A DNA stretch of 64,000 nt from Planctomycetota bacterium. Lineage in GTDB: Bacteria; Planctomycetota; UBA11346. This document shows, piece after piece, positions 1 through 64,000 of this stretch. The notes under the pieces are model-generated. The model was not told the origin of the DNA. It saw nothing but the letters and a program-made list of their open reading frames with translations, and searched no databases. Position 1 is the stretch's first letter. Each line of letters begins with the position of its first letter. The stretch is taken from the NCBI GenBank assembly GCA_038231435.1, contig JBBRLJ010000026.1, positions 4,991-68,990 on the forward strand, given 5' to 3'. The translations under genes and the position numbers were made by a program.

Positions 1-682
1 AGCGCTCGGCCCGCTCCTTGGTTCCCTCCTCGTGCGCGCCGCCGAACCAGATGGTGCCGCCACCGCCATGGCTCGCCGTTCTGCCTTCGACATCGCGCCG
101 GTCCCCGCTGTTGTGACCGAGCTCCGATGCAGATGCGGGCACCACATGCAGGGGAATCTCTCTGAGTCCGAATCTGGATCCCTGATGCAGCCGGACTCCG
201 CCCTGATGGAGTTCCAGGACGTAAAACGATCCATCGCCAGCGAGCAGCGGAAGCAGCGGCTTGATATGGCGCGTACGGCCGACGATGGCGATCTCGGGCA
301 TGGGCTCGGGGACCCAGTACCTGCGCACGCCACCATGATCGCCGAGGAGCACCAATCCTTCTGCGGGATGGGCCCAGAACGCCGGGACCGCGGCCAACCC
401 CGTCATCGCCTGGAGTTGGGATTCCACCTCGGGCGCTTGGGCCGAAGCCTGGGCGATCAGATTCTTCAGCAGGATATGATCCTGTCGGGCATCCGGGCCA
501 CCACGATGGGTCGGCAGATACATGGAGACCGCGAGACCATGGATGGGTGCCACCAGGGCGGTCAGATTGTCGAGCGTCAAGGCGGAATCATGGGGAGCCG
601 CGATGGCTCGCGCCTTCGCGATGGTCGATCGTTCGCCGTGGTCAGACGCTCTGGCAGTGCGCGTATCGGGCTTGGAACTCAT
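1..682 (-). CDS. bacterial eRF1-like (baeRF family) domain protein; N-terminal 227 aa present, the 3' end lies beyond the left window edge
   Basis: Minus-strand frame missing from the ORF track because it runs off the edge. ATG at 682-680 preceded by AGGGAG. N-terminus ...LTALVAPIHGLAVSMYLPTHRGG...LVLLGDHGGVRRYWVPEP...SFYVLELHQGGVRLHQ resembles the bacterial eRF1/Dom34-like families (LxxLxxxxGxxASVYLDT pattern). The annotated plus-strand ORF 32..706 is Arg-rich antisense. Confidence 0.4.
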   Translation of the reverse strand, partial: MSSKPDTRTARASDHGERSTIAKARAIAAPHDSALTLDNLTALVAPIHGLAVSMYLPTHRGGPDARQDHILLKNLIAQASAQAPEVESQLQAMTGLAAVPAFWAHPAEGLVLLGDHGGVRRYWVPEPMPEIAIVGRTRHIKPLLPLLAGDGSFYVLELHQGGVRLHQGSRFGLREIPLHVVPASASELGHNSGDRRDVEGRTASHGGGGTIWFGGAHEEGTKERAER

Positions 683-696
683 GATGACATACTCCC

Positions 697-721
697 TGTG
701 AGATGAGATGAGATGAGATGA
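697..721. repeat. pentanucleotide tandem repeat (AGATG)x4 with partial flanking copies
   Basis: Seen directly: tgtgAGATGAGATGAGATGAGATGaagag in the 65-bp spacer between two co-directional minus-strand genes, about 15 bp upstream of the RBS of the baeRF-like gene. Confidence 0.8.
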
Positions 722-747
722 AGAGCGTGTCGGCCTGGAGATGCCGG

Positions 748-1791
748 TCAGTAACTCCACACCGTGTCCATGGGGATGGACCCGATGGGCATGGAGTCCT
801 GGGCCGCATCGTAGGCCAGGATCGCGGCGATGGCGTGATAGACATGGATCGACGTCAGCATGCGCCCGGCCGCATCCAGATCCGTCATCGACGACCCGGT
901 GACCGAGGTGCGTACCAGATCGAGGTAGGCGAGATCGGCGGCCACGGCGAATGACGACCTGCCATCCAGTGGAGAATCGAGCGCCACCAACCAGCCATGG
1001 TAATCGAGGCAGCGACGAGCGATCGCGTCGGGCGCGTGATCGAGCAGGGTCAGCAAGGCGATCGGCTCATAGTTCTCGGGAAACAACGCGATTCCCAGTG
1101 GCGCGAGCGCCGAGGCGATGGCCTCGAACCGTTTCGCTGCCAGGGCCCCCGGCAACCCGGTGAAGACCAGCAGACAGGTGGCGGATTGCAGGCGCTCACC
1201 GGCGAGCTGCGCATCCCGCTCCAAGGTGCGGTAGGCGATCTCGGCCTCGGCGACCATGGCTTCGGCGGTCTCGTGATGGAAGGACATCAGCGCGCATGCG
1301 GGAAGATCGTCGGGACCAGTCAGCCACCAGTGGTAGCGCTTCATCTGGTGGTGGATGGCCACTATGCGCTCGGCGTGCAGCGCCCCGAGCGGTCGGCCCC
1401 GGTTCATCACGTGGATGATGACGGCGGCGATGACATCGTATCCGCTGCGGCTGCGGAGACCGGCCTCTTTCAAGGTGGCCGCCGTGCGCTGGACTTCATG
1501 GCAGAAGGTCGCCGCCTCTCCGCCCGACTGCAGCAGCATGGCGGCGATCACGAATCGCATGGGAGAATTCAGGGCACTGAACCAAGGCGCATGGACGGCG
1601 AGCTGCTCGGCGGTGGCGAGCACGGCTGCCCCTATCGCCTGTGGCTGCCCGCTGCGGAGCACGACGGCGAGCGCGGCGAATCGCAGCCAGACCTCGGTAT
1701 CGCCCATCTGCATCGGATCCTGGAGCGCACCATGAATCGCCTGGAAGCGGTCGAACAGGTCGCGCGAGGGGTTTGTCGGTTGGTGCACCAT
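748..1791 (-). CDS. hypothetical all-alpha protein (347 aa)
   Basis: ORF 748..2010 trimmed to the ATG at 1791, which has GGAG upstream and begins MVHQPTNPSRDLFDRF. Upstream of that Met the ORF overlaps the kinase fragment and is Ser/Arg-rich junk. No recognisable motif. Confidence 0.5.
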   Translation of the reverse strand: MVHQPTNPSRDLFDRFQAIHGALQDPMQMGDTEVWLRFAALAVVLRSGQPQAIGAAVLATAEQLAVHAPWFSALNSPMRFVIAAMLLQSGGEAATFCHEVQRTAATLKEAGLRSRSGYDVIAAVIIHVMNRGRPLGALHAERIVAIHHQMKRYHWWLTGPDDLPACALMSFHHETAEAMVAEAEIAYRTLERDAQLAGERLQSATCLLVFTGLPGALAAKRFEAIASALAPLGIALFPENYEPIALLTLLDHAPDAIARRCLDYHGWLVALDSPLDGRSSFAVAADLAYLDLVRTSVTGSSMTDLDAAGRMLTSIHVYHAIAAILAYDAAQDSMPIGSIPMDTVWSY

Positions 1792-2054
1792 GGTGATCTC
1801 CACGAAGCGATGGGATGAGGATGAGCAAGACGAAGAGCGCAGGTACGGCCAGAATGGCGGATGGATCGACACGTCTCCCCGACTCGACGCGCGGTTCGCG
1901 CATCGCACCAGGGTCGAGTAGTTGCACACGTCTCGGTAGAATTTCCGGTCAGCCAGATCAGCGATTCGATAACGAGCAGATGGTAGATATCCGACCCGCG
2001 AGTAAGCCACCTCAATCCCTCAAGGCTCCACAGGCACGCTCGCCCTCGCCGTCA

Positions 2055-2462
2055 GCGAATCTGGAGCTCAAGATCGCTTCAGCGCAAGGGTCCATCGAAA
2101 TTGGAGTGCTTCCGGCCATCGTCGCCGATCCAGTGCTGATGGCGCAACTCCTGCAGAATCTGTTCAGCAATGCCATAAAATTCAAGAGCGATACACGCAT
2201 ATTGGTGATTTCGATCGCCGCGAACGAAGCGGATCGGGAGTGGGTATTCTCAGTAGCCGACAACGGAATCGGCATCCGCGCCGAAGATACCGAACGTATC
2301 TTCAAGCTGTTCCAGCGCGTCCATTCAGCGGTGCAATATCCCGGCACCGGAATCGGACTGGCGACCTGCAAGAAGATCACCGACCGCCATGGCGGGCGAC
2401 TGTGGGTGGAGTCGACGCTCGATGTCGGCACCACCTTCTTCTTCAGCATGCCCAAGCCGTGA
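2055..2462 (+). pseudogene. C-terminal remnant of a sensor histidine kinase (HATPase_c domain only)
   Basis: ORF 1815..2462 has a clean HATPase_c tail (NLFSNAIKFK...ADNGIGIRAEDTERIF...[39 protein letters not shown]) collinear with the C-termini of the intact kinases at 16813..18339 and 31196..34897. It has no HisKA/H-box, PAS or TM region, and the preceding 80 residues are low-complexity. Confidence 0.6.
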
Positions 2463-2621
2463 GGATGGATTGAGCGTGGATTGGCCCGTCCAAGGCTGAG
2501 ACCTTCCGATCCAGGCTTCCGATCCCGACTCTCTAGTATGCGCGAAAATCCCGAACCTCTCGACCAGGCATCCAGCATCACGGCCGAGTTCAATGCCGTT
2601 CGAATCGGCCAGGAGCACTCA

Positions 2622-4265
2622 ATGAAGATCGCAGCCATGGTCCTCATCTTCATGTCGGCGCTCGCTACTGAAGGTGCCGATCAGCCGTTTCCGCTGCGAG
2701 AGATGCCGGACAATCGCGCCATCATCGCCACGATCACCATACCAGACGCGGCACGCTTCATCGAACACGCCAGCGCCACTCCGTGGGCGCTCAAGCTGGG
2801 AGCGATGCCGCTGCCACGACAGTTCCTGCAGGTGTTCGACGGCGTCGGACTCGCCGACCTCGACCCGAAACTGCCGATAATCCTGGCGATGATCGCTCCT
2901 GACGAGCATGGAAACCCCGGGTTTTCGGCGTGCATTCCCGCCACGGTCACCGCCCGATACGTGGACAAGGCCCACGCCGCTGGATTTTCATCCGTCGCGG
3001 TCGACCACATCGTCATCCTGGGCAGTGATGACCGGGCCCTGTTCCACGCCCGGAGCCTGATCGACCACTGCCTTCGGCCCCTGGACACCTCGCGCTCGGA
3101 TGCCATTTTCAGATTCTCATGCACACGCGCGCTCCTGGGCTACGGCGATGGGCTGCGGGATCAGAACTGGCTCGCGCGCATGAAGCTGTCGGCTCTGTCA
3201 CGACCCGCCGGAGCGCCAGATTTTTCCCCGATCATGAGGATGGCGATGGCCGGCCTCACGGCCGTCGGACAGGACTCGCAAGACCTCCAGGTCGAAGCGG
3301 TGTTCTCCTCGTCATCGGTCGACGCGGACATCACCCTCATCGCTCGGCCATCCACTGACCTGGCCATGGCATTGGTAGCGCCCGCCGCCACGACCGCGCT
3401 CGCGCCGGCTCTCCCGGGCACCTCGGCGCTCACCACTGTCGAAGGAAGGATCGACCCCATCGCCACGGGCCGATTCGTATCGACGCTGATGAGTCGAATC
3501 GCCTTGGAATTGGATCTGAAGATTCCTCGCGAAGCCTTCGCCGCGTTCAACGTCATCGCCCACGATGCCACGGGGGGCTTCGCGTTTCGCGCTCGGCGCG
3601 ATAGCGACCACGGCGTCTCCTGCTCCTATGTCCAGGGAATGTCATCGATCGAAGCCGGCAAGACGCTGGGGTCGACGATCGTCGACCTATTCACGCCACC
3701 AGGCGCATGGAGCCGGGCCAGCGCGCTGCTCGGCGCCCCGATGGGCTTGAAGAGGTTGGTCGGGCAACGCATGGAACAGGATGTGTCGATCGATGGCATT
3801 GCGCTGTCGCTCGACGAAGGATCCATGACTGCCGAGCAACGGGCCGCGACGCTGGCATTCATGCGCGATGGCGAATTGGCCTACACCGACCACGCCCTGC
3901 TGTACGCCCAATCGTCGTCCGATCTCGATGCGATGATCCATGATGCCCAGAGCTCGAGCCCAGGCATCCGCGTGAAGAGCACGGCGGAATCGCTGTTCGG
4001 TAGCGGCCACGGTTTCTATGCCGAATGCGATCTCGCCGGCGACTTGTCCGCCAGCTGGGCGATCGCCGCCAAGGGATCCCAGGAAAAGCCGAGTCCTCTG
4101 GTTGCCCTCCATGAGGGCGAGAACCTGCTGCTCGCGGGCGACTTCGCTGCCGGTGGCGCGCGGTGGCGGATCCGCATCCCACTCGCTCCCATCGCCGACA
4201 TCGTCAGGGCGGCCAGCATGGCCGAGCTGCTCGAATGGCTGGCGACTCCGGCGACCGTGCCGTAG
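2622..4265 (+). CDS. secreted hypothetical protein (547 aa)
   Basis: ATG at 2622 after GGAG. N-terminus MKIAAMVLIFMSALATEGAD is a signal peptide. No recognisable catalytic motif. Confidence 0.55.
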   Translation: MKIAAMVLIFMSALATEGADQPFPLREMPDNRAIIATITIPDAARFIEHASATPWALKLGAMPLPRQFLQVFDGVGLADLDPKLPIILAMIAPDEHGNPGFSACIPATVTARYVDKAHAAGFSSVAVDHIVILGSDDRALFHARSLIDHCLRPLDTSRSDAIFRFSCTRALLGYGDGLRDQNWLARMKLSALSRPAGAPDFSPIMRMAMAGLTAVGQDSQDLQVEAVFSSSSVDADITLIARPSTDLAMALVAPAATTALAPALPGTSALTTVEGRIDPIATGRFVSTLMSRIALELDLKIPREAFAAFNVIAHDATGGFAFRARRDSDHGVSCSYVQGMSSIEAGKTLGSTIVDLFTPPGAWSRASALLGAPMGLKRLVGQRMEQDVSIDGIALSLDEGSMTAEQRAATLAFMRDGELAYTDHALLYAQSSSDLDAMIHDAQSSSPGIRVKSTAESLFGSGHGFYAECDLAGDLSASWAIAAKGSQEKPSPLVALHEGENLLLAGDFAAGGARWRIRIPLAPIADIVRAASMAELLEWLATPATVP

Positions 4266-4378
4266 TTAGCTTCCTCGGCTGCGACATGGGAGTCGGATGC
4301 CTGGAGCCCGGCCAACGATGGCCTGCCGCCGGCTCAGCGAGCCCTGGTTGCTGAACGCCGCTCTCGCATGAATCGAAA

Positions 4379-4406
4379 GCCCCTCCCTGCATCAGCAAGG
4401 AGGGGC
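4379..4406. terminator. GC hairpin between convergent genes (possible bidirectional terminator)
   Basis: gcccctccCTGCATCAGCAAggaggggc: 8-bp GC stem with a 12-nt loop, between the stop at 4265 (+) and the stop at 4444 (-). Confidence 0.3.
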
Positions 4407-4443
4407 GCGAAGCTTACGGCATCCGGACTGTCAGCCGAGCTGA

Positions 4444-4731
4444 TTACTTCTTCTCTTCGTACTTCTTGTTGGCGACGGCGGCGTCACCGTACGCCTCGGG
4501 GTTCTTCTTGATGGCCGCGGGGCACTTCTCGCAGCAGACGCCGACCAAGACGGTCTTGCCATCCTTGGTCTTGGCTTCGACGGGAGCGATCTTGGGATCG
4601 ACCTTCTCGCCGCTCACGGGGCAGATGGTATTGACGGCCTTGGCATCCTTGGCGACGGTCTTGCCGGCATCCTCGGCGTAGGATGAGACTCCGAGGCCGA
4701 GGGCGAGGGCAGCGATGATAGCGAAACGCAT
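4444..4731 (-). CDS. periplasmic YHS-domain metal-binding protein (95 aa)
   Basis: Signal peptide MRFAIIAALALGLGVSSYA. ICPVSGEKVDP...KDGKTVLVGVCCEKCPAAIKKNPEAY matches the YHS pattern (CPV[CS]G..V...GKT...C..C....NPE.Y). Confidence 0.55.
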   Translation of the reverse strand: MRFAIIAALALGLGVSSYAEDAGKTVAKDAKAVNTICPVSGEKVDPKIAPVEAKTKDGKTVLVGVCCEKCPAAIKKNPEAYGDAAVANKKYEEKK

Positions 4732-4883
4732 GGCGATACTCCTGTGTTAAGTGACGGATGGTCACCGTGGTGATGGCAAAGGTCGACGGAAGGCCCGATG
4801 TTTCATGCGGGCTCGTCGTTCACATCACTACCTCATCGCGCGTCTACAAAACCGCCGGCCCGAGCTGCCTGAGCATGCCAAAT

Positions 4884-4914
4884 CGCTATTGATATTCATT
4901 ATCATGTAATAGCG
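4884..4914. promoter_or_regulatory. Fur-box-like operator (7-1-7 motif TGATATT-C-ATTATCA) inside a 31-bp palindrome
   Basis: CGCTATTGATATTCATTATCATGTAATAGCG. The outer 7-bp arms CGCTATT/AATAGCG are perfect inverted repeats. The core 4890..4904 TGATATTCATTATCA matches the Fur 7-1-7 consensus TGATAATnATTATCA at 14/15 positions. It lies in the AT-rich divergent region between the YHS gene (start 4731) and the porin gene (start 4954). Confidence 0.5.
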
Positions 4915-4953
4915 TTCGGTCTCTCCGCTCCGACATCCCGAACCAAGGCCCAC

Positions 4954-6390
4954 ATGCAGCCCCCCACCTACACCAAGTTCCTCGTCCTCGGCCTCTTCGC
5001 CGCTGGCAGCACGACCTGGGCGGAGGATGCGGCCGGCACGGCTGCGCCCGCGGGTGACGGCACCTCCGACGCCGCGGCGCTGCAGGCTCGCGTCGAGGCG
5101 CTCGAAGCGCATGTCCGCAATTTGGAGCGCGCCTTGGAGCGCCCCGTGGCGAATGGCCAGAGCGGAGAGAGCGCCCCGAAGCGATCACCGTCTCCGAGCG
5201 CGGATGCCCTGTCGATCGGCGCCTACGGCGAAGTGAAGTACGGCGCGGTCCAGAATCCCGACGCCAATGGTGCGTGGCAGAATGGTTTCGATGGAGGCCG
5301 CTTCACCCTGCAGCCGGCCTACCAGTTTTCGGACCGCATCGTCCTCAAGGCGGAGATCGAATTCGAACACGGCGGCATCGCGCTCGACGATGATGACAAG
5401 CTCGGCGGGTCGGCGGAGATCGAGCAGGCATACCTCGACTTCACCGTGAATGAGCATCTGCACTGGCGCGCGCCCGGCATCGATCTGGTACCGTTCGGAT
5501 ACACCAACCTCTATCACGAGCCGACGCTCTTCTATAGCGTCGATCGACCAGAGCTGGCCCAGGGCTTGGTTCCGACCACCTGGTTCGAGGGCAGCACCAG
5601 CATCCATGGTGAACTCGCCGGCCCGGTGAGCTACCAGATCCAGGTCAGCACCAGCATCGTCGACGACGGTGGCAACACGCGCAACGCCACCGACGCGGGG
5701 ACTCCGCCCGCAGGAGGCTACCCCGCAGGCATCGATGGGCATTCCGCGTTCGGACTGTCTCGCGCCACGGTCGGCGATTTCCACCAGGAGAGCGATCAGC
5801 TCGGCTACGCCCTCCGGCTCGCGTATTCCATTCCCGCCATCCCCGGGCTCCAGGGCAGCTCGAGCGCGTATTGGACTCCGAACGTCGAGCCCCGCGGAGC
5901 GTATGCGACGGACGCGCTCGGCACGCCTCTCGGATCGCTCGGACGATGCGCCGTCACGCTGGTGGACACCGAGCTGCGCTACCGCCCGAACCATGACGGC
6001 ATCGAGTTGCGCGGTGAAGCCGTGGGAGCGCATTTTTCGAGGCCCTCAGAACTGCGAGCGAACAACGACGGGGACGACACCGACAACGTCGGCCGGACCA
6101 TGTGGGGCGTATCCGGCGAGGCCGCGTATCATTGCGCGTGTCCGCTCACGGCGTGGGAGCTGGTTCCATTCTATCGCTACACGGTGCAGGACCTGCAGAT
6201 GCCCGGCGTCGCTGGACGTGACGCGAATGCGCCAGACGGCACCGGCCGGCAGCAGTTCCACACCTTCGGCGTCGCGGCGTTCCCCACGCCGCAGATCGTG
6301 CTCAAGGTGGATTGCCGCATCGCCCGTGATGGCTCGTCGAGCACGCCGAAGGATGACCATGTGCTCGGAGGCGTTGGTTTCTTCTTCTGA
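4954..6390 (+). CDS. outer-membrane porin with N-terminal coiled coil (DcaP/OprO-like architecture)
   Basis: Signal peptide, then coiled coil AALQARVEALEAHVRNLERALER, a long Gly/Tyr/Asp-rich beta-strand region and a C-terminal aromatic tail (...GGVGFFF) typical of outer-membrane beta-barrels. Confidence 0.55.
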   Translation: MQPPTYTKFLVLGLFAAGSTTWAEDAAGTAAPAGDGTSDAAALQARVEALEAHVRNLERALERPVANGQSGESAPKRSPSPSADALSIGAYGEVKYGAVQNPDANGAWQNGFDGGRFTLQPAYQFSDRIVLKAEIEFEHGGIALDDDDKLGGSAEIEQAYLDFTVNEHLHWRAPGIDLVPFGYTNLYHEPTLFYSVDRPELAQGLVPTTWFEGSTSIHGELAGPVSYQIQVSTSIVDDGGNTRNATDAGTPPAGGYPAGIDGHSAFGLSRATVGDFHQESDQLGYALRLAYSIPAIPGLQGSSSAYWTPNVEPRGAYATDALGTPLGSLGRCAVTLVDTELRYRPNHDGIELRGEAVGAHFSRPSELRANNDGDDTDNVGRTMWGVSGEAAYHCACPLTAWELVPFYRYTVQDLQMPGVAGRDANAPDGTGRQQFHTFGVAAFPTPQIVLKVDCRIARDGSSSTPKDDHVLGGVGFFF

Positions 6391-6607
6391 CCACGACAGG
6401 CTGACCGCCGGCCGCCGCCCGCGGTCGGCACCCGGGGGCAGGCTGGGCGCGGGGAGCAACCATGACCCGCGGCATCCGCTGTCCACGATTGTGCTCACCA
6501 GACGAGCAGACCTGCTCCACCGTGACTGCCGCGGCTCCATGTAGTCGCTCGCACGGGGCCGGATCCTGGCACGGGACGTGCTGGGGTAGTTCAACCAAGG
6601 AGCCTCC

Positions 6608-7588
6608 ATGACGTCGGTCTCGCCACGCGCCTTCCCCCGTCTCTGCCCACTCGGTCTCATCGCCGGATGCTCGATCTCATTGGCGACGGCGGCGGATCTG
6701 ACCACTCAGCCGTCCACGCACGCTGGCGGATCAACGACGGCTACCGACGAAAGCATCGATGCGCATTCGTGGGAAGCTCCAGCCCTGACGGTTCGTGGTA
6801 AACGCGATAGCGTCCTGCGGGAGGAGGATCGCATTGGCGACTATGAACAGCCGCGATGGACGGCGACACGCCGCTTCACCGAGGTTCGCGTCTATGTCAT
6901 CCCGAAGAACCAGATCGAATTCGAGTATTGGCTGTTCGCCGACACCCCGACGCGGCACGAGATCGATGATGCCAGGGCATCCGGCGCTCCGCGACCCAAG
7001 GCGTCGATCAAGCAGGTCTACGAAGTGGAAATGGGTCTCGGGTATCGGATGCAGCTCGATCTCTATCAGGTCTTCGTCAAGGACGGCGGCAACGGCGACA
7101 ACCAGCTGGATGAGACGAAGGCTGAGCTTCGATACGCGTTGGCCGATTGGGGTCGGCTCTGGGGCAACCCGACGCTCTATGGCGAATGGACCCAGGCCGC
7201 GCACGGATCGGACTTGGCCGAGTTCAAGCTGCTGCTTGGCGACGAGTGGTCGCCGAAATGGCACTGGGCGACCAATCTCGTCTACGAGGCGGAGCTCACC
7301 CAGTCGAAGGAGCATTCACACGAATGGAACAGCGCCATCAGCTATACCGTCATCGACGGGAGGTTCAGCATCGGACTCGAGGACAAGATCGGCTACGTGA
7401 CATCGCACGATCCGGACAGCACTGGCGGCTTCGGAGATGCCAAGTCGCACCACTGGGAGATATCCGCGGGTCCATGCCTCCAGGTGAGGACCGTGCCCCG
7501 CATGCACCTCGACGTGTCTGAGTTCATCGGCATCAACAAGGACGCGCCCGAGTCCCGCACCGTGGCGATCATCGGTTGGGAATTCTAG
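6608..7588 (+). CDS. outer-membrane beta-barrel lipoprotein (family uncertain, possibly CopB/PcoB-like)
   Basis: Lipobox LIAGC after the signal region. Alternating beta-strand pattern. C-terminal ...AIIGWEF (terminal F). Confidence 0.45.
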   Translation: MTSVSPRAFPRLCPLGLIAGCSISLATAADLTTQPSTHAGGSTTATDESIDAHSWEAPALTVRGKRDSVLREEDRIGDYEQPRWTATRRFTEVRVYVIPKNQIEFEYWLFADTPTRHEIDDARASGAPRPKASIKQVYEVEMGLGYRMQLDLYQVFVKDGGNGDNQLDETKAELRYALADWGRLWGNPTLYGEWTQAAHGSDLAEFKLLLGDEWSPKWHWATNLVYEAELTQSKEHSHEWNSAISYTVIDGRFSIGLEDKIGYVTSHDPDSTGGFGDAKSHHWEISAGPCLQVRTVPRMHLDVSEFIGINKDAPESRTVAIIGWEF

Positions 7589-7737
7589 GTCGGATCCCGC
7601 GTCTGACCGACTTTCGGAGGAGCGGAGGGATGAAGCGACCACACATCGCCACTTCCTCCGCTTGCTCCGGATCCGGAGGACCCATGTCCCGCGACATCCC
7701 TTCACCGCCATGCGGACCTCGGTTTGCGTCGCCGGTC

Positions 7738-8526
7738 ATGCGCTGGCGATCACGGCTGCGGCCATCCAGCCGGTCTACAGGCCAGCTATCAGGCCGGCCA
7801 TCAGTCCTGCCGTGGATCGGCGGCCTTCCGTCACTCATCATCCACGGTCTCGTCCTCGGCGCATGCCTCCTCGGCTGGCGCATCCCGGTCGCGCCGTGCG
7901 AGTTGTCCTTGGGACGCACGCCGCTCGGATTCTCGCTCCCCATTCCCATGCAGGCCGCGTCGGATGCGCCTCCGGCAGAACCGGCACGGCTCGACGGATC
8001 GATCCCAGACGATTCCGCCCTGCCCGTTCCCCTCATCGAGGCGGTCGACCTTCCCGATGATCCCGCGCTAGACGATCCAGCGCCATGCACGCCCGTCATC
8101 GAACCGTTGGATGCGGGCCCCATCCTCGCTGCGGTCATCCTTCATCCACGTCGTGTCACGCGTGACGCGGCAGACCCCGACGCGACGCCGCCCAGACGAG
8201 CGATGGCTCGCCCAGCCGCGGATAGCACGCCGGCATCTCCTGCGGCCAGTGCGTCCACGAGCCCATCGAGGATCCTCAAGCGAGTAGATCCAGCCTATCC
8301 GCGTACAGCTCTGCGTCTCGGACGCCAAGGGACTGTCTATGTCCGCATGGCCGTGGCTGAGGATGGCCGGGTCATCACCGCTGTTGCGGAACGATCATCG
8401 GGGCGCGCCGACATGGATCAGGCGGCATTGGCCGCGGTGCGCCAATGGCTGTTCGACGCGGCGACCCCAGAGGATCCTCATCCGCGCATCGTGACGATCG
8501 ACATTCGATTCGTACTGGGGTCGTGA
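7738..8526 (+). CDS. tonB: TonB family energy transducer
   Basis: ORF 7576..8526 trimmed to MRWRS... TM helix LPSLIIHGLVLGACLLGW, a Pro-rich spacer (PVPLIEAVDLPDDPALDDP), and a C-terminal TonB_C motif (PAYPRTALRLGRQGTVYVRMAVAEDGRVITAVAERSSG...AALAAVRQWLF). Confidence 0.65.
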   Translation: MRWRSRLRPSSRSTGQLSGRPSVLPWIGGLPSLIIHGLVLGACLLGWRIPVAPCELSLGRTPLGFSLPIPMQAASDAPPAEPARLDGSIPDDSALPVPLIEAVDLPDDPALDDPAPCTPVIEPLDAGPILAAVILHPRRVTRDAADPDATPPRRAMARPAADSTPASPAASASTSPSRILKRVDPAYPRTALRLGRQGTVYVRMAVAEDGRVITAVAERSSGRADMDQAALAAVRQWLFDAATPEDPHPRIVTIDIRFVLGS

Positions 8527-8756
8527 CCGTGAGCGGATCCGCTATCTCCTGACAGCGCCATTCCTCATTCCCGCCATGCCAAGGCACGGCATCCATCCGG
8601 GTTGCGCTTGCGCGAGACGGATATCAGATGCGCGAGGCGGAGCTGCGGCACCCGTCAGTTCCCGCCTCGCCGCCGCCTCTGGATCCATAAGCGCCTCCCA
8701 CGCCCGCGCATGGCACCGGCGCACCGCGCGAGGAGATCGAGGAACGCCGAGACAGC

Positions 8757-10175
8757 ATGTCGACCTCGTCCGAACGACCAGCCACTCGCGCGGCGGCATC
8801 GCCCGTCGCGCCCGTCGCGCCGAGTCATGGCGTCTCCTTCGCCGAGGGCATGCGCACCTGGGCCAAGATCGGCATGCTGAGTTTCGGCGGTCCCGCCGGC
8901 CAGATCGCGGTGATGCACCGCATCCTGGTCGATGAGAAGCGCTGGATCAGCGAAGACCGCTTTCTGCACGCGCTCAACTACTGCATGCTCCTGCCTGGTC
9001 CCGAGGCGCAGCAGCTGGCGTGCTACATCGGCTGGCTGCTCCATCGCACCCTCGGCGGCATCGTCGCCGGGGCGTTCTTCGTCCTCCCCGGTTTCATCTC
9101 CATCCTCGGCCTGAGCCTCGCCTATGTCGCCTACAGCGACACCGCGGTCGAGCGCGCGCTGCTCTATGGACTGAAACCGGCGATCATCGCCATCGTGGCG
9201 GCCGCGGTCATGCGCGTGGGCAGACGGGCGCTCAAGAACCGCATCATGATCGTGATCGCCGTCGTAGCGTTCATGGCCGTGTTCGTCCTCGGCGTGCCGT
9301 TTCCGCTGATCATCGGCGGCGCCGCGGCGATCGGCCTGCTCGGTGGACGCCTGCGCCCGGACCTGTTCGTCGTGAGCAAGGGCCATGGCGCGGCATCAGC
9401 GTCGACCGCTGCCGCGCAGCCGGTCATTGCCGATGACGCCCTGGCGCATGCGAAGCCCTCGTGGGGTCACGCGCTGCGCACCCTGACGCTGTGGCTGGTG
9501 CTGTGGTGGGCGCCGGTGCTGGCGTTGCTGGCGATCCTCGGGCCGCACAACGTGTTCACGCGCGAGGGACTGTTCTTCAGCGAGGCCGCCGTCGTCACCT
9601 TCGGCGGCGCGTACGCCGTGCTCGCCTTCCTGGCGCAGCAGGCGGTGCAGGTCTACCACTGGGTGTCGGTGCACGAAATGATGGATGGCCTGGGCATGGC
9701 CGAGACGACGCCGGGGCCGCTCATCATGGTGACCCAGTTCGTGGGATTCATGGGCGCCTACCGCGAACCGGGCGGACTGAATCCGTACGCCGCCGCGACC
9801 ATGGCGTCGGTGCTGGTGACCTGGGTGACGTTCATGCCCTCGTACCTCTACATCTTCCTGGGCGCGCCGTGGATTGAACACCTGCGCGGAAACCAACGCC
9901 TGAATGCCATGCTGTCGGCCATCACCGCCGCGGTCGTCGGCGTGATCCTCAATCTCGCCTGCTGGTTCGCGCTGCGCACGCTCTTCGCCGAGGTCATCGA
10001 TCATCAGGTCGGCCCCCTGCACATGTCGGTACCGACGTGGTCCACGATCGACTGGGGCGCACTGGTGCTCTCGGCGGGCGCCTGCGTGGCGATGCTCCGC
10101 TTCGGTGTCGGCATGATCTGGACGCTCGCCGTCTGCCTCGCCCTGGGCATGGGCTGGTCGCTCGTGGCGCGATGA
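8757..10175 (+). CDS. chrA: chromate ion transporter ChrA (duplicated CHR domains)
   Basis: Hallmark GMLSFGGPAGQIAVMH in the first half, and a second CHR repeat (AVVTFGGAYAVLAFLAQQAV). 10-12 TM helices. The start could be the downstream Met (MRTWAKIGML) at 8850. Confidence 0.8.
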   Translation: MSTSSERPATRAAASPVAPVAPSHGVSFAEGMRTWAKIGMLSFGGPAGQIAVMHRILVDEKRWISEDRFLHALNYCMLLPGPEAQQLACYIGWLLHRTLGGIVAGAFFVLPGFISILGLSLAYVAYSDTAVERALLYGLKPAIIAIVAAAVMRVGRRALKNRIMIVIAVVAFMAVFVLGVPFPLIIGGAAAIGLLGGRLRPDLFVVSKGHGAASASTAAAQPVIADDALAHAKPSWGHALRTLTLWLVLWWAPVLALLAILGPHNVFTREGLFFSEAAVVTFGGAYAVLAFLAQQAVQVYHWVSVHEMMDGLGMAETTPGPLIMVTQFVGFMGAYREPGGLNPYAAATMASVLVTWVTFMPSYLYIFLGAPWIEHLRGNQRLNAMLSAITAAVVGVILNLACWFALRTLFAEVIDHQVGPLHMSVPTWSTIDWGALVLSAGACVAMLRFGVGMIWTLAVCLALGMGWSLVAR

Positions 10176-10230
10176 CGAGATGATCCCGATTTGAGTGTTG
10201 GCGTCGCGTTGTAGCGCTCCAAAATCCGTC

Positions 10231-13959
<3,729 letters not shown>

Positions 13960-14018
13960 GAATCCGACGCCATCCTACACTTTCCCCAGCACACTCGACC
14001 AACGGACCGCAGATATCC

Positions 14019-15272
14019 ATGATCCCCGACATCGCCGCTCCCATCAGGATACTCCTCATCGAGGACAACCCCGTCGACGCCAAGCTCGTCAGCGTCTACC
14101 TGAAGCACGGATTGCGCGTCCCGCACGAGGTATCCCAGTGTACCGAGCTGGCGCCGGCGCTCACGCTTCTGAAGAACCAGCCTGTCGAGGTGATCCTGCT
14201 CGATCTGTCGCTGCCGGATTGCAGCGGATACACCACCTTCACCATGGTCCGCGATGCCGCTCCCGACGCCCCCATCGTGGTGTTGACCGGATCGGAGGAC
14301 GAAGCCCTCGCGGTCCAGGCGATCCAGGAAGGAGCGCAGGACTACCTACTCAAGAGCAGTCTCACAGCAGCCATGCTCGGCCGCACCATCCGCTACGGCA
14401 TCGAGCGTCGACGCTTGCAAGATGGCCTCCGGCAGCGCGATCGCCAATTGCACACTGCGCACAAGCTGGAAGCCGTGGGACAGCTCGCTGCTGGAGTCGC
14501 TCACGAGATCAACACGCCGCTGCAGTTCATCGGGGACAATTTACGCTTCACCATGGATCAGATCACCGCGCTGGTCCGCGCCCTGGATACCTGCTCAGCC
14601 GTCATGGATGCGGAACGCCCCTCGCATCCACGCTCGCCACACATCACGGCATTCGATACGTTTGTGAAGGAGTGCGATCTCGGCTTCCTGCGCGAAGAAT
14701 TGCCGCGTGCGCTGAGCGAATCCGCCTCGGGCCTCGATCACATCAAGGAGATCGTCCAGGCACTCAAGCGCGTTGCCATGACCGATGGCGCGCTTCCAGT
14801 ATCCGTGAGCGTGAATCAGCTGATTGCCGACGCGATGGCCGTGGCGCAGGGAATCGTCAAGCACTGTGCGCGGATCGATCACATTCCCGATCCGGCCTCT
14901 TCGTCGATCCGTGGCTTTCCCGCATCGTTGATCCAGGTGCTTCTCGACATCGTGAGCAATGCCGCTCAAGCCATCCAATCGCTCCGGACGCCCGCGCACG
15001 TCGGCGTGATCACGATCACGAGCGCGACGACCGGGTCATCCATCGAGCTGCGCATCCATGACAATGGACCTGGCATTCCGCCGGCCGTGGCGCACCGGAT
15101 CTTCGAGCCCTTCTTCACGACGAAACCCGTGGGGCAGGGATCAGGGCAGAGCCTGGCCATCGCCAGGGCGATCATCGTCAATGATCACGGAGGTGATCTG
15201 ACGTTCGAGTCGGATGACACCGGCACGACATTCATCGTTCGATTGCCGCTCTGGACCTCGCAACCGCCATGA
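14019..15272 (+). CDS. response-regulator receiver fused to a histidine kinase (REC-HisKA-HATPase_c)
   Basis: ILLIEDNPVDAKL...ILLDLSLPD (REC). HEINTPLQFI (H-box). HDNGPGIP...GQGSGQSLAIARAI (G-boxes). Confidence 0.8.
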   Translation: MIPDIAAPIRILLIEDNPVDAKLVSVYLKHGLRVPHEVSQCTELAPALTLLKNQPVEVILLDLSLPDCSGYTTFTMVRDAAPDAPIVVLTGSEDEALAVQAIQEGAQDYLLKSSLTAAMLGRTIRYGIERRRLQDGLRQRDRQLHTAHKLEAVGQLAAGVAHEINTPLQFIGDNLRFTMDQITALVRALDTCSAVMDAERPSHPRSPHITAFDTFVKECDLGFLREELPRALSESASGLDHIKEIVQALKRVAMTDGALPVSVSVNQLIADAMAVAQGIVKHCARIDHIPDPASSSIRGFPASLIQVLLDIVSNAAQAIQSLRTPAHVGVITITSATTGSSIELRIHDNGPGIPPAVAHRIFEPFFTTKPVGQGSGQSLAIARAIIVNDHGGDLTFESDDTGTTFIVRLPLWTSQPP

Positions 15273-15372
15273 GGATCCGCTCAGGCCGCCCCCGTGCCGC
15301 ACACATGATGAAACGATTGAATGATACCTGAACCTGCATCGGCGTTCGGACTCGACCGAGCATCCTTGCGCG

Positions 15373-16605
15373 ATGGCCAAGTCGCGAAACCATGTGCTCA
15401 TGGACGTCGCTGATCACCTGTACCGGGTCCTGCTGGCCGAGGACAGTGACTTCGACGCCACATTACTCGAAGCCCAACTCAGAGCCGCGGCTGGGGATAC
15501 CTTCCTGATCGAGCGAGTACGCTCGGTGGCCGATCTCGAGACCGCCGCTGCGCAGGGGAGCTTTCCGCACGCGATGATCCTGGATCTCGGCATGCCTGAT
15601 TCCGATGGCATGGATACGTTCCTGCGCGCCTCGGCGGCCATGCCCGATACCGCGATCCTCGTTTTGACCGGCACCGATGACAGCGGACTGGCCTTGGCCG
15701 CCGTGGCGGCGGGGGCCCAGGATTATCTGGTGAAGGGGACGATGGATGGACCCGGTCTCGCCAAGGCCCTCTCCTTCGCCATCGAGCGCAAGGCGCTCGA
15801 CCGTCACGCGCGCGCGGGCGAGGCGGCCATCGGTATAAGACGTCGCGTGATCTCGGTATCCCAACTGGCGGCGGGCACGGCGGCGGAGCTGCAGCCCGCC
15901 ATCGAATTGGGGGTGGAAAACAGCCTCAAGGCGGGGAAGGCGATCGCCGCGCTGCAAGAAGCCCTGTCGGCATCCCTGAACACGGTCAACCCTCCATCAT
16001 CCTCAGCAGCAGGCTCGGCAGCATCAGCAGCTTCCGTGATGACAGCCCAGGCCGACGCCGCACAGGCGATGAAAGGCGTTCTCGACTCCCTATCCCTCAT
16101 CCAAGAGACCGCTCGCTCGCTGCGCCTGCTCGGCGCATCCGCTGCCACCGAGAAGACCCTGGTCGATCTGCACCGGATCCTCAGGCGTGTCCTCGTGCTC
16201 AATGACAGCGGATGGCGCTCGCATGCGAAGTTGAGAACTCGGATCGGCTTCGATACCCCCTACGTGCTGTGCGATGCGCAGGCCCTCGAGTCGACGGTGA
16301 CGAGCGTGATCCAGAATGCGATCGAGGCTCTCCTGCGCACAGATCGCAGCGATGGCCTCATCACGATCAGCACGGGTTGCCACGGCGCCTGGGTGTGGCT
16401 GCGCATCTCTGACAACGGTCCTGGGATCGCGCCGGAGTTGCGACCGAGATTATTCGAAGCATTCAATTCATCGAAGCCTCTTGGCACCGGCGGCATCGGC
16501 TTGGCGCGCGCACGAGTCGCCATCGAATCAGCGGGGGGCCACATCACCATCGAGCACCGCGAACCCGGCACCGATGTCACCATCACCCTTCCCATGTCCG
16601 GGTAG
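15373..16605 (+). CDS. receiver domain fused to a divergent kinase-like ATPase domain
   Basis: VLLAEDSDFDATL...ILDLGMPDSDG (REC). C-terminal ISDNGPGIAPELRPRLFEAF...GTGGIGLARARVAIESAGGHI (HATPase_c-like). No canonical H-box was seen in the linker. Confidence 0.65.
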   Translation: MAKSRNHVLMDVADHLYRVLLAEDSDFDATLLEAQLRAAAGDTFLIERVRSVADLETAAAQGSFPHAMILDLGMPDSDGMDTFLRASAAMPDTAILVLTGTDDSGLALAAVAAGAQDYLVKGTMDGPGLAKALSFAIERKALDRHARAGEAAIGIRRRVISVSQLAAGTAAELQPAIELGVENSLKAGKAIAALQEALSASLNTVNPPSSSAAGSAASAASVMTAQADAAQAMKGVLDSLSLIQETARSLRLLGASAATEKTLVDLHRILRRVLVLNDSGWRSHAKLRTRIGFDTPYVLCDAQALESTVTSVIQNAIEALLRTDRSDGLITISTGCHGAWVWLRISDNGPGIAPELRPRLFEAFNSSKPLGTGGIGLARARVAIESAGGHITIEHREPGTDVTITLPMSG

Positions 16606-16705
16606 CTGGGTGTCGATGGCTGGCCTAGCCAGCATGGCGCAAGGAAGGGCGATTCATCCCCGTCCACCACCAACGCACACCACTTCCAGGAAAACCTCAA
16701 GTCAT

Positions 16706-16711
16706 TATAAT
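16706..16711 (+). promoter_or_regulatory. consensus -10 hexamer TATAAT in an AT-rich island upstream of the PAS kinase
   Basis: gtcatTATAATaacagatgttacacc in an otherwise about 70% GC context, 100 bp upstream of the ATG at 16813. No convincing -35 was found. Confidence 0.3.
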
Positions 16712-16812
16712 AACAGATGTTACACCGCATTATTCCATGCCTCTTCGCATGGCCGTCGTGCACAGAGTATGGCCATCTCGATCTTGCGCTCTCCTGCAGG
16801 TCATGATTCTGA

Positions 16813-18339
16813 ATGGTCATGCTCACCTCTCCTGATGCAGAGCCCGCGGCGGATCCACGTGCCGAACTCCATCGGTTGAGAGCCGAGCTCGAGGCAGTGA
16901 AGCAACGCTCGGAGCTGGCTTTCGATTTCATCGAAAATGGTTCCATCGGGCTGCATGGGGTCGGGCCTGATGGCACCATCCTCTGGGCCAACCAGACCGA
17001 GCTCACGCTCCTCGGCTACTCGCGCGAGGAATACATCGGCAAGAGCATCGTCAAGTTCCACGCTGAACGCAGCGTCATCGATGAAATCCTCACCCGGCTG
17101 AGCCGAAACGAGACGCTCTGCGATTACGAGGCGAAGCTGCGCTGCAAGAACGGCGACATCAAGACGGTGCTGATCAATTCATCCGTCCTCTGGAAGGATG
17201 GGGAATTCATCCAGACCCGGTGCTTCACCCGGGACATCACGGATTACAAGCTTCAACACCTGGCGTTGATGGAGTCTGAGGAACGCTATCGGACCCTCAT
17301 TGCCCAGGCCAACGACGCGATCTTCGTCGCTGACGCCGAAAGCGGGACCATCCTCGATGCCAACCGCAGCGCCGAGCAGCTGCTCGGGATCTCCCTCGAC
17401 CGCATCAAGGGAATGCATCAGAGCGCTCTGCACCCGCCCGAGATGATCGAGGAATACAAGACGATGTTCCGGGAACATGCCCGCAAAGGCGGCGGTGAGC
17501 TCGTCCGGAATGTCTACGTCCGCCACTCGTCGGGGCGGCAGGTTCCCGTCGAGATCAGCGCGAACGTGATCAAGCTCGGCGGCAAGCCAGCCCTCCAGGG
17601 CATCTTCCGTGACGTGACCGAACGCAAGCTCGCCGAGGCCGAGATCACCGCCAAAGCCGCCGAGCTGGCGAGATCGAACGCGGAGCTGTCGCAGTTCGCA
17701 TCGATCGCCTCGCATGACCTGCAAGAGCCCTTGCGCATGATCTCCAGCTACATCTCGCTGCTCGAACGGCGGCTCCGGGGCACCCTCGACGACAAGTCCA
17801 AGGAATACATGGCGTACATCGGTGACGGCGCCGCGCGGCTCCGTTCGATGATCAAATCGATCCTCTCATATGCGTCCGTCGGCACCAAGCTGAACATCGA
17901 TGATGTCCCGAGCATCGCCATCCTCCGCGAGGCGTTGGACAACCTCGAGGAGAAGATCACCTCCACACAGGCCGTGATCTCCTTCGATGAGCTGCCTCGG
18001 ATCAGGGCCGACCGCATGCTGCTCGTCGTCCTGTTCCAGAATCTCATCAGCAATGCCATCAAGTTCTGCCGCGGACGCACGCCGGCTATCCGGATAACTG
18101 CCCGCAGCGAAGACAAGGAAACGATATTCACCATCAGCGACAACGGCATCGGAATCAGACCCGAGGACCGATCCAGGCTGTTCGCCCTGTTCACCCGCCT
18201 GCACATGCAGGACGAGTTTCCCGGCACTGGGATCGGATTGGCCACTTGCCTGAAGATCGTCGAGCGCCATGGGGGACGCATCTGGGTCGAATCGACACCC
18301 GATGTCGGCTCGATGTTCTCCTTCAGCCTGCCGCGATAG
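16813..18339 (+). CDS. PAS/PAC sensor histidine kinase (cytoplasmic)
   Basis: Two PAS regions. H-box SIASHDLQEPLRMI. HATPase_c (ISDNGIGIRPEDRSRLF...[25 protein letters not shown]). Confidence 0.85.
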   Translation: MVMLTSPDAEPAADPRAELHRLRAELEAVKQRSELAFDFIENGSIGLHGVGPDGTILWANQTELTLLGYSREEYIGKSIVKFHAERSVIDEILTRLSRNETLCDYEAKLRCKNGDIKTVLINSSVLWKDGEFIQTRCFTRDITDYKLQHLALMESEERYRTLIAQANDAIFVADAESGTILDANRSAEQLLGISLDRIKGMHQSALHPPEMIEEYKTMFREHARKGGGELVRNVYVRHSSGRQVPVEISANVIKLGGKPALQGIFRDVTERKLAEAEITAKAAELARSNAELSQFASIASHDLQEPLRMISSYISLLERRLRGTLDDKSKEYMAYIGDGAARLRSMIKSILSYASVGTKLNIDDVPSIAILREALDNLEEKITSTQAVISFDELPRIRADRMLLVVLFQNLISNAIKFCRGRTPAIRITARSEDKETIFTISDNGIGIRPEDRSRLFALFTRLHMQDEFPGTGIGLATCLKIVERHGGRIWVESTPDVGSMFSFSLPR

Positions 18340-18504
18340 CCTGCCGCGATAGACGACCAGCGACACGCGCGATACATGGCGCGTGATTGGTGAAGCGGCG
18401 ATCGGCCCTGCTGCGGATCGGTAGACGGTAAAGATCGAAAGACAGCGTCCGCATGGCTGACTGCCGCTCCTGGCTCACTGGGGCGGACGCGTAGGGTCAC
18501 GGGC

Positions 18505-19326
18505 ATGCGATTCCCAGGACGCGGGCATGCGGCGATCGGCTTCGGACCATGGCTCACGATGATCGCCATATCCCTCAGCTTCCTCGGCTGCGGCAGCGAT
18601 CGAGGCGGTTGGTATGTCCTGAGATGGATCGAGCAGCCGAATGCGCACGGGCCATCGGCGACGGCGAAGCCCGAGGATGTGTGCGCGTTCGTGCCCTGCG
18701 GATGCCATGATCGTGACGCCGGCGCTGTCGCGCGTGATGAGGCCATGGGCGCGCTGCGGGAAGGAGACGTGATCGCGTACCGCAAGCCGACGTCCGAAGC
18801 GCGGCGCGAGATCGCCACCGTGCATCTCAATTCGGTCGGCTACCGCATGCTGAAATACGGCCACCTCGCGATCGTGGTCAGGGATCCGGACAGGCCCGAG
18901 CGACTGTGCCTGTTCTCCAGCGAGAGCTTCAAGGGCCCGAACATCGACGAGGATCTGCCGACGCTGAACGATCACGACGGGGACGCGTACCGCCTCGACC
19001 GGTGGGATCGCGTGGACAAAGGACGCATCGCGGATTTTGTCCGCCTCGCGCACGCGAAAGCCGGGCATTGGTACGGCTATGATTTCTCCGGCATGCTCGG
19101 TCTGTGGAACTCGAATCTCACTCCCGAGAAGCCCGACGAGATCGGACACGACTACATCTGCTCCACGGTGGTCGTGGCGTGCCTGTGGTACGCGGGCGTG
19201 CGGCTCGACGCGGTGCGCAGCCAAGTCGGGGATGTGTGTTCGCCGTATCAGGTGGTGCTGAGCCGTGGGGCGCTGATGCCTCTGCCGCAAGTCGAGTTGG
19301 TGGTGGAGAAGACGGTGGGGCGGTGA
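18505..19326 (+). CDS. putative lipoprotein, permuted papain-fold (YiiX/DUF830-like) hydrolase
   Basis: Signal region plus lipobox-like FLGCG. His before Cys order (YGHLAIVV ... DYICSTVVVACLWYAG) as in permuted NlpC/P60-like amidases. Family assignment is tentative. Confidence 0.35.
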   Translation: MRFPGRGHAAIGFGPWLTMIAISLSFLGCGSDRGGWYVLRWIEQPNAHGPSATAKPEDVCAFVPCGCHDRDAGAVARDEAMGALREGDVIAYRKPTSEARREIATVHLNSVGYRMLKYGHLAIVVRDPDRPERLCLFSSESFKGPNIDEDLPTLNDHDGDAYRLDRWDRVDKGRIADFVRLAHAKAGHWYGYDFSGMLGLWNSNLTPEKPDEIGHDYICSTVVVACLWYAGVRLDAVRSQVGDVCSPYQVVLSRGALMPLPQVELVVEKTVGR

Positions 19327-19424
19327 GGGGCCTGATCATGCTCAGCCGCGATGGTCGCATTCCGCATCCCACGGACCTCGGCCCCGCATGGTCCCTCCGC
19401 CGCCATCTCGCGCTCGGTTGACCA

Positions 19425-20132
19425 ATGCTCCGCAGATACGCCCTCTATGCATGGATCGTGCTGTGGGCACTCCTGTCCGGACTCGTGCTCTATCCCATCT
19501 CCATCAGCCTCATCCGCGCCTTGATCGTCGTCTGCGTAGTCGCGCTCGCGATACTTCCGATCCTTCTGGCGTGGCCCTCGCGCCACTGGCGTTACGCAGC
19601 GTTCCTGCCTCTGCTGGCGGTCGCGCTGATCGCGGCCTGGCCCGCCGGGTCGGGACCGCGCGCAGCGAGCTACGCGCGAGCGCTGCGCGCCTACCTGGGC
19701 GTGCGCTACCTGTGGGGCGGGGAGAACGGCTTTGGCATCGATTGTTCAGGGCTGCTGCGGCGAGCCTATATCCGAGCGGCTATCCTCGAAGGGATCCGTG
19801 GGTGCGATCCGGGCGAGATCCACAGCGGCTTGGCCGTGTGGTGGCACGACTGCTCGGCACGCGAACTACGTGATGGCTATGGCGGCCGCACCTCGATGAC
19901 CGGCGTTTCCGGACGCATCGATGCGTTCGCGGATGCCGATCTAAGCGTCGGTGACCTCGCCATCACCGCCGATGGCCGACACTGTCTCGCCTATCTCGGC
20001 GATCGCGAATGGATCGAAGCGGATCCGGATGTCAGCCATGTGGTGATCTGCCGCCCCCCGGATGCGACCGTGCGCTGGCTCTCCGTTCCGGTAACCATGG
20101 TGAGATGGACAGGCCTGATTCCGGCGAAGTGA
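19425..20132 (+). CDS. membrane-anchored NlpC/P60 (C40) peptidoglycan endopeptidase-like protein
   Basis: Two N-terminal TM helices. Catalytic Cys motif YLWGGENGFGIDCSGLLRRAY with downstream His (HCLAYLGD). Confidence 0.7.
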   Translation: MLRRYALYAWIVLWALLSGLVLYPISISLIRALIVVCVVALAILPILLAWPSRHWRYAAFLPLLAVALIAAWPAGSGPRAASYARALRAYLGVRYLWGGENGFGIDCSGLLRRAYIRAAILEGIRGCDPGEIHSGLAVWWHDCSARELRDGYGGRTSMTGVSGRIDAFADADLSVGDLAITADGRHCLAYLGDREWIEADPDVSHVVICRPPDATVRWLSVPVTMVRWTGLIPAK

Positions 20133-20344
20133 GGACCAGGAAGTCTTGGGCGCGGACCCTGCAATCGCCACGCTGACGCAGCAGCGTCTTCGAGACGCTG
20201 AAGGCCGTGGCGCTGTCCGATGCGGGCGGGATCGCGGGATTTGCTCATGTCCCGAAGCGGTTGAAGACTCCGTCAGTGCCCCACGGGCCACGCATGGAGG
20301 ATCCGCACGATCCTGTGCATCCGCACGGGAGTCGATGCGTCCCG

Positions 20345-20821
20345 TCACCCATCCACCAGCCGCCCCGCCTCCTGCCCTCGGAACCATGCGGCCTCAGGCG
20401 AACGCGGATCGATCAGAGTGAAATCCGCGAAGTCGAACCCCGGCGCCACCGTGCATCCGACCAGCACGTGCGATGAGATTGGGCGCGCGGCCTGCCACCA
20501 GCCGGCCTTCACCACCGCCTGGGGCGTCATGCCCCGAGCTGCCGGGCCCAGGCGATGACGAATGAACGGCGCACCGAAGCGTTCGCAGGCGAGCAACTCG
20601 AGCTCGCCGCCGTCGTACCAGTGCCAGACCTCGTCGGAGCGCACGCGGTGCCAGCGGCTGACCTCGCCCGCGTCGAGCAGGAACAGGATCGCCGTCGATG
20701 CCGACCTCATCCCGCCGTGCGCGGCCACCATCGACGATGAGCGGAAGGTCTCGATGAAGTGCCCGCCCTCGGGATGCGGACGCAGACCGAGACGGGTGAT
20801 GAGCGCCTTTGCGTCGGACAT
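20345..20821 (-). CDS. cupin-fold protein (DUF985/cupin_5 family)
   Basis: N-terminal LGLRPHPEGGHFIETFRS signature of DUF985. Confidence 0.6.
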   Translation of the reverse strand: MSDAKALITRLGLRPHPEGGHFIETFRSSSMVAAHGGMRSASTAILFLLDAGEVSRWHRVRSDEVWHWYDGGELELLACERFGAPFIRHRLGPAARGMTPQAVVKAGWWQAARPISSHVLVGCTVAPGFDFADFTLIDPRSPEAAWFRGQEAGRLVDG

Positions 20822-20835
20822 GCTGGGCTCCGGCC

Positions 20836-21819
20836 CTACCGCAGATCCGCCTTCGCCCAGCCCGCGACCTCGGCGTCCTCCGATGCTGAAAGCGCGGTGA
20901 ACTCGGCGCGCGCGGCCGACGGATCAGCGACCATCCCGAGGCCGTCGCGCTGCATCTCGGCCAGGCGCAGGCGCGCGGCCAGATCGCCGCCCTTTGCCGC
21001 GGCCCGATACCAGCGTGCCGCCGATGGCTGGTCGATGCTCGCGCCCTGGCCGAGCTCATCCATGCGTCCGAGCACGTGGCTGGCATGCACGGCGTCGGGT
21101 GTATTGCAGGCGACGATAGCGCGATACCAGCACCGCGCGCCGAGCAGATCGACGGGGCCGCCGAAGCCTCCCTCGAGCGCCTCGGCGTAGCGCAGCATGT
21201 AGATCGATGGAGCGTTGGCGCGCACGGCATTGTAGAGCAGATCGCGGCCAGAGCTGGCACCGCTGGGCACGAGCCCGAACACCATCAGGCACCCGAGAGC
21301 CGCCTGGGCCTCGGCTTCGCCCTTGTTGCTCCAACGCGTGATGATCTGGATAGCGTCTTTCGCCTCGGGCGATCCCACCTCTGCTGCATCGATGGTCTTC
21401 AACGCCAGCTTGAACGCCCGGTAATCGCGCGTGTCGATCTGGCTCATCTCGCGATGGATGCGTTCGCTGTCGATCTGCTCCCTCGCTGCCCGATCAGACT
21501 CGGCTCGACGTTCAGCCTCGGCGCGCTCGTGCTGCTCCTGCCGGTACAACTGCTCCGCCTCCTCGGCGCGCTGGGCGCGCGAACGTTCCGCCGCTTCCTT
21601 GTTGCGACTCATCCGGGCGACGTCCTCGTCGCTCAGGCCGTTGCTCGTCATCGGGGCGTTCGGCGTGTTCGGCCGGGCGATGGCATCGCGGGTCGCCTCG
21701 TACTGACGATCGCGCTGCCTCTGCTCGTACTCGCGACTGGTCTCGGCGGCGAGCGGGGCGGACGCGGCGAGCGAGGCGACGAGGATGCAGGCGATCGGAC
21801 CCGAGTGGAAGAGCGGCAT
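20836..21819 (-). CDS. secreted Sel1-repeat (TPR-like) protein
   Basis: Signal peptide. Charged coiled region. C-terminal Sel1 repeats (ARWYRAAAKGGDLAARLRLAEMQRDGLG; ARCWYRAIVACNTPDAVHASHVLG). Confidence 0.6.
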   Translation of the reverse strand: MPLFHSGPIACILVASLAASAPLAAETSREYEQRQRDRQYEATRDAIARPNTPNAPMTSNGLSDEDVARMSRNKEAAERSRAQRAEEAEQLYRQEQHERAEAERRAESDRAAREQIDSERIHREMSQIDTRDYRAFKLALKTIDAAEVGSPEAKDAIQIITRWSNKGEAEAQAALGCLMVFGLVPSGASSGRDLLYNAVRANAPSIYMLRYAEALEGGFGGPVDLLGARCWYRAIVACNTPDAVHASHVLGRMDELGQGASIDQPSAARWYRAAAKGGDLAARLRLAEMQRDGLGMVADPSAARAEFTALSASEDAEVAGWAKADLR

Positions 21820-21924
21820 CCCTCAACCCTGCCTGACGACTCGCCGTGGACAACTCGCGAACGGATGAACGATGCAATCGTTGCCCAGCTTGCCGAGACG
21901 CCACGCGCCGGGTAGCGTCGGTGC

Positions 21925-22446
21925 ATGCATCGAGTCCCTCTTCTCGTCCTCGTCCTGGTGATGGGTCTGCACGCGGGCGGTTGCGGGCGCGATCTGTCAC
22001 GCATCCATGATCCGCTCGAGCGCGCCGATGTCTTCGTCGAGCGCGACCACAACGCGGACGCCTACTACGAGCGCGCGGTGATCCGCAACGAACGCGGCAT
22101 GAAGGATGGCGCCCTGGCCGATAGCGATGCGGCCCTCACCGCCCTGTCTCCGATGGTGCGCAACCCCTGCTACGATCTCTACAAACTGCGCGCCGACATC
22201 CACAAGGAGCGCGGCGACTTCGCGGCCGCGCTCGCGGATGCGGACGGAATGAGGAGCGAGACACGTGACAGCTCCGGCTGGCAAGCCACCGAGATCGGCC
22301 TGCTGCGCATCGATCTGCTGATCGCGCTCGGGCGATCCCAGGAAGCCGAGGACATCATCGCGCCGATGCTCGCCTGCGGCCCAGCCAGCCTCAACTTCGG
22401 CCTCGGCATGGGGCGATTGGAGAAACTCTATTCCGCGCGCAAGTGA
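21925..22446 (+). CDS. putative lipoprotein with TPR-like helical repeats
   Basis: MHRVPLLVLVLVMGLHAGGCG lipobox. Helical repeat composition. Confidence 0.4.
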   Translation: MHRVPLLVLVLVMGLHAGGCGRDLSRIHDPLERADVFVERDHNADAYYERAVIRNERGMKDGALADSDAALTALSPMVRNPCYDLYKLRADIHKERGDFAAALADADGMRSETRDSSGWQATEIGLLRIDLLIALGRSQEAEDIIAPMLACGPASLNFGLGMGRLEKLYSARK

Positions 22447-22585
22447 GGCGGGAAAATCCGTTTCCCTGGTTGGCGTAAGGAACCGCGGTGGAACGGCATG
22501 CTGGCGAAACTGCTGGCAGGTGGTGGCTCCTGCGAGCATGTAGTCACACGGGATCAAAGGATCGTGAAGAGGAAGCCCTCGCGGC

Positions 22586-23995
22586 TCACGGCGCGAAGAC
22601 CAGGCTCCGCACATGCTCATTCACCGTGAACCTGCCTAAAGCGGTGTCACCGATCGTGTTCCCGTTGAACGTGAGGTGCCTGATCAGGATGTCCTCGACC
22701 AGATGGGTGGGATCCGCGCCGGTCAGCTCGGATGCAGGCATCGTAGCGCCCGTCACCGCGATGTCGCTGAACACCACGCCGCGCACGTGCCCGCGCTCGG
22801 CATCCTTGCCGAAGACATTCTTGCCGATCCACACCTTGATCAGCTGGTGGCGCACGTCATCGAGCCGTATCCCCTCGAAGCGGATGTCGCTGATGGTCCC
22901 GGAATCGGCCACGAAGACCACCAGCGACGCGACGCCCCAGTCGTGGATCATGTCGCAGTCGGTGAAGCGCACGCCGCTCGCGTCGGCCTGGGTCTCGTAG
23001 GTGACGCCGATGCCGAAATTGCGTTCGTTCCAGATCACGCAGTCCTTCACCAGCACGTTCCCCGCCGCTTGCCTGCCCTTGAAGCATTTGACGCAGATCT
23101 CGTCGTCGTTGGTGCGCATGAAGCAGTGCTCGACCAGCACATCCTGGACGTTCACCAGATTCAGGCCGTCGCTGTTCTCGCGGTGGCCGATGGCCTTGAC
23201 GTTGTCGATGTGCGCATGCGTGCTGTTCAGCTGCGGCATGCACCAGCTCGGCGAGTCCTTGATGATGATGCCTTCCACCTCGACATGGGTGCAATTGACG
23301 AATGCGATCGGCGATTTCGACTGCCACGGCAGCCGGCTGCAATCGAGGATGCCCCGCCCGCGCACCGTCGCCTTGTCGGCGTTCTTGAACACCAGCAGGT
23401 TGGCGTAGACCGGATTGCCCGCCCAATTGTGCTCGACGATCGGCTTTTCGCCTGCGCCGAGCCTGGCGCGCACCACAGCGCCCCCGGCGATATAGATGGT
23501 CTTGCCGCTACCGAAGTCGGGCATGACGCTCAGGTCGTGGATGCCGGGACCGAAATACAGCACATCGGGGTCGTCCTGGCGGGGCGGATCCACCTCGGGA
23601 GGACTCGCGAACAGCAGCAGGGGCCGCTCGGCCCCGTTTATCTCGACGCTCAGGTTTCCCGGCTTGGACAGCGTGAACGTCACCATCCCGCCGGCCACCC
23701 TCGCAACGATGCCGGAGGACGACGGACGCACAGAGACGCTCTGGATCGCTGCCTTGGGCGTGACCTCGACGGTGACTGAACCCGAGACATCGAAATACGC
23801 GAACGACGCCGGCCCACCATTCAGCACATCGGCCGAATACACGAACACCGGCTTCCCGTCGACGGTGACGGAGTAGTCCGACGATCCGGGTTCGCCCTCG
23901 GGACCTGGATAGGTGGTGACCGCGGCGTCAGCGGCTCCGTGACCGAGCCATCCGCATACGACGATCAGCAGGATGAGCGGAGCGGTGCGGGACAT
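22586..23995 (-). CDS. secreted right-handed beta-helix glycoside hydrolase (GH28-like, pectin-lyase fold)
   Basis: ORF trimmed to the ATG at 23995 (GGAGG upstream), signal peptide MSRTAPLILLIVVCGWLGHGAADA. GH28-type motifs NSDG (GHRENSDGLNL), DD (RTNDDEICVK), and repeated hydrophobic beta-helix rungs. Confidence 0.55.
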   Translation of the reverse strand: MSRTAPLILLIVVCGWLGHGAADAAVTTYPGPEGEPGSSDYSVTVDGKPVFVYSADVLNGGPASFAYFDVSGSVTVEVTPKAAIQSVSVRPSSSGIVARVAGGMVTFTLSKPGNLSVEINGAERPLLLFASPPEVDPPRQDDPDVLYFGPGIHDLSVMPDFGSGKTIYIAGGAVVRARLGAGEKPIVEHNWAGNPVYANLLVFKNADKATVRGRGILDCSRLPWQSKSPIAFVNCTHVEVEGIIIKDSPSWCMPQLNSTHAHIDNVKAIGHRENSDGLNLVNVQDVLVEHCFMRTNDDEICVKCFKGRQAAGNVLVKDCVIWNERNFGIGVTYETQADASGVRFTDCDMIHDWGVASLVVFVADSGTISDIRFEGIRLDDVRHQLIKVWIGKNVFGKDAERGHVRGVVFSDIAVTGATMPASELTGADPTHLVEDILIRHLTFNGNTIGDTALGRFTVNEHVRSLVFAP

Positions 23996-24126
23996 GGGCG
24001 CCTCCGTGGATCGCGCATGAACGGTCGGATCCCACGACGCGCGATCAAGGGCGGCTCCATCGGCTGATCGACCTGTCGGGACATCGGCAGCCCGTGAACG
24101 GCTTCCACGCTCACGAGTTTGCCGTT

Positions 24127-24894
24127 TCACGTCCCGGGCAGGTCCATCCTGCGCGCCACCTCCATGACGATGCCGTGCATGGTTCCTTCCAACGAACGCT
24201 CGACGGGCGAGGTGGCCGCGGCATGGAAGGTGAAGCGCGGCGGCGGATGCTTGCCCAGCTTGATGAGGGCGTCCATGCCGACGCTCGCATCGTACGTCGC
24301 ATGGATGGGATTGCCGTCGACCACCCAGATGGATGCGAGGGTGGGTCCACCGAGAAAATCCAGCCGTCCGCTCTTCTTGCCCACCTTGAAGAACTGCAGC
24401 AGCTCGATGAAACCGTCTCCCGGCACCTCGCCCGAGAAGGTCCCCCCGCCGCTGGCGACGTCCTGCAGTCGCGGCGCGTGACCGCGGGTCTCGATCGCGC
24501 CGAGCTGCGGCGCGACCTCGCCAAGCGTCGACGGATCCACGCCTGGCGGCAACAGGTGGAGCCGGAAGACGTGGCCGCCGATCTGTAGCTGGAAACCATC
24601 ATCCAGCTGCATCGGGCCAGAGATCCGCGCGCTGTTGACGAAGACCCCGTTGCGGCTGCCGAGATCGTGGATCTCCCAGAACGCGTCGGGATTCCACCGC
24701 AGCTCGGCGTGCCGCCGCGATACCAGCGCGTCCGGGAGCACGATGTCGACGCCTTCGTCGCGACCGAACACGTACAGACGCTCGGGGCGGAGGCGATGAG
24801 CGCGCAGCGCGGCAGAGATGAGGTAGTAGTCGATGGTCATCGGTAGCGGTACGTCATTGGTCATTGGTTGATGAACCCGATCGTCGTTCTCCAT
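24127..24894 (-). CDS. FHA domain protein with C-terminal DUF4388 (PatA-like) domain
   Basis: FHA: LYVFGRDEGVDIVLPDALVSRRHAELRWNPDAFWEIHDLGSRNGVFVN. C-terminus FIELLQFFKVGKKSGRLDF is DUF4388-like. Start uncertain; alternative Mets at codons 11 and 19. Confidence 0.6.
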   Translation of the reverse strand: MENDDRVHQPMTNDVPLPMTIDYYLISAALRAHRLRPERLYVFGRDEGVDIVLPDALVSRRHAELRWNPDAFWEIHDLGSRNGVFVNSARISGPMQLDDGFQLQIGGHVFRLHLLPPGVDPSTLGEVAPQLGAIETRGHAPRLQDVASGGGTFSGEVPGDGFIELLQFFKVGKKSGRLDFLGGPTLASIWVVDGNPIHATYDASVGMDALIKLGKHPPPRFTFHAAATSPVERSLEGTMHGIVMEVARRMDLPGT

Positions 24895-25240
24895 CGGCTA
24901 CAGGGAAGCACATCCCTGGCGCGGACGCCCACCCCTTCGATAACGTCGCTCGGCCCGCGGGCGCCAATCCCGACTTTCACGACTCCGCTGTTCGAGTCGG
25001 AGCCGTCAAATTCCCAACCTGTCGGGATTGGTCGAGCCGCCCCGCCGTCGGACGCGTCAGATCATTCGACCCGGTTTGTAGAAGGTTCGATAACCGAAGT
25101 CGGACTCCCATGGCTGTCTATGGTCGCCATTCCTAGGATTGAGCTACCACCACGTGACGAACACCATCCGACCAACGCCCAGCTACGCGCATCGCGCTTG
25201 GTATCCCTTCAGGAAGCACTAGCGACGCAATCCCCGCTAG

Positions 25241-25459
25241 ATGACTCCTCACAAGCGCGCCCTCGAGATCCACATGCCTACTGATATGCCCCCGCAACCG
25301 TCACTCTCCGATGCATCACCAGCTCGCGATGACCAACGCTGCGGCACCGGCATCGGCCTGGCCACGTGCACGAAGATCATCGATTTCCACGGCGGCCGCA
25401 TCTGGGTGGAGTCGACCGAATCGCTCGGCTCGATCTTCTTCTTCTCGCTCCCGAAATAG
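25241..25459 (+). pseudogene. C-terminal remnant of a histidine kinase (G2-box and tail only, 72 codons)
   Basis: ...[39 protein letters not shown] parallels the C-terminus of the intact kinases. Nothing kinase-like lies upstream. Confidence 0.6.
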
Positions 25460-25466
25460 CCGCCGT

Positions 25467-25661
25467 TCAGGTCTGCACGCAGCTGTCCGGTACCTGCTCG
25501 AACATCGAGAAAGACTTGCCGACCTCGCGGGTGAAGGCGGTGAACAGCGCGCGCGCATCGAACTCCGCGCCCGGGATGGCCTCGCGCACCACCTTCTCGA
25601 GAACGCGACGCATGTCGGGGGCGAGGTGGTCGATGATCTTTTCCGGGTTGACGCGCGCCAT
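25467..25661 (-). CDS. small hypothetical protein (64 aa)
   Basis: ORF 25467..25841 trimmed to MARVNPEKIIDHLAPDMRRVLEKVVREAIPGAEF..., with GGAG 5 bp upstream. The N-terminal extension is Pro/Gly-rich and implausible. Confidence 0.3.
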   Translation of the reverse strand: MARVNPEKIIDHLAPDMRRVLEKVVREAIPGAEFDARALFTAFTREVGKSFSMFEQVPDSCVQT

Positions 25662-25911
25662 GTGGGCTCCGATCTGGGCAGGTGCGGGTTGGCTGGAACC
25701 CGGATCATCGGTGGGGTTCCCAGGCATGCACGTCACTCGGTCGGCAGGGCTGCCGACCCGACAACCTGCGACCAGTAGCACGGGGGGCTCCTCGAATTGA
25801 GGAGCGATTGAGATGCAACGAGCCCTCGCATTACCGCCCAAAGGAGAGTCGCCGGTGCTGAAATCGTCCTAAAGCCCGAATTGCCCCGCACGCACACCAC
25901 ATTGGCATGGC

Positions 25912-26790
25912 GTGAGTCGCTCGGCGTTCGCTAGCCTGCCGATCCTCGGAGACCCCATGCACATCCGTTTCCTGTTGGCGGCTTCGCCCACGGATCTCTT
26001 CTCTGCCCCGAGCCTGGCAGTCGAGGACCGCGAGCGCATACCAGAGGTTGGCGATGCCTACGACGACGACGCCGGCAGCTATCGAGCGGTCAAGGTGCTT
26101 CAGGATGTCGATCCCGCCCACGGCAGCACCCTACGCGGAGCGGTGGTCTACATGGTGCGCGTAGACCAGGGGCCATCCGCGGCGCTGCGTGGGAAGATTC
26201 CACTTTCGGTCCTGCTCAACACCGCGAGTGCCCTGCGCGCCTGCATGGAGCGCGCCGAAGCCGCACGTCGCGGTGGACGTTCGGAGCAGTATCGCCGCCA
26301 TATCGAGGAATTCCTCTTTCTCAGCAACACGGTGGCGCGGCTCATCGGGCCGAGATCGGCGCCCGATCCCTTGCCCTATGTGCCGGTGTACAGCGAGAAC
26401 ACCGGCCTCGTCCGCCTCCTGCGCGAGGGTCTGATCGAAACAAGCTTCGCAGCGCAGGTCGAGGCCGTTCATTCCCTTCCCACGCTGGCTTGGGTGCTTC
26501 AGCGCATGGATCCATCGCGTCCGTCACTGTTCATCGTCACCGAACCGGTCACCCTCCATCGTGGAATAGCGGCGATTCGCGCCATCCGCGAGCACGCGCA
26601 CGGCGCCGACTGCCCGATCCTGGTCCTCGCCCATCAGCAGCGCGCGAGCGATGAGCGATTGGCTCGCGTTGCCGGGGCCAATGCCTATGCCGAGTTCCCC
26701 GCCGCGATCGACCAGTTCCCGAGGCTCGCCGAGCGCATCGTGGCGCTGATCCGTCCGGGCTCGGAGCGGTCGGAAACGCGGATGGCCTAG
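25912..26790 (+). CDS. hypothetical protein with C-terminal receiver-like (pseudo-receiver?) domain
   Basis: C-terminal SLFIVTEPVTLHRGIAAIRAIREH...CPILVLAHQQRASDERLARVAGANAYAEFP has a receiver-like beta-alpha pattern without the canonical Asp. N-terminal half unassigned. Confidence 0.4.
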   Translation: MSRSAFASLPILGDPMHIRFLLAASPTDLFSAPSLAVEDRERIPEVGDAYDDDAGSYRAVKVLQDVDPAHGSTLRGAVVYMVRVDQGPSAALRGKIPLSVLLNTASALRACMERAEAARRGGRSEQYRRHIEEFLFLSNTVARLIGPRSAPDPLPYVPVYSENTGLVRLLREGLIETSFAAQVEAVHSLPTLAWVLQRMDPSRPSLFIVTEPVTLHRGIAAIRAIREHAHGADCPILVLAHQQRASDERLARVAGANAYAEFPAAIDQFPRLAERIVALIRPGSERSETRMA

Positions 26791-27058
26791 AAGCTGTCCA
26801 GGCGTGGCGATCCGGCTTCCGTCTCCGATTGGGCAGACCGTGATCCCGACGGGCTTTGCGCAGCGGACACCCCGCTTCCCCGATTCGCCACCTGAGCCTG
26901 CTCGTAGGCAACGTTCCACAAGCCTGCGTAGCGAGCTGGATCGAGCGGCTTCGCTGGGTTATCGCTGGGATATCGCATCGAACCTGCATTCGCCAACGCG
27001 GTGACGTGTGGTAGTGGTCGTCCCACGATGTACCGTTTGGGATGGCGGAGGCCCCCAG

Positions 27059-27526
27059 ATGAGCACCTCGATCACCGACGGCACCGATGACGTCTCCGAC
27101 ATCGCGGATCCCACGGGATTCAACTGCACGCAGATCCTGCTCGCCGACGACAACGCTGGAGACTGCGCGCTGCTCCAGGAAGCCTTCAGCGAGGCCGGGA
27201 TCGCCGCGCGCTTCGTCGTGGCCCGCAATGGCATCGAGGCGATGGAGCTTCTGGCCCGAGGCGCTGGAGGCTTCCACTTGCTGATCCTGGACATAAAGTT
27301 GCCGGGCATGAATGGCGCGAACATCCTCGACCATGTGAAGCAGCGCGCGGACCTCGGAGGCCTGGTAACGTACATGATGACGCAATCGGATTCGCCCGCC
27401 CACCGCGCGCGCTGCAGCGCGGCCGATGGGTACTTCACCAAGGCTCACGATTGGTCCGGGTGCGTCGCGACCGCGCGCGCCATCGCTGCTCGCTTTAAAT
27501 CCGGCATGACAGGCCTCACTCCTTGA
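27059..27526 (+). CDS. single-domain response regulator (CheY-like receiver)
   Basis: ILLADDNAGDCALL...LLILDIKLPGMNGANIL...YMMTQSD. Confidence 0.7.
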   Translation: MSTSITDGTDDVSDIADPTGFNCTQILLADDNAGDCALLQEAFSEAGIAARFVVARNGIEAMELLARGAGGFHLLILDIKLPGMNGANILDHVKQRADLGGLVTYMMTQSDSPAHRARCSAADGYFTKAHDWSGCVATARAIAARFKSGMTGLTP

Positions 27527-28074
27527 CCAACACCACCAACACCCACATCCCCACCATCGTCTACGTCGAGGACAACGTCGGCGACGCGCTGCTGCTCGAG
27601 GAGGCGCTGCGCGAACGCGGGCATGCCACCCAGCTGCTGGTGATCGAGAAGGGCGACAAGGCGCTGCATTACTTCCAGATCAAGGAGAGCGCGCGCGATC
27701 TGCCGCCGCCGCACTGCATCCTGCTCGACGCGCACCTGCCGATCGTCACCGGCGCGCAGCTGCTGCGTTTCATCCGCGGCTCGCGGGTCTACGACGACAC
27801 CCCGGTGTACATCTTCGCGGCCGAGAAGGAGTACCAAGACATCGTCGCTTCGAGAGTGGTCTCGAAGGAGAGCTTCATCACCAAATCCAAGTCCTGGGCA
27901 GGCTTCCTCGAATTGGCGGATCTGCTCATGCGCAGCGCGACGGCAAAGCAGAAAGACGTGGCCGCGTCCCCCACCGACTCCAAGCCCGAGGTGCATGCGG
28001 AAGGCGACCTCCGCCGCCACGACACCAAGGAGCAGCGCCAGCGGGCCGATACGCCGCCGTCTCCGCAGACCTGA
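27523..28074 (+). CDS. single-domain response regulator (receiver) with charged C-terminal tail
   Basis: TTG start overlapping the upstream TGA (TTGA). IVYVEDNVGDALLLEEAL...ILLDAHLPIVTGAQLL. Confidence 0.65.
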   Translation: MTNTTNTHIPTIVYVEDNVGDALLLEEALRERGHATQLLVIEKGDKALHYFQIKESARDLPPPHCILLDAHLPIVTGAQLLRFIRGSRVYDDTPVYIFAAEKEYQDIVASRVVSKESFITKSKSWAGFLELADLLMRSATAKQKDVAASPTDSKPEVHAEGDLRRHDTKEQRQRADTPPSPQT

Positions 28075-28241
28075 ACGGCGTTATGCCGGGTCCAACCCGA
28101 GCAAGAGAGAGACGATCGCGCCGCATTGCGGTGCAGACGATGCGCGCAGTGGCACATTAAACCACTCTGTCTAAGAGTTTTTCGAAAAGATACGTGGGCG
28201 GGATGCCGATCCCAATAACCCATGGGAACCCCTAGGGACCC

Positions 28242-30173
28242 ATGAACACAAACCGTCGTTTCAACCAACTCTCAAGCCACGCCTCGCGGTGGACATTCCT
28301 CCATCTCGCCTTGCTCATGCTGGTCGCATCGGCCCCGCTGTCCGCGGCGGCCACGGTCACCTGGGGCGGCACCACCGGCGCCGGCTCGAACACGTTGTGG
28401 AGCAACAATCTCAATTGGGATGGCGCGGTGCTTCCCGCCACCGGGGACATCGTGGTCTTCCCCGCCATGCCGACCATTCCCGGCGCGTACACGGTGACCT
28501 ACGACGTCGCCCTCGGACTGTCGCTCGCGCAGATCAACATCTACACCCCGGCGTCAGGCTCGTGGACGGTGACCGTCACCGGCTCGCCCAGCCCGCTGGT
28601 GCCGCTCGCGCTCAACATCCACGGTCCCACCATCGCCAACGTCTCGGCGCCGATGGACATCGTGACCGGAACCACCCTGGCTGTCGCGGTGGACAATCTC
28701 AGCACGCTCAACCTGCTCGGCGTCATCTCCGGCCCCGCGGGCGGATTCCTGCTCTTCTCTGGACCATTCGATTCCACCATGGCCGGCTCCCTGCCCAACA
28801 CCTTCCTGGGGACCACCACCGTCCAGGCCGGCATGCTGAACCTCAGCAAGACTGGCGGCGCGACCTCGATCGCCGGACCGCTGATGATCAACAACGGTGC
28901 GGCCAACGTCGTCACCCTCGCCGGCGCCGCCAACGCGATCGCCAACTCGGTCGAAGTCACGGTCGCCTCGGGCGCCACGCTCGACCTCACCAATGCCGCC
29001 GGCACCGATCAGACGCCGAACAACGAAACCATCGGCGCGCTCCTCGGCGCTGGCAACGTCGTCCTCGGCGCGCAGACCCTCGGCGTCGCGCTCAGCAACA
29101 CTCCGACCACCTTCAGCGGCGTCGTCTCAGGCACCGGCGGTCTGCGCAAGAGCGGCACCGGCACCCAGCGCCTCTCGGGCGCGAACAGCTATACCGGCGC
29201 CACCACCGTCACCAACGGCGCGCTGACCGTGGTCGGCCTGCAGGCCGCATCGGCGGTCGCCCTCAACCTGGGCACCTTGAAGATCGCCGACAACGGCCTG
29301 GTCGGCGCGCTCAGTTCGACCAGCGCCACCGGCCTGAACGCCCTGGTGATCGGCAACGAGCCCGCCTCCACCAATACCGCGCGCAGCGGCGACCTGAACC
29401 TCAGCGGCGCGGGTGCGAACACCTCGCGGCTCGATGTCTTCACCGGGCCGGCCGCCGCCAATTCGACCCTGACCGTGACCGGCACCGTGAACCTCACCGG
29501 TGCGACTCTGCGCGTGAACACCGCCTCCTTCACCCCGGCCGTGAGCTCGGTGTGGACGATCATCGACAACGACCTGGCCGATCCGGTCGTCGGCACCTTC
29601 CTTGGTCTCGCCGAGGGAGCGACGGTGACCTCGGTCACCAACACCGGCACCACCTTCACCATCAGCTATCTCGGCAATCCCGCGGGCTCCGGTAACGACG
29701 TCACCCTTACGGTGGTGATGGTCGCGGCGGACAGCACGCCGCCGACGGTCACCTCGGTCGCCCCGGGCGGAGTCACCGCCACCGGCGCCAACGTCTCCTG
29801 GACGACCAACGAACCCAGCGACAGCCAGGTCGAATACGGCACCACCACCGCCTACGGCAGCAGCACCACGCTCGCGACCGCGCTGGTCACCTCGCACACG
29901 GTGGCGGTGAGCGGCCTGTCGCCGAGCACCGTGTACCACTACCGCGTGCTCAGCTCGGACGCCTCGGGCAACCTCACCACCAGCGCCGACAGCACCTTCA
30001 CCACCCCGGCCGGCAGCGGCTCGGGCAGTGCGACCGCCGGCAGCACCACCGCCGGCACCACCGGAGCGGCCACCACGCCGGTGTCGACCCATCACAGCTC
30101 GTGCGGCTTCGGCGGCGGCGGTCTCGCCATCCTGCTGACGCTCGGGCTGTTCGCCGCGCGCCGCAAGACCTGA
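28242..30173 (+). CDS. secreted autotransporter-associated beta-strand-repeat protein with FN3/PAP-N-like domain and C-terminal Gly-rich/TM/basic sorting signal
   Basis: Signal peptide. Repeated NxxxYTGxTTVxxGxL units (ANSYTGATTVTNGALTV etc.). PTVTSVAP...SQVEYGTTTAYG...YHYRV (FN3 / purple-acid-phosphatase N-terminus like). C-terminus HHSSCGFGGGGLAILLTLGLFAARRKT. Confidence 0.7.
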   Translation: MNTNRRFNQLSSHASRWTFLHLALLMLVASAPLSAAATVTWGGTTGAGSNTLWSNNLNWDGAVLPATGDIVVFPAMPTIPGAYTVTYDVALGLSLAQINIYTPASGSWTVTVTGSPSPLVPLALNIHGPTIANVSAPMDIVTGTTLAVAVDNLSTLNLLGVISGPAGGFLLFSGPFDSTMAGSLPNTFLGTTTVQAGMLNLSKTGGATSIAGPLMINNGAANVVTLAGAANAIANSVEVTVASGATLDLTNAAGTDQTPNNETIGALLGAGNVVLGAQTLGVALSNTPTTFSGVVSGTGGLRKSGTGTQRLSGANSYTGATTVTNGALTVVGLQAASAVALNLGTLKIADNGLVGALSSTSATGLNALVIGNEPASTNTARSGDLNLSGAGANTSRLDVFTGPAAANSTLTVTGTVNLTGATLRVNTASFTPAVSSVWTIIDNDLADPVVGTFLGLAEGATVTSVTNTGTTFTISYLGNPAGSGNDVTLTVVMVAADSTPPTVTSVAPGGVTATGANVSWTTNEPSDSQVEYGTTTAYGSSTTLATALVTSHTVAVSGLSPSTVYHYRVLSSDASGNLTTSADSTFTTPAGSGSGSATAGSTTAGTTGAATTPVSTHHSSCGFGGGGLAILLTLGLFAARRKT

Positions 30174-30206
30174 AGCATCTCTGTACGATTTCTCTCCGAC
30201 ATGGAC

Positions 30207-30241
30207 CACCCGGGCGTATGCCCGGGTGGTCTTTTCTTGTC
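30207..30241 (+). terminator. rho-independent terminator
   Basis: CCACCCGGGC-gtat-GCCCGGGTGG followed by tcttttcttgt, 34 bp after the stop at 30173. Confidence 0.6.
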
Positions 30242-30435
30242 CTGTATCTGAATCTGACGACTGATCGAAATCTGACGTGAAGATGATGGGAGGATGATGG
30301 GGCGCCAGGTGCGTGGGCGCTGGGAGATGCTGCGTACGGCGGGGCGTTGGCGGCGTGGACGTCGATGGAAAGGCGTTTCCTGACGTGGGGGCGGCCGGCA
30401 GTAGGTATGATGATCGAATAGAACGGAGGTGCGTC

Positions 30436-30672
30436 GTGCACACCCTTCATCCCATCAATCCCAGCAAGAACGTCTCAGAGGACACCTCACCCGCAGAACG
30501 CACCCGCCGCAACATCGTCATGGCTGGGTGGTGGCTCGCTGCCGCGCTGGTAAGCGGAGGAATCGGCTGGGCCGTAGCGCATTGGACACCGATCCCGCTG
30601 GCCATGGCGCCAGTGTTCGCCGTGGTGGCCCTGGGCTATGCGATCATGGCAGGCGCCTCCAACCGCCAGTAG
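30436..30672 (+). CDS. small two-TM membrane protein (hypothetical)
   Basis: MAGWWLAAALVSGGIGWAVAHW...LAMAPVFAVVALGYAIMAG. GTG start at 30436 or ATG at 30508. GC3 moderately high. Confidence 0.3.
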   Translation: MHTLHPINPSKNVSEDTSPAERTRRNIVMAGWWLAAALVSGGIGWAVAHWTPIPLAMAPVFAVVALGYAIMAGASNRQ

Positions 30673-30769
30673 CGTCCGGAGCCCGGGAATTGTCGGGAGT
30701 TCCGTGTGCGCTGGGCATAATGTAGGGCCCGGGAAATCCGCCACGCCAGCGCTCGAACGAGCGGAAGAG

Positions 30770-31129
30770 GTGTCCGTGCTCTACCAGACCAGCTCCAGCG
30801 CATCGATCCACCCGAGCATCGAAGGCCTCGTGGCCATGATCGCCGGCGGAACCACGAACTCGTCCGAGCAGAACGCCAAGCTCCGTGACCTGTGCGTGCG
30901 CAAGATGCGCAGCTACCGCGAAGACGTCTACCTGAAGCGCTACACCACACCGATCGACCTGGCCTCGGCCAGGGATCGCTGGCAGACGGTCAGCGCCTTC
31001 GCCAACAGCGCGCCCGCAAAGGTGCTGCCGATGGTCATGCCGAAAGTACTATCGCCAAAGGCAATGTTGCCGAAAGCACTGATGCCCAAAGCACTGATGA
31101 AAGTGCAGCCGACTCCCAAGTCGCGCTGA
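30770..31129 (+). CDS. small hypothetical protein with C-terminal (M/L)PKAL repeats
   Basis: High GC3 in the first 80 codons supports coding. GTG starts at 30770 and 30776 after AAGAGG. The tail is encoded by 15-bp tandem repeats (gccgaaagcactgat / gcccaaagcactgat) with A-ending Lys codons. Confidence 0.3.
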   Translation: MSVLYQTSSSASIHPSIEGLVAMIAGGTTNSSEQNAKLRDLCVRKMRSYREDVYLKRYTTPIDLASARDRWQTVSAFANSAPAKVLPMVMPKVLSPKAMLPKALMPKALMKVQPTPKSR

Positions 31130-31195
31130 CCACTGACGCCAGAAGCCCCAAGGCTTCCGCTGCCGCTCACCTGCTCCTCGAAGCTGCCTGGGCCG

Positions 31196-34100
31196 CTAGG
31201 GCTTCGGAATGCTGAAGTGGAAGGCAGTGCCGATGTCGATGGTCGATTCGACCCATAGACGGCCGCCATGGCGCTCGACGATCTTCTTGCAGGTCGCCAG
31301 ACCGATGCCGGCGCCGGGATACTCGGACACGGCATGGACGCGCTGGAAGAGTCCGAAGATGCGCTCGGTGTCCTCGGCGCGGATGCCGATGCCGTTGTCG
31401 GCGACCGTGAACACCCACTCGCGCTCGTCCTCGCGGGCGGAGAGGGCGACCACCACCGTGCGATCCTTGTGCTTGAACTTCACCGCGTTGCTCACCAGGT
31501 TCTGGATCAGCTGGGCGAACAGCGTCGGATCGGCGACCACCTGCGGCAGTGGGCCGATCTCGATCACCGCGGATGCCTCGACAATTTTCTTCTCGAGGTT
31601 GCCGAGCGCTGCGCGCGCCACCGCTCCCGCGTCGATGGCCCTCGCTTCGACGCCATTGTGGCCGACCTTGGAATAATCGAGGATGGCGCGGATCAGCGCC
31701 TGCAAGCGGCTGGTGGCGTCGCCCACGAAATCCATGTACTGACGACCCTTGTCATCGAGCTTCTCACCGTAGCGGCGCTGCAGCAGATCGGTGTAGCTGC
31801 GGATGGTGCGCAGCGGCTCCTGCAGGTCATGCGAGGCCACCGAGGCGAACTGCGCGAGCTCGGAGTTCGAGCGCTGCAGCTCGGCGGATGAACTCGCGAG
31901 CTCGTCGGCCACGCGCTTCCGCTCGGTGATGTCGGCGATCGCCAGCACGATCTTGCGCGTGCCGTCGTCGGAGCCCTCGAGCAGGCGCGCGTTCAGCAGC
32001 ATGGTGCGCCGCCCCAGATCCTTGAACTCGTGGGTGACCTCGAAGTTCTCTAGCGCGCCGCCGCCATCCAGGATGAGGTCGAGCAGCCGCTTGAGCTCAG
32101 GGATGTCCCACTCGCCGTCGCCGAGGCGGTAGATGCACTGCTTCAATACGTTCTCAGGCAACAGGCCGAAAACCCGGAAGAACGCGCGATTGGCGGTCTG
32201 GACCAGCAGGTCGGCATCGAGCACCAGCAGCGGATCGCGCACCGTCTCGACGATCGCCTTGGCGGTGGCGCCGGATTTGCGCAGGGTCTCTTGGATGCGC
32301 TTGCTGGCTTCGATGTCGATGTAGGTGGCCACTGCGCCGGCAATGCCGCCACCCTCGGTGAGGTAGGGCGTGATGCGCAGCGAGAACCAATGCCCAGCGC
32401 GGTTGCGCACCTCGACGGCCTTGGCCATGCGCGTGCGCATCACCTCGTCGACGACCTGATCCATGCCTGGTCCGCTGAAGCCGAGATCCAGCCCGCCGAT
32501 ACTGCGTCCGAGATCGGCGTGGCCCAGGTGCAGGACCTGGGCCGTGGGACCGGACAGGCGCCGGATGCGTTGTTCGCCATCGAGCATCACCACCGGCAGG
32601 TCGATGCCGTCGAGCAGATTGGTGAGGTCGTTGCTGAGGCCGGTCAGCTCGAGGTTGCGATTGCGCAGCTCTTCATTGAGCGTGGCGAGCTCCTCGTTGG
32701 CGGACTCCACCTCCTCCTTGGCGGTCTGCAGCTCCTCGTTGGTGCAGCGCAGCTCTTCATTGGCCGAGGTCGACTCGTCGTTGGCGAAGCGCAGCTCGTC
32801 GTTGACGGCGTTGTTCTCTTCGGTCAGCGACTCCATGTAATCGTTCGCGGCGGTGAGCTCCTGCTTGAGCTGGGCATAGTCGCGGCCTTCAGCCGCAGCC
32901 TGCGCAGGAGACGAAACAGATGCCATGGTCGCCTGCGGCAGCGGCCGATCCGGCGCCTCTTCGAAAAGGATGAGGATCGCTGGCTCGGGCGAGCCGGGCA
33001 GGCGCACCAGGCTGATCTCGATGTCGATCAGGCGCAGGCGCTGATCGTCGCGCAGGCGTACGCCCTTGCGGCGCACGGTGACGTTCTGCCGCTTGGCCTC
33101 GTCGATCGCCCGCGACAGCTCCTGCGCGAGGCCATGCGGCACCATCTTGAGCAGGTTCAGGCTGGCCTGGCCCTGCGCGGGGTCGAGGAAGGACGCGGTC
33201 TGGCCGCGGAACTGGATGATGGTGTTCTCGGCATCAACGAGCACCCCGGCGGGCGCGTAGCGCCCGAGCACGATACGGTCGGCCGCGCGCTGCAGCTCGC
33301 TCAGCGACGGCGCGCGCAGGCCTGCGTCGGTTGACCCAACAGTGCGCCGGTTTCCGGGAAACAGTGGCGGGTGTATCCGCGTCGCGATCGCCTTCTTCAC
33401 ATACACGCGGTTCTTGGCATCGACGGCGTCGAAGAGATCCGTCGACCTGCCGACGGTCTCGGAGCTGCCGAGCACCAGGAAGCCACCGGCGTTCAAGGTG
33501 TAGTGGAAGGTCGGGATCACGCGCGCCTGCAACGCCGGAGTCAGGTAGATGAGCACGTTGCGGCAACTGATCACGTCGATCTTCGAGAACGGGGTGTCGG
33601 CGGTGACGTCGTGCTTGGCGAAGACGCAGAGGTCGCGGATCGACTTGTTGATGCGGTAGCCCTCGGGCACCTTGGTGAAATGGCGACGCAGGCGCTCGGG
33701 CGAGACCTCGGCCTCGATGCTGGCGGGGTAGACGCCGATGCGCGCGGTGGCGAGCGAGCCCTCGCTGATGTCGGTGGCGAAGATCTGGATCTGGCGATGG
33801 CGCTGCTGGCCATCGACGTGCTCGATCAGCTCCATGGCGAGCGAGTACGCCTCTTGCCCGGTCGAGCACGCGACCACCCAGATGCGGATCGGCGCGTCGT
33901 CGACACGCTCCTTGGTGAGCCGGGGGAAGACCAGGTTCTTCACCGCGTCGAAGACCACCTGATCGCGGAAGAAGCTGGTGACGTTGATGAGCACGTCCTT
34001 GAGCAGCACCTGCGCTTCCTTGATCTCGTCGCCGAGCACGCGCACGTATTCGACGAGCGTGGCGATGTTGCGCAGGGCCATGCGGCGCAGGATGCGGCGC

Positions 34101-34897
34101 TTGATGGTGGAGGCGCGGTAGAGCTCGAAATCGATGTGCGCGGTATTCTTGAGCACCGCAAGCACGGCGGCGTAGCTCTGGCCGTCGCCTGGGAACGGAT
34201 CGGCATCGTAGGCGCGGCCCTCGCGCAGGTAGGCGTGGCGGCTGATCCTCGCGATCTCGTGGGCGATCTCGGCCGGATTGAGCGCGAAATCGGAGCTGCC
34301 GTAGGCGATCGCGCTGGCCGGCATCTCGGCGCTCTCGGCCGAAGCCGGATCCTGGGCGAAGGTGATGCCTCCGGCCGCCTTGATCTCGGCCAGACCCAGG
34401 GTGCCGTCCGAGCCGGTGCCCGAGAGCACCACGCCGATGGCGCGACTGGCGCGGTCTGCCGCCAGCGAGCGCATGAAGAAATCGATCGAGAGGTGCAGGC
34501 CGTGCGTCGACACGCGTGGCGTCAGGCGCAGGACGCGCTTCTCGATGGCCATATTGACGTTGGGAGCGATGACGTAGACGTGGTTGGGGGCCACTTCCAT
34601 GCCGTCGCTGACCTCGGTCACCGGCATGCGCGTGTCCTTGGCGAGGATCTCGGCCAAGCGACTGCCCTGCAGCGGAGCGAGATGCTGCACCAGCACGAAG
34701 GCCATGCCGGTGTCGAGCGGGATCACAGCGAGGAATGCGCCGAATGCCGCCAACCCGCCAGCAGAGGCACCGACGCACACCACCGGAAACTGCGGAAGAC
34801 CCCGCGCCTGCTCGGATCCGTCCTCGTCGGCGGCGGGCGACACGATGACGTCGAGCGCGTCCTTGCCGAGGGCTTCGATGATCGTCTCGTCGGACAT
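31196..34897 (-). CDS. CheB methylesterase - CheR methyltransferase - PAS - histidine kinase fusion protein (1233 aa)
   Basis: CheB: FPVVCVGASAGGLAAF...SGTGSDGTLG. CheR: IWVVACSTGQEAYSLAMEL. Coiled-coil/PAS. H-box SVASHDLQEPLRTI. HATPase_c GAGIGLATCKKIVERHGGRLWVEST. Confidence 0.85.
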   Translation of the reverse strand: MSDETIIEALGKDALDVIVSPAADEDGSEQARGLPQFPVVCVGASAGGLAAFGAFLAVIPLDTGMAFVLVQHLAPLQGSRLAEILAKDTRMPVTEVSDGMEVAPNHVYVIAPNVNMAIEKRVLRLTPRVSTHGLHLSIDFFMRSLAADRASRAIGVVLSGTGSDGTLGLAEIKAAGGITFAQDPASAESAEMPASAIAYGSSDFALNPAEIAHEIARISRHAYLREGRAYDADPFPGDGQSYAAVLAVLKNTAHIDFELYRASTIKRRILRRMALRNIATLVEYVRVLGDEIKEAQVLLKDVLINVTSFFRDQVVFDAVKNLVFPRLTKERVDDAPIRIWVVACSTGQEAYSLAMELIEHVDGQQRHRQIQIFATDISEGSLATARIGVYPASIEAEVSPERLRRHFTKVPEGYRINKSIRDLCVFAKHDVTADTPFSKIDVISCRNVLIYLTPALQARVIPTFHYTLNAGGFLVLGSSETVGRSTDLFDAVDAKNRVYVKKAIATRIHPPLFPGNRRTVGSTDAGLRAPSLSELQRAADRIVLGRYAPAGVLVDAENTIIQFRGQTASFLDPAQGQASLNLLKMVPHGLAQELSRAIDEAKRQNVTVRRKGVRLRDDQRLRLIDIEISLVRLPGSPEPAILILFEEAPDRPLPQATMASVSSPAQAAAEGRDYAQLKQELTAANDYMESLTEENNAVNDELRFANDESTSANEELRCTNEELQTAKEEVESANEELATLNEELRNRNLELTGLSNDLTNLLDGIDLPVVMLDGEQRIRRLSGPTAQVLHLGHADLGRSIGGLDLGFSGPGMDQVVDEVMRTRMAKAVEVRNRAGHWFSLRITPYLTEGGGIAGAVATYIDIEASKRIQETLRKSGATAKAIVETVRDPLLVLDADLLVQTANRAFFRVFGLLPENVLKQCIYRLGDGEWDIPELKRLLDLILDGGGALENFEVTHEFKDLGRRTMLLNARLLEGSDDGTRKIVLAIADITERKRVADELASSSAELQRSNSELAQFASVASHDLQEPLRTIRSYTDLLQRRYGEKLDDKGRQYMDFVGDATSRLQALIRAILDYSKVGHNGVEARAIDAGAVARAALGNLEKKIVEASAVIEIGPLPQVVADPTLFAQLIQNLVSNAVKFKHKDRTVVVALSAREDEREWVFTVADNGIGIRAEDTERIFGLFQRVHAVSEYPGAGIGLATCKKIVERHGGRLWVESTIDIGTAFHFSIPKP

Positions 34898-35145
34898 GTG
34901 GTTCCCGGATTCTTCCTAGATCATCGTGGGCTTGCCGGAGCGGCGCCGGGAAGCCATGCCAGGCGCTAGGGCGAGAGTGCCGCGGGCTGGACCTGTCATC
35001 GTACCCATGTTCGATGGGAAGCCCGACTAATATGTGTTTCGCCGAGATGCGTCGCCCGGCGTAGCGCCGGGCGACGCTCGCCAACCCCCAGCTCGGCCGG
35101 GTCCCCTTAGCGCTGCCCTGCCCCAGCCCTCGAGGGACGAATCCT

Positions 35146-35988
35146 TCACGCGGCGTCGCCGCGCGAAGCGACCAGCTTGGCGAAGCGGGCGACGGCCCGG
35201 GCCACGTCCAGGTACTGATCCCAGCTGCGTGGCGTGATCAGGCAGCTCGCGGCCCCGTGGCGCAGGGCGTCGTCGCGATCCTCTGGGTGCAGGCTCGTGC
35301 TCATGACCATGACCGGGACCTTGGCGCCTTCCGTCAAGCGGTAGCGGCTGAGGAATTCGTAGCCCTGCGCCGGGGCGGCGTCGAGGTCGAGCAGGATGAC
35401 GTCCGGACGGCTCGCGCCGGGACGTGCCAGGCGCTCGAGCGCGGCGGCGACATGCGGTACGCGTTCATGGATGATCCGCGACGCGGTGGCGACGAAGGCC
35501 CTGTCAATCAGCTCGAGCTCCTCGTGGTTCTCCCGGATATGCAGCACCATGGGCAGGGCCGCGGCCCCCTGATGCTCGGATCCGGCCTCGGGATTGCGCA
35601 CCAGGGCCCGGTCCTGTTCGCGGCGGGCGATGGCCTGCCGGATCTCCTCGCAGATGACCGGCAGCGCGCATGGCTTGGTCAGGTACCGTTCCGACCAGCG
35701 GCTGCCGGTGGCGATCGACACCTCGTCGACCATTCCCGACAGGATGATGCGGACCACCCAGGGATAGCGCAGCAGCACCTCGCGGGTCAGATCGGATCCG
35801 GACATCGTGGGCATGCGCAGATCGCTGACCAGGACATCGATGTGCTCCGAGGCGAGCAGCCTGATCGCGTCGACGGCATTGCCGACGAAGCGCACCGGCC
35901 AATCCGGCGCGGTGAGGTGCATGCCCCTCTGCAGGGCCGCGAGGATCGAGGGTTCATCGTCGACGAAGAGCACGCTGGGGAACGCCAT
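35146..35988 (-). CDS. response regulator with two receiver domains (REC-REC)
   Basis: VLFVDDEPSILAAL...VLVSDLRMPTMSG, and a second REC (PDVILLDLDAAPAQGYEF...VMVMSTS). Confidence 0.7.
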   Translation of the reverse strand: MAFPSVLFVDDEPSILAALQRGMHLTAPDWPVRFVGNAVDAIRLLASEHIDVLVSDLRMPTMSGSDLTREVLLRYPWVVRIILSGMVDEVSIATGSRWSERYLTKPCALPVICEEIRQAIARREQDRALVRNPEAGSEHQGAAALPMVLHIRENHEELELIDRAFVATASRIIHERVPHVAAALERLARPGASRPDVILLDLDAAPAQGYEFLSRYRLTEGAKVPVMVMSTSLHPEDRDDALRHGAASCLITPRSWDQYLDVARAVARFAKLVASRGDAA

Positions 35989-36119
35989 GCGGAAGCCCTC
36001 CACCGGGACCTCGGAGGATACCGATGGCACGGCTGGACCCTGCACGAATTGCCGGGTATCGCCTAGGCCCAGGGTAGGCCAGCTGCATGCCTCTCAGGCA
36101 CGCGCAGCACGCGTGAGCA

Positions 36120-36277
36120 CGCGCATCGGCAGCACCCCGGTGATCGTCTTCACCACCTCCAAGAGCCCGGTCGACCGCAACCGCTGTCTGGCGCTCGGCG
36201 CCACTGCGGTGATATCCAAGCCCAACTCATTCGATGAGCTGGTCGGCGTCGCCAAGTCCATCATCGCGTACTGCTAG
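36120..36277 (+). pseudogene. C-terminal remnant of a receiver domain (about 50 codons)
   Basis: ...TPVIVFTTSKSPVDRNRCLALGATAVISKPNSFDELVGVAKSIIAYC* equals the alpha4-beta5-alpha5 end of a REC domain. The upstream part of the ORF (35807..) is Arg/Ser-rich antisense of the REC-REC gene. Confidence 0.45.
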
Positions 36278-36370
36278 AACCCCTCTCTCAGGGAGCGCCT
36301 TATCCCCAGCGAGCCGCTGGGGATTCTCGATGTCACACTTCACAGTTGAGATTAAGAAGGTACGAAGGAA

Positions 36371-37189
36371 TTGCCGCCGGATCCTTCCGCGCCTACCTTA
36401 GGATGCAGGCACTGCGTGCTGACCTTCTCTACCGCCACCCACCGCGATCTGCTCGATGTCCAGGATCGCCTGCGTCCGCGGCTGCGCGCAGCGACCACCC
36501 TCGAGGGCGCCGCCCGCGAGGCCATCCAGGCCATCTACACTGAATTCAGTAGCAGCGTGGTGCTGGCGAGAATGTTCGTCACCCTGCCGTTCGGCAAGCT
36601 TCCCGAAGATCTGCGTCGCGCGGCCTGGGAGATCGTCGAGGCCCAGGGCCTGCACGCCTCGGTGCGCGACCATACCCCGGTGCTCACCCTGCTGAGCACC
36701 TGCGGCAAGAACGAGGACTGGCGCGACCGTCGGCGTTCGCGCGGCCACGCGGCGATCCCGTTGTGCTCGGCAAGCTTCGTCGACTCGATCCCGATGGTCG
36801 CGCGCATGCTGCAGGAGATGGGCGTCGATCTCGGCCTACGCGCCGATCCGGATCCGTTCGCCCAGAAGGTGCTCAGCGCGGGCTGGGTCGGCCTGTTCCA
36901 TGTCGAGGATGCGCGCAGCGCGCGCGACGACCTCGGCCGGCGGATCATCCCCGCCAGCGATTTCGTCGACACCTACAGCGTGCGCACGGTCTTCGGCCTG
37001 GGCAAGGCCTACGGCAACGGATCGATCGCCAACTTCGTGGTCTTCACCAATGCAATCGTCGGACGTGATCGCCTCGAGGCGCTGGTGCCATTCGTCAACG
37101 CCTTCAAGGCCGCGACGCTCGACCTAGTGTCCGCTGGCTCCTTCTTCGACCCGGCGGCCGCGACCGGATCCTCGCCAAGTCCGACGTAA
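36371..37189 (+). CDS. hypothetical protein
   Basis: Reasonable composition and GC3. No recognisable motif. Start uncertain (ATG 36371 or GTG about 36416). Confidence 0.4.
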   Translation: MPPDPSAPTLGCRHCVLTFSTATHRDLLDVQDRLRPRLRAATTLEGAAREAIQAIYTEFSSSVVLARMFVTLPFGKLPEDLRRAAWEIVEAQGLHASVRDHTPVLTLLSTCGKNEDWRDRRRSRGHAAIPLCSASFVDSIPMVARMLQEMGVDLGLRADPDPFAQKVLSAGWVGLFHVEDARSARDDLGRRIIPASDFVDTYSVRTVFGLGKAYGNGSIANFVVFTNAIVGRDRLEALVPFVNAFKAATLDLVSAGSFFDPAAATGSSPSPT

Positions 37190-37356
37190 GCGGCATCTGC
37201 CAGCGGCCAGCGGCCTGAAAGAAGCGTCTCGCACATGCGAGACTCCCGCTTGGTCGGTCGGCGACACGGATTCTCGTCCATTTGCATCGCTTCCTGCCCA
37301 GGTAGGGTTTCCGCACCTGTCCGTCGCCGACGACGGCAGCCTGACGAAAGCCCACC

Positions 37357-38775
37357 ATGGATGCCTCGACGTACGATCTGGTGGTCATCGGCGGCGGTCC
37401 CGCCGGCAACAGCGCGGCGCTGATCGCCGCGGCGTTCGGCAAGCGCGTGGCCCTGATCGAGATGGCGGCGGAAGTAGGCGGCGCCGGCATCAACACCGGC
37501 ACCATCCCGAGCAAGACGCTGCGCGAGAACGCCCTGGTCATCGCCGGCGGACGCCAGCGCGCCCTGACCTGCATCGAGATGCGGGTGAAACCGCAAGCGA
37601 CGTTGGAGTCGCTCACCCAGCAGGTGAGCGGTGTCGAGCATTCGATGCGCAAGGAATGGGAATCGCGCCTCGACCAGCGCGAGGTGACCGTCATGAAGGG
37701 CAAGGCGCGCTTCACCGACGACCACACCATCGAGGTCAGCGGAGCGTCGGGCGTCACCAGCGTGCGCGGCGAGAAGATCGTGGTCAGCACCGGTTCGTCT
37801 CCTGTCCGGCCGCCCGGGTTCGACTTCGCTCATCCGCGCATCCACGATTCGAATGAGATCCTGATGATCACCGAGCTGCCTCAGCGCCTGGCGGTGGTTG
37901 GCGCTGGCGTGATCGGCGCCGAATACGCCTGCACCTTTGCCACGCTCGGCGTCGAGGTGCATCTCATCGACGGTCGCGACGCGCTGATGCCGTTCCTCGA
38001 CCGCGACATCTCCGGAGCGATCGCCGCTGGCATGGCCGCGGCCGGCATCCGTTTCCACTGGAAGGAGGTGGTGCTCAGCTGCACCACCTCGGCCGGCGGA
38101 GACATCGACATCGAGCTGTCCTCGGGCGCCAAGCTGCTGGTCACCGACGTGCTGGTGGCGGCGGGGCGCAGCAGCAACACCGACGGCCTCGGCCTGGAAG
38201 CCGCCGGCGTCGCGCTCGGCAAGCGCGGCCTGGTGCCGGTGAACACCTGGTACCAGACCGCGGTGCCGCACATCTACGCCGCCGGCGACGTGGTGGGCCC
38301 GCCTTCGCTGGCGGCGACCAGCATGGAGCAGGCACGCGTGGCGGTGTGCCACGCCTTCGGACTGATGAAGAAGGAGTTGCCGCCGCTCCTGCCCACCGGC
38401 ATCTACACCATCCCCGAGGCGGGCACCATCGGCGCGACCGAGGAGGAGCTCATCGCCGCCGGCACGCCGTACGTCGTCGGCCGCGCCCCCTATCGCCTGA
38501 ACCCGCGCGGGCGCATCATCGGCGACCACCACGGACTGCTGAAGCTGCTCTTCCACCGCGACAACAACCTGCTGCTCGGCGTCCACGTGGTCGGCGAGCA
38601 GGCCACCGAACTGGTGCACATCGGCATGATGGCGATGCTGTGCGGCTGCACCGACGACATCTTCGCCCGCGCCTGCTTCAACTACCCGACGCTCGGCGAC
38701 CTCTACAAGTACGCCACCTACGACGCCTCGATGGCCCGCCGCGGCGACATCAAGCAGCTGACGCTGCCGGACTGA
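37357..38775 (+). CDS. sthA: soluble pyridine nucleotide transhydrogenase (SthA/UdhA-like flavoprotein)
   Basis: YDLVVIGGGPAG...GTIPSK; DFAHPRIHDSNEIL...LAVVGAGVIGAEYA; IPTGIYTIPE...VGRA...LKLLFHRD...FNYPTLGDLYKYA. Collinear with E. coli SthA throughout. Confidence 0.8.
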   Translation: MDASTYDLVVIGGGPAGNSAALIAAAFGKRVALIEMAAEVGGAGINTGTIPSKTLRENALVIAGGRQRALTCIEMRVKPQATLESLTQQVSGVEHSMRKEWESRLDQREVTVMKGKARFTDDHTIEVSGASGVTSVRGEKIVVSTGSSPVRPPGFDFAHPRIHDSNEILMITELPQRLAVVGAGVIGAEYACTFATLGVEVHLIDGRDALMPFLDRDISGAIAAGMAAAGIRFHWKEVVLSCTTSAGGDIDIELSSGAKLLVTDVLVAAGRSSNTDGLGLEAAGVALGKRGLVPVNTWYQTAVPHIYAAGDVVGPPSLAATSMEQARVAVCHAFGLMKKELPPLLPTGIYTIPEAGTIGATEEELIAAGTPYVVGRAPYRLNPRGRIIGDHHGLLKLLFHRDNNLLLGVHVVGEQATELVHIGMMAMLCGCTDDIFARACFNYPTLGDLYKYATYDASMARRGDIKQLTLPD

Positions 38776-38811
38776 TGCTGCCGGACGGAAGGCGGCGACC
38801 ATGGCGCGCGT

Positions 38812-41800
38812 TCACAGCGCGCCGTCGTCGTACCAGCGGTCGCTGAGCAACGCGCGCGGGTGCCCGCGATGCGCGACCACGGTTCCGCAATGGCTGGCAT
38901 AGGTGGAGACGAAATCGTCGAACACGCGGTCGAGCGCCAGACCGTGTCGGTTGGTATAGGTACGGAAGGCCAGGATCCCCTCCGGAGTCAGCGCCAGGAG
39001 CCGACGGCCGACGACGTTGCCGCCCGCCTCTCGCGCCCATGCCACCGTCTTGTCGACGTCGATCGCGTTCGATACCGCGCTCCAGGCGTTGATGCCGCGC
39101 AGCGACAGGCACGAGGCGAAGCCGTATTCGCCCATGAACAGGATCTCGAACGGATCGGATTCGACCGAGAGGGTCAGCGAGCCCTCGTAGTCCGAATCGG
39201 GCGTCTGCTCGGCGAGACGCACGCGCTCGAGGTTCATCTGCACCTCCTGCATCAGCTCCGGATCCGGCGGCTGCCTGGGTCGGCGCGCGCCTGCCGCATC
39301 CTCATCCGGGGTTTCCTCTCGCGCTGGAATCCCAGCCGCCAGCGCGGCGAAGGCCGCGGCCAGCTCCTCGTAGTCCTCAGCGGCGAGGCCTTCGGCTCCG
39401 GCACGCTCGAGCAGCGCGCGCGTCTGGGCGAGATCGGCCTTGATGCGCCGACGCTTCTCGGCCTGCGAATCCTTGGCGCGGTACTGCACCTGCTTGCTGA
39501 ACGGGGCGCGCCAGCGCTCGAGCGTGATCCCTGGCCGCGCCTCGCGCACGCGTGTCGCCCAGGCCAGCGCCGCGGGCTCGTCGCGCAGCCAGGCGTGCTC
39601 GCGGCCGGCGATGCGGTCCTCGATCAGGCGGCGCAGCCAGCGGGTGTTCTCGGGCAGGTTGCCGATCGCCTGGAACCACAGGAACGCGGGAAGGATCTTC
39701 GCCTCGACCCGCTCGATGTCGACGTCGCGCCCGAGCACGTCGCGGACGCGGTTGCGATAGAGCACCATGCGCGAGCGCTCGACCGCCGCGACCGCGATCG
39801 CCGTCGCCTCGGCGCGCAGCGAGTCGCGCAGCGTCTTGGCGAGGTCCTTCTTCTCGCGCTTGAGCAGCGCCCGCGCATCCGATGACAGCGCCGCGGCCGC
39901 GCCGTCCCCGGGATCGGCGAGCGCGAGCCGATACGCCGGATCCGACCAGCACGCGAGCTGCCGGCGCAGCGATGCCAGCCGCTCCTCGAGCCCACGGCGC
40001 TTGCCCGGGTCGGAGGCCGCGATGCGGGCGGCGATCACCGAGGCTTCGCCATCGGCAGCGGCGGCGCGCGCGGCGAAGGCCTCGAGCGGCCCCGGCTTGG
40101 TCGGCGCGTCGAAGCGCCGACGCAGCTCGGCGACCAGGCTGTGCAGTCCGGACAACTCGGCGTCGGCGGACAGGAACCCCACGCTGGGCGGAAAGGGGTG
40201 ATCCGGCGGATGACCGATGTCGAACTTGCGCAGGAACTCCTCGTGCTCGGCTCCGGTCGCGCACAGGTAGTGCAGTTGGAAGGCGCCTTCGAGGTAGCTC
40301 TCCGCCGAGGCCGTCGACACCGCGTCGTCGCCAGAACTGTCGATGATGAACATCAGGAAGTCCCAGATCGGCGAGAACTTCTCGGACTCCTCTCCGTCGG
40401 CGCCACGGCGATGCGGCGGGATCTTCCGCCACAGCACCACCGTGGCCGCGTAGCGCAGCGCCTCGAGCAGCACCTGGCGGCGCGCGCGCAGCTTCTGCCT
40501 GAACATGATCGCCATCAGCGCGCGAGCGCGGCGCGAGCCCACGCGCGGCGGTTCGCGCAGTGCCTGCTCGAGGCCCGAGCGGATGTGCGCCGCTTCCGAG
40601 ATCGCGATCAGCGACTCCATCTCCTCGGCGCGCACGAACGAGCGGTTCACCGGCTCAAGCGCCAGGCATTCGAAGAGCGCGAGCGTGCACTCGCGGGTGA
40701 ATTCCGGCCGCAGGCCGAGCAGTGTCTTGAAGAAGCCGAAGGCGAAGTTGGTGGCGTGGGGGATGTTGCGCAGCGCCGCGTCGACCTCGGAAACGCCGAT
40801 GAGCTCGGGGCGCTCCTTCGCGCAGCGGTGGAGGAAGTCGTAGGCGCCGTACGCGTCGGCCGCGAATCCGGCGCACAGCGCTTGGACGACATCCGGCCGC
40901 ACCAGGGCGATGGCATCGTGCTGGAACGAGTACTTCACGCTGTGGATGCCCGGTTTCGGAAAGCGCAGGACCAACGCCACATAGCGATCGAAGAGAGCGC
41001 GCGCACGCTGCGGATGCACGTCGATCAGGCGCCTGAGGATGGTCAGCAAGGTTCCCGGCTCCGTCACAGCCAGCGCGCCGAGCGCATCGAGCATCGCGTC
41101 GTCGAAGAGCTCGGGACGCGCGTGCGCCGCGCCGGCGAAGAACTTCCAGCCAGCCTCGGGCGCTGCCGGCAGGTGCGCTCGCACCGCCGCCACCAGCTCG
41201 GGCACCTGCAGCGCCCCCTGATCCGCCGCGACCGCCGCGATGGCCTCGAGCGAGGCGGCGGGATGCTCGGCGACGACACGCAGCACCGAGGCGATCAGCA
41301 CCGACGCTTCATCCGGGCGATGCCCGGCGAGGCTCAGCAGCGCCACACCGTGGCTCTTCGGCGCCGCCGTGCGATGCCGCTCCATCCAGGCGAGATGCTC
41401 GGAAAGGATCAATGCAGGCCGGTACATCGCCGCCGATTCGCAGATGCCCCAGGCCCCCTCCGGCGAGCTCGCGCCATGCTCGGCCACCGCGGCGAGCCAG
41501 CTCGCATCGAGCAGCGCGCAGTATTCGTGGAGGTTGTAGCCGGCGGTGTCCAGCGCGGGGGCGGTGAACCGGGGCAGCAGCGCGAGATAGCGCCCGACCA
41601 ACGCTTCGCGCCGCTCGGCATCCTTGGCGGCGACGTCCAGCAGCAGTGCGAAGAAGCTCGCCGGCGCCTCGGCCATGCGGCGCTGCAGGGCTTCCAGCGT
41701 ATCGTCGTCGACCAGGTACGGCCGGACACGGGCGTTGTCGCGGATCCGGTTCCAGCCCTCGCCGCCCGACCGGTCCAGGTACTCGTCGAGCGTCGACACG

Positions 41801-41865
41801 GCGGCGTCTCCGCGGCGCCCATGGCGATCGGACTGCAGGATCTGGAGCAGGAACGCGTCCGCCAT
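38812..41865 (-). CDS. large orphan alpha-helical protein (1017 aa), function unknown
   Basis: Uninterrupted 3054-nt frame, high GC3, Ala/Leu/Arg-rich helical composition. No P-loop, metal or catalytic motifs were seen. The plus-strand ORF 40141..42480 is its antisense shadow. Confidence 0.6.
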   Translation of the reverse strand: MADAFLLQILQSDRHGRRGDAAVSTLDEYLDRSGGEGWNRIRDNARVRPYLVDDDTLEALQRRMAEAPASFFALLLDVAAKDAERREALVGRYLALLPRFTAPALDTAGYNLHEYCALLDASWLAAVAEHGASSPEGAWGICESAAMYRPALILSEHLAWMERHRTAAPKSHGVALLSLAGHRPDEASVLIASVLRVVAEHPAASLEAIAAVAADQGALQVPELVAAVRAHLPAAPEAGWKFFAGAAHARPELFDDAMLDALGALAVTEPGTLLTILRRLIDVHPQRARALFDRYVALVLRFPKPGIHSVKYSFQHDAIALVRPDVVQALCAGFAADAYGAYDFLHRCAKERPELIGVSEVDAALRNIPHATNFAFGFFKTLLGLRPEFTRECTLALFECLALEPVNRSFVRAEEMESLIAISEAAHIRSGLEQALREPPRVGSRRARALMAIMFRQKLRARRQVLLEALRYAATVVLWRKIPPHRRGADGEESEKFSPIWDFLMFIIDSSGDDAVSTASAESYLEGAFQLHYLCATGAEHEEFLRKFDIGHPPDHPFPPSVGFLSADAELSGLHSLVAELRRRFDAPTKPGPLEAFAARAAAADGEASVIAARIAASDPGKRRGLEERLASLRRQLACWSDPAYRLALADPGDGAAAALSSDARALLKREKKDLAKTLRDSLRAEATAIAVAAVERSRMVLYRNRVRDVLGRDVDIERVEAKILPAFLWFQAIGNLPENTRWLRRLIEDRIAGREHAWLRDEPAALAWATRVREARPGITLERWRAPFSKQVQYRAKDSQAEKRRRIKADLAQTRALLERAGAEGLAAEDYEELAAAFAALAAGIPAREETPDEDAAGARRPRQPPDPELMQEVQMNLERVRLAEQTPDSDYEGSLTLSVESDPFEILFMGEYGFASCLSLRGINAWSAVSNAIDVDKTVAWAREAGGNVVGRRLLALTPEGILAFRTYTNRHGLALDRVFDDFVSTYASHCGTVVAHRGHPRALLSDRWYDDGAL

Positions 41866-42027
41866 GGCTCGGGATCGTCGCTGGAATCCACCGCCATGCC
41901 ATCGTCAGGCCGCGGGCATGGGCGTCCGTCGTGCGTCGTCCCACGGACGACGCAGGATTTCTTCCCCACCTTGCGCCCCAATCCACCGCGCGATGCTCGG
42001 CGCGCGGAGCGCTGTCCGCTGGAGCCC

Positions 42028-42480
42028 ATGCCGACGATCTACATCGACGCCGACGCCTGCCCGGTGAAGGACGAGACCTATCGCATCGCCAAGCGCCATG
42101 GCCTGGTGGTGATCGTGGTCGCGAACTCGTGGATGAACATGCCCAACGACACCCAGGTGCGCCTCGAAGTGGTGGGCGACGGCTTCGACGCCGCCGATGA
42201 CTGGATCGCCGAGCGCTCCGGCCGCGCCGACATCGTCATCACCGAGGACATCCCTCTGGCCGCGCGCTGCATCGCCGCGGGCGCGCGGGTACTCACCGGA
42301 CGAGGTGTGATCCATGACGAGAGCTCGATCGGAAGCGCGCTGGCGACCCGCGAGCTGATGCAGTACTTGCGCGACGCCGGGACCATGAAGGGCGGGCAGA
42401 AGCCGATGCAGGATCGCGATCGGGCGCTCTATGCGCGTGAGCTGGAGCGGCTGGTCAACGAGGTGAAGCGCGCGGGCTGA
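42028..42480 (+). CDS. yaiI: YaiI/YqgE-like UPF0178 (DUF188) protein
   Basis: GGAG then ATG at 42028. MPTIYIDADACPVKDETYRIAKRHG...IVITEDIPLAARCIAAGARVLTGRG matches the YaiI family N-terminus. Confidence 0.7.
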   Translation: MPTIYIDADACPVKDETYRIAKRHGLVVIVVANSWMNMPNDTQVRLEVVGDGFDAADDWIAERSGRADIVITEDIPLAARCIAAGARVLTGRGVIHDESSIGSALATRELMQYLRDAGTMKGGQKPMQDRDRALYARELERLVNEVKRAG

Positions 42481-42542
42481 CTGCCGCGCGCTTCAGCTTA
42501 TTGAATCTCTTGGACGAGCCGATCCGCGCGCCAAGGACGGGC

Positions 42543-43176
42543 TCACGGCGGAGCGGTGATCCATTCGCCGGTGCCGTCGATCGTGCTCAGGCTGCGGCGG
42601 GTGAATTCCTTGCCGTCGGCGGTGTATTCGAAGACCAGATCGTTGCGGTAGGCCGGATCGGGGGTGCCGGCGTCGCTGCGGATGCGCACGGTGGTGGTGT
42701 AGCTGCGCGTCGAGCCGGGCACCGTGAGATTGCGCACCTGCCACAGGAAGGGTCGGTGCCAGGCGTCCATCGGATGGGTCGCGACGTCGGGGAGCGCAGG
42801 CGAGAACGGCCCGGTGCCCAGGCCGCTGCTGTCGCGCAGCAGCTGCCTGCCCGAGAACTCGATGTAGGCCGGCTTGCCATTCGCGACCGGGATGCGGTAG
42901 AGGTGCAGCCACGGATCGCGCGCGAACTCGGTCTGGTCGGCGGCGTCGCCCAGGCTCGCGTAGTCGCCCAGGTACGCCGATACCGCGACGCCGAGATGCA
43001 GCATCAGATCCCAGGTGGCGACCTTGCGCTGCTGTTCGCGCAGCATCGCCAGGGCGGGGAGCAGCAGGCCGGCGAGCGCCGCGATGACGCTGATCACCAC
43101 CAGCAGCTCGAGGATCGAGAAGCCACGGCGGGAGCGATTCCGGCCATGATGTCCGGGAGCGGCACGCATGGTCATT
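42543..43176 (-). CDS. prepilin-type N-terminal cleavage/methylation domain protein (pseudopilin-like, 210 aa); last gene of the operon
   Basis: RRGFSILELLVVISVIAALAGLLLPAL (G|FSxxE). The ATG overlaps the upstream stop (ATGA). Confidence 0.7.
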
Positions 43177-44239
43177 TCACCTCGATGGGCGCGGACATCA
43201 GGCCGATGGCCTTGCGCGATGGGGAGACCCGCGAGATGCCCTTGCGCACCCCCGACCACGGCGCGGTCTTCACCGCGTTCTCGTCCCACAGGTATTTCGG
43301 TTCCGATGGCGGCATGCAGATCGCGGTGGTCTGTTCCCACATCGCTGTGAGCGTGGGGTACCACTGCCCGACCACGTTGCTCGCGTCCGGCGGCACCTTG
43401 CCGCCGGGGATCTTGACATCGTCGAGCGCCGGACCGGCCGAGGCGGCGACGATGTAGGTGGAGCGGTTGTACTGGTACATCTCGGCGGCCTGCTGCAGGT
43501 AGTGGTCGTTGGCGAAGCGCTTGCGGCCGTCGGAGAGCGTGTCGGCGCGGTTGCATTCGGGCGGCTGGAACAGCGCGTAGGACATCAGCAACGGATTGCC
43601 CCAGGCATCGTTCCACGGCCGCTTGGTCGAGCGGTCGGTATAATAGGTGGTGACGTCGGTGATGATGCCGGCGACCTTGAGGATCTCGGCCGACTTGCGC
43701 GGCCAGAACTCGGCCAGGTTGTGCTTCTCGGGCACTCGCCAGGCGGCGGCATCCGCGACGGTGACGCTCGGATCCGGCAACGTCAGCGGACCGGCGTACC
43801 ACGGCTCGTGGATCTCGTACAGGCGCGGCTGGCCCCAGGGATAGGCCATCACCAGCGGCGCGCCGGGGCTGGGCACGACGATCACCGGATTGCCGGAGCC
43901 GGTGGCGGTGGTCTTCGGATAGCAGTCGTGCCACAGCGTACCGACCGGATCGGGCATGACGGTGGGAGTATTGGCGACGATCCGGCGCACGAAGGTCTGG
44001 GTTCCCGCGAGGCCCGCATCGCGCTGCAGCGACGGCGTGGCGAGGTTTCCCGAGCCCTGCCCGAGTTGCGCGACCGCCTGCAGCGCGCCCTCGATGCGGC
44101 TGATGGTCAGGATCACCTGCGCACGTTCGCGCGCGGCGATCAAGGCGCCGAGGATGAGCCCGGCGAGGATCGCGATGATCGAGAGCACGATCACGATCTC
44201 GACCAATGTGAAGCCGCGCCTGGTCGCTGCGGATCTCAT
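43172..44239 (-). CDS. prepilin-type N-terminal domain protein (pseudopilin-like, 355 aa)
   Basis: MRSAATRRGFTLVEIVIVLSIIAILAGLIL. ATGA overlap with the upstream gene. Confidence 0.7.
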   Translation of the reverse strand: MRSAATRRGFTLVEIVIVLSIIAILAGLILGALIAARERAQVILTISRIEGALQAVAQLGQGSGNLATPSLQRDAGLAGTQTFVRRIVANTPTVMPDPVGTLWHDCYPKTTATGSGNPVIVVPSPGAPLVMAYPWGQPRLYEIHEPWYAGPLTLPDPSVTVADAAAWRVPEKHNLAEFWPRKSAEILKVAGIITDVTTYYTDRSTKRPWNDAWGNPLLMSYALFQPPECNRADTLSDGRKRFANDHYLQQAAEMYQYNRSTYIVAASAGPALDDVKIPGGKVPPDASNVVGQWYPTLTAMWEQTTAICMPPSEPKYLWDENAVKTAPWSGVRKGISRVSPSRKAIGLMSAPIEVK

Positions 44240-45219
44240 TTGAGGTCCCCGCCAGCGACCAGCTGGACGTTGTCGTGGCCCGCGTCGAGATCGTCACCGG
44301 AAAACGTGGTGGCGTCGGCGGCGGTCTCGATCGTGGCGTTGTGGCCGGGATTGACCCGGAAGAAGCCGTCGGGCCCCGAGCTGGTCAGGCAGATCACGCC
44401 GTTGCCGGTCAGGCTGTAGAGGATCTCGCGGCCCCAGGCGTCGTAGATGGCGATGCCGCGCAGGCGGTAGCCGCTGCGGCTGCTGGTGTCGGGGTTGGTG
44501 AATGTCGAGCCCTTCCATGCCGAGGAGGCGCCGGCGGCCTCGGGTGGGATCCACACCCGGCCGCCGGCTCCGGACACGCCCTTTGATTCGTCGGCCTCGC
44601 TCAGCGCACCGAGCTTCTGCAATTCGGTGAGGGCGTTGCCGCGATTGAGGGCGAACTGCACGGCCTGCGATGAATCACCAGGCGTGGCCAACGACGACAC
44701 CAGGCAGTCGAGGTTGGGATAGGCGACGATGTCGTCGGGATTGGCGATCACCGCCGTCGCGACCGACGGCAGCGGCAGGCGGCGGTACTTCTGCACCTCC
44801 TTGAGTGAGGCGCCGAGCACGCCGAGATCGCTGCGGCGCACGCCGAACAGCGCCGGCACGCGCGGATCCGCGAAACGATCGTCGGGCAGCATCAGGCGCG
44901 GCTGGAACGCGGCGGGCAGGTTCACGGCTGGCACGCCGGTGAGCGCCAGGCCGGCGGTGGCCAGGGCGGTGGCGCCGCGCGTGAAGATGAAGCGCGGCTC
45001 GGCGCTGCCGGCGAGCGGGTGCTCGGCCGGGGCTAGCGCGCCGCCGCGCTCCATGCGCTGCAGCTCGAGGCCCTGCAGCACGATGGTGAGGATCGCCGAG
45101 GTCTTCTGCGACTTGGCGTTCTTCATCATCGCGCTGGAGCCGATGATCATCATGCCCGTGAGCAGGCTGATGATGGTGATCACGACCAGGACCTCGATCA
45201 GCGTGAAGGCGTGGCGCAT
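44236..45219 (-). CDS. prepilin-type N-terminal domain protein (pseudopilin-like, 327 aa)
   Basis: MRHAFTLIEVLVVITIISLLTGMMI. The start shares 1 nt with the upstream TGA (TGATG). Confidence 0.7.
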   Translation of the reverse strand: MRHAFTLIEVLVVITIISLLTGMMIIGSSAMMKNAKSQKTSAILTIVLQGLELQRMERGGALAPAEHPLAGSAEPRFIFTRGATALATAGLALTGVPAVNLPAAFQPRLMLPDDRFADPRVPALFGVRRSDLGVLGASLKEVQKYRRLPLPSVATAVIANPDDIVAYPNLDCLVSSLATPGDSSQAVQFALNRGNALTELQKLGALSEADESKGVSGAGGRVWIPPEAAGASSAWKGSTFTNPDTSSRSGYRLRGIAIYDAWGREILYSLTGNGVICLTSSGPDGFFRVNPGHNATIETAADATTFSGDDLDAGHDNVQLVAGGDLK

Positions 45220-46448
45220 CACCAGTTCCCCGGGGATTTCAGCAGGCGTTGGATGTAGCGGATGGTGCCGCCGTAGTTGCGCGGTTCGGGAGTGGAGAGG
45301 CCATCGCAATAGATGTCCTGGCCCCAGGTGCGCGAATAGTTGATCGGCACGCCGGTGGTCCAGGTGTCGTTGGGCTGGCGGCCGATGCTCATCTTGCCCG
45401 GGTCGGGCGGGAATGGCCCGGGATTGTTCTCGTCGATCTTGGCGAAGTACGGGATGTAGTGGTCGAGCTCGCCGCCGCCCACCGCGGGGCTCCATTCGAC
45501 GCGGTACCAGCGCCGCAGCTCGCCGGCCTGGAGGATCTCGAAGAGGCCCTGGCTGTTGGCGAACAAGTCGGTGGCGGTCTCGCTCACTACCTCGGCCCAG
45601 TCTTTGAAGCCCATCGTGCCGCCAGCGCCGGTGGTGACGATGAAGGTGGCTCCGGCTGGCCCGGCGTTCGCGGGCCGATCGCTCTCGTCGCCGTATTCGC
45701 GGTAGAGGCGGAACCACGCCAGGCCGTTCGACCCGGGCACGTCGCCCGCGTCGCCCTTTGCCCACATCGCACGCTGGTCGGCGACCGTCGGGCTGCCGAT
45801 CACGTACGGAGGCGCGCTGTCATCGGTGACCGGCTTGGGATCGACGTTGACCAGGAACGGGATGCCGAAGGTCTCGGGCACCGCCGGGTCGGTGGGGATC
45901 GGATTCTGGCACATGCGTTGCTCGACCGCGAATGGCGGACGCTTCCAGCGGTACATCGGCGCGCGTATGTGCGTGCGCCGCGCCGGCCAAGTTCCCGCGG
46001 TCCACAGCTTGGCGCCGGTCTTGTCGCGCGGCCCGAGCAGGTACGGGGCGCCGCGGGTGCCAGGCGTGATGTCGGCGGCTTGGCCGATCTCGGCGGGATC
46101 GCGGGGATCGATCCAGCCCCAGGCTTCGCGCGGATCCAGGCAGGAGCCGTCGGCATTCATCTTGGCGTAGCCGAGGCGCGAGGCCTCGCACAGATAGGCC
46201 ATGGCGGCGTGGAGCATGACCCGGCACTGCACGGTGCGCAGCAGCACGTCGGCCTGCTGGGCCTCGCCGCGCATGCGCACCAGGAAGGCGACCGCGAGCA
46301 TGACGATCATGCACACCATGCCCGCGACCAGCAGCAGCAGCGCGCCGCGCCTGGTTGGCGATGGCGATGGCGATCCCATTGCCGATGGCCGACGTGGCAG
46401 GATCACGTGGACGGTCGCTGCGCGCTCGGGCATGGTCGTGTCATCCAT
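45219..46448 (-). CDS. membrane-anchored protein of the pseudopilin operon (no G|F cleavage motif; GspK-like position)
   Basis: N-terminal TM GALLLLVAGMVCMIVMLAVAFLV. Large periplasmic domain. The start ATG overlaps the upstream gene's end by 8 nt (ATGGATGA). Confidence 0.5.
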   Translation of the reverse strand: MDDTTMPERAATVHVILPRRPSAMGSPSPSPTRRGALLLLVAGMVCMIVMLAVAFLVRMRGEAQQADVLLRTVQCRVMLHAAMAYLCEASRLGYAKMNADGSCLDPREAWGWIDPRDPAEIGQAADITPGTRGAPYLLGPRDKTGAKLWTAGTWPARRTHIRAPMYRWKRPPFAVEQRMCQNPIPTDPAVPETFGIPFLVNVDPKPVTDDSAPPYVIGSPTVADQRAMWAKGDAGDVPGSNGLAWFRLYREYGDESDRPANAGPAGATFIVTTGAGGTMGFKDWAEVVSETATDLFANSQGLFEILQAGELRRWYRVEWSPAVGGGELDHYIPYFAKIDENNPGPFPPDPGKMSIGRQPNDTWTTGVPINYSRTWGQDIYCDGLSTPEPRNYGGTIRYIQRLLKSPGNW

Positions 46449-47883
46449 CGAGATTCGGCCGGCCGGGGGTCCACCAGAAATCGGTGGATGCGCTCGGACT
46501 CAGGGTGCGCTGGAGCCGGGCTCCGCGCAGGGTGGTGCCGAGCGCCGGAAAATTCACCTGGATCATGCGTCCGCTGATCGGATCCACCTGGCGCACGTAG
46601 ACCATGTTGTAGAAGCCGTCCCAGGTCGCGAGGCGCCGCACGTCCACCGTCACCGCCGGCCAGTGCGTGGGCTTCTGGCTGAGCAGCGGCTGTTCGAGCG
46701 ACAGGTCGCTCGACATGATGGTCAGGGTGTCGTTGTAGACGTCGTTGTTGCTGGTGCTCGGCCCGTTGCCAGAGGTGCCGACATCCATGGTGCCCATCTC
46801 GCGGTTCATGCGGCAGGCGGCGGTCTGCTCGGCGGGAGTCGCGCCGGCGGCGGGCCCGGTGACGCCGGTGTGCCGCGTGTACATGAAGATCGGCCGCGAC
46901 ACCGGGCGTTCGAGCTGGCAGGTGAGCAGCTGCTGCTCCCAGTTGGTGATGATGCGCATCTGGCCGTGGTCAGCGCGGCTCGGATCGCGGTAGGATGTCG
47001 CGCTGTCGCGGTACCACACCTTGCGCAGCTCGAGCAGCTTCACCGAATGCGCCTGCTTGTCGCTCCAGGTGTTGTACGGCCCGTCGTAGACCTGGTAGGC
47101 GTCGACGATCGCGTTCGCCGGCAGGTAGCTCAGCCAGCCGAAGAAGCCGAGGCCGTAGTCCAGCCCGCGCTGCTGCTGCGGCAGCCACTGGCGCGGGTAT
47201 GGATCCGCCGGATCGGGCGCCTTCTGCAGAAAAACCGTGGGCCGCGGATCCGCGGCGGGGCCGGTCGACTGGAAGATCGCGTAATTGCCGTAGGGCGAGA
47301 TGTCGGTGAGCGAGGAGATCCAGTTGTCGCGGTACTGCGCCCACGGATCCGCTCCGGACCAGTTGTCGCCGATGCAGAAGTTGGCCGGGTCGCCGCGGTA
47401 CCAGGTGCGCGGATCGTTCGCCAGCCACAGGAAGTCGTACTGGCCGGCGCCGTCGTTCTGCACCGCGGTCGCACCGCTCTTCGGCCACGAGGCGTTGAAT
47501 GGCGTGAATGGCTGGCCGAGCTGGTTCCAGTCGCTGCCGTCCGCCGCATAGCTGCCGTCCGGGGTCAGCACCTTGGTCGGGGTGGTGCGCAGCGGCGTGT
47601 GGCCGTTGCGGTCGAGGTCGGTCCAGAAATCGACCATGTCGAGGCCGCGCAGCATGCCGCCGACCAGCAGGCGGTTCTCGACGCTCAGGCGCTCGGTGAT
47701 GACCATCGACTGGGTGGCGACGCGGAAACCCGCGTAGACCATGCCGATGATCACCAGGCTGAGGGTGAGCGAGATCAGCATCTCGACGATGGTGAAGCCG
47801 CGTGCGCGCGGGCTCAGGCGGGGATCGGCATCCGCCAGCCGGGCGAGGGTCGGCGACAGTGACGATGGGCGCGAGCGGCTCAT
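46441..47883 (-). CDS. prepilin-type N-terminal domain protein (large pseudopilin-like, 480 aa)
   Basis: ...PRARGFTIVEMLISLTLSLVIIGMVYAGF. ATGA overlap with the upstream stop. The annotated 1008-aa ORF is this gene plus an out-of-context upstream frame. Confidence 0.7.
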   Translation of the reverse strand: MSRSRPSSLSPTLARLADADPRLSPRARGFTIVEMLISLTLSLVIIGMVYAGFRVATQSMVITERLSVENRLLVGGMLRGLDMVDFWTDLDRNGHTPLRTTPTKVLTPDGSYAADGSDWNQLGQPFTPFNASWPKSGATAVQNDGAGQYDFLWLANDPRTWYRGDPANFCIGDNWSGADPWAQYRDNWISSLTDISPYGNYAIFQSTGPAADPRPTVFLQKAPDPADPYPRQWLPQQQRGLDYGLGFFGWLSYLPANAIVDAYQVYDGPYNTWSDKQAHSVKLLELRKVWYRDSATSYRDPSRADHGQMRIITNWEQQLLTCQLERPVSRPIFMYTRHTGVTGPAAGATPAEQTAACRMNREMGTMDVGTSGNGPSTSNNDVYNDTLTIMSSDLSLEQPLLSQKPTHWPAVTVDVRRLATWDGFYNMVYVRQVDPISGRMIQVNFPALGTTLRGARLQRTLSPSASTDFWWTPGRPNLDG

Positions 47884-50321
47884 TTGTTCAGCGTCCCCTG
47901 GATGCGCGGGTCGTAGAAGTTCACCACGCACACCGTCTGCGCGCGCAGCCGCACCGATGGCGATAGCGTGCCGGCGTTGGCTTCGGCGACCGGACGGTCC
48001 TTGTTGCTGCCCGAGTTGGCGGGATAGCCCTTCGGATTGCCGGGGCCGCTGGGCAGCGTGCCGGATTCCACCGCGTCGCGGTTGCAGCCGAAACGGCCGA
48101 GGAACACATTCATGTTGAACTGGTCCTTGTCGCCGAACTTCGCCGGCAGCGCCGCCTGGAGGAACTGGGCGCGGATATCTGGCGCCTGGCCGAGCACCGC
48201 CTGGTTCTCGCCGTTCGGACCTGGAGGACCGCCGAAGTTGTTGATCTCGCCGACCGTGTAGAGCAGGTCGGTGATGCGCAGCCCGGTGCCCGGATCCACG
48301 CTGGGCTCGCGGAACAGCGAGGTGAGTTCGGGATTGCGCGTGGCGTTGGCCTGGGTCGGGCCGGCGCGCTGCACGTTGAGCTGGCGCTGCAGCGGATTGC
48401 GTTTGCACCACGACGAGCCGTACCAGTCGGTGCCAGGGAAGAGCGTGGTCTGATCGGCGGCGGGCCCGACGATCGGATAGCGCGAGGCATCGATCAGCGC
48501 GCTCGGGCAGGTCTCGAAATCCTGGTACGACTGCCAATCGACCGCCCACACCACCAGCTGACGGCAACGTTCGCTGGCGTCGAAGGGCGCGGTCAGGTTG
48601 AAATGCCGCTTCGGCCCGAGCGCCTTCTGCACCGTGCCCGCGGCCAGCGGCACCGGCGAGTCGTTGTCGTCGAGCACGCCATCGGCGTTGGTATCGAGGG
48701 TGTGCGGCGGCGCAGCGTACGACGCGGGCTCGGTCCAGGGGGACCCTTCCCACGGGCGGTTCGCGGTGCCATCCCACGCATGGGTTCCATCGAACTTGCC
48801 ATCGCGAAGATCCACCACCCCATCGCCGTCGGTGTCCTTGGCGCGACCAGGAAACGAATAGGGCAGGCCGGGGTTGACGATCGCTTCGGGGTACAGGGCC
48901 TTCCACTGCCGCTGAACGACCTGACCACCGTTGATATAGGGAAGGAAGGTGCCCGCGGCGTTCGCCGGATAGGTCGCGGTGATGGGGTCGCTCCAGCAGT
49001 CGAGCTCGATCAGCGGATGGTCCATCATCACCTGCCGGTTCAGCGAACGCGGCGCGCCCCAGTCGTACGGGCCATTCTTGTCGGCGAAGGCGATGCCCAG
49101 GCGCAGAGCGGCCTCGTGCCAGCCGCGCACGTTGTCGATGGTGACGCCGACCGTGGTGAAGTCGGTGGCGCCGGGCATCATCGTCACCGACGGCGAGCCG
49201 CCGAGCAGGGCGCCACCGCCGGGGAATCCGGCGGGGTAATAGCGCGGCAGCGAGGCGGCGGCGTGCGCGAGATAGCGCATGCCAAGCACCTTCTTCCAAT
49301 CGGCGGAACCTGAGTTGGCGAGCGCGAAGGCGGCGGCGGTCGGCTCGCTCAGGCCCTGCAACGTGGCCTGCGGGATGCCCGCGACCTCGATGCAGTACCA
49401 CATCGCGATCGCGACGTACGCCTCGTTGGCGCGCTTGGCGCGATCGAAGGCCGCCCCGGACACCCACACGAAGAAGCCGGAGAAATCAGGGGTCTGCGGC
49501 TTGTCGCCGGCATTGTGCAGGCTCAGGTCGTAGGGCTTGTAGCCGTAGTGCCAGGTGCCGGTGCCGTCGTTGTAGGTCGCGGTCGAGCACAGCACTTCCT
49601 GGATCTGCGGATCGCGGCACATCGCCTCGTAGTCCATCGCCTGCTGGAAGATGCCGCGATGATGATCGTCGCTGCCGGTCGGATCGACGAGCGCGCGCTC
49701 CTTCACGTGGCGCGGCGGCGACGGGTACCATTCCTGGTACGGCCCAACCTTGAGCGACGGGTGGTAGAGGATGGCGTTCTGCTGCGGCAGGCCGACCACG
49801 CCGATCAATAGCTTGCGGTAGAGCGGTTCCCAATGCGTCTGCGCCACCGGCTCGGGGCTGAACTGGGTGCCCACCGCCTCGTTGGGGACGCAGTAGTACA
49901 GGCGGCCGCCGGCATCGAGCAGACGCTGGATCTCGTCGTTGTCGCTGTCGAGCCGGCGCGCGATCGGCTCGGGCAAGGGCTTCACCGTGGAGCGCATGCT
50001 CTCGAGGTAGCTCTCGAGATCCGGGGCCATCGGCTTGTAGGTGACCGGGCTGTCCCAGGGATAGATCCCCTCCTTGTCCATGTCGTAGCCGTCGTTGACG
50101 ATGCCCGGCCCGGCGCCGTTGGACATCAGGTCGATGAGCTCCATCGCCTTCGCGGCGGCGAGCGCCTTGAAGCGCACCGAGGTCTGGGTGCGGATGCCTG
50201 CGGGCAGCAGCATGAAGGTCGCGACCACGGCGGTGGCGACCATCGCCATGCTGAAGGCGACCTCGATCAGGGTCAGGCCGGCGCGCCGTTCCTGGCAATT
50301 GCGATGGCGATCGGAGCGCAT
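47880..50321 (-). CDS. prepilin-type N-terminal domain protein (giant pseudopilin-like, 813 aa)
   Basis: MRSDRHRNCQERRAGLTLIEVAFSMAMVATAVVATFMLL. Start at 50321 overlapping the upstream stop. Long Gly/Pro/Asp/Trp-rich extracellular region. Confidence 0.7.
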   Translation of the reverse strand: MRSDRHRNCQERRAGLTLIEVAFSMAMVATAVVATFMLLPAGIRTQTSVRFKALAAAKAMELIDLMSNGAGPGIVNDGYDMDKEGIYPWDSPVTYKPMAPDLESYLESMRSTVKPLPEPIARRLDSDNDEIQRLLDAGGRLYYCVPNEAVGTQFSPEPVAQTHWEPLYRKLLIGVVGLPQQNAILYHPSLKVGPYQEWYPSPPRHVKERALVDPTGSDDHHRGIFQQAMDYEAMCRDPQIQEVLCSTATYNDGTGTWHYGYKPYDLSLHNAGDKPQTPDFSGFFVWVSGAAFDRAKRANEAYVAIAMWYCIEVAGIPQATLQGLSEPTAAAFALANSGSADWKKVLGMRYLAHAAASLPRYYPAGFPGGGALLGGSPSVTMMPGATDFTTVGVTIDNVRGWHEAALRLGIAFADKNGPYDWGAPRSLNRQVMMDHPLIELDCWSDPITATYPANAAGTFLPYINGGQVVQRQWKALYPEAIVNPGLPYSFPGRAKDTDGDGVVDLRDGKFDGTHAWDGTANRPWEGSPWTEPASYAAPPHTLDTNADGVLDDNDSPVPLAAGTVQKALGPKRHFNLTAPFDASERCRQLVVWAVDWQSYQDFETCPSALIDASRYPIVGPAADQTTLFPGTDWYGSSWCKRNPLQRQLNVQRAGPTQANATRNPELTSLFREPSVDPGTGLRITDLLYTVGEINNFGGPPGPNGENQAVLGQAPDIRAQFLQAALPAKFGDKDQFNMNVFLGRFGCNRDAVESGTLPSGPGNPKGYPANSGSNKDRPVAEANAGTLSPSVRLRAQTVCVVNFYDPRIQGTLNK

Positions 50322-50893
50322 CAGAATTCCTGGCTCGCGACGATGCCGATCTCGTAGATCGAGATCGCGCGCTTCAGCTGGTTGTCGAGCGTACGGATGC
50401 TCAGGTGATCGGGATTGCCCAGCGGCACCGAGCCGATCGCGATCGGCTGCAGGGTCACCGGATCGTGCGGCTCGCCGGTGGCGTAGTCGTAGAACCACGC
50501 CCAGTCCCCAGCCAGAGGCGCGTTGCCGCGGTAGATGAGCAGGTTCTCATTGAGGGTGCGGCGGCGCACCTCGGTTGCGGACGATGGCGTGTTAGGATCG
50601 CCGAGCACTACCGAGACGTAGGCGCGGCCGCTCACATTGGTGCCGATGCGTACGCCGTACTCGTAGCCGTTCGCCGGCGCCTGGTTCGTCCTGGCCATGC
50701 GCGACGCGTCATTGGAGGCCTCGACCAGATCACCGACCGCCTGATTCAGGCGTGCCTTGCGCAGGTTGCCGACCAGTCCACTCACCGAGAGCCCGGACAG
50801 CGTGATCATCACGCCGAGCACCACCATCAGCTCGACCGCGGTGATGCCGACGCGTGTCCGGCAGGTGGACGGCATGCGAGGGAGAGCGCTCAT
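50321..50893 (-). CDS. prepilin-type N-terminal domain protein (pseudopilin-like, 190 aa)
   Basis: ORF trimmed to MSALPRMPSTCRTRVGITAVELMVVLGVMITLSGL. The Arg/His-rich N-terminal extension in the track overlaps the upstream gene. ATGA overlap. Confidence 0.7.
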   Translation of the reverse strand: MSALPRMPSTCRTRVGITAVELMVVLGVMITLSGLSVSGLVGNLRKARLNQAVGDLVEASNDASRMARTNQAPANGYEYGVRIGTNVSGRAYVSVVLGDPNTPSSATEVRRRTLNENLLIYRGNAPLAGDWAWFYDYATGEPHDPVTLQPIAIGSVPLGNPDHLSIRTLDNQLKRAISIYEIGIVASQEF

Positions 50894-51546
50894 TGGACGT
50901 TCTCCCAGGTGCGGATGTCGTCCTTCGCCGGATCGTCGAGCTTCTCGTCGGCGCCATCCTTGCCCGCCGACCACACGCCGATGCCGCCAGCCGCCTTGAG
51001 CGGATCGGCGAATGCGGTGGCGTTGGTCACCGCCACGTGCGCGGTGGGCGGCGAGCCGTAACGGACATCCTCCGAGAAGACGATGCGCAGCGGGCGGCGC
51101 CAGGCATCGACGATGCGTCCGGTGGTCTCGTCGAAGTTGCGCTTCGGGAGGGACATGCCGGTGGCTGCGTAGAGGCCCTTGTAGCCCGAGGCCACCACCG
51201 CGGCGGTGTATTGCTCGGCGGCGCTGAGCACAGTGTTCTCGAGCGCGGGGCTGCCGTCGACCAGGCCGTCGTGGTTGACGTCCCAGATGCGGTAGATGCG
51301 CTTGCCAGTGGACTCGGTGACGGTCAGGGATTGCTGGCTCGCCGAGACGATGGTGGTGACCACTGCGTGCACCAGAGTCGCGGTGCCCGAGACCCGCGAG
51401 CGCTCGCGCATCGAGGACATCACCGGAAACATCATCGCCATCATCAAGGCGATGATCGAGATCACGACGATCATCTCCACCATGGTGAAGCCAGACGTGG
51501 TGATCCCCGAGATGGCGGGGGCTGGGCTGCGCATACCTAAAAGCAT
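50890..51546 (-). CDS. prepilin-type N-terminal domain protein (pseudopilin-like, about 218 aa); first gene of the operon
   Basis: ...SGITTSGFTMVEMIVVISIIALMMAMMFPV. Start at Met92 (51546) or Met96 (51534) of the annotated ORF. The upstream extension is Ala/Pro/Ser-rich. Confidence 0.65.
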   Translation of the reverse strand: MLLGMRSPAPAISGITTSGFTMVEMIVVISIIALMMAMMFPVMSSMRERSRVSGTATLVHAVVTTIVSASQQSLTVTESTGKRIYRIWDVNHDGLVDGSPALENTVLSAAEQYTAAVVASGYKGLYAATGMSLPKRNFDETTGRIVDAWRRPLRIVFSEDVRYGSPPTAHVAVTNATAFADPLKAAGGIGVWSAGKDGADEKLDDPAKDDIRTWENVQ

Positions 51547-51884
51547 GCATGAAAGACGGGGTTTGGAATGGATACCGGACACCGCTCCGGACATGCGGTT
51601 CACATGCCGGGCGGCGTTCGGCCGGGCGGCCAGGCGGGCCAAGGCGTTACATTCCCCGAAGGCGATCGACGCTGGACCCGGAAGGGTTTGAACAGACCCA
51701 TCGAGGACCGTTGGCAGCTGTGAAACGGCCGCGGATCCGTCACCTGGATGTGCCGACGGAACCACGCTCGGCCGTGCCGCCGATCTGCTATTAGGTAAAT
51801 TATTGCGGTTTTGACCCACGGCCCGTCAGGGCTCGGGCGACGGTGGAGCTTGCTGCACGCTGCTATGGTCTACGGTCTACGGCG

Positions 51885-52913
51885 ATGGGAAAGCGCCCGA
51901 TTTCGCAAGACGACCTGGCCAGACGCCTGGGCCTCACCCAGATGACGGTGTCGCTCGCGCTCAGCGGCAAGGGCCGGGTCGCGGTCGAGACCCGCGAGCG
52001 CGTCGCCGCGCTCGCCACCAAGCTCGGCTACCGGCCGAATTCCATGGCGCGGCGCGTGCACGAAGGGCGCTACCGTGGACTGGCCCTGCTCGGCAGCGCG
52101 TCGCGTCCCGCCTTCAATGTCTGGGATCAGGACTTCCACATGAGCGTCGGCGCCGCGCTCGCTGAACGCTCGTGGCACCTCACCGAAAGCTGGCTGCCGG
52201 GCGAGGGGCTCGCCGATCCCGCCACCGTCACCGGGCTGCTCGATCGCCTGCTCGCCGACGCCGTGCTGGTGCACGACGTGGGACCGCAGCCGCCGGTGGT
52301 CGAGGCGCTGCTTGAACGCCACCGCGTGCCCGCGGTGTGGGTCAACACCGGCCGCGCTTCCGACGCGGTTGATTTCGCCGACGCCCAGGCCGGTGCCGAC
52401 GCGATCGCTCACCTGCTCGCCCAGGGATATCGCCAGCCGGCGATGGTTCTCGACAGTCCTCCCGACAACGCCGGCGCGCACGTCAGCCAGGGCCTGCGCG
52501 CCGAAGGCTGGCGCCGCGGCTGCGTGGAAGCAGGCATCGCGCCGCGCTTCGTGCATCCCGAGCCGGTGGAGGCCTGGCGCATGGAGCTCACCAGCGCGCT
52601 GCGCCAGGCGCTCGCGGGGAACGACCGGCCCGATGCCATCGCGTGCTACAGCTACAAGGTGCTGTTCGTGGCGCGGCTGGTGTCGGCCGATCTCGGCCTG
52701 CGCATCGGGCGCGATCTCGGACTGATGTGCTTCGCCAAGGCAGCCGACGCGGAGATCGACCGCGCTTACACCGTGTGCGCGCAGGATTACCAGGCGATGG
52801 CGCGCGAGGCGGTGGCGATGGCGTGGCGACGGCTCGATACCGGAAAGGTCCAGCCGAAGGTGCTGATCCCCATGCCCTTGATGAAGCACGGCACCACCGA
52901 TCGATCCAGCTGA
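51885..52913 (+). CDS. LacI-family transcriptional regulator
   Basis: N-terminal HTH ISQDDLARRLGLTQMTVSLALSGKGRVAVETRERVAALATKLGYRPNSMARR, then a periplasmic-binding-protein-like sugar-binding core. Confidence 0.8.
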   Translation: MGKRPISQDDLARRLGLTQMTVSLALSGKGRVAVETRERVAALATKLGYRPNSMARRVHEGRYRGLALLGSASRPAFNVWDQDFHMSVGAALAERSWHLTESWLPGEGLADPATVTGLLDRLLADAVLVHDVGPQPPVVEALLERHRVPAVWVNTGRASDAVDFADAQAGADAIAHLLAQGYRQPAMVLDSPPDNAGAHVSQGLRAEGWRRGCVEAGIAPRFVHPEPVEAWRMELTSALRQALAGNDRPDAIACYSYKVLFVARLVSADLGLRIGRDLGLMCFAKAADAEIDRAYTVCAQDYQAMAREAVAMAWRRLDTGKVQPKVLIPMPLMKHGTTDRSS

Positions 52914-52989
52914 GCCGCGAGCCGATGGGCGGACAACTGCTGGAATTCCCACGGGGCTCCTGTCACCCGAACTCACGCGAGCCCGTGAC

Positions 52990-54435
52990 CTAGCCCGCGT
53001 ACACCACGATGCGACGCAACACCGGCGCCGCCTGGCTCGCGAGGATGCGCACGCGAATGCGTCGCGAGTGGAAGGGCGGCAGACGCAGGATGCGCTGTGC
53101 TCCGATGGTGGTGCCGCGCGCGATCTCGGTCCAGGCGTTGCCGTATTCGGCCTCGACCACGAACGCCTCGACGCGCTGGCCGAAGCGGATCTCCTCCTCG
53201 ATGCGGATGCCTCCCACCGTCGCTTCGTCGGCGAAATCGATCTGGATGGTCGCTGTCGTCGCGGCTGCCGCCCACCAGCGCGGACCGGCTCCGCCCGGGC
53301 CAGCGGTCAGCGCCTGCGCGTCTGAGCTGCCGGGCTGATCCACGCTCACTGGCATGCCGGTGGAGAGGTCGCGCGCGGTGAAGGCGTCGACCAGGCGCTT
53401 GAAACCAGCGAGTTCGGCGACATCCGCCTCAGGGATCAGCCCGCGACGATCCGGGGTGAGGTTCAGGAGCATCGACGCGCCGTGTCCCACCGATGCCAGC
53501 CACAGGCCGAAGAGCTGCTCGGCGGATTTCGGCCGCTCGGATGCGTGCCAGAACCAGCCCGGGCGGATGCTGACGTCGCACTCGGCCGGGCGCCACAGCG
53601 TGCCGTCGGCATCGCCGTGCGCGAGACGCTCCAGATGGTCGACCTGTCCGGGCGCGATGCCCTCGGGCCGCTGCCGGCACCAGTTGGTGACCCCCGCGAC
53701 GCCGCGCTCGTTGCCGACCCAACGGATGTCGGGACCCGCGTCGGTGAACAGCACCGCATCGGGCTGGAGACGATGACATTCCGCCCACAGTTCCGGGAAG
53801 CGGTAATAGCTGGCGCGATCGATCGAGCGCTTCTCGCGCGCGCCTCCGTAGTACCCGTCGCCGCCGTTGGCACCGTCGAACCACACCTCGCACACGTCGC
53901 CATAGCGGGTCAGCAGCTCGGCCACCTGCCGGTGGTAGGTGGCGACATACTCGGGGCCGCCGTACGCCGCATGGTTGCGGTCCCATGGCGAGCAATAGAT
54001 GCCGAAGCCCAGGTCGGCCGCGCGGCACGCCGCCGCGAGCTCGGCCGCCACGTCGCCACGGCCGTCGCGCCACGGCGAGCGCGCGACCGAGTGGGTGGTG
54101 GTCGCGGTCGGCCACAGGCAGAATCCATCGTGGTGCTTGGCGGTGAGGATGAGCGCCTTCAATCCGCCCGCCTTGGCGGCGGCGACCCACTGCCCGCAGT
54201 CGAGTGCGCTCGGCGCGAACAGCGCCGGATCCTCGTCACCAAAGCCCCACTCGCTGTCGGTGAAGGTGTTCATGGTGAAATGCACGAAGCCGTAGAGCTC
54301 GCGACCGTGCCAGGCGAGCTGGCGCGCGCTCGGCACCGGGCCATGGGCGGCCCGAGTGGCGGCGGACTCGGGCCTGGGAGCGGGCTTCTGAGGGGACATG
54401 AGTACTGGAGCCGGATTGCTGACGGTCGTAGACAT
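52990..54435 (-). CDS. alpha-L-fucosidase (glycoside hydrolase family 29)
   Basis: ARQLAWHGRELYGFVHFTMNTFTDSEWGFGDEDPALF...LKALILTAKHHDGFCLWPT...EVWFDGANGG matches GH29 catalytic-domain signatures. C-terminal beta-sandwich. Confidence 0.8.
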   Translation of the reverse strand: MSTTVSNPAPVLMSPQKPAPRPESAATRAAHGPVPSARQLAWHGRELYGFVHFTMNTFTDSEWGFGDEDPALFAPSALDCGQWVAAAKAGGLKALILTAKHHDGFCLWPTATTTHSVARSPWRDGRGDVAAELAAACRAADLGFGIYCSPWDRNHAAYGGPEYVATYHRQVAELLTRYGDVCEVWFDGANGGDGYYGGAREKRSIDRASYYRFPELWAECHRLQPDAVLFTDAGPDIRWVGNERGVAGVTNWCRQRPEGIAPGQVDHLERLAHGDADGTLWRPAECDVSIRPGWFWHASERPKSAEQLFGLWLASVGHGASMLLNLTPDRRGLIPEADVAELAGFKRLVDAFTARDLSTGMPVSVDQPGSSDAQALTAGPGGAGPRWWAAAATTATIQIDFADEATVGGIRIEEEIRFGQRVEAFVVEAEYGNAWTEIARGTTIGAQRILRLPPFHSRRIRVRILASQAAPVLRRIVVYAG

Positions 54436-54485
54436 GATGATTCCCTCGCTGCCGCGCAGGCTAGCGTCCGGGTGGCGGGGGAACC

Positions 54486-55385
54486 ATGGCGGCCTTGCAT
54501 CTGGATGTGTCGTTTCCGCTCTTCCACGGCGGATCCACCGCAGCGGTCACCGATCGGTTGCGCCTGCGCCTGCTGCACCTCGGCGGCACCCTGGTCGACG
54601 AGGGCTGGGGCAGCGCCGACTTCGCCGCGCCCTACTGGCGCGCCTACCTGAATCTCGACGACGGCATCGAGGTCCGCGCGCGCGGCGGGCCGGCCATCCA
54701 GCTGCGCGCCGGGCATCTCTACATAATCCCGGCGTGGCTGTCGTGGGCGGGCCGCTGTCGTGGCCGGGTGCGCCATCTCAACGCGTCGATCGAATTGCCC
54801 AACCTGCCGCGCGATCGCGTGACAGCCCGCTGCAACCGTGTCCTCCACCTCGGCGGTCCGGGTGCCGCGCTGCCGGACGACTGGCTGCGCCTGGGTATCG
54901 AACTGGCGGGGGCGGACCAGCCTGGCGCGGCCCGGATCGCTCGCGGCTACGCGCTCGCCTACGAGGCCATCGCCGCTGCGTTCGTGCAACTGGGGAAGGA
55001 CGGCGACGCGATGCTCGCCGCCCCAGGCGAGGCGCTGCTCGCCGACACCGTGGCCTGGATCGAGCGCAACTTATCGGACCACCTCGCGGCCGATCGCCTG
55101 GCCAAGGTCGCGGGTTGCAGCCGCGCCGAGCTGGTGCGGCGTTTCCGCTCAGCCTACGGAACGTCGCCGGCGCGCTGGATCCGCCAGCGGCGCATCGCGG
55201 TGGCCGCGGATGCCCTGCGCTGTACTGACGACGGCATCGACGAGATCGCCCGGCGCTGCGGCTTCAGTGACCGCAGCCGCTTCAGCAAGGTCTTCGCCTC
55301 GATGTTCGGACGCGGTCCCGCCGCGTGGCGGAAGCAGGAACGCGCGCGCTACGGACAGGTCATGGGCGGCGCCCCCAAACCCTGA
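54486..55385 (+). CDS. AraC/XylS-family transcriptional regulator
   Basis: C-terminal double HTH (LAKVAGCSRAELVRRFRSAYGTSPARWIRQRRIAVAADAL...IDEIARRCGFSDRSRFSKVFASMFGRGPAAWRK). N-terminal cupin-like sensing domain. Confidence 0.75.
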   Translation: MAALHLDVSFPLFHGGSTAAVTDRLRLRLLHLGGTLVDEGWGSADFAAPYWRAYLNLDDGIEVRARGGPAIQLRAGHLYIIPAWLSWAGRCRGRVRHLNASIELPNLPRDRVTARCNRVLHLGGPGAALPDDWLRLGIELAGADQPGAARIARGYALAYEAIAAAFVQLGKDGDAMLAAPGEALLADTVAWIERNLSDHLAADRLAKVAGCSRAELVRRFRSAYGTSPARWIRQRRIAVAADALRCTDDGIDEIARRCGFSDRSRFSKVFASMFGRGPAAWRKQERARYGQVMGGAPKP

Positions 55386-55454
55386 TAGCGCGATAACAGC
55401 AGCGCGATCACTGCGCAAAACTCTGCACGATGGCAGCGATGCCGACAACGCGCT

Positions 55455-56030
55455 TCAGGGCGGTGATTCTTGGGACAGCCACCACAGCCCTGCGTAGACC
55501 TTGTGGTCGATCAGCATCCCCTCGCGCGAGCGCTCCTCGAGCCACGCCACGATGCCGGCGAGCGGAACCCGATGCACGGTGATGTCCTCGCCGGCGACCC
55601 CACCTCCGGCACCCATCTGCACGAGACCGCGCGCGCGGATCAGCGTGGTCACCTCGCTGGTCAGCCCGGCCGATGACGGACCGCGCGCGAGCTGGCGCAG
55701 GTCCTTGGAGGTCCAGCCGGTTTCCTCCTCGAGCTCGCGGGCGGCGGCGACGAGCAGGTCCTCGTTGGCCTGCTCGTCGCCGACCAGGCCTGCGGGCAGC
55801 TCGATGACGCGGGCGTCCACGGGGATGCGCCGCTGCTCGACCAGCAGCAGCTCGCGCGCCGGTGTCACCGCGATCACGCCGACCACCGCGGTGGCGTTCT
55901 TGCGCCGGACGAACTCCCAGTGGTCGCGGCGCACCACCTCGATGAACTTCCCCGCATGCAGCACGGTAGGCGGATCTGTCTGGGGATCTGTCTGGGGATC
56001 TGTCTTGCGATCGGTCCTACGAACGGTCAT
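55455..56030 (-). CDS. NUDIX hydrolase (ADP-ribose pyrophosphatase-like); last gene of the nrtR operon
   Basis: Nudix box ELPAGLVGDEQANEDLLVAAARELEEETG. The N-terminus carries (TDPQ)n encoded by a 12-bp tandem repeat. Confidence 0.7.
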   Translation of the reverse strand: MTVRRTDRKTDPQTDPQTDPPTVLHAGKFIEVVRRDHWEFVRRKNATAVVGVIAVTPARELLLVEQRRIPVDARVIELPAGLVGDEQANEDLLVAAARELEEETGWTSKDLRQLARGPSSAGLTSEVTTLIRARGLVQMGAGGGVAGEDITVHRVPLAGIVAWLEERSREGMLIDHKVYAGLWWLSQESPP

Positions 56031-57052
56031 GGCCTCTCTCCTTCCGACAACTCGTCGGCAATGCGTCGTTGGGCGGCGACCGGCTCCGCGCCCGCGAGCG
56101 GGCCGAGCAGGGGATCGATGGCCGCCACTGCCGCCTGGTAACGTTGCTCGCGATCCCCGCGGATCACCACGTACCGCCTGCCGTGCGCCTCAAGCGCCCC
56201 GCGGCAGCGCTCCATGAACTCCTGGCGGCGGTGCGGCATGTCGCGCTGCCGGTCATCGACCCACGGCACGTCGATATCGCAGAGCAGGTAGAGATCGTGC
56301 GTCCGCTTGCGCGCGAGATCCACGAGCCAGGGCGGCGTACGCCCGAAGTAGACGTCGCTCCAGATGGTGGTGGTCAGGGTGTCGGTGTCGCAGATCAGCA
56401 CCCGGTTCGCCTGACGCGCGAGCGCGTCTTCGCTCGCTGCCTGGCCGAGCCCGATGAGCTCGATGTCGCGCTCGACGCAGGCGCCGCCGTTCGGATCGAG
56501 GTGCCCACGCGCCCATTCCGGCACCCACACCGTGCGGAAGTGCGCGGCGAGTCGCGCGGCCAGGGTGGTCTTGCCGGTGGATTCGGGGCCGAAGCACACC
56601 ACGCGCCGGCAGTACCACGGCCGCACCACGTCGGGGAGATGCGCCCAGTGGGCGTAGGGATCCGCGCGCATCGCCGTGCCCGACACCGGCACGCCGTGGC
56701 GCTGCGCATCGGCGACCACGTGCACGGCGCCGACGCGGCGCGCGAGCTCGGGGCCGTAGGCCTCGCTGGTGAACACCGCGTCGATCCCACCTGGCACCAC
56801 GCGGCGGATGACCTCGAGCCAGATCGCCCAGAACTCCGGATGCGCCTCGGGTGCATCGGGCAGGTCGTCGGGGATGTGCACCACGTCGCACCCCGGCAGC
56901 ATCGCGCGCATCCAGGCGTGGCGGCAGTGGCCGGGCAGCTCCTGGCCGGGCTTGCTGCACACCAGCACGCTCACGCGCCGGCAGCAGCCCGCGGCGAACT
57001 CGGCGAGATAGCGGTGCCCCTGGGTCGGGGGCATGAACTTGCCGAGGATCAT
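56027..57052 (-). CDS. nadR: NadR-like bifunctional NMN adenylyltransferase / ribosylnicotinamide kinase (no HTH domain)
   Basis: ORF trimmed to MILGKFMPPTQGHRYL (nucleotidyltransferase (H/T)xGH motif). P-loop kinase VVCFGPESTGKTTLAARLA. Confidence 0.75.
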   Translation of the reverse strand: MILGKFMPPTQGHRYLAEFAAGCCRRVSVLVCSKPGQELPGHCRHAWMRAMLPGCDVVHIPDDLPDAPEAHPEFWAIWLEVIRRVVPGGIDAVFTSEAYGPELARRVGAVHVVADAQRHGVPVSGTAMRADPYAHWAHLPDVVRPWYCRRVVCFGPESTGKTTLAARLAAHFRTVWVPEWARGHLDPNGGACVERDIELIGLGQAASEDALARQANRVLICDTDTLTTTIWSDVYFGRTPPWLVDLARKRTHDLYLLCDIDVPWVDDRQRDMPHRRQEFMERCRGALEAHGRRYVVIRGDREQRYQAAVAAIDPLLGPLAGAEPVAAQRRIADELSEGERP

Positions 57053-57078
57053 GCCACGGCCGAAGAGCGGCGGGCTGG

Positions 57079-57765
57079 TCACTGGCCCCCCGCTACCGGG
57101 GAGCCGACGGATACTCGGGCAGATGCTGGAGCTGATGCGCGGCTCTGCCACGAGTCCCGCCAGGTCTTCCGCCATGCGACCAACCCATAGACGCACAACG
57201 CCAGGAACACCGCGTACAGGCCAGCGGTCAGGTAGAAGCCCTTGCCCGCGAACAGCGGGATCGAGATGCAGTCGACCTGGATCCACACGTACCAGTTCTC
57301 GAGCTTCTTCTTCGAGATCATCCACTGCGCGATCAGGCTGAGCACCGTGGGGATGGCGTCGCACCAGGGCGTGGTGGAATCGGTCCAGCGCGCGAGGCCG
57401 AATGCGATCGGCACCACCGCCACTGCGGCGATCGCCGCCAGCACCGACCACGTCCGCATCGAGGTGCGGCTGATGACCACGCCCCTGTGCTGGTCACCGC
57501 CGCGCACCCATTGCCACCAGCCATAGATCTGCAGCACCACGTACACCACCTGCAGCGCGGTCTCGGCGTAGAGCTTGCCGTGCCAGAACAGCGCGATGTA
57601 CAGCGCGACGTTGACCAGCCCCGTGGGCCAGCTCCACACGTGCTCCTTCACGTAGAACCACACCGAGAGCAGGCCGAACACCGTCGCCGCCACCTCGAGC
57701 GGGCTCATCGGCACCGTCGCGGCGATGTTGGTCAGCATCCAAGCCGAGAATTCCGCGCCGGTCAT
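57079..57765 (-). CDS. pnuC: nicotinamide riboside transporter PnuC
   Basis: QIYGWWQWVRG and KLENWYVWIQVDCISIPLF align with the E. coli PnuC motifs (GWYAW; ENWLLWVIINVISVVIF). Seven TM helices. Confidence 0.85.
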   Translation of the reverse strand: MTGAEFSAWMLTNIAATVPMSPLEVAATVFGLLSVWFYVKEHVWSWPTGLVNVALYIALFWHGKLYAETALQVVYVVLQIYGWWQWVRGGDQHRGVVISRTSMRTWSVLAAIAAVAVVPIAFGLARWTDSTTPWCDAIPTVLSLIAQWMISKKKLENWYVWIQVDCISIPLFAGKGFYLTAGLYAVFLALCVYGLVAWRKTWRDSWQSRASAPASARVSVGSPVAGGQ

Positions 57766-58397
57766 CGCGCCTGCTTCAGCGCATCGAGCACCTCGTCCGA
57801 GGTGGTGACCACCCCGCCGGCGGCGCGGATCTCGGCGAACGCGCGCTCGCCGTCGCCCGCGACGATGTCCACGGCGCGGCAGCCGTCAGCGACCACCGCC
57901 ACGCGCAGTCCGAGCGACAGCGCGTCGAGCGCGGTCGCCTTGACGCAGTAATCGGTGGCCAGGCCGACGATCAGCACCTCGTCCACGCCGTGCGCGCCCA
58001 GCCATTCGCCGAGCCCGGTCGAACGAAGCCGGCCGTTGTCGTTGAAGCCGCTGTAGCTGTCGATGGCCCGGTCGGTGCCCTTGTGGAAGACGCGGCCGAT
58101 GCGGCGGCGGTCGAGCAGGGAATGGAACTCCGCCCCGGCCGTGCCCTGCACGCAGTGCGCCGGCCACAGCACCTGGGGCAGGCCGGCGAGCTCGCCAAGC
58201 TCGAATGCCGCCCGTCCCGGATGGTTGACGGCGAAGCTGCCGTGATCGAGCGGATGCCAGTCCTGGGTCGCGACCACCAGCTCGGAGAGTTTCATCAAGC
58301 GGTTGGCGACCGGCACCACCGCGTCGCCATCGCGTACCGCGAGCGCGCCGCCGGGGCAGAAATCGTTCTGGATGTCGACGAGGATCAGCGCGCGCAT
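57762..58397 (-). CDS. pncA: nicotinamidase/pyrazinamidase PncA (isochorismatase family)
   Basis: MRALILVDIQNDFCPGGALAV... Catalytic Cys in VGLATDYCVKATALDA. ATGA overlap with pnuC. Confidence 0.85.
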   Translation of the reverse strand: MRALILVDIQNDFCPGGALAVRDGDAVVPVANRLMKLSELVVATQDWHPLDHGSFAVNHPGRAAFELGELAGLPQVLWPAHCVQGTAGAEFHSLLDRRRIGRVFHKGTDRAIDSYSGFNDNGRLRSTGLGEWLGAHGVDEVLIVGLATDYCVKATALDALSLGLRVAVVADGCRAVDIVAGDGERAFAEIRAAGGVVTTSDEVLDALKQAR

Positions 58398-58430
58398 GGG
58401 ACACCTCTGGTCAAATCGGTGATGGCCGGA

Positions 58431-59120
58431 TCAGATCTCGAAATTGAAGCCCTGCCTGGCGAGACCGCGATACGCGCGTTCATCGAAGCGGTAGAGCCGG
58501 GCCGCGCGATGCGCCACGTCCCGCTCGACTTCGTCGAGCTCCTGGAGGATGCCCAAAGTGAGCACCTTCTTGCGGAAATTGCGCTTATCGAGTTCGCGCT
58601 CGAGGATGGTCTCGTACATGCACTGCAGCTGGGTGAGGGTGAATTTCGGCGGCAGCAGCTCGAAGCCGATCGGCTGGTAGCGCACCTTGGCCTGCAGGCG
58701 CGCAAGCGCCGCCGCTACGATCGCGTCGTGGTCGAACGCCAGCGTCGGCAGATCGTCGACCGCGAACCACGCGGCGCTGCGCGCGTCGGTGGCGGCCTGC
58801 ACGCGGTGGTCCAGCAGCTTGACCAAAGCGTAATAGGCCACGGTGACGACGCGCTCGCGCGGATCGCGGGCGACGGCGCCAAAGGTGTAGAGCTGCTCGA
58901 GATAGACACGCGCCAGTCCGGTCTCCTCGCGGAGCTCGCGCAGGGCCGCCTCCTCGAGCGTCTCATCGACGTGGACGAAGCCGCCCGGCAGCGCCCAGCC
59001 GCCACGGAACGGCTCGATGTCGCGCTGGATGAGCAGCACCTTGAGGTCGGTTTCATCGAAGCCGAAGACCACGCAATCGACGGTCAGCGCGGCCCGGGGA
59101 TGTGCATAGGAGTGGGTCAT
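58431..59120 (-). CDS. nrtR: Nudix-related transcriptional regulator NrtR (Nudix domain plus C-terminal winged helix)
   Basis: Nudix box [30 protein letters not shown]-terminal wHTH-like region ([33 protein letters not shown]). First gene of an NAD-salvage operon. Confidence 0.75.
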
Positions 59121-59139
59121 GTGCGACTCTGACGACAGA

Positions 59140-59160
59140 TTAGTGTAGTTTATACACTAA
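59140..59160. promoter_or_regulatory. 21-bp palindrome TTAGTGTAgttTATACACTAA, candidate NrtR operator
   Basis: Perfect 8-bp inverted arms, 20-40 bp upstream of the nrtR ATG and 2 bp after the nadE stop. The same half-sites recur at 62708..62728. Confidence 0.5.
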
Positions 59161-59161
59161 G

Positions 59162-61159
59162 TCAAGCTTTCGTCGCTGGCGCGAGCGCGCGAAGTTCGGC
59201 CAGCTCCTCGGCAAAGCCGCCCGAGAGGATCGGGAAGCGGCACCAGGTCTTGGGGTCGAGGTTCTCGTCGTCGAGATGGAATGACGGCGCGAAGCGCTCG
59301 CGCTTCCACTGGTTGCGGCACCACAGAGTGAAGAAGCGCACCACCCAGCCGCGCATGCGCTCGCCCGGCTGGTCGGGGTGCAGCGCGCGCATCGCCTTGA
59401 ACACCTCGACCGGCGCGAGCTTATCGCGGATCGCCATCCGCTCGATGGCATCGAGCACCGGGAAGGGCATCAGGTCGTCCTCGGATTTCTGCGCCGCTTC
59501 GAGCGGACGCAGCTCGGGCGTCGAGCGCTGGCTGGTCACCACCTCGAGCTCCGGGATCGGACCGATACCGAGCGGCCCATCGGTCTGCATCCACGCCAGC
59601 CAGGTGCGCAGGAACGCCTTGTCGATGCCGGCGATCGGACTGAGGCCGCCGCAGGTATCGCCATCCATGGTGGTGTAACCGACCGCCGCTTCGCTGCGAT
59701 TGCTGGTCGCCAGCAGCAGCGCGTCGCGCAGGTTCGCGATCATCCATACCCCTGGGGCTCGGGCGCGCGCCTGGATGTTCTGCAGGGCGATGTCGTCATC
59801 CTGCCAAGTCGGGGCGCGTCCGAGCGCTTTGCCCACGGCCTCGGTGTAGCCGCGCACGAACGGCTCGACGTCGAGCTCGAGATGGTCGGCGCCGATCGCC
59901 CCGGCCACGCGCCGCGCGGCGACGCGGGTGTCATCCGAGCTGTTGGCGGTGCCCTGATAGACGGTGGTGAGCAGGCTCGCCACCAATCGGCCGCCGGCGC
60001 CAGGCGCGAGCACGCGGAGGTGGGCGAGACGCGCGCGGAATCCGTCCGCGCCCAGCCCGGCAACGCCGAGTCGCGCCATCATCGCGACCAGCGTGGCCAC
60101 GGCGGTGGAGTCGGCGCCGCCGCTGAGACTGACGACGAAGCCCTGCGAGCGGCTCTTGCGCAGGTAATCGAACAGCGCCAGCGCCAGCGTGCGGGTGAAT
60201 TCCTCCTCCTTGCGGCGCGGGCTCCCCTCCCACGCCGCATCGGATGTCGACGCCGCCGCGGGCGCGCCGGCCGCCGCCGGCCACGCGAATGGCGTCGTCA
60301 CCAGTCCCAGCGGCTCCTCGAGCCGGGGAAGGAAGCTCGCCGAGCGTGCCGCGGCGAATCGTCCTGCGTCGACGTCGATGGTTGCGGCGGTGACGTGGTG
60401 CTCGTGGTAGCCCAGGCGCGGGCCCGCTGCGACGATGCGCCCGCTGTCGGCGATGAGCGCCCCGCCATCGTAGATCGCGCGGCCTGCCTCGTTGCCGATC
60501 AGATTGGCGTAGACGTAGGCGACATTGAAGGCGCGCGATCCCTCGGTGACGAAGCGCCGGCGCACGTCGATCTTGCCGAAGGCGAAGTGGCTCGCCGACG
60601 GATTGAGGATGATGTCCGCGCCCGCGCTCGCGAGCGCAGCGCCCGGACGCCCGGCGACCCAGGCGTCCTCGCAGATCTCGAATCCGATGCGCACCCCACC
60701 CACCTCGACGAGCAGGTCCCCGATCGGGACATCGTGCCCGGCCAGATGCACCATCGCCCGCTCGCCCTCGCGCCACGGCTTGAACCAGCGCGGCTCGTAG
60801 TGGATACCATCACCCGCGAGGAAGCGTTTCGCGACCACCGCGACCAGGCGGCCGTCGACGGCGAGCGCAGCCGCGTCGAACAGCGCCTTGTGGTGCAGGA
60901 CCGGCAGGCCGAAGGCGACCACCGAACCCGCGGTCTCGGGCAGCAGGTCGGCGAGCATACGCTCGGCGCGCTGCGCGGTGCCAGGAGCATGGAAGGCGTC
61001 CTCGCAGCCGTACCCGGTCAGGCACAGCTCGGGCAGGCAGAGCACGCTGACGCCGGCGGCGCGCGCCTCGCGCAGCGCCGAGAGGATGCGCCGGTGATTG
61101 CCCGGCCAATCGAGCGGCGTCTGGTTGAGAATCGCCGCGCCTACCGTGATGGGGAACAT
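59162..61159 (-). CDS. nadE: glutamine-dependent NAD+ synthetase (nitrilase domain plus NadE synthetase domain)
   Basis: Carbon-nitrogen hydrolase N-terminus (VGAAILNQTP...CLPELCLTGY...EICEDAW). Synthetase P-loop VVSLSGGADST. Strong RBS GGAGGAGG before the ATG at 61159. Confidence 0.85.
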   Translation of the reverse strand: MFPITVGAAILNQTPLDWPGNHRRILSALREARAAGVSVLCLPELCLTGYGCEDAFHAPGTAQRAERMLADLLPETAGSVVAFGLPVLHHKALFDAAALAVDGRLVAVVAKRFLAGDGIHYEPRWFKPWREGERAMVHLAGHDVPIGDLLVEVGGVRIGFEICEDAWVAGRPGAALASAGADIILNPSASHFAFGKIDVRRRFVTEGSRAFNVAYVYANLIGNEAGRAIYDGGALIADSGRIVAAGPRLGYHEHHVTAATIDVDAGRFAAARSASFLPRLEEPLGLVTTPFAWPAAAGAPAAASTSDAAWEGSPRRKEEEFTRTLALALFDYLRKSRSQGFVVSLSGGADSTAVATLVAMMARLGVAGLGADGFRARLAHLRVLAPGAGGRLVASLLTTVYQGTANSSDDTRVAARRVAGAIGADHLELDVEPFVRGYTEAVGKALGRAPTWQDDDIALQNIQARARAPGVWMIANLRDALLLATSNRSEAAVGYTTMDGDTCGGLSPIAGIDKAFLRTWLAWMQTDGPLGIGPIPELEVVTSQRSTPELRPLEAAQKSEDDLMPFPVLDAIERMAIRDKLAPVEVFKAMRALHPDQPGERMRGWVVRFFTLWCRNQWKRERFAPSFHLDDENLDPKTWCRFPILSGGFAEELAELRALAPATKA

Positions 61160-61199
61160 GGTCTTCTCCTCCTCCTACTCGCGTCTCGGACAGGTCGGG

Positions 61200-62693
61200 T
61201 CAGCTCGCGTCAACTTGGGGACAGCTTGGGGACAGCTTGGGGACAGGACGCGCCGAGAGCATCAGCCGCGTCTTGAGTTCGTGAAGCCCCTGCTCGAGAC
61301 CGACCGGATACTGGTGCGGATTGTCGAAGCGCTTCACCCCCACGTGCAGCGACGCGAGCTGAGCGGCAGTGCGCTCGCGGCTGACGCTCGGAGCCGGCGC
61401 CTGGTTCACGATCGCGCCCTTCCTCATCACCGGGACGAGGAGATCCTCGTGCGCGAGATCCTCGGCGAAGTGCTTGCGCCGCGTCGCATCGAAGGGGTCT
61501 ACCATGGTCGGCGCCGCGGAGATGCCCGACAACTCGTCGTAGAGGACGTCGCCGACGAACTCGCCATCGCCGCGGCGGAAGCGACGGATCTGCAGGATGC
61601 CCGGGTTCGAGACCTTCGCCGGCTGCTCGCTGAGCTTGATGCAATGCCGCCAGCTGCCGTCGTCCTCGCACATCGCGGTGAGCTTGTAGACGCCACCGAG
61701 CGCGGGCTGGTCGTGACCGGTGACCAGACGCGTGCCAACGCCCCACACCGAGATGGCGGCGCCCTGGTCCTTGAGGCTGGTGATCAGGCGTTCGTCGAGA
61801 TCGTTCGAAGCGACGATCTGCGCCTTGGGGAAACCCGCGGCATCGAGCCGCCGGCGCGCCTCGATCGACAGCCAGGCGAGGTCGCCAGAGTCGAGGCGAA
61901 TCCCGACCATCTCGTGGCCACCCGCGCGCAGCTCGCGCGCGATCGCGATCGCGTGCTCGACGCCCTCGATGGTGTCGTAGGTGTCGACCAGGAACACGCA
62001 GTTGTTCGGCATCGCTCCGGCGTAGGCGCGGAAGGCCTCGAGCTCGTCGCTGAAGGACATGATCCAGCTGTGCGCGTGCGTGCCGCGCACCGGGATTCCA
62101 TGGCGCTTGCCGGCGAGCACGTTCGAGGTCGCATGGCAGCCGCCGATGAAGGCCGCGCGGCTGGCGGCGAGCGCGCCATCGACCCCCTGCGCGCGGCGGA
62201 GCCCGAACTCGAGCACCGCGTCACCGCGCGCGGCGGAGCAGATGCGCGCAGCCTTGGTGGCGATCAGGGTGTCGAAGTTGACCAGGTTCAGGAGCGCGGT
62301 CTCGAGCAGCTGCCCGTGCAGGATCGGTCCGCGCACGCGCACCAGCGGCTCGTGCGGGAACACCACCGTGCCCTCGGGCACCGCGTCGACGTCTACCGTC
62401 AGCCGCAAGCCGGCGAGATGATCGAGGAAACCGCGGTCGAAGAGCGCCTTGCCGTCATTGCCGGTCAAGGTCGTGAGGTAGGCGAGGTCGTCGGGCGAGA
62501 AACGGTAGTCGCGCAGGTAGTCGATGAGCGGCGCGAGCCCACATGCCACCGCGTAGCCGCCGGCGAAGGGAGACTTGCGGAAGGACATGCTGAAGACCGC
62601 CTCGCGTTCATGGCGCCCGGTGCGCCAATAGCCGTAGGCCATGGTCAGCTGGTAGAGGTCGGTGAGCAGGGCGGAACCGTGCGCGTCATCCAT
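61200..62693 (-). CDS. pncB: nicotinate phosphoribosyltransferase PncB
   Basis: N-terminal [15 protein letters not shown] hallmark. Full-length collinearity with PncB. The C-terminal tail is encoded by an 11-bp x3 tandem repeat. Confidence 0.85.
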
Positions 62694-62707
62694 GGCCAGC
62701 TCCCTTC

Positions 62708-62728
62708 ATAGTGTATATACGACACTAA
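62708..62728. promoter_or_regulatory. second copy of the NrtR-like palindrome (ATAGTGTAtatacgACACTAA) upstream of pncB-nadE
   Basis: TAGTGT / ACACTA half-sites with the same 7-nt spacing as the site at 59140, 15-35 bp upstream of the pncB ATG (62693). Confidence 0.5.
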
Positions 62729-62792
62729 GAGTCCCGGTCAAGGATGGTGAGCCGGCCCGCGCCACATCCATGCTGGTGCGCCCACCGCAGCG

Positions 62793-64000
62793 TCAGAGCA
62801 GCCCCGCCGCGTGGGCGAGGCGATGGACGGCGATGGCGAGGTGCGCGTCGATGATGCCGTCGGATGCGGCCAACGCCCGGTCGAGCCGCACCCAGCGCAG
62901 CCCGCGGCCAGCGCTGGCCACGATCGCCGCGTGCGGCAGGACCAGTTCGGGCGTCACCCCGGGCGTCGACAGGTACGGTCCACCGAGCTCGATGATGGCA
63001 TCCGCGTGCAGCACGAAATCTCCAGCCATGCGCCCCCGCGTGAAGACCTCGGCATCGTCCAGGCTGACGATGGTCCTGGGCAGCCGCCATGCAGGCGCAG
63101 TCGCGATGCCGGCCGAGCCGTTGTAGGCCTGCGCTGCCGGCAGCTCGCGCCACTCGATACCGATGAGCCATGTTCCGGATGCCCACCGGCATGGAAGTGC
63201 CACCACCGTGGTGCGGCTGAAGCGGCGCGGGATGAAGTAGTCGCGTTCGACGGTGGCGACCATGGCGCCGTCGGCGGCCACTTCGTCGAAGATGCCACGG
63301 CGCGATTCGAGGAACGAGGAAGCGGCGGCGACGCGTTCGTACGGCGCGCCCGTAGGCGGCGACAGCGCGGCGTCATCGCCGCGCTGCGGCTCGGCCACCT
63401 CTGCGCCCCCATGCGCGCCCGGCAGTTCCGCCCCGATCCACGGCCCCGCGGCGAGCCCGCACCGCCGCAGCAGCCGATAGCAGCCGAGTTCGAGCCGGGC
63501 GTCGAACATCCCGCCGACATGGCAGGCGCGCACTACCTGGCGTGCATCGAGCTCGCGCGCGCCATCCGGCGATGATGCCGGCGGCGCGGCGCGCAGCTCG
63601 ACTGCGTACGCCGACACCCGTTCGTCGATGCCGCCGGGCGAAGTCAGGTAGCGCCACGGCGGCGCGATGGCGACGATCGACGCGCGGGTGAGACCGATGC
63701 GGTCGAGCGCCACGCGCTCGACCGCATCGGGCGACTCCTCGCCATGGAGGATGGCCGCGAGCGGTTCGGTGATGTGGCCGGACCAGCGAGTGCCGTGGAG
63801 ATTGGGATCCGCGGCGGCGGCATTGACGATGGGCCGCGCGAAGCCCTTCTTCGCCATGACCATCAGCCGATCGCCTTCGCGCCGCCAGGGCAGCAGGTCG
63901 ATGGTGCGCCCGGGGCGCTCCACCACGTCGTACACCGCGCCGCTGCCGCGGTGCCGCCACGACGCCTGCGCGATGAACCCGGCGCCCACCAGCGGGACGC
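62793..64000 (-). CDS. hypothetical protein, 5' end probably beyond the right window edge
   Basis: Open frame continues to the window end with no in-frame stop after the annotated Met at 63989. No recognisable motif. Confidence 0.35.
   Translation of the reverse strand, partial: VPLVGAGFIAQASWRHRGSGAVYDVVERPGRTIDLLPWRREGDRLMVMAKKGFARPIVNAAAADPNLHGTRWSGHITEPLAAILHGEESPDAVERVALDRIGLTRASIVAIAPPWRYLTSPGGIDERVSAYAVELRAAPPASSPDGARELDARQVVRACHVGGMFDARLELGCYRLLRRCGLAAGPWIGAELPGAHGGAEVAEPQRGDDAALSPPTGAPYERVAAASSFLESRRGIFDEVAADGAMVATVERDYFIPRRFSRTTVVALPCRWASGTWLIGIEWRELPAAQAYNGSAGIATAPAWRLPRTIVSLDDAEVFTRGRMAGDFVLHADAIIELGGPYLSTPGVTPELVLPHAAIVASAGRGLRWVRLDRALAASDGIIDAHLAIAVHRLAHAAGLL

What the first reader, a model, noticed from the sequence alone, without database searches (positions are those of the whole stretch)
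42543..51546. Eight-gene translationally coupled operon of outsized prepilin-type pseudopilin-like proteins
Seven consecutive minus-strand genes carry a type-IV prepilin leader and cleavage/methylation motif (G|F[TS]xxE, with A|FTLIE in one and Glu+5 in all). An eighth has only an N-terminal TM anchor. Every junction overlaps (ATGA or TGATG, and one ATGGATGA 8-nt overlap), implying tight stoichiometric co-translation. Sizes of 190-218, 327, 355, 480 and 813 aa far exceed canonical T2SS GspG-K or T4P minor pilins, and the large ones have long Gly/Pro/Trp/Asp-rich ectodomains. No secretin, ATPase, platform protein or prepilin peptidase lies in the window, so this looks like a detachable minor-pilin or tip-complex module, or an adhesive or enzyme-presenting fibre. 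It sits divergent to a LacI regulator and next to a GH29 fucosidase and AraC, which suggests carbohydrate-responsive expression.
Basis: partly seen in the sequence, partly recalled or inferred. Interest (0 to 1): 0.7.

Follow-up and report, generated by a model that had tools for sequence, protein, structure and literature searches.

The report
Giant minor-pilin tip-complex operon, Planctomycetota
This is a real eight-gene operon of oversized pilin-like proteins whose three central genes resemble the GspI-GspJ-GspK "tip complex" that starts and caps type IV filaments; that three-gene core recurs in many diverged copies per genome in a few uncultured Planctomycetota, which suggests interchangeable filament tips.

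Summary
Eight consecutive minus-strand genes (42543-51546) have overlapping or abutting junctions, and seven carry a prepilin-type leader with Glu+5.

The two genes upstream carry weak, N-terminal-only signatures: the 813-aa protein of the PilV/GspI class, the 480-aa protein of the PpdB/GspJ class. The core therefore follows the canonical I-J-K order.

This triad occurs in all 77 related loci from 20 Planctomycetota MAGs:
- There are at least 15 loci in one MAG.
- Within-genome paralogs are about 45% identical.
- It is not next to an ATPase, platform or peptidase gene in any fetched flank (up to 10 kb each side).
- It often lies next to LacI/GntR-type, AraC or ECF-sigma/FecR regulator genes.

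The 813-aa ectodomain matches no solved structure, so no lectin, hydrolase or vWA domain was found.

Best reading: a tip/priming module that works with machinery encoded elsewhere, one of many interchangeable and separately regulated tips. I rate it a new variant of a known kind. The ligand and the filament type are unresolved.

The parts
50890..51546 (-). Gene 1 of the operon, 218-aa prepilin-type protein (leader ...TTSG|FTMVE). A G/H-like small pilin; its class is not resolved.
   Evidence: N_methyl 22.0 bits (cut-off 21.2) and TIGR02532 22.7 bits. There are weak N-terminal hits to Verru_Chthon cassette protein D, ComGC and GspG. Orthologues sit in the same position in L002, L006, L007 and L029.
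50321..50893 (-). Gene 2, 190-aa prepilin-type protein (leader ...TRVG|ITAVE). It occupies the GspH/FimU position directly upstream of the I-like gene.
   Evidence: There is no Pfam hit, only weak N-terminal NCBIfam hits. Orthologues keep G|[FMIY][TS]A[IV]E. The H-like assignment rests on position only.
47880..50321 (-). Gene 3, 813-aa giant pilin of the PilV/GspI class (leader ...RRAG|LTLIE), with an ectodomain of about 750 aa and unknown fold. First member of the conserved triad.
46441..47883 (-). Gene 4, 480-aa pilin of the PpdB/GspJ class (leader ...PRARG|FTIVE). Second member of the triad.
   Evidence: N_methyl 26 bits. 31/43 family members hit PRK10557 (the E. coli PpdB model, itself GspJ-related), and 9 hit GspJ models. 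Glu+5 is present in 43/43. It always lies between the I-like and K-like genes. Its structure was not modelled.
45219..46448 (-). Gene 5, 409-aa GspK/PilX-class minor pseudopilin (leader ...TRRG|ALLLLV, no Glu+5). Third member of the triad and the presumed cap of the tip.
44236..45219 (-). Gene 6, 327-aa accessory prepilin-type protein (MRHA|FTLIE).
   Evidence: N_methyl 24.7 bits. The best weak hit is to the GspG N-terminus. Orthologues sit in the same position in L002, L007, L013 and L029.
43172..44239 (-). Gene 7, 355-aa accessory prepilin-type protein (...TRRG|FTLVE).
   Evidence: N_methyl 27.3 bits. Orthologues lie downstream of the K-like gene in 11 loci.
42543..43175 (-). Gene 8, 210-aa (or 208-aa) accessory prepilin-type protein (...SRRG|FSILE). 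Last gene of the operon.
   Evidence: N_methyl 24.6 bits. Orthologues are in L002, L013 and L029. The next gene downstream is a convergent DUF188 gene.
51547..51842 (.). 296-bp divergent intergenic region between the operon and the LacI-family gene. Presumed promoter and operator region.
   Evidence: Inferred from position only. No sigma-70-like promoter and no convincing palindromic operator were found.
51843..52913 (+). Divergent LacI-family regulator, the probable local regulator of the operon.
   Evidence: It has a LacI HTH plus Peripla_BP_3. LacI homologues are also divergent and directly upstream of the extended cassettes in L071, L053 and L067. Peripla_BP_3 regulators are enriched among cassette-flanking genes, p=0.009.

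Best explanation
The operon encodes a complete set of minor (pseudo)pilins, that is, a priming and tip complex for a type IV filament (a type IV pilus or a T2SS-like pseudopilus). The ATPase, platform, secretin, prepilin peptidase and probably the major subunit are encoded elsewhere.

Inferred mechanism, by analogy with GspHIJK and FimU-PilVWX:
1. A prepilin peptidase cleaves the leaders.
2. The I-like (813 aa), J-like (480 aa) and K-like (409 aa) proteins associate through their N-terminal helices in the inner membrane. The K-like subunit, which lacks Glu5, sits on top as the cap.
3. The small upstream pilins (190 and 218 aa) link this trimer to the filament body. The three downstream pilins (327, 355 and 210 aa) add further tip or sub-tip subunits.
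4. Polymerisation pushes the complex outward. The filament then ends in roughly 1,500 residues of lineage-specific ectodomain, which is presumably the ligand-binding part.

Related genomes carry many diverged I-J-K triads, and these triads often sit beside their own sugar-type or ECF-type regulators. I therefore read the triads as interchangeable, condition-specific tips for a shared machine. This operon is one of the extended versions, controlled by the divergent LacI-family regulator.

Shown here: the gene order, the leaders, the K-like fold, the paralogy, the absence of nearby machinery and the regulator enrichment. Inferred: complex formation, tip location, the ligand and the regulation.
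For: - Seven class-III signal peptides with Glu5, plus one GspK-type leader without it.
- Class-specific weak N-terminal hits: PilV/GspI for the 813-aa family (33/40 and 12/40 members) and PpdB/GspJ for the 480-aa family (31/43, plus 9 to GspJ models).
- The gene order small-small-I-J-K matches gspG-H-I-J-K. E. coli gspH/I/J/K also overlap by 4, 8 and 8 nt.
- The I-J-K triad is the invariant unit in all 77 loci from 20 MAGs, and in about 60 of them it is the only pilin content.
- No GspE/F/L/M/O homologue occurs in 1.3 Mb of flanks.
- There are at least 15 loci in one MAG, 10 in another and 7 loci (8 triads) in a third. Within-genome K-like paralogs have a median identity of 44-48%.
- Regulators are enriched next to cassettes: 21/104 vs 7/125, p=0.0007.
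- Precedent for several minor-pilin sets serving one machine: M. xanthus (PMC7541494).
- Precedent for bulky modules displayed on pilins: PMC8179133.
Against: - No sequence model of GspI, GspJ or GspK reaches its cut-off. Profile comparisons with E. coli GspI/J/K align only the N-terminal helix.
- The J-like protein was not modelled.
- No heteromer prediction could be run.
- The presence of a prepilin peptidase, ATPase, platform, secretin and major pilin in this genome is unverified.
- An I-like subunit of 813 aa may be hard to pass through a secretin, so the topology at the envelope is unknown.
- The regulator enrichment rests on a heuristic ORF call and small counts.
Confidence: 0.6

Rival explanations
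1. It is simply this lineage's ordinary T2SS pseudopilus operon (GspG-H-I-J-K plus extras). It would serve one secretion system, and its only role would be to push exoproteins through a secretin.
For: The order and class resemblance match gspG-K. One source names a homologue "type II secretion system protein" or "PulG". One related locus has a secretin-like C-terminal fragment about 7 kb away (L067).
Against: There are many paralogous triads per genome, at least 15 in one MAG. GspC/D/E/F/L/M/O are never adjacent in about 80 loci. The I-like and J-like subunits are 4 to 6 times the canonical size. There are three extra pilins. The family is rare, with 48 clusters and 347 representatives, rather than lineage-wide housekeeping.
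Confidence: 0.1
2. The proteins use a prepilin-type signal only as a membrane anchor or export tag. They would act as periplasmic or cell-surface proteins that are never polymerised into a filament, as is suspected for many planctomycetal proteins with N-terminal methylation motifs.
For: The ectodomains are very large and have no recognisable pilin head in the 813-aa model. No machinery is nearby. Planctomycetota are known (from my own knowledge) to encode very many N_methyl-motif proteins.
Against: The strict co-occurrence and order of an I-class, a J-class and a Glu5-less K-class subunit, together with the GspK-like fold, are hallmarks of a complex that nucleates a filament. They are not expected of independent anchored proteins.
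Confidence: 0.15
3. It is a planctomycetal counterpart of the multi-copy "Verru_Chthon cassette" of Verrucomicrobia. On this view it is a pseudopilin-like cassette of unknown role that need not be a pilus tip.
For: 17/40 members of the 813-aa family weakly hit Verru_Chthon cassette protein B. The 218-aa protein's best NCBIfam hit is cassette protein D. Multi-copy occurrence per genome in a PVC-superphylum lineage is similar, though that point rests on my recollection of the TIGRFAM descriptions and was not checked.
Against: All scores are far below the family cut-offs (12-29 bits vs 51-70). Nothing hits cassette protein A, and only faint hits to protein C come from two accessory pilins. The cassette's function is itself unknown, so this is a label rather than a mechanism, and it is compatible with the main explanation.
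Confidence: 0.1

Closest known systems
GspH-GspI-GspJ-GspK minor pseudopilins of the T2SS (ETEC GspIJK crystal structure, PDB 3CI0)
   Different: The I-like protein is 813 aa against about 125, and the J-like protein is 480 aa against about 195. No curated model reaches its cut-off. The cluster is not embedded in a gspC-O operon. It is present in many paralogous copies per genome, and three additional pilins follow K.
FimU-PilV-PilW-PilX(-PilY1-PilE) minor-pilin/tip-adhesin sets of type IVa pili, including the three alternative sets of Myxococcus xanthus (PMC7541494)
   Same: The cluster is separate from the machine genes. The complex primes assembly and sits at the tip. Several alternative sets occur per genome. 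The 813-aa family's commonest weak hit is PilV.
   Different: There is no PilY1-like beta-propeller protein. Here the bulky part is built into the I-like and J-like pilins themselves. Copy number is far higher (at least 15 vs 3).
Modular type IV pilins (S. sanguinis PilB/PilC, CofB, ComZ; PMC8179133)
   Same: A pilin N-terminus carries a large extra module, presumably displayed at the filament tip.
   Different: The extra parts here match no known domain or solved fold. Two giant pilins occur together with a K-like cap as a fixed triad.
Verru_Chthon cassette proteins A-D (TIGR02596, TIGR02598, TIGR02599, TIGR02600)
   Same: Both are multi-copy pseudopilin-like cassettes in a PVC-superphylum lineage. 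There are weak N-terminal hits to proteins B and D.
   Different: Scores are below cut-off for every member. There is no counterpart of protein A. The phylum and protein sizes differ.

Membership tests
Type IV pilin-like proteins (class III signal peptide; PF07963 / TIGR02532) | A short basic leader ending in G/A, then about 20 hydrophobic residues with Glu at +5 | tested here: met
   Seven of the eight proteins have it. Five pass the curated cut-offs. The 813-aa and 190-aa proteins qualify by motif and through their orthologues.
Type IV pilin-like proteins (class III signal peptide; PF07963 / TIGR02532) | A long N-terminal alpha-1 helix packed on a beta-sheet head | tested here: inconclusive
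Type IV pilin-like proteins (class III signal peptide; PF07963 / TIGR02532) | Cleavage and N-methylation by a prepilin peptidase, followed by incorporation into a filament | not testable with these tools
   There is no peptidase in the window or in the related flanks. The whole genome is not available.
GspK / PilX-class minor pseudopilin | A prepilin-like leader without Glu5 | tested here: met
   The consensus is R-x-G|T-[IV]-L-I-[ILV]-V-A, and +5 is I/L/V/M in 58/58. E. coli GspK has QRG|VALLIV.
GspK / PilX-class minor pseudopilin | GspK-like three-dimensional fold | tested here: met
GspK / PilX-class minor pseudopilin | Sequence match to curated GspK models | tested here: not met
   There is no relevant Pfam or NCBIfam hit at E<=1. 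hhalign against E. coli GspK aligns 22 N-terminal columns at probability 5.9%. The profile search against PDB sequences found nothing.
GspI / PilV-class minor pilin | Score above the cut-off of TIGR01707 / TIGR02523; a small protein of about 120-185 aa | tested here: not met
   The scores are 13.5 and 13.8 bits against cut-offs of 44 and 52, and the protein is 813 aa. Only class-typical weak N-terminal hits are seen, in 33/40 and 12/40 family members.
GspJ / PilW-class minor pilin | Score above the cut-off of TIGR01711; GspJ fold | tested here: not met
   For the sequence criterion, the window protein has no GspJ hit. Family members give weak hits to PpdB (31/43) and to GspJ models (9/43). hhalign aligns 36 N-terminal columns.
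Canonical T2SS gene cluster (gspC-O) | Pseudopilin genes contiguous with secretin, ATPase, platform, GspL/M and the peptidase | tested here: not met
   None is in the 64-kb window. None is in about 80 related loci, except one secretin-like fragment in L067.
Type IVa pilus minor-pilin/PilY1 set | A PilY1/PilC beta-propeller adhesin encoded with the minor pilins | tested here: not met
   No protein in the operon has a PilY1-type domain.
Verru_Chthon cassette (TIGR02596/8/9/600) | Scores above the curated cut-offs for proteins A-D | tested here: not met
   Protein D scores 28.7 against 70, protein B 12.2 against 51.4, protein C about 10 against 256, and protein A gives no hit.

The most novel reading that the evidence does not exclude
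The many diverged I-J-K triads form a substrate-specific, individually regulated repertoire of filament tips. They would work much as polysaccharide-utilisation loci do, but built on type IV filaments. Each tip would capture a particular glycan or macromolecule for the fibre-mediated uptake seen in Planctomycetes. The molecular players of that uptake are still described as unknown (PMC5394234; PMC12673574).
Probability: 0.15. Interest if true: 0.85.

Novelty: new variant of a known kind. Interest (0 to 1): 0.55.

Why it matters
Minor-pilin tip complexes decide when a type IV filament starts and what it binds. A clade that keeps a dozen or more diverged, giant I-J-K-like triads, each often with its own sugar-type or ECF-type regulator, would show that tip exchange is used on a large scale to diversify one machine.

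The proteins are unannotated, with no Pfam domain, and they match no solved fold outside the K-like core. They therefore define new families.

They also give concrete candidate genes for the pili-like fibres that bind dextran in Planctomycetes. The components of those fibres are not known.

Tried and rejected
- **Profile searches against PDB sequences.** Profiles of the three core families found only chance hits or N-terminal-helix hits.
- **hhalign against E. coli GspI/J/K.** Only the N-terminal helix aligned.
- **A second cassette in the window.** ORFs 2481-7588 have triad-like sizes but are unrelated.
- **LacI operator or sigma-70 promoter in the divergent intergenic region.** Nothing convincing was found.
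- **GH29 fucosidase conservation near related cassettes.** None was found.
- **Literature search for "Verru_Chthon cassette".** It returned no papers.
- **Mobile-element or phage origin.** There were no tRNA genes and no composition break at the operon, so I did not pursue this.


Full report
**1. Observation.**
The region 42543-51546 holds eight consecutive minus-strand genes of 218, 190, 813, 480, 409, 327, 355 and 210 aa, in transcription order. With the longest plausible ATG starts, every junction overlaps, by 4, 1, 4, 8, 1, 4 and 4 nt. The public gene call on an identical 13.7-kb contig starts two of the genes a few codons later. That turns the 8-nt overlap into a 7-nt gap and one 4-nt overlap into a 2-nt gap. 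"Every junction overlaps" is therefore likely but not certain.

Seven proteins have a basic leader ending in G or A, followed by a hydrophobic stretch with Glu at +5. Pfam N_methyl and TIGR02532 pass their cut-offs for five of them. The 813-aa and 190-aa proteins are recognised by motif and through their orthologues.

No assembly machinery is in the 64-kb window. This rests on Pfam scans of the main ORFs, tblastn with E. coli GspC-O and a Walker-A scan.

**2. The eighth protein is GspK-like.**
I aligned 58 relatives of the 409-aa protein. All keep an R-x-G motif (G in 57/58, R at -2 in 55/58). A hydrophobic segment follows in which position +5 is I, L, V or M in every sequence and never Glu. 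This is the GspK/PilX pattern. E. coli GspK reads QRG|VALLIV.

**3. The two large proteins.**
The first piece of evidence is weak class-specific sequence hits:
- Members of the 813-aa family weakly hit PilV (33/40, best E 8.9e-8), Verru_Chthon cassette protein B (17/40) and GspI (12/40). They essentially never hit the G, H or J models.
- Members of the 480-aa family hit PRK10557 (31/43) and GspJ models (9/43).
- PRK10557 is the E. coli PpdB model, and PpdB's own secondary hit is GspJ.
- All these hits are N-terminal and below the curated cut-offs. They indicate class, not membership.

**4. Gene order.**
The order here is small pilin, small pilin, I-like, J-like, K-like. This is the order of gspG-H-I-J-K. 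In E. coli K-12, gspH/I/J/K also overlap by 4, 8 and 8 nt. Tight coupling is therefore normal for this kind of gene set rather than special. The three pilins downstream of K have no canonical counterpart.

**5. Distribution.**
- **Rarity.** The 813-aa family has only 48 clusters among 5.8 billion proteins. All come from Planctomycetota MAGs or metagenomes and none has a Pfam domain. The K-like family has 347 representatives among 1.84 billion.
- **Copy number.** A scan of one genome per GTDB species found 125 relatives, and the best 80 fall in just 20 Planctomycetota MAGs. There are 15 loci in SMAG_U12054, 10 in MGR_bin416 and 7 loci (8 triads) in MGR_bin356. These counts are lower bounds.
- **Invariant unit.** Mapping all eight proteins onto the loci shows that the invariant unit is the I-J-K triad, always in that order. 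In about 60 loci it is the only pilin content, and it is sometimes duplicated in tandem (L010, L015, L036, L068).
- **Extended form.** The full eight-gene form occurs only in the closest relatives (L002, L007 without the last gene, L013, L029). Partial forms occur in L006, L031, L053, L060, L067, L071 and L077.
- **Age of the paralogs.** Within-genome K-like paralogs are 36-72% identical, with a median of 44-48%. This is old diversification, not recent duplication.

**6. Context.**
In 1.3 Mb of flanks plus the window there is no GspE/PilB-type Walker A (the only matches are PriA). There is also no GspE, F, L, M, O or C homologue by tblastn. One secretin-like fragment lies at the edge of L067.

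I compared the nearest non-pilin genes flanking each cassette with control genes more than 4 kb away in the same loci:

| Pfam family | Flanking genes (n=104) | Control genes (n=125) |
|---|---|---|
| Peripla_BP_3 (LacI/GntR-type) | 8 | <=1 |
| AraC HTH | 8 | 4 |
| GntR HTH | 5 | <=1 |
| FecR | 5 | 2 |
| ECF sigma | 4 | 2 |
| PA14 | 4 | <=1 |

Fisher's exact test gives p=0.009 for Peripla_BP_3 and p=0.0007 for the pooled regulators (21/104 vs 7/125). The ORF calling was heuristic, so this is indicative only.

Divergent LacI genes sit directly upstream of the extended cassettes in L071, L053 and L067, as in the window. AraC genes sit directly downstream of the triads in L016, L020 and L026. The fucosidase is not conserved near any related cassette.

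**7. Interpretation.**
The best-supported reading is a tip/priming complex of a type IV filament that works with machinery encoded elsewhere. It has giant I-like and J-like subunits and a K-like cap. It exists as a large repertoire of diverged, separately regulated versions.

Whether the filament is a retractile pilus or a T2SS-like pseudopilus cannot be decided here. The ligand is unknown. Sugar-type regulators and PA14 neighbours hint at glycans, and planctomycetal pili-like fibres are known to bind dextran (PMC5394234). The 2025 review still calls the uptake players unknown (PMC12673574).

Precedents are the three minor-pilin/PilY1 sets of M. xanthus (PMC7541494) and modular pilins (PMC8179133).

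The first rival is that this is an ordinary single T2SS pseudopilus operon. The second is that the proteins are prepilin-anchored and never polymerise. The third is that the locus is a Verru_Chthon-like cassette of unknown role. The first is disfavoured by copy number and by the lack of linkage to machinery. The second is disfavoured by the strict I-J-K logic. The third is a label compatible with the main reading.

**8. Novelty and score.**
The kind of system, minor-pilin tip complexes, is known. The variant is not described in anything I could find. Its distinguishing features are subunits several times the normal size with no known fold, a free-standing triad, a dozen or more diverged copies per genome, and local regulators. 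I rate it a new variant of a known kind, with interest 0.55.

Main weaknesses: there is no heteromer model, no model of the J-like protein, no whole-genome view of the machinery, and all relatives are uncultured.

Noticed in passing
window 55455-62693 (minus strand): A compact NAD salvage and regulation cluster. It holds a NUDIX protein, an AAA_28 (NadR-like) protein, a PnuC-type NMN transporter, an isochorismatase (PncA-like), an NrtR-type NUDIX/winged-helix regulator, a glutamine-dependent NAD synthetase and a nicotinate phosphoribosyltransferase.
   Followed up: no
window 31196-34897 (-): A 1233-aa fusion protein combining CheB methylesterase, CheR methyltransferase, PAS domains and a histidine kinase. 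A response regulator lies next to it at 35146-36045. Several hybrid kinases and receiver proteins lie at 10195-18339 and 27005-28074.
   Followed up: no
window 38812-41865 (-): A 1017-aa ORF with strong coding-type GC3 bias and no Pfam match. It lies just beyond the convergent DUF188 gene that ends the operon's neighbourhood.
   Followed up: no
window 2481-8526 (+): Three consecutive ORFs of 594, 478 and 326 aa have no Pfam match and are followed by a TonB C-terminal-domain protein. Their sizes resemble a triad, but they are unrelated to the cassette by tblastn.
   Followed up: partly
window 22586-24130 (-) and 28242-30173 (+): A GH28-like beta-helix glycosidase is present. So is a 643-aa protein with a PATR autotransporter-type repeat and a purple-acid-phosphatase N-terminal/fn3 domain.
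   Followed up: no
L010, L015, L036, L068; L047 14115-15100: Tandem duplications of the whole I-J-K triad occur in four related loci. An inverted partial copy of the K-like gene lies directly after the triad in L047. This suggests ongoing duplication and rearrangement.
   Followed up: no
L067 21491-21664 (-): This is the only machinery-like hit in 1.3 Mb of flanks. It is a secretin (GspD) C-terminal-like segment at the very edge of the locus, about 7 kb downstream of an extended cassette.
   Followed up: no
window 47880-50321 (protein residues 120-131, 419-429, 584-611): There are nearly invariant motifs in the 813-aa family: IARRLDSDNDEI (an acidic, possibly Ca-binding-like motif), YDWGAPRPLNR and ERCRQLVFWAVDWQSYEDFETAPS. 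Between them lie poorly conserved, indel-rich segments at about 280-300, 500-560 and 620-660.
   Followed up: partly
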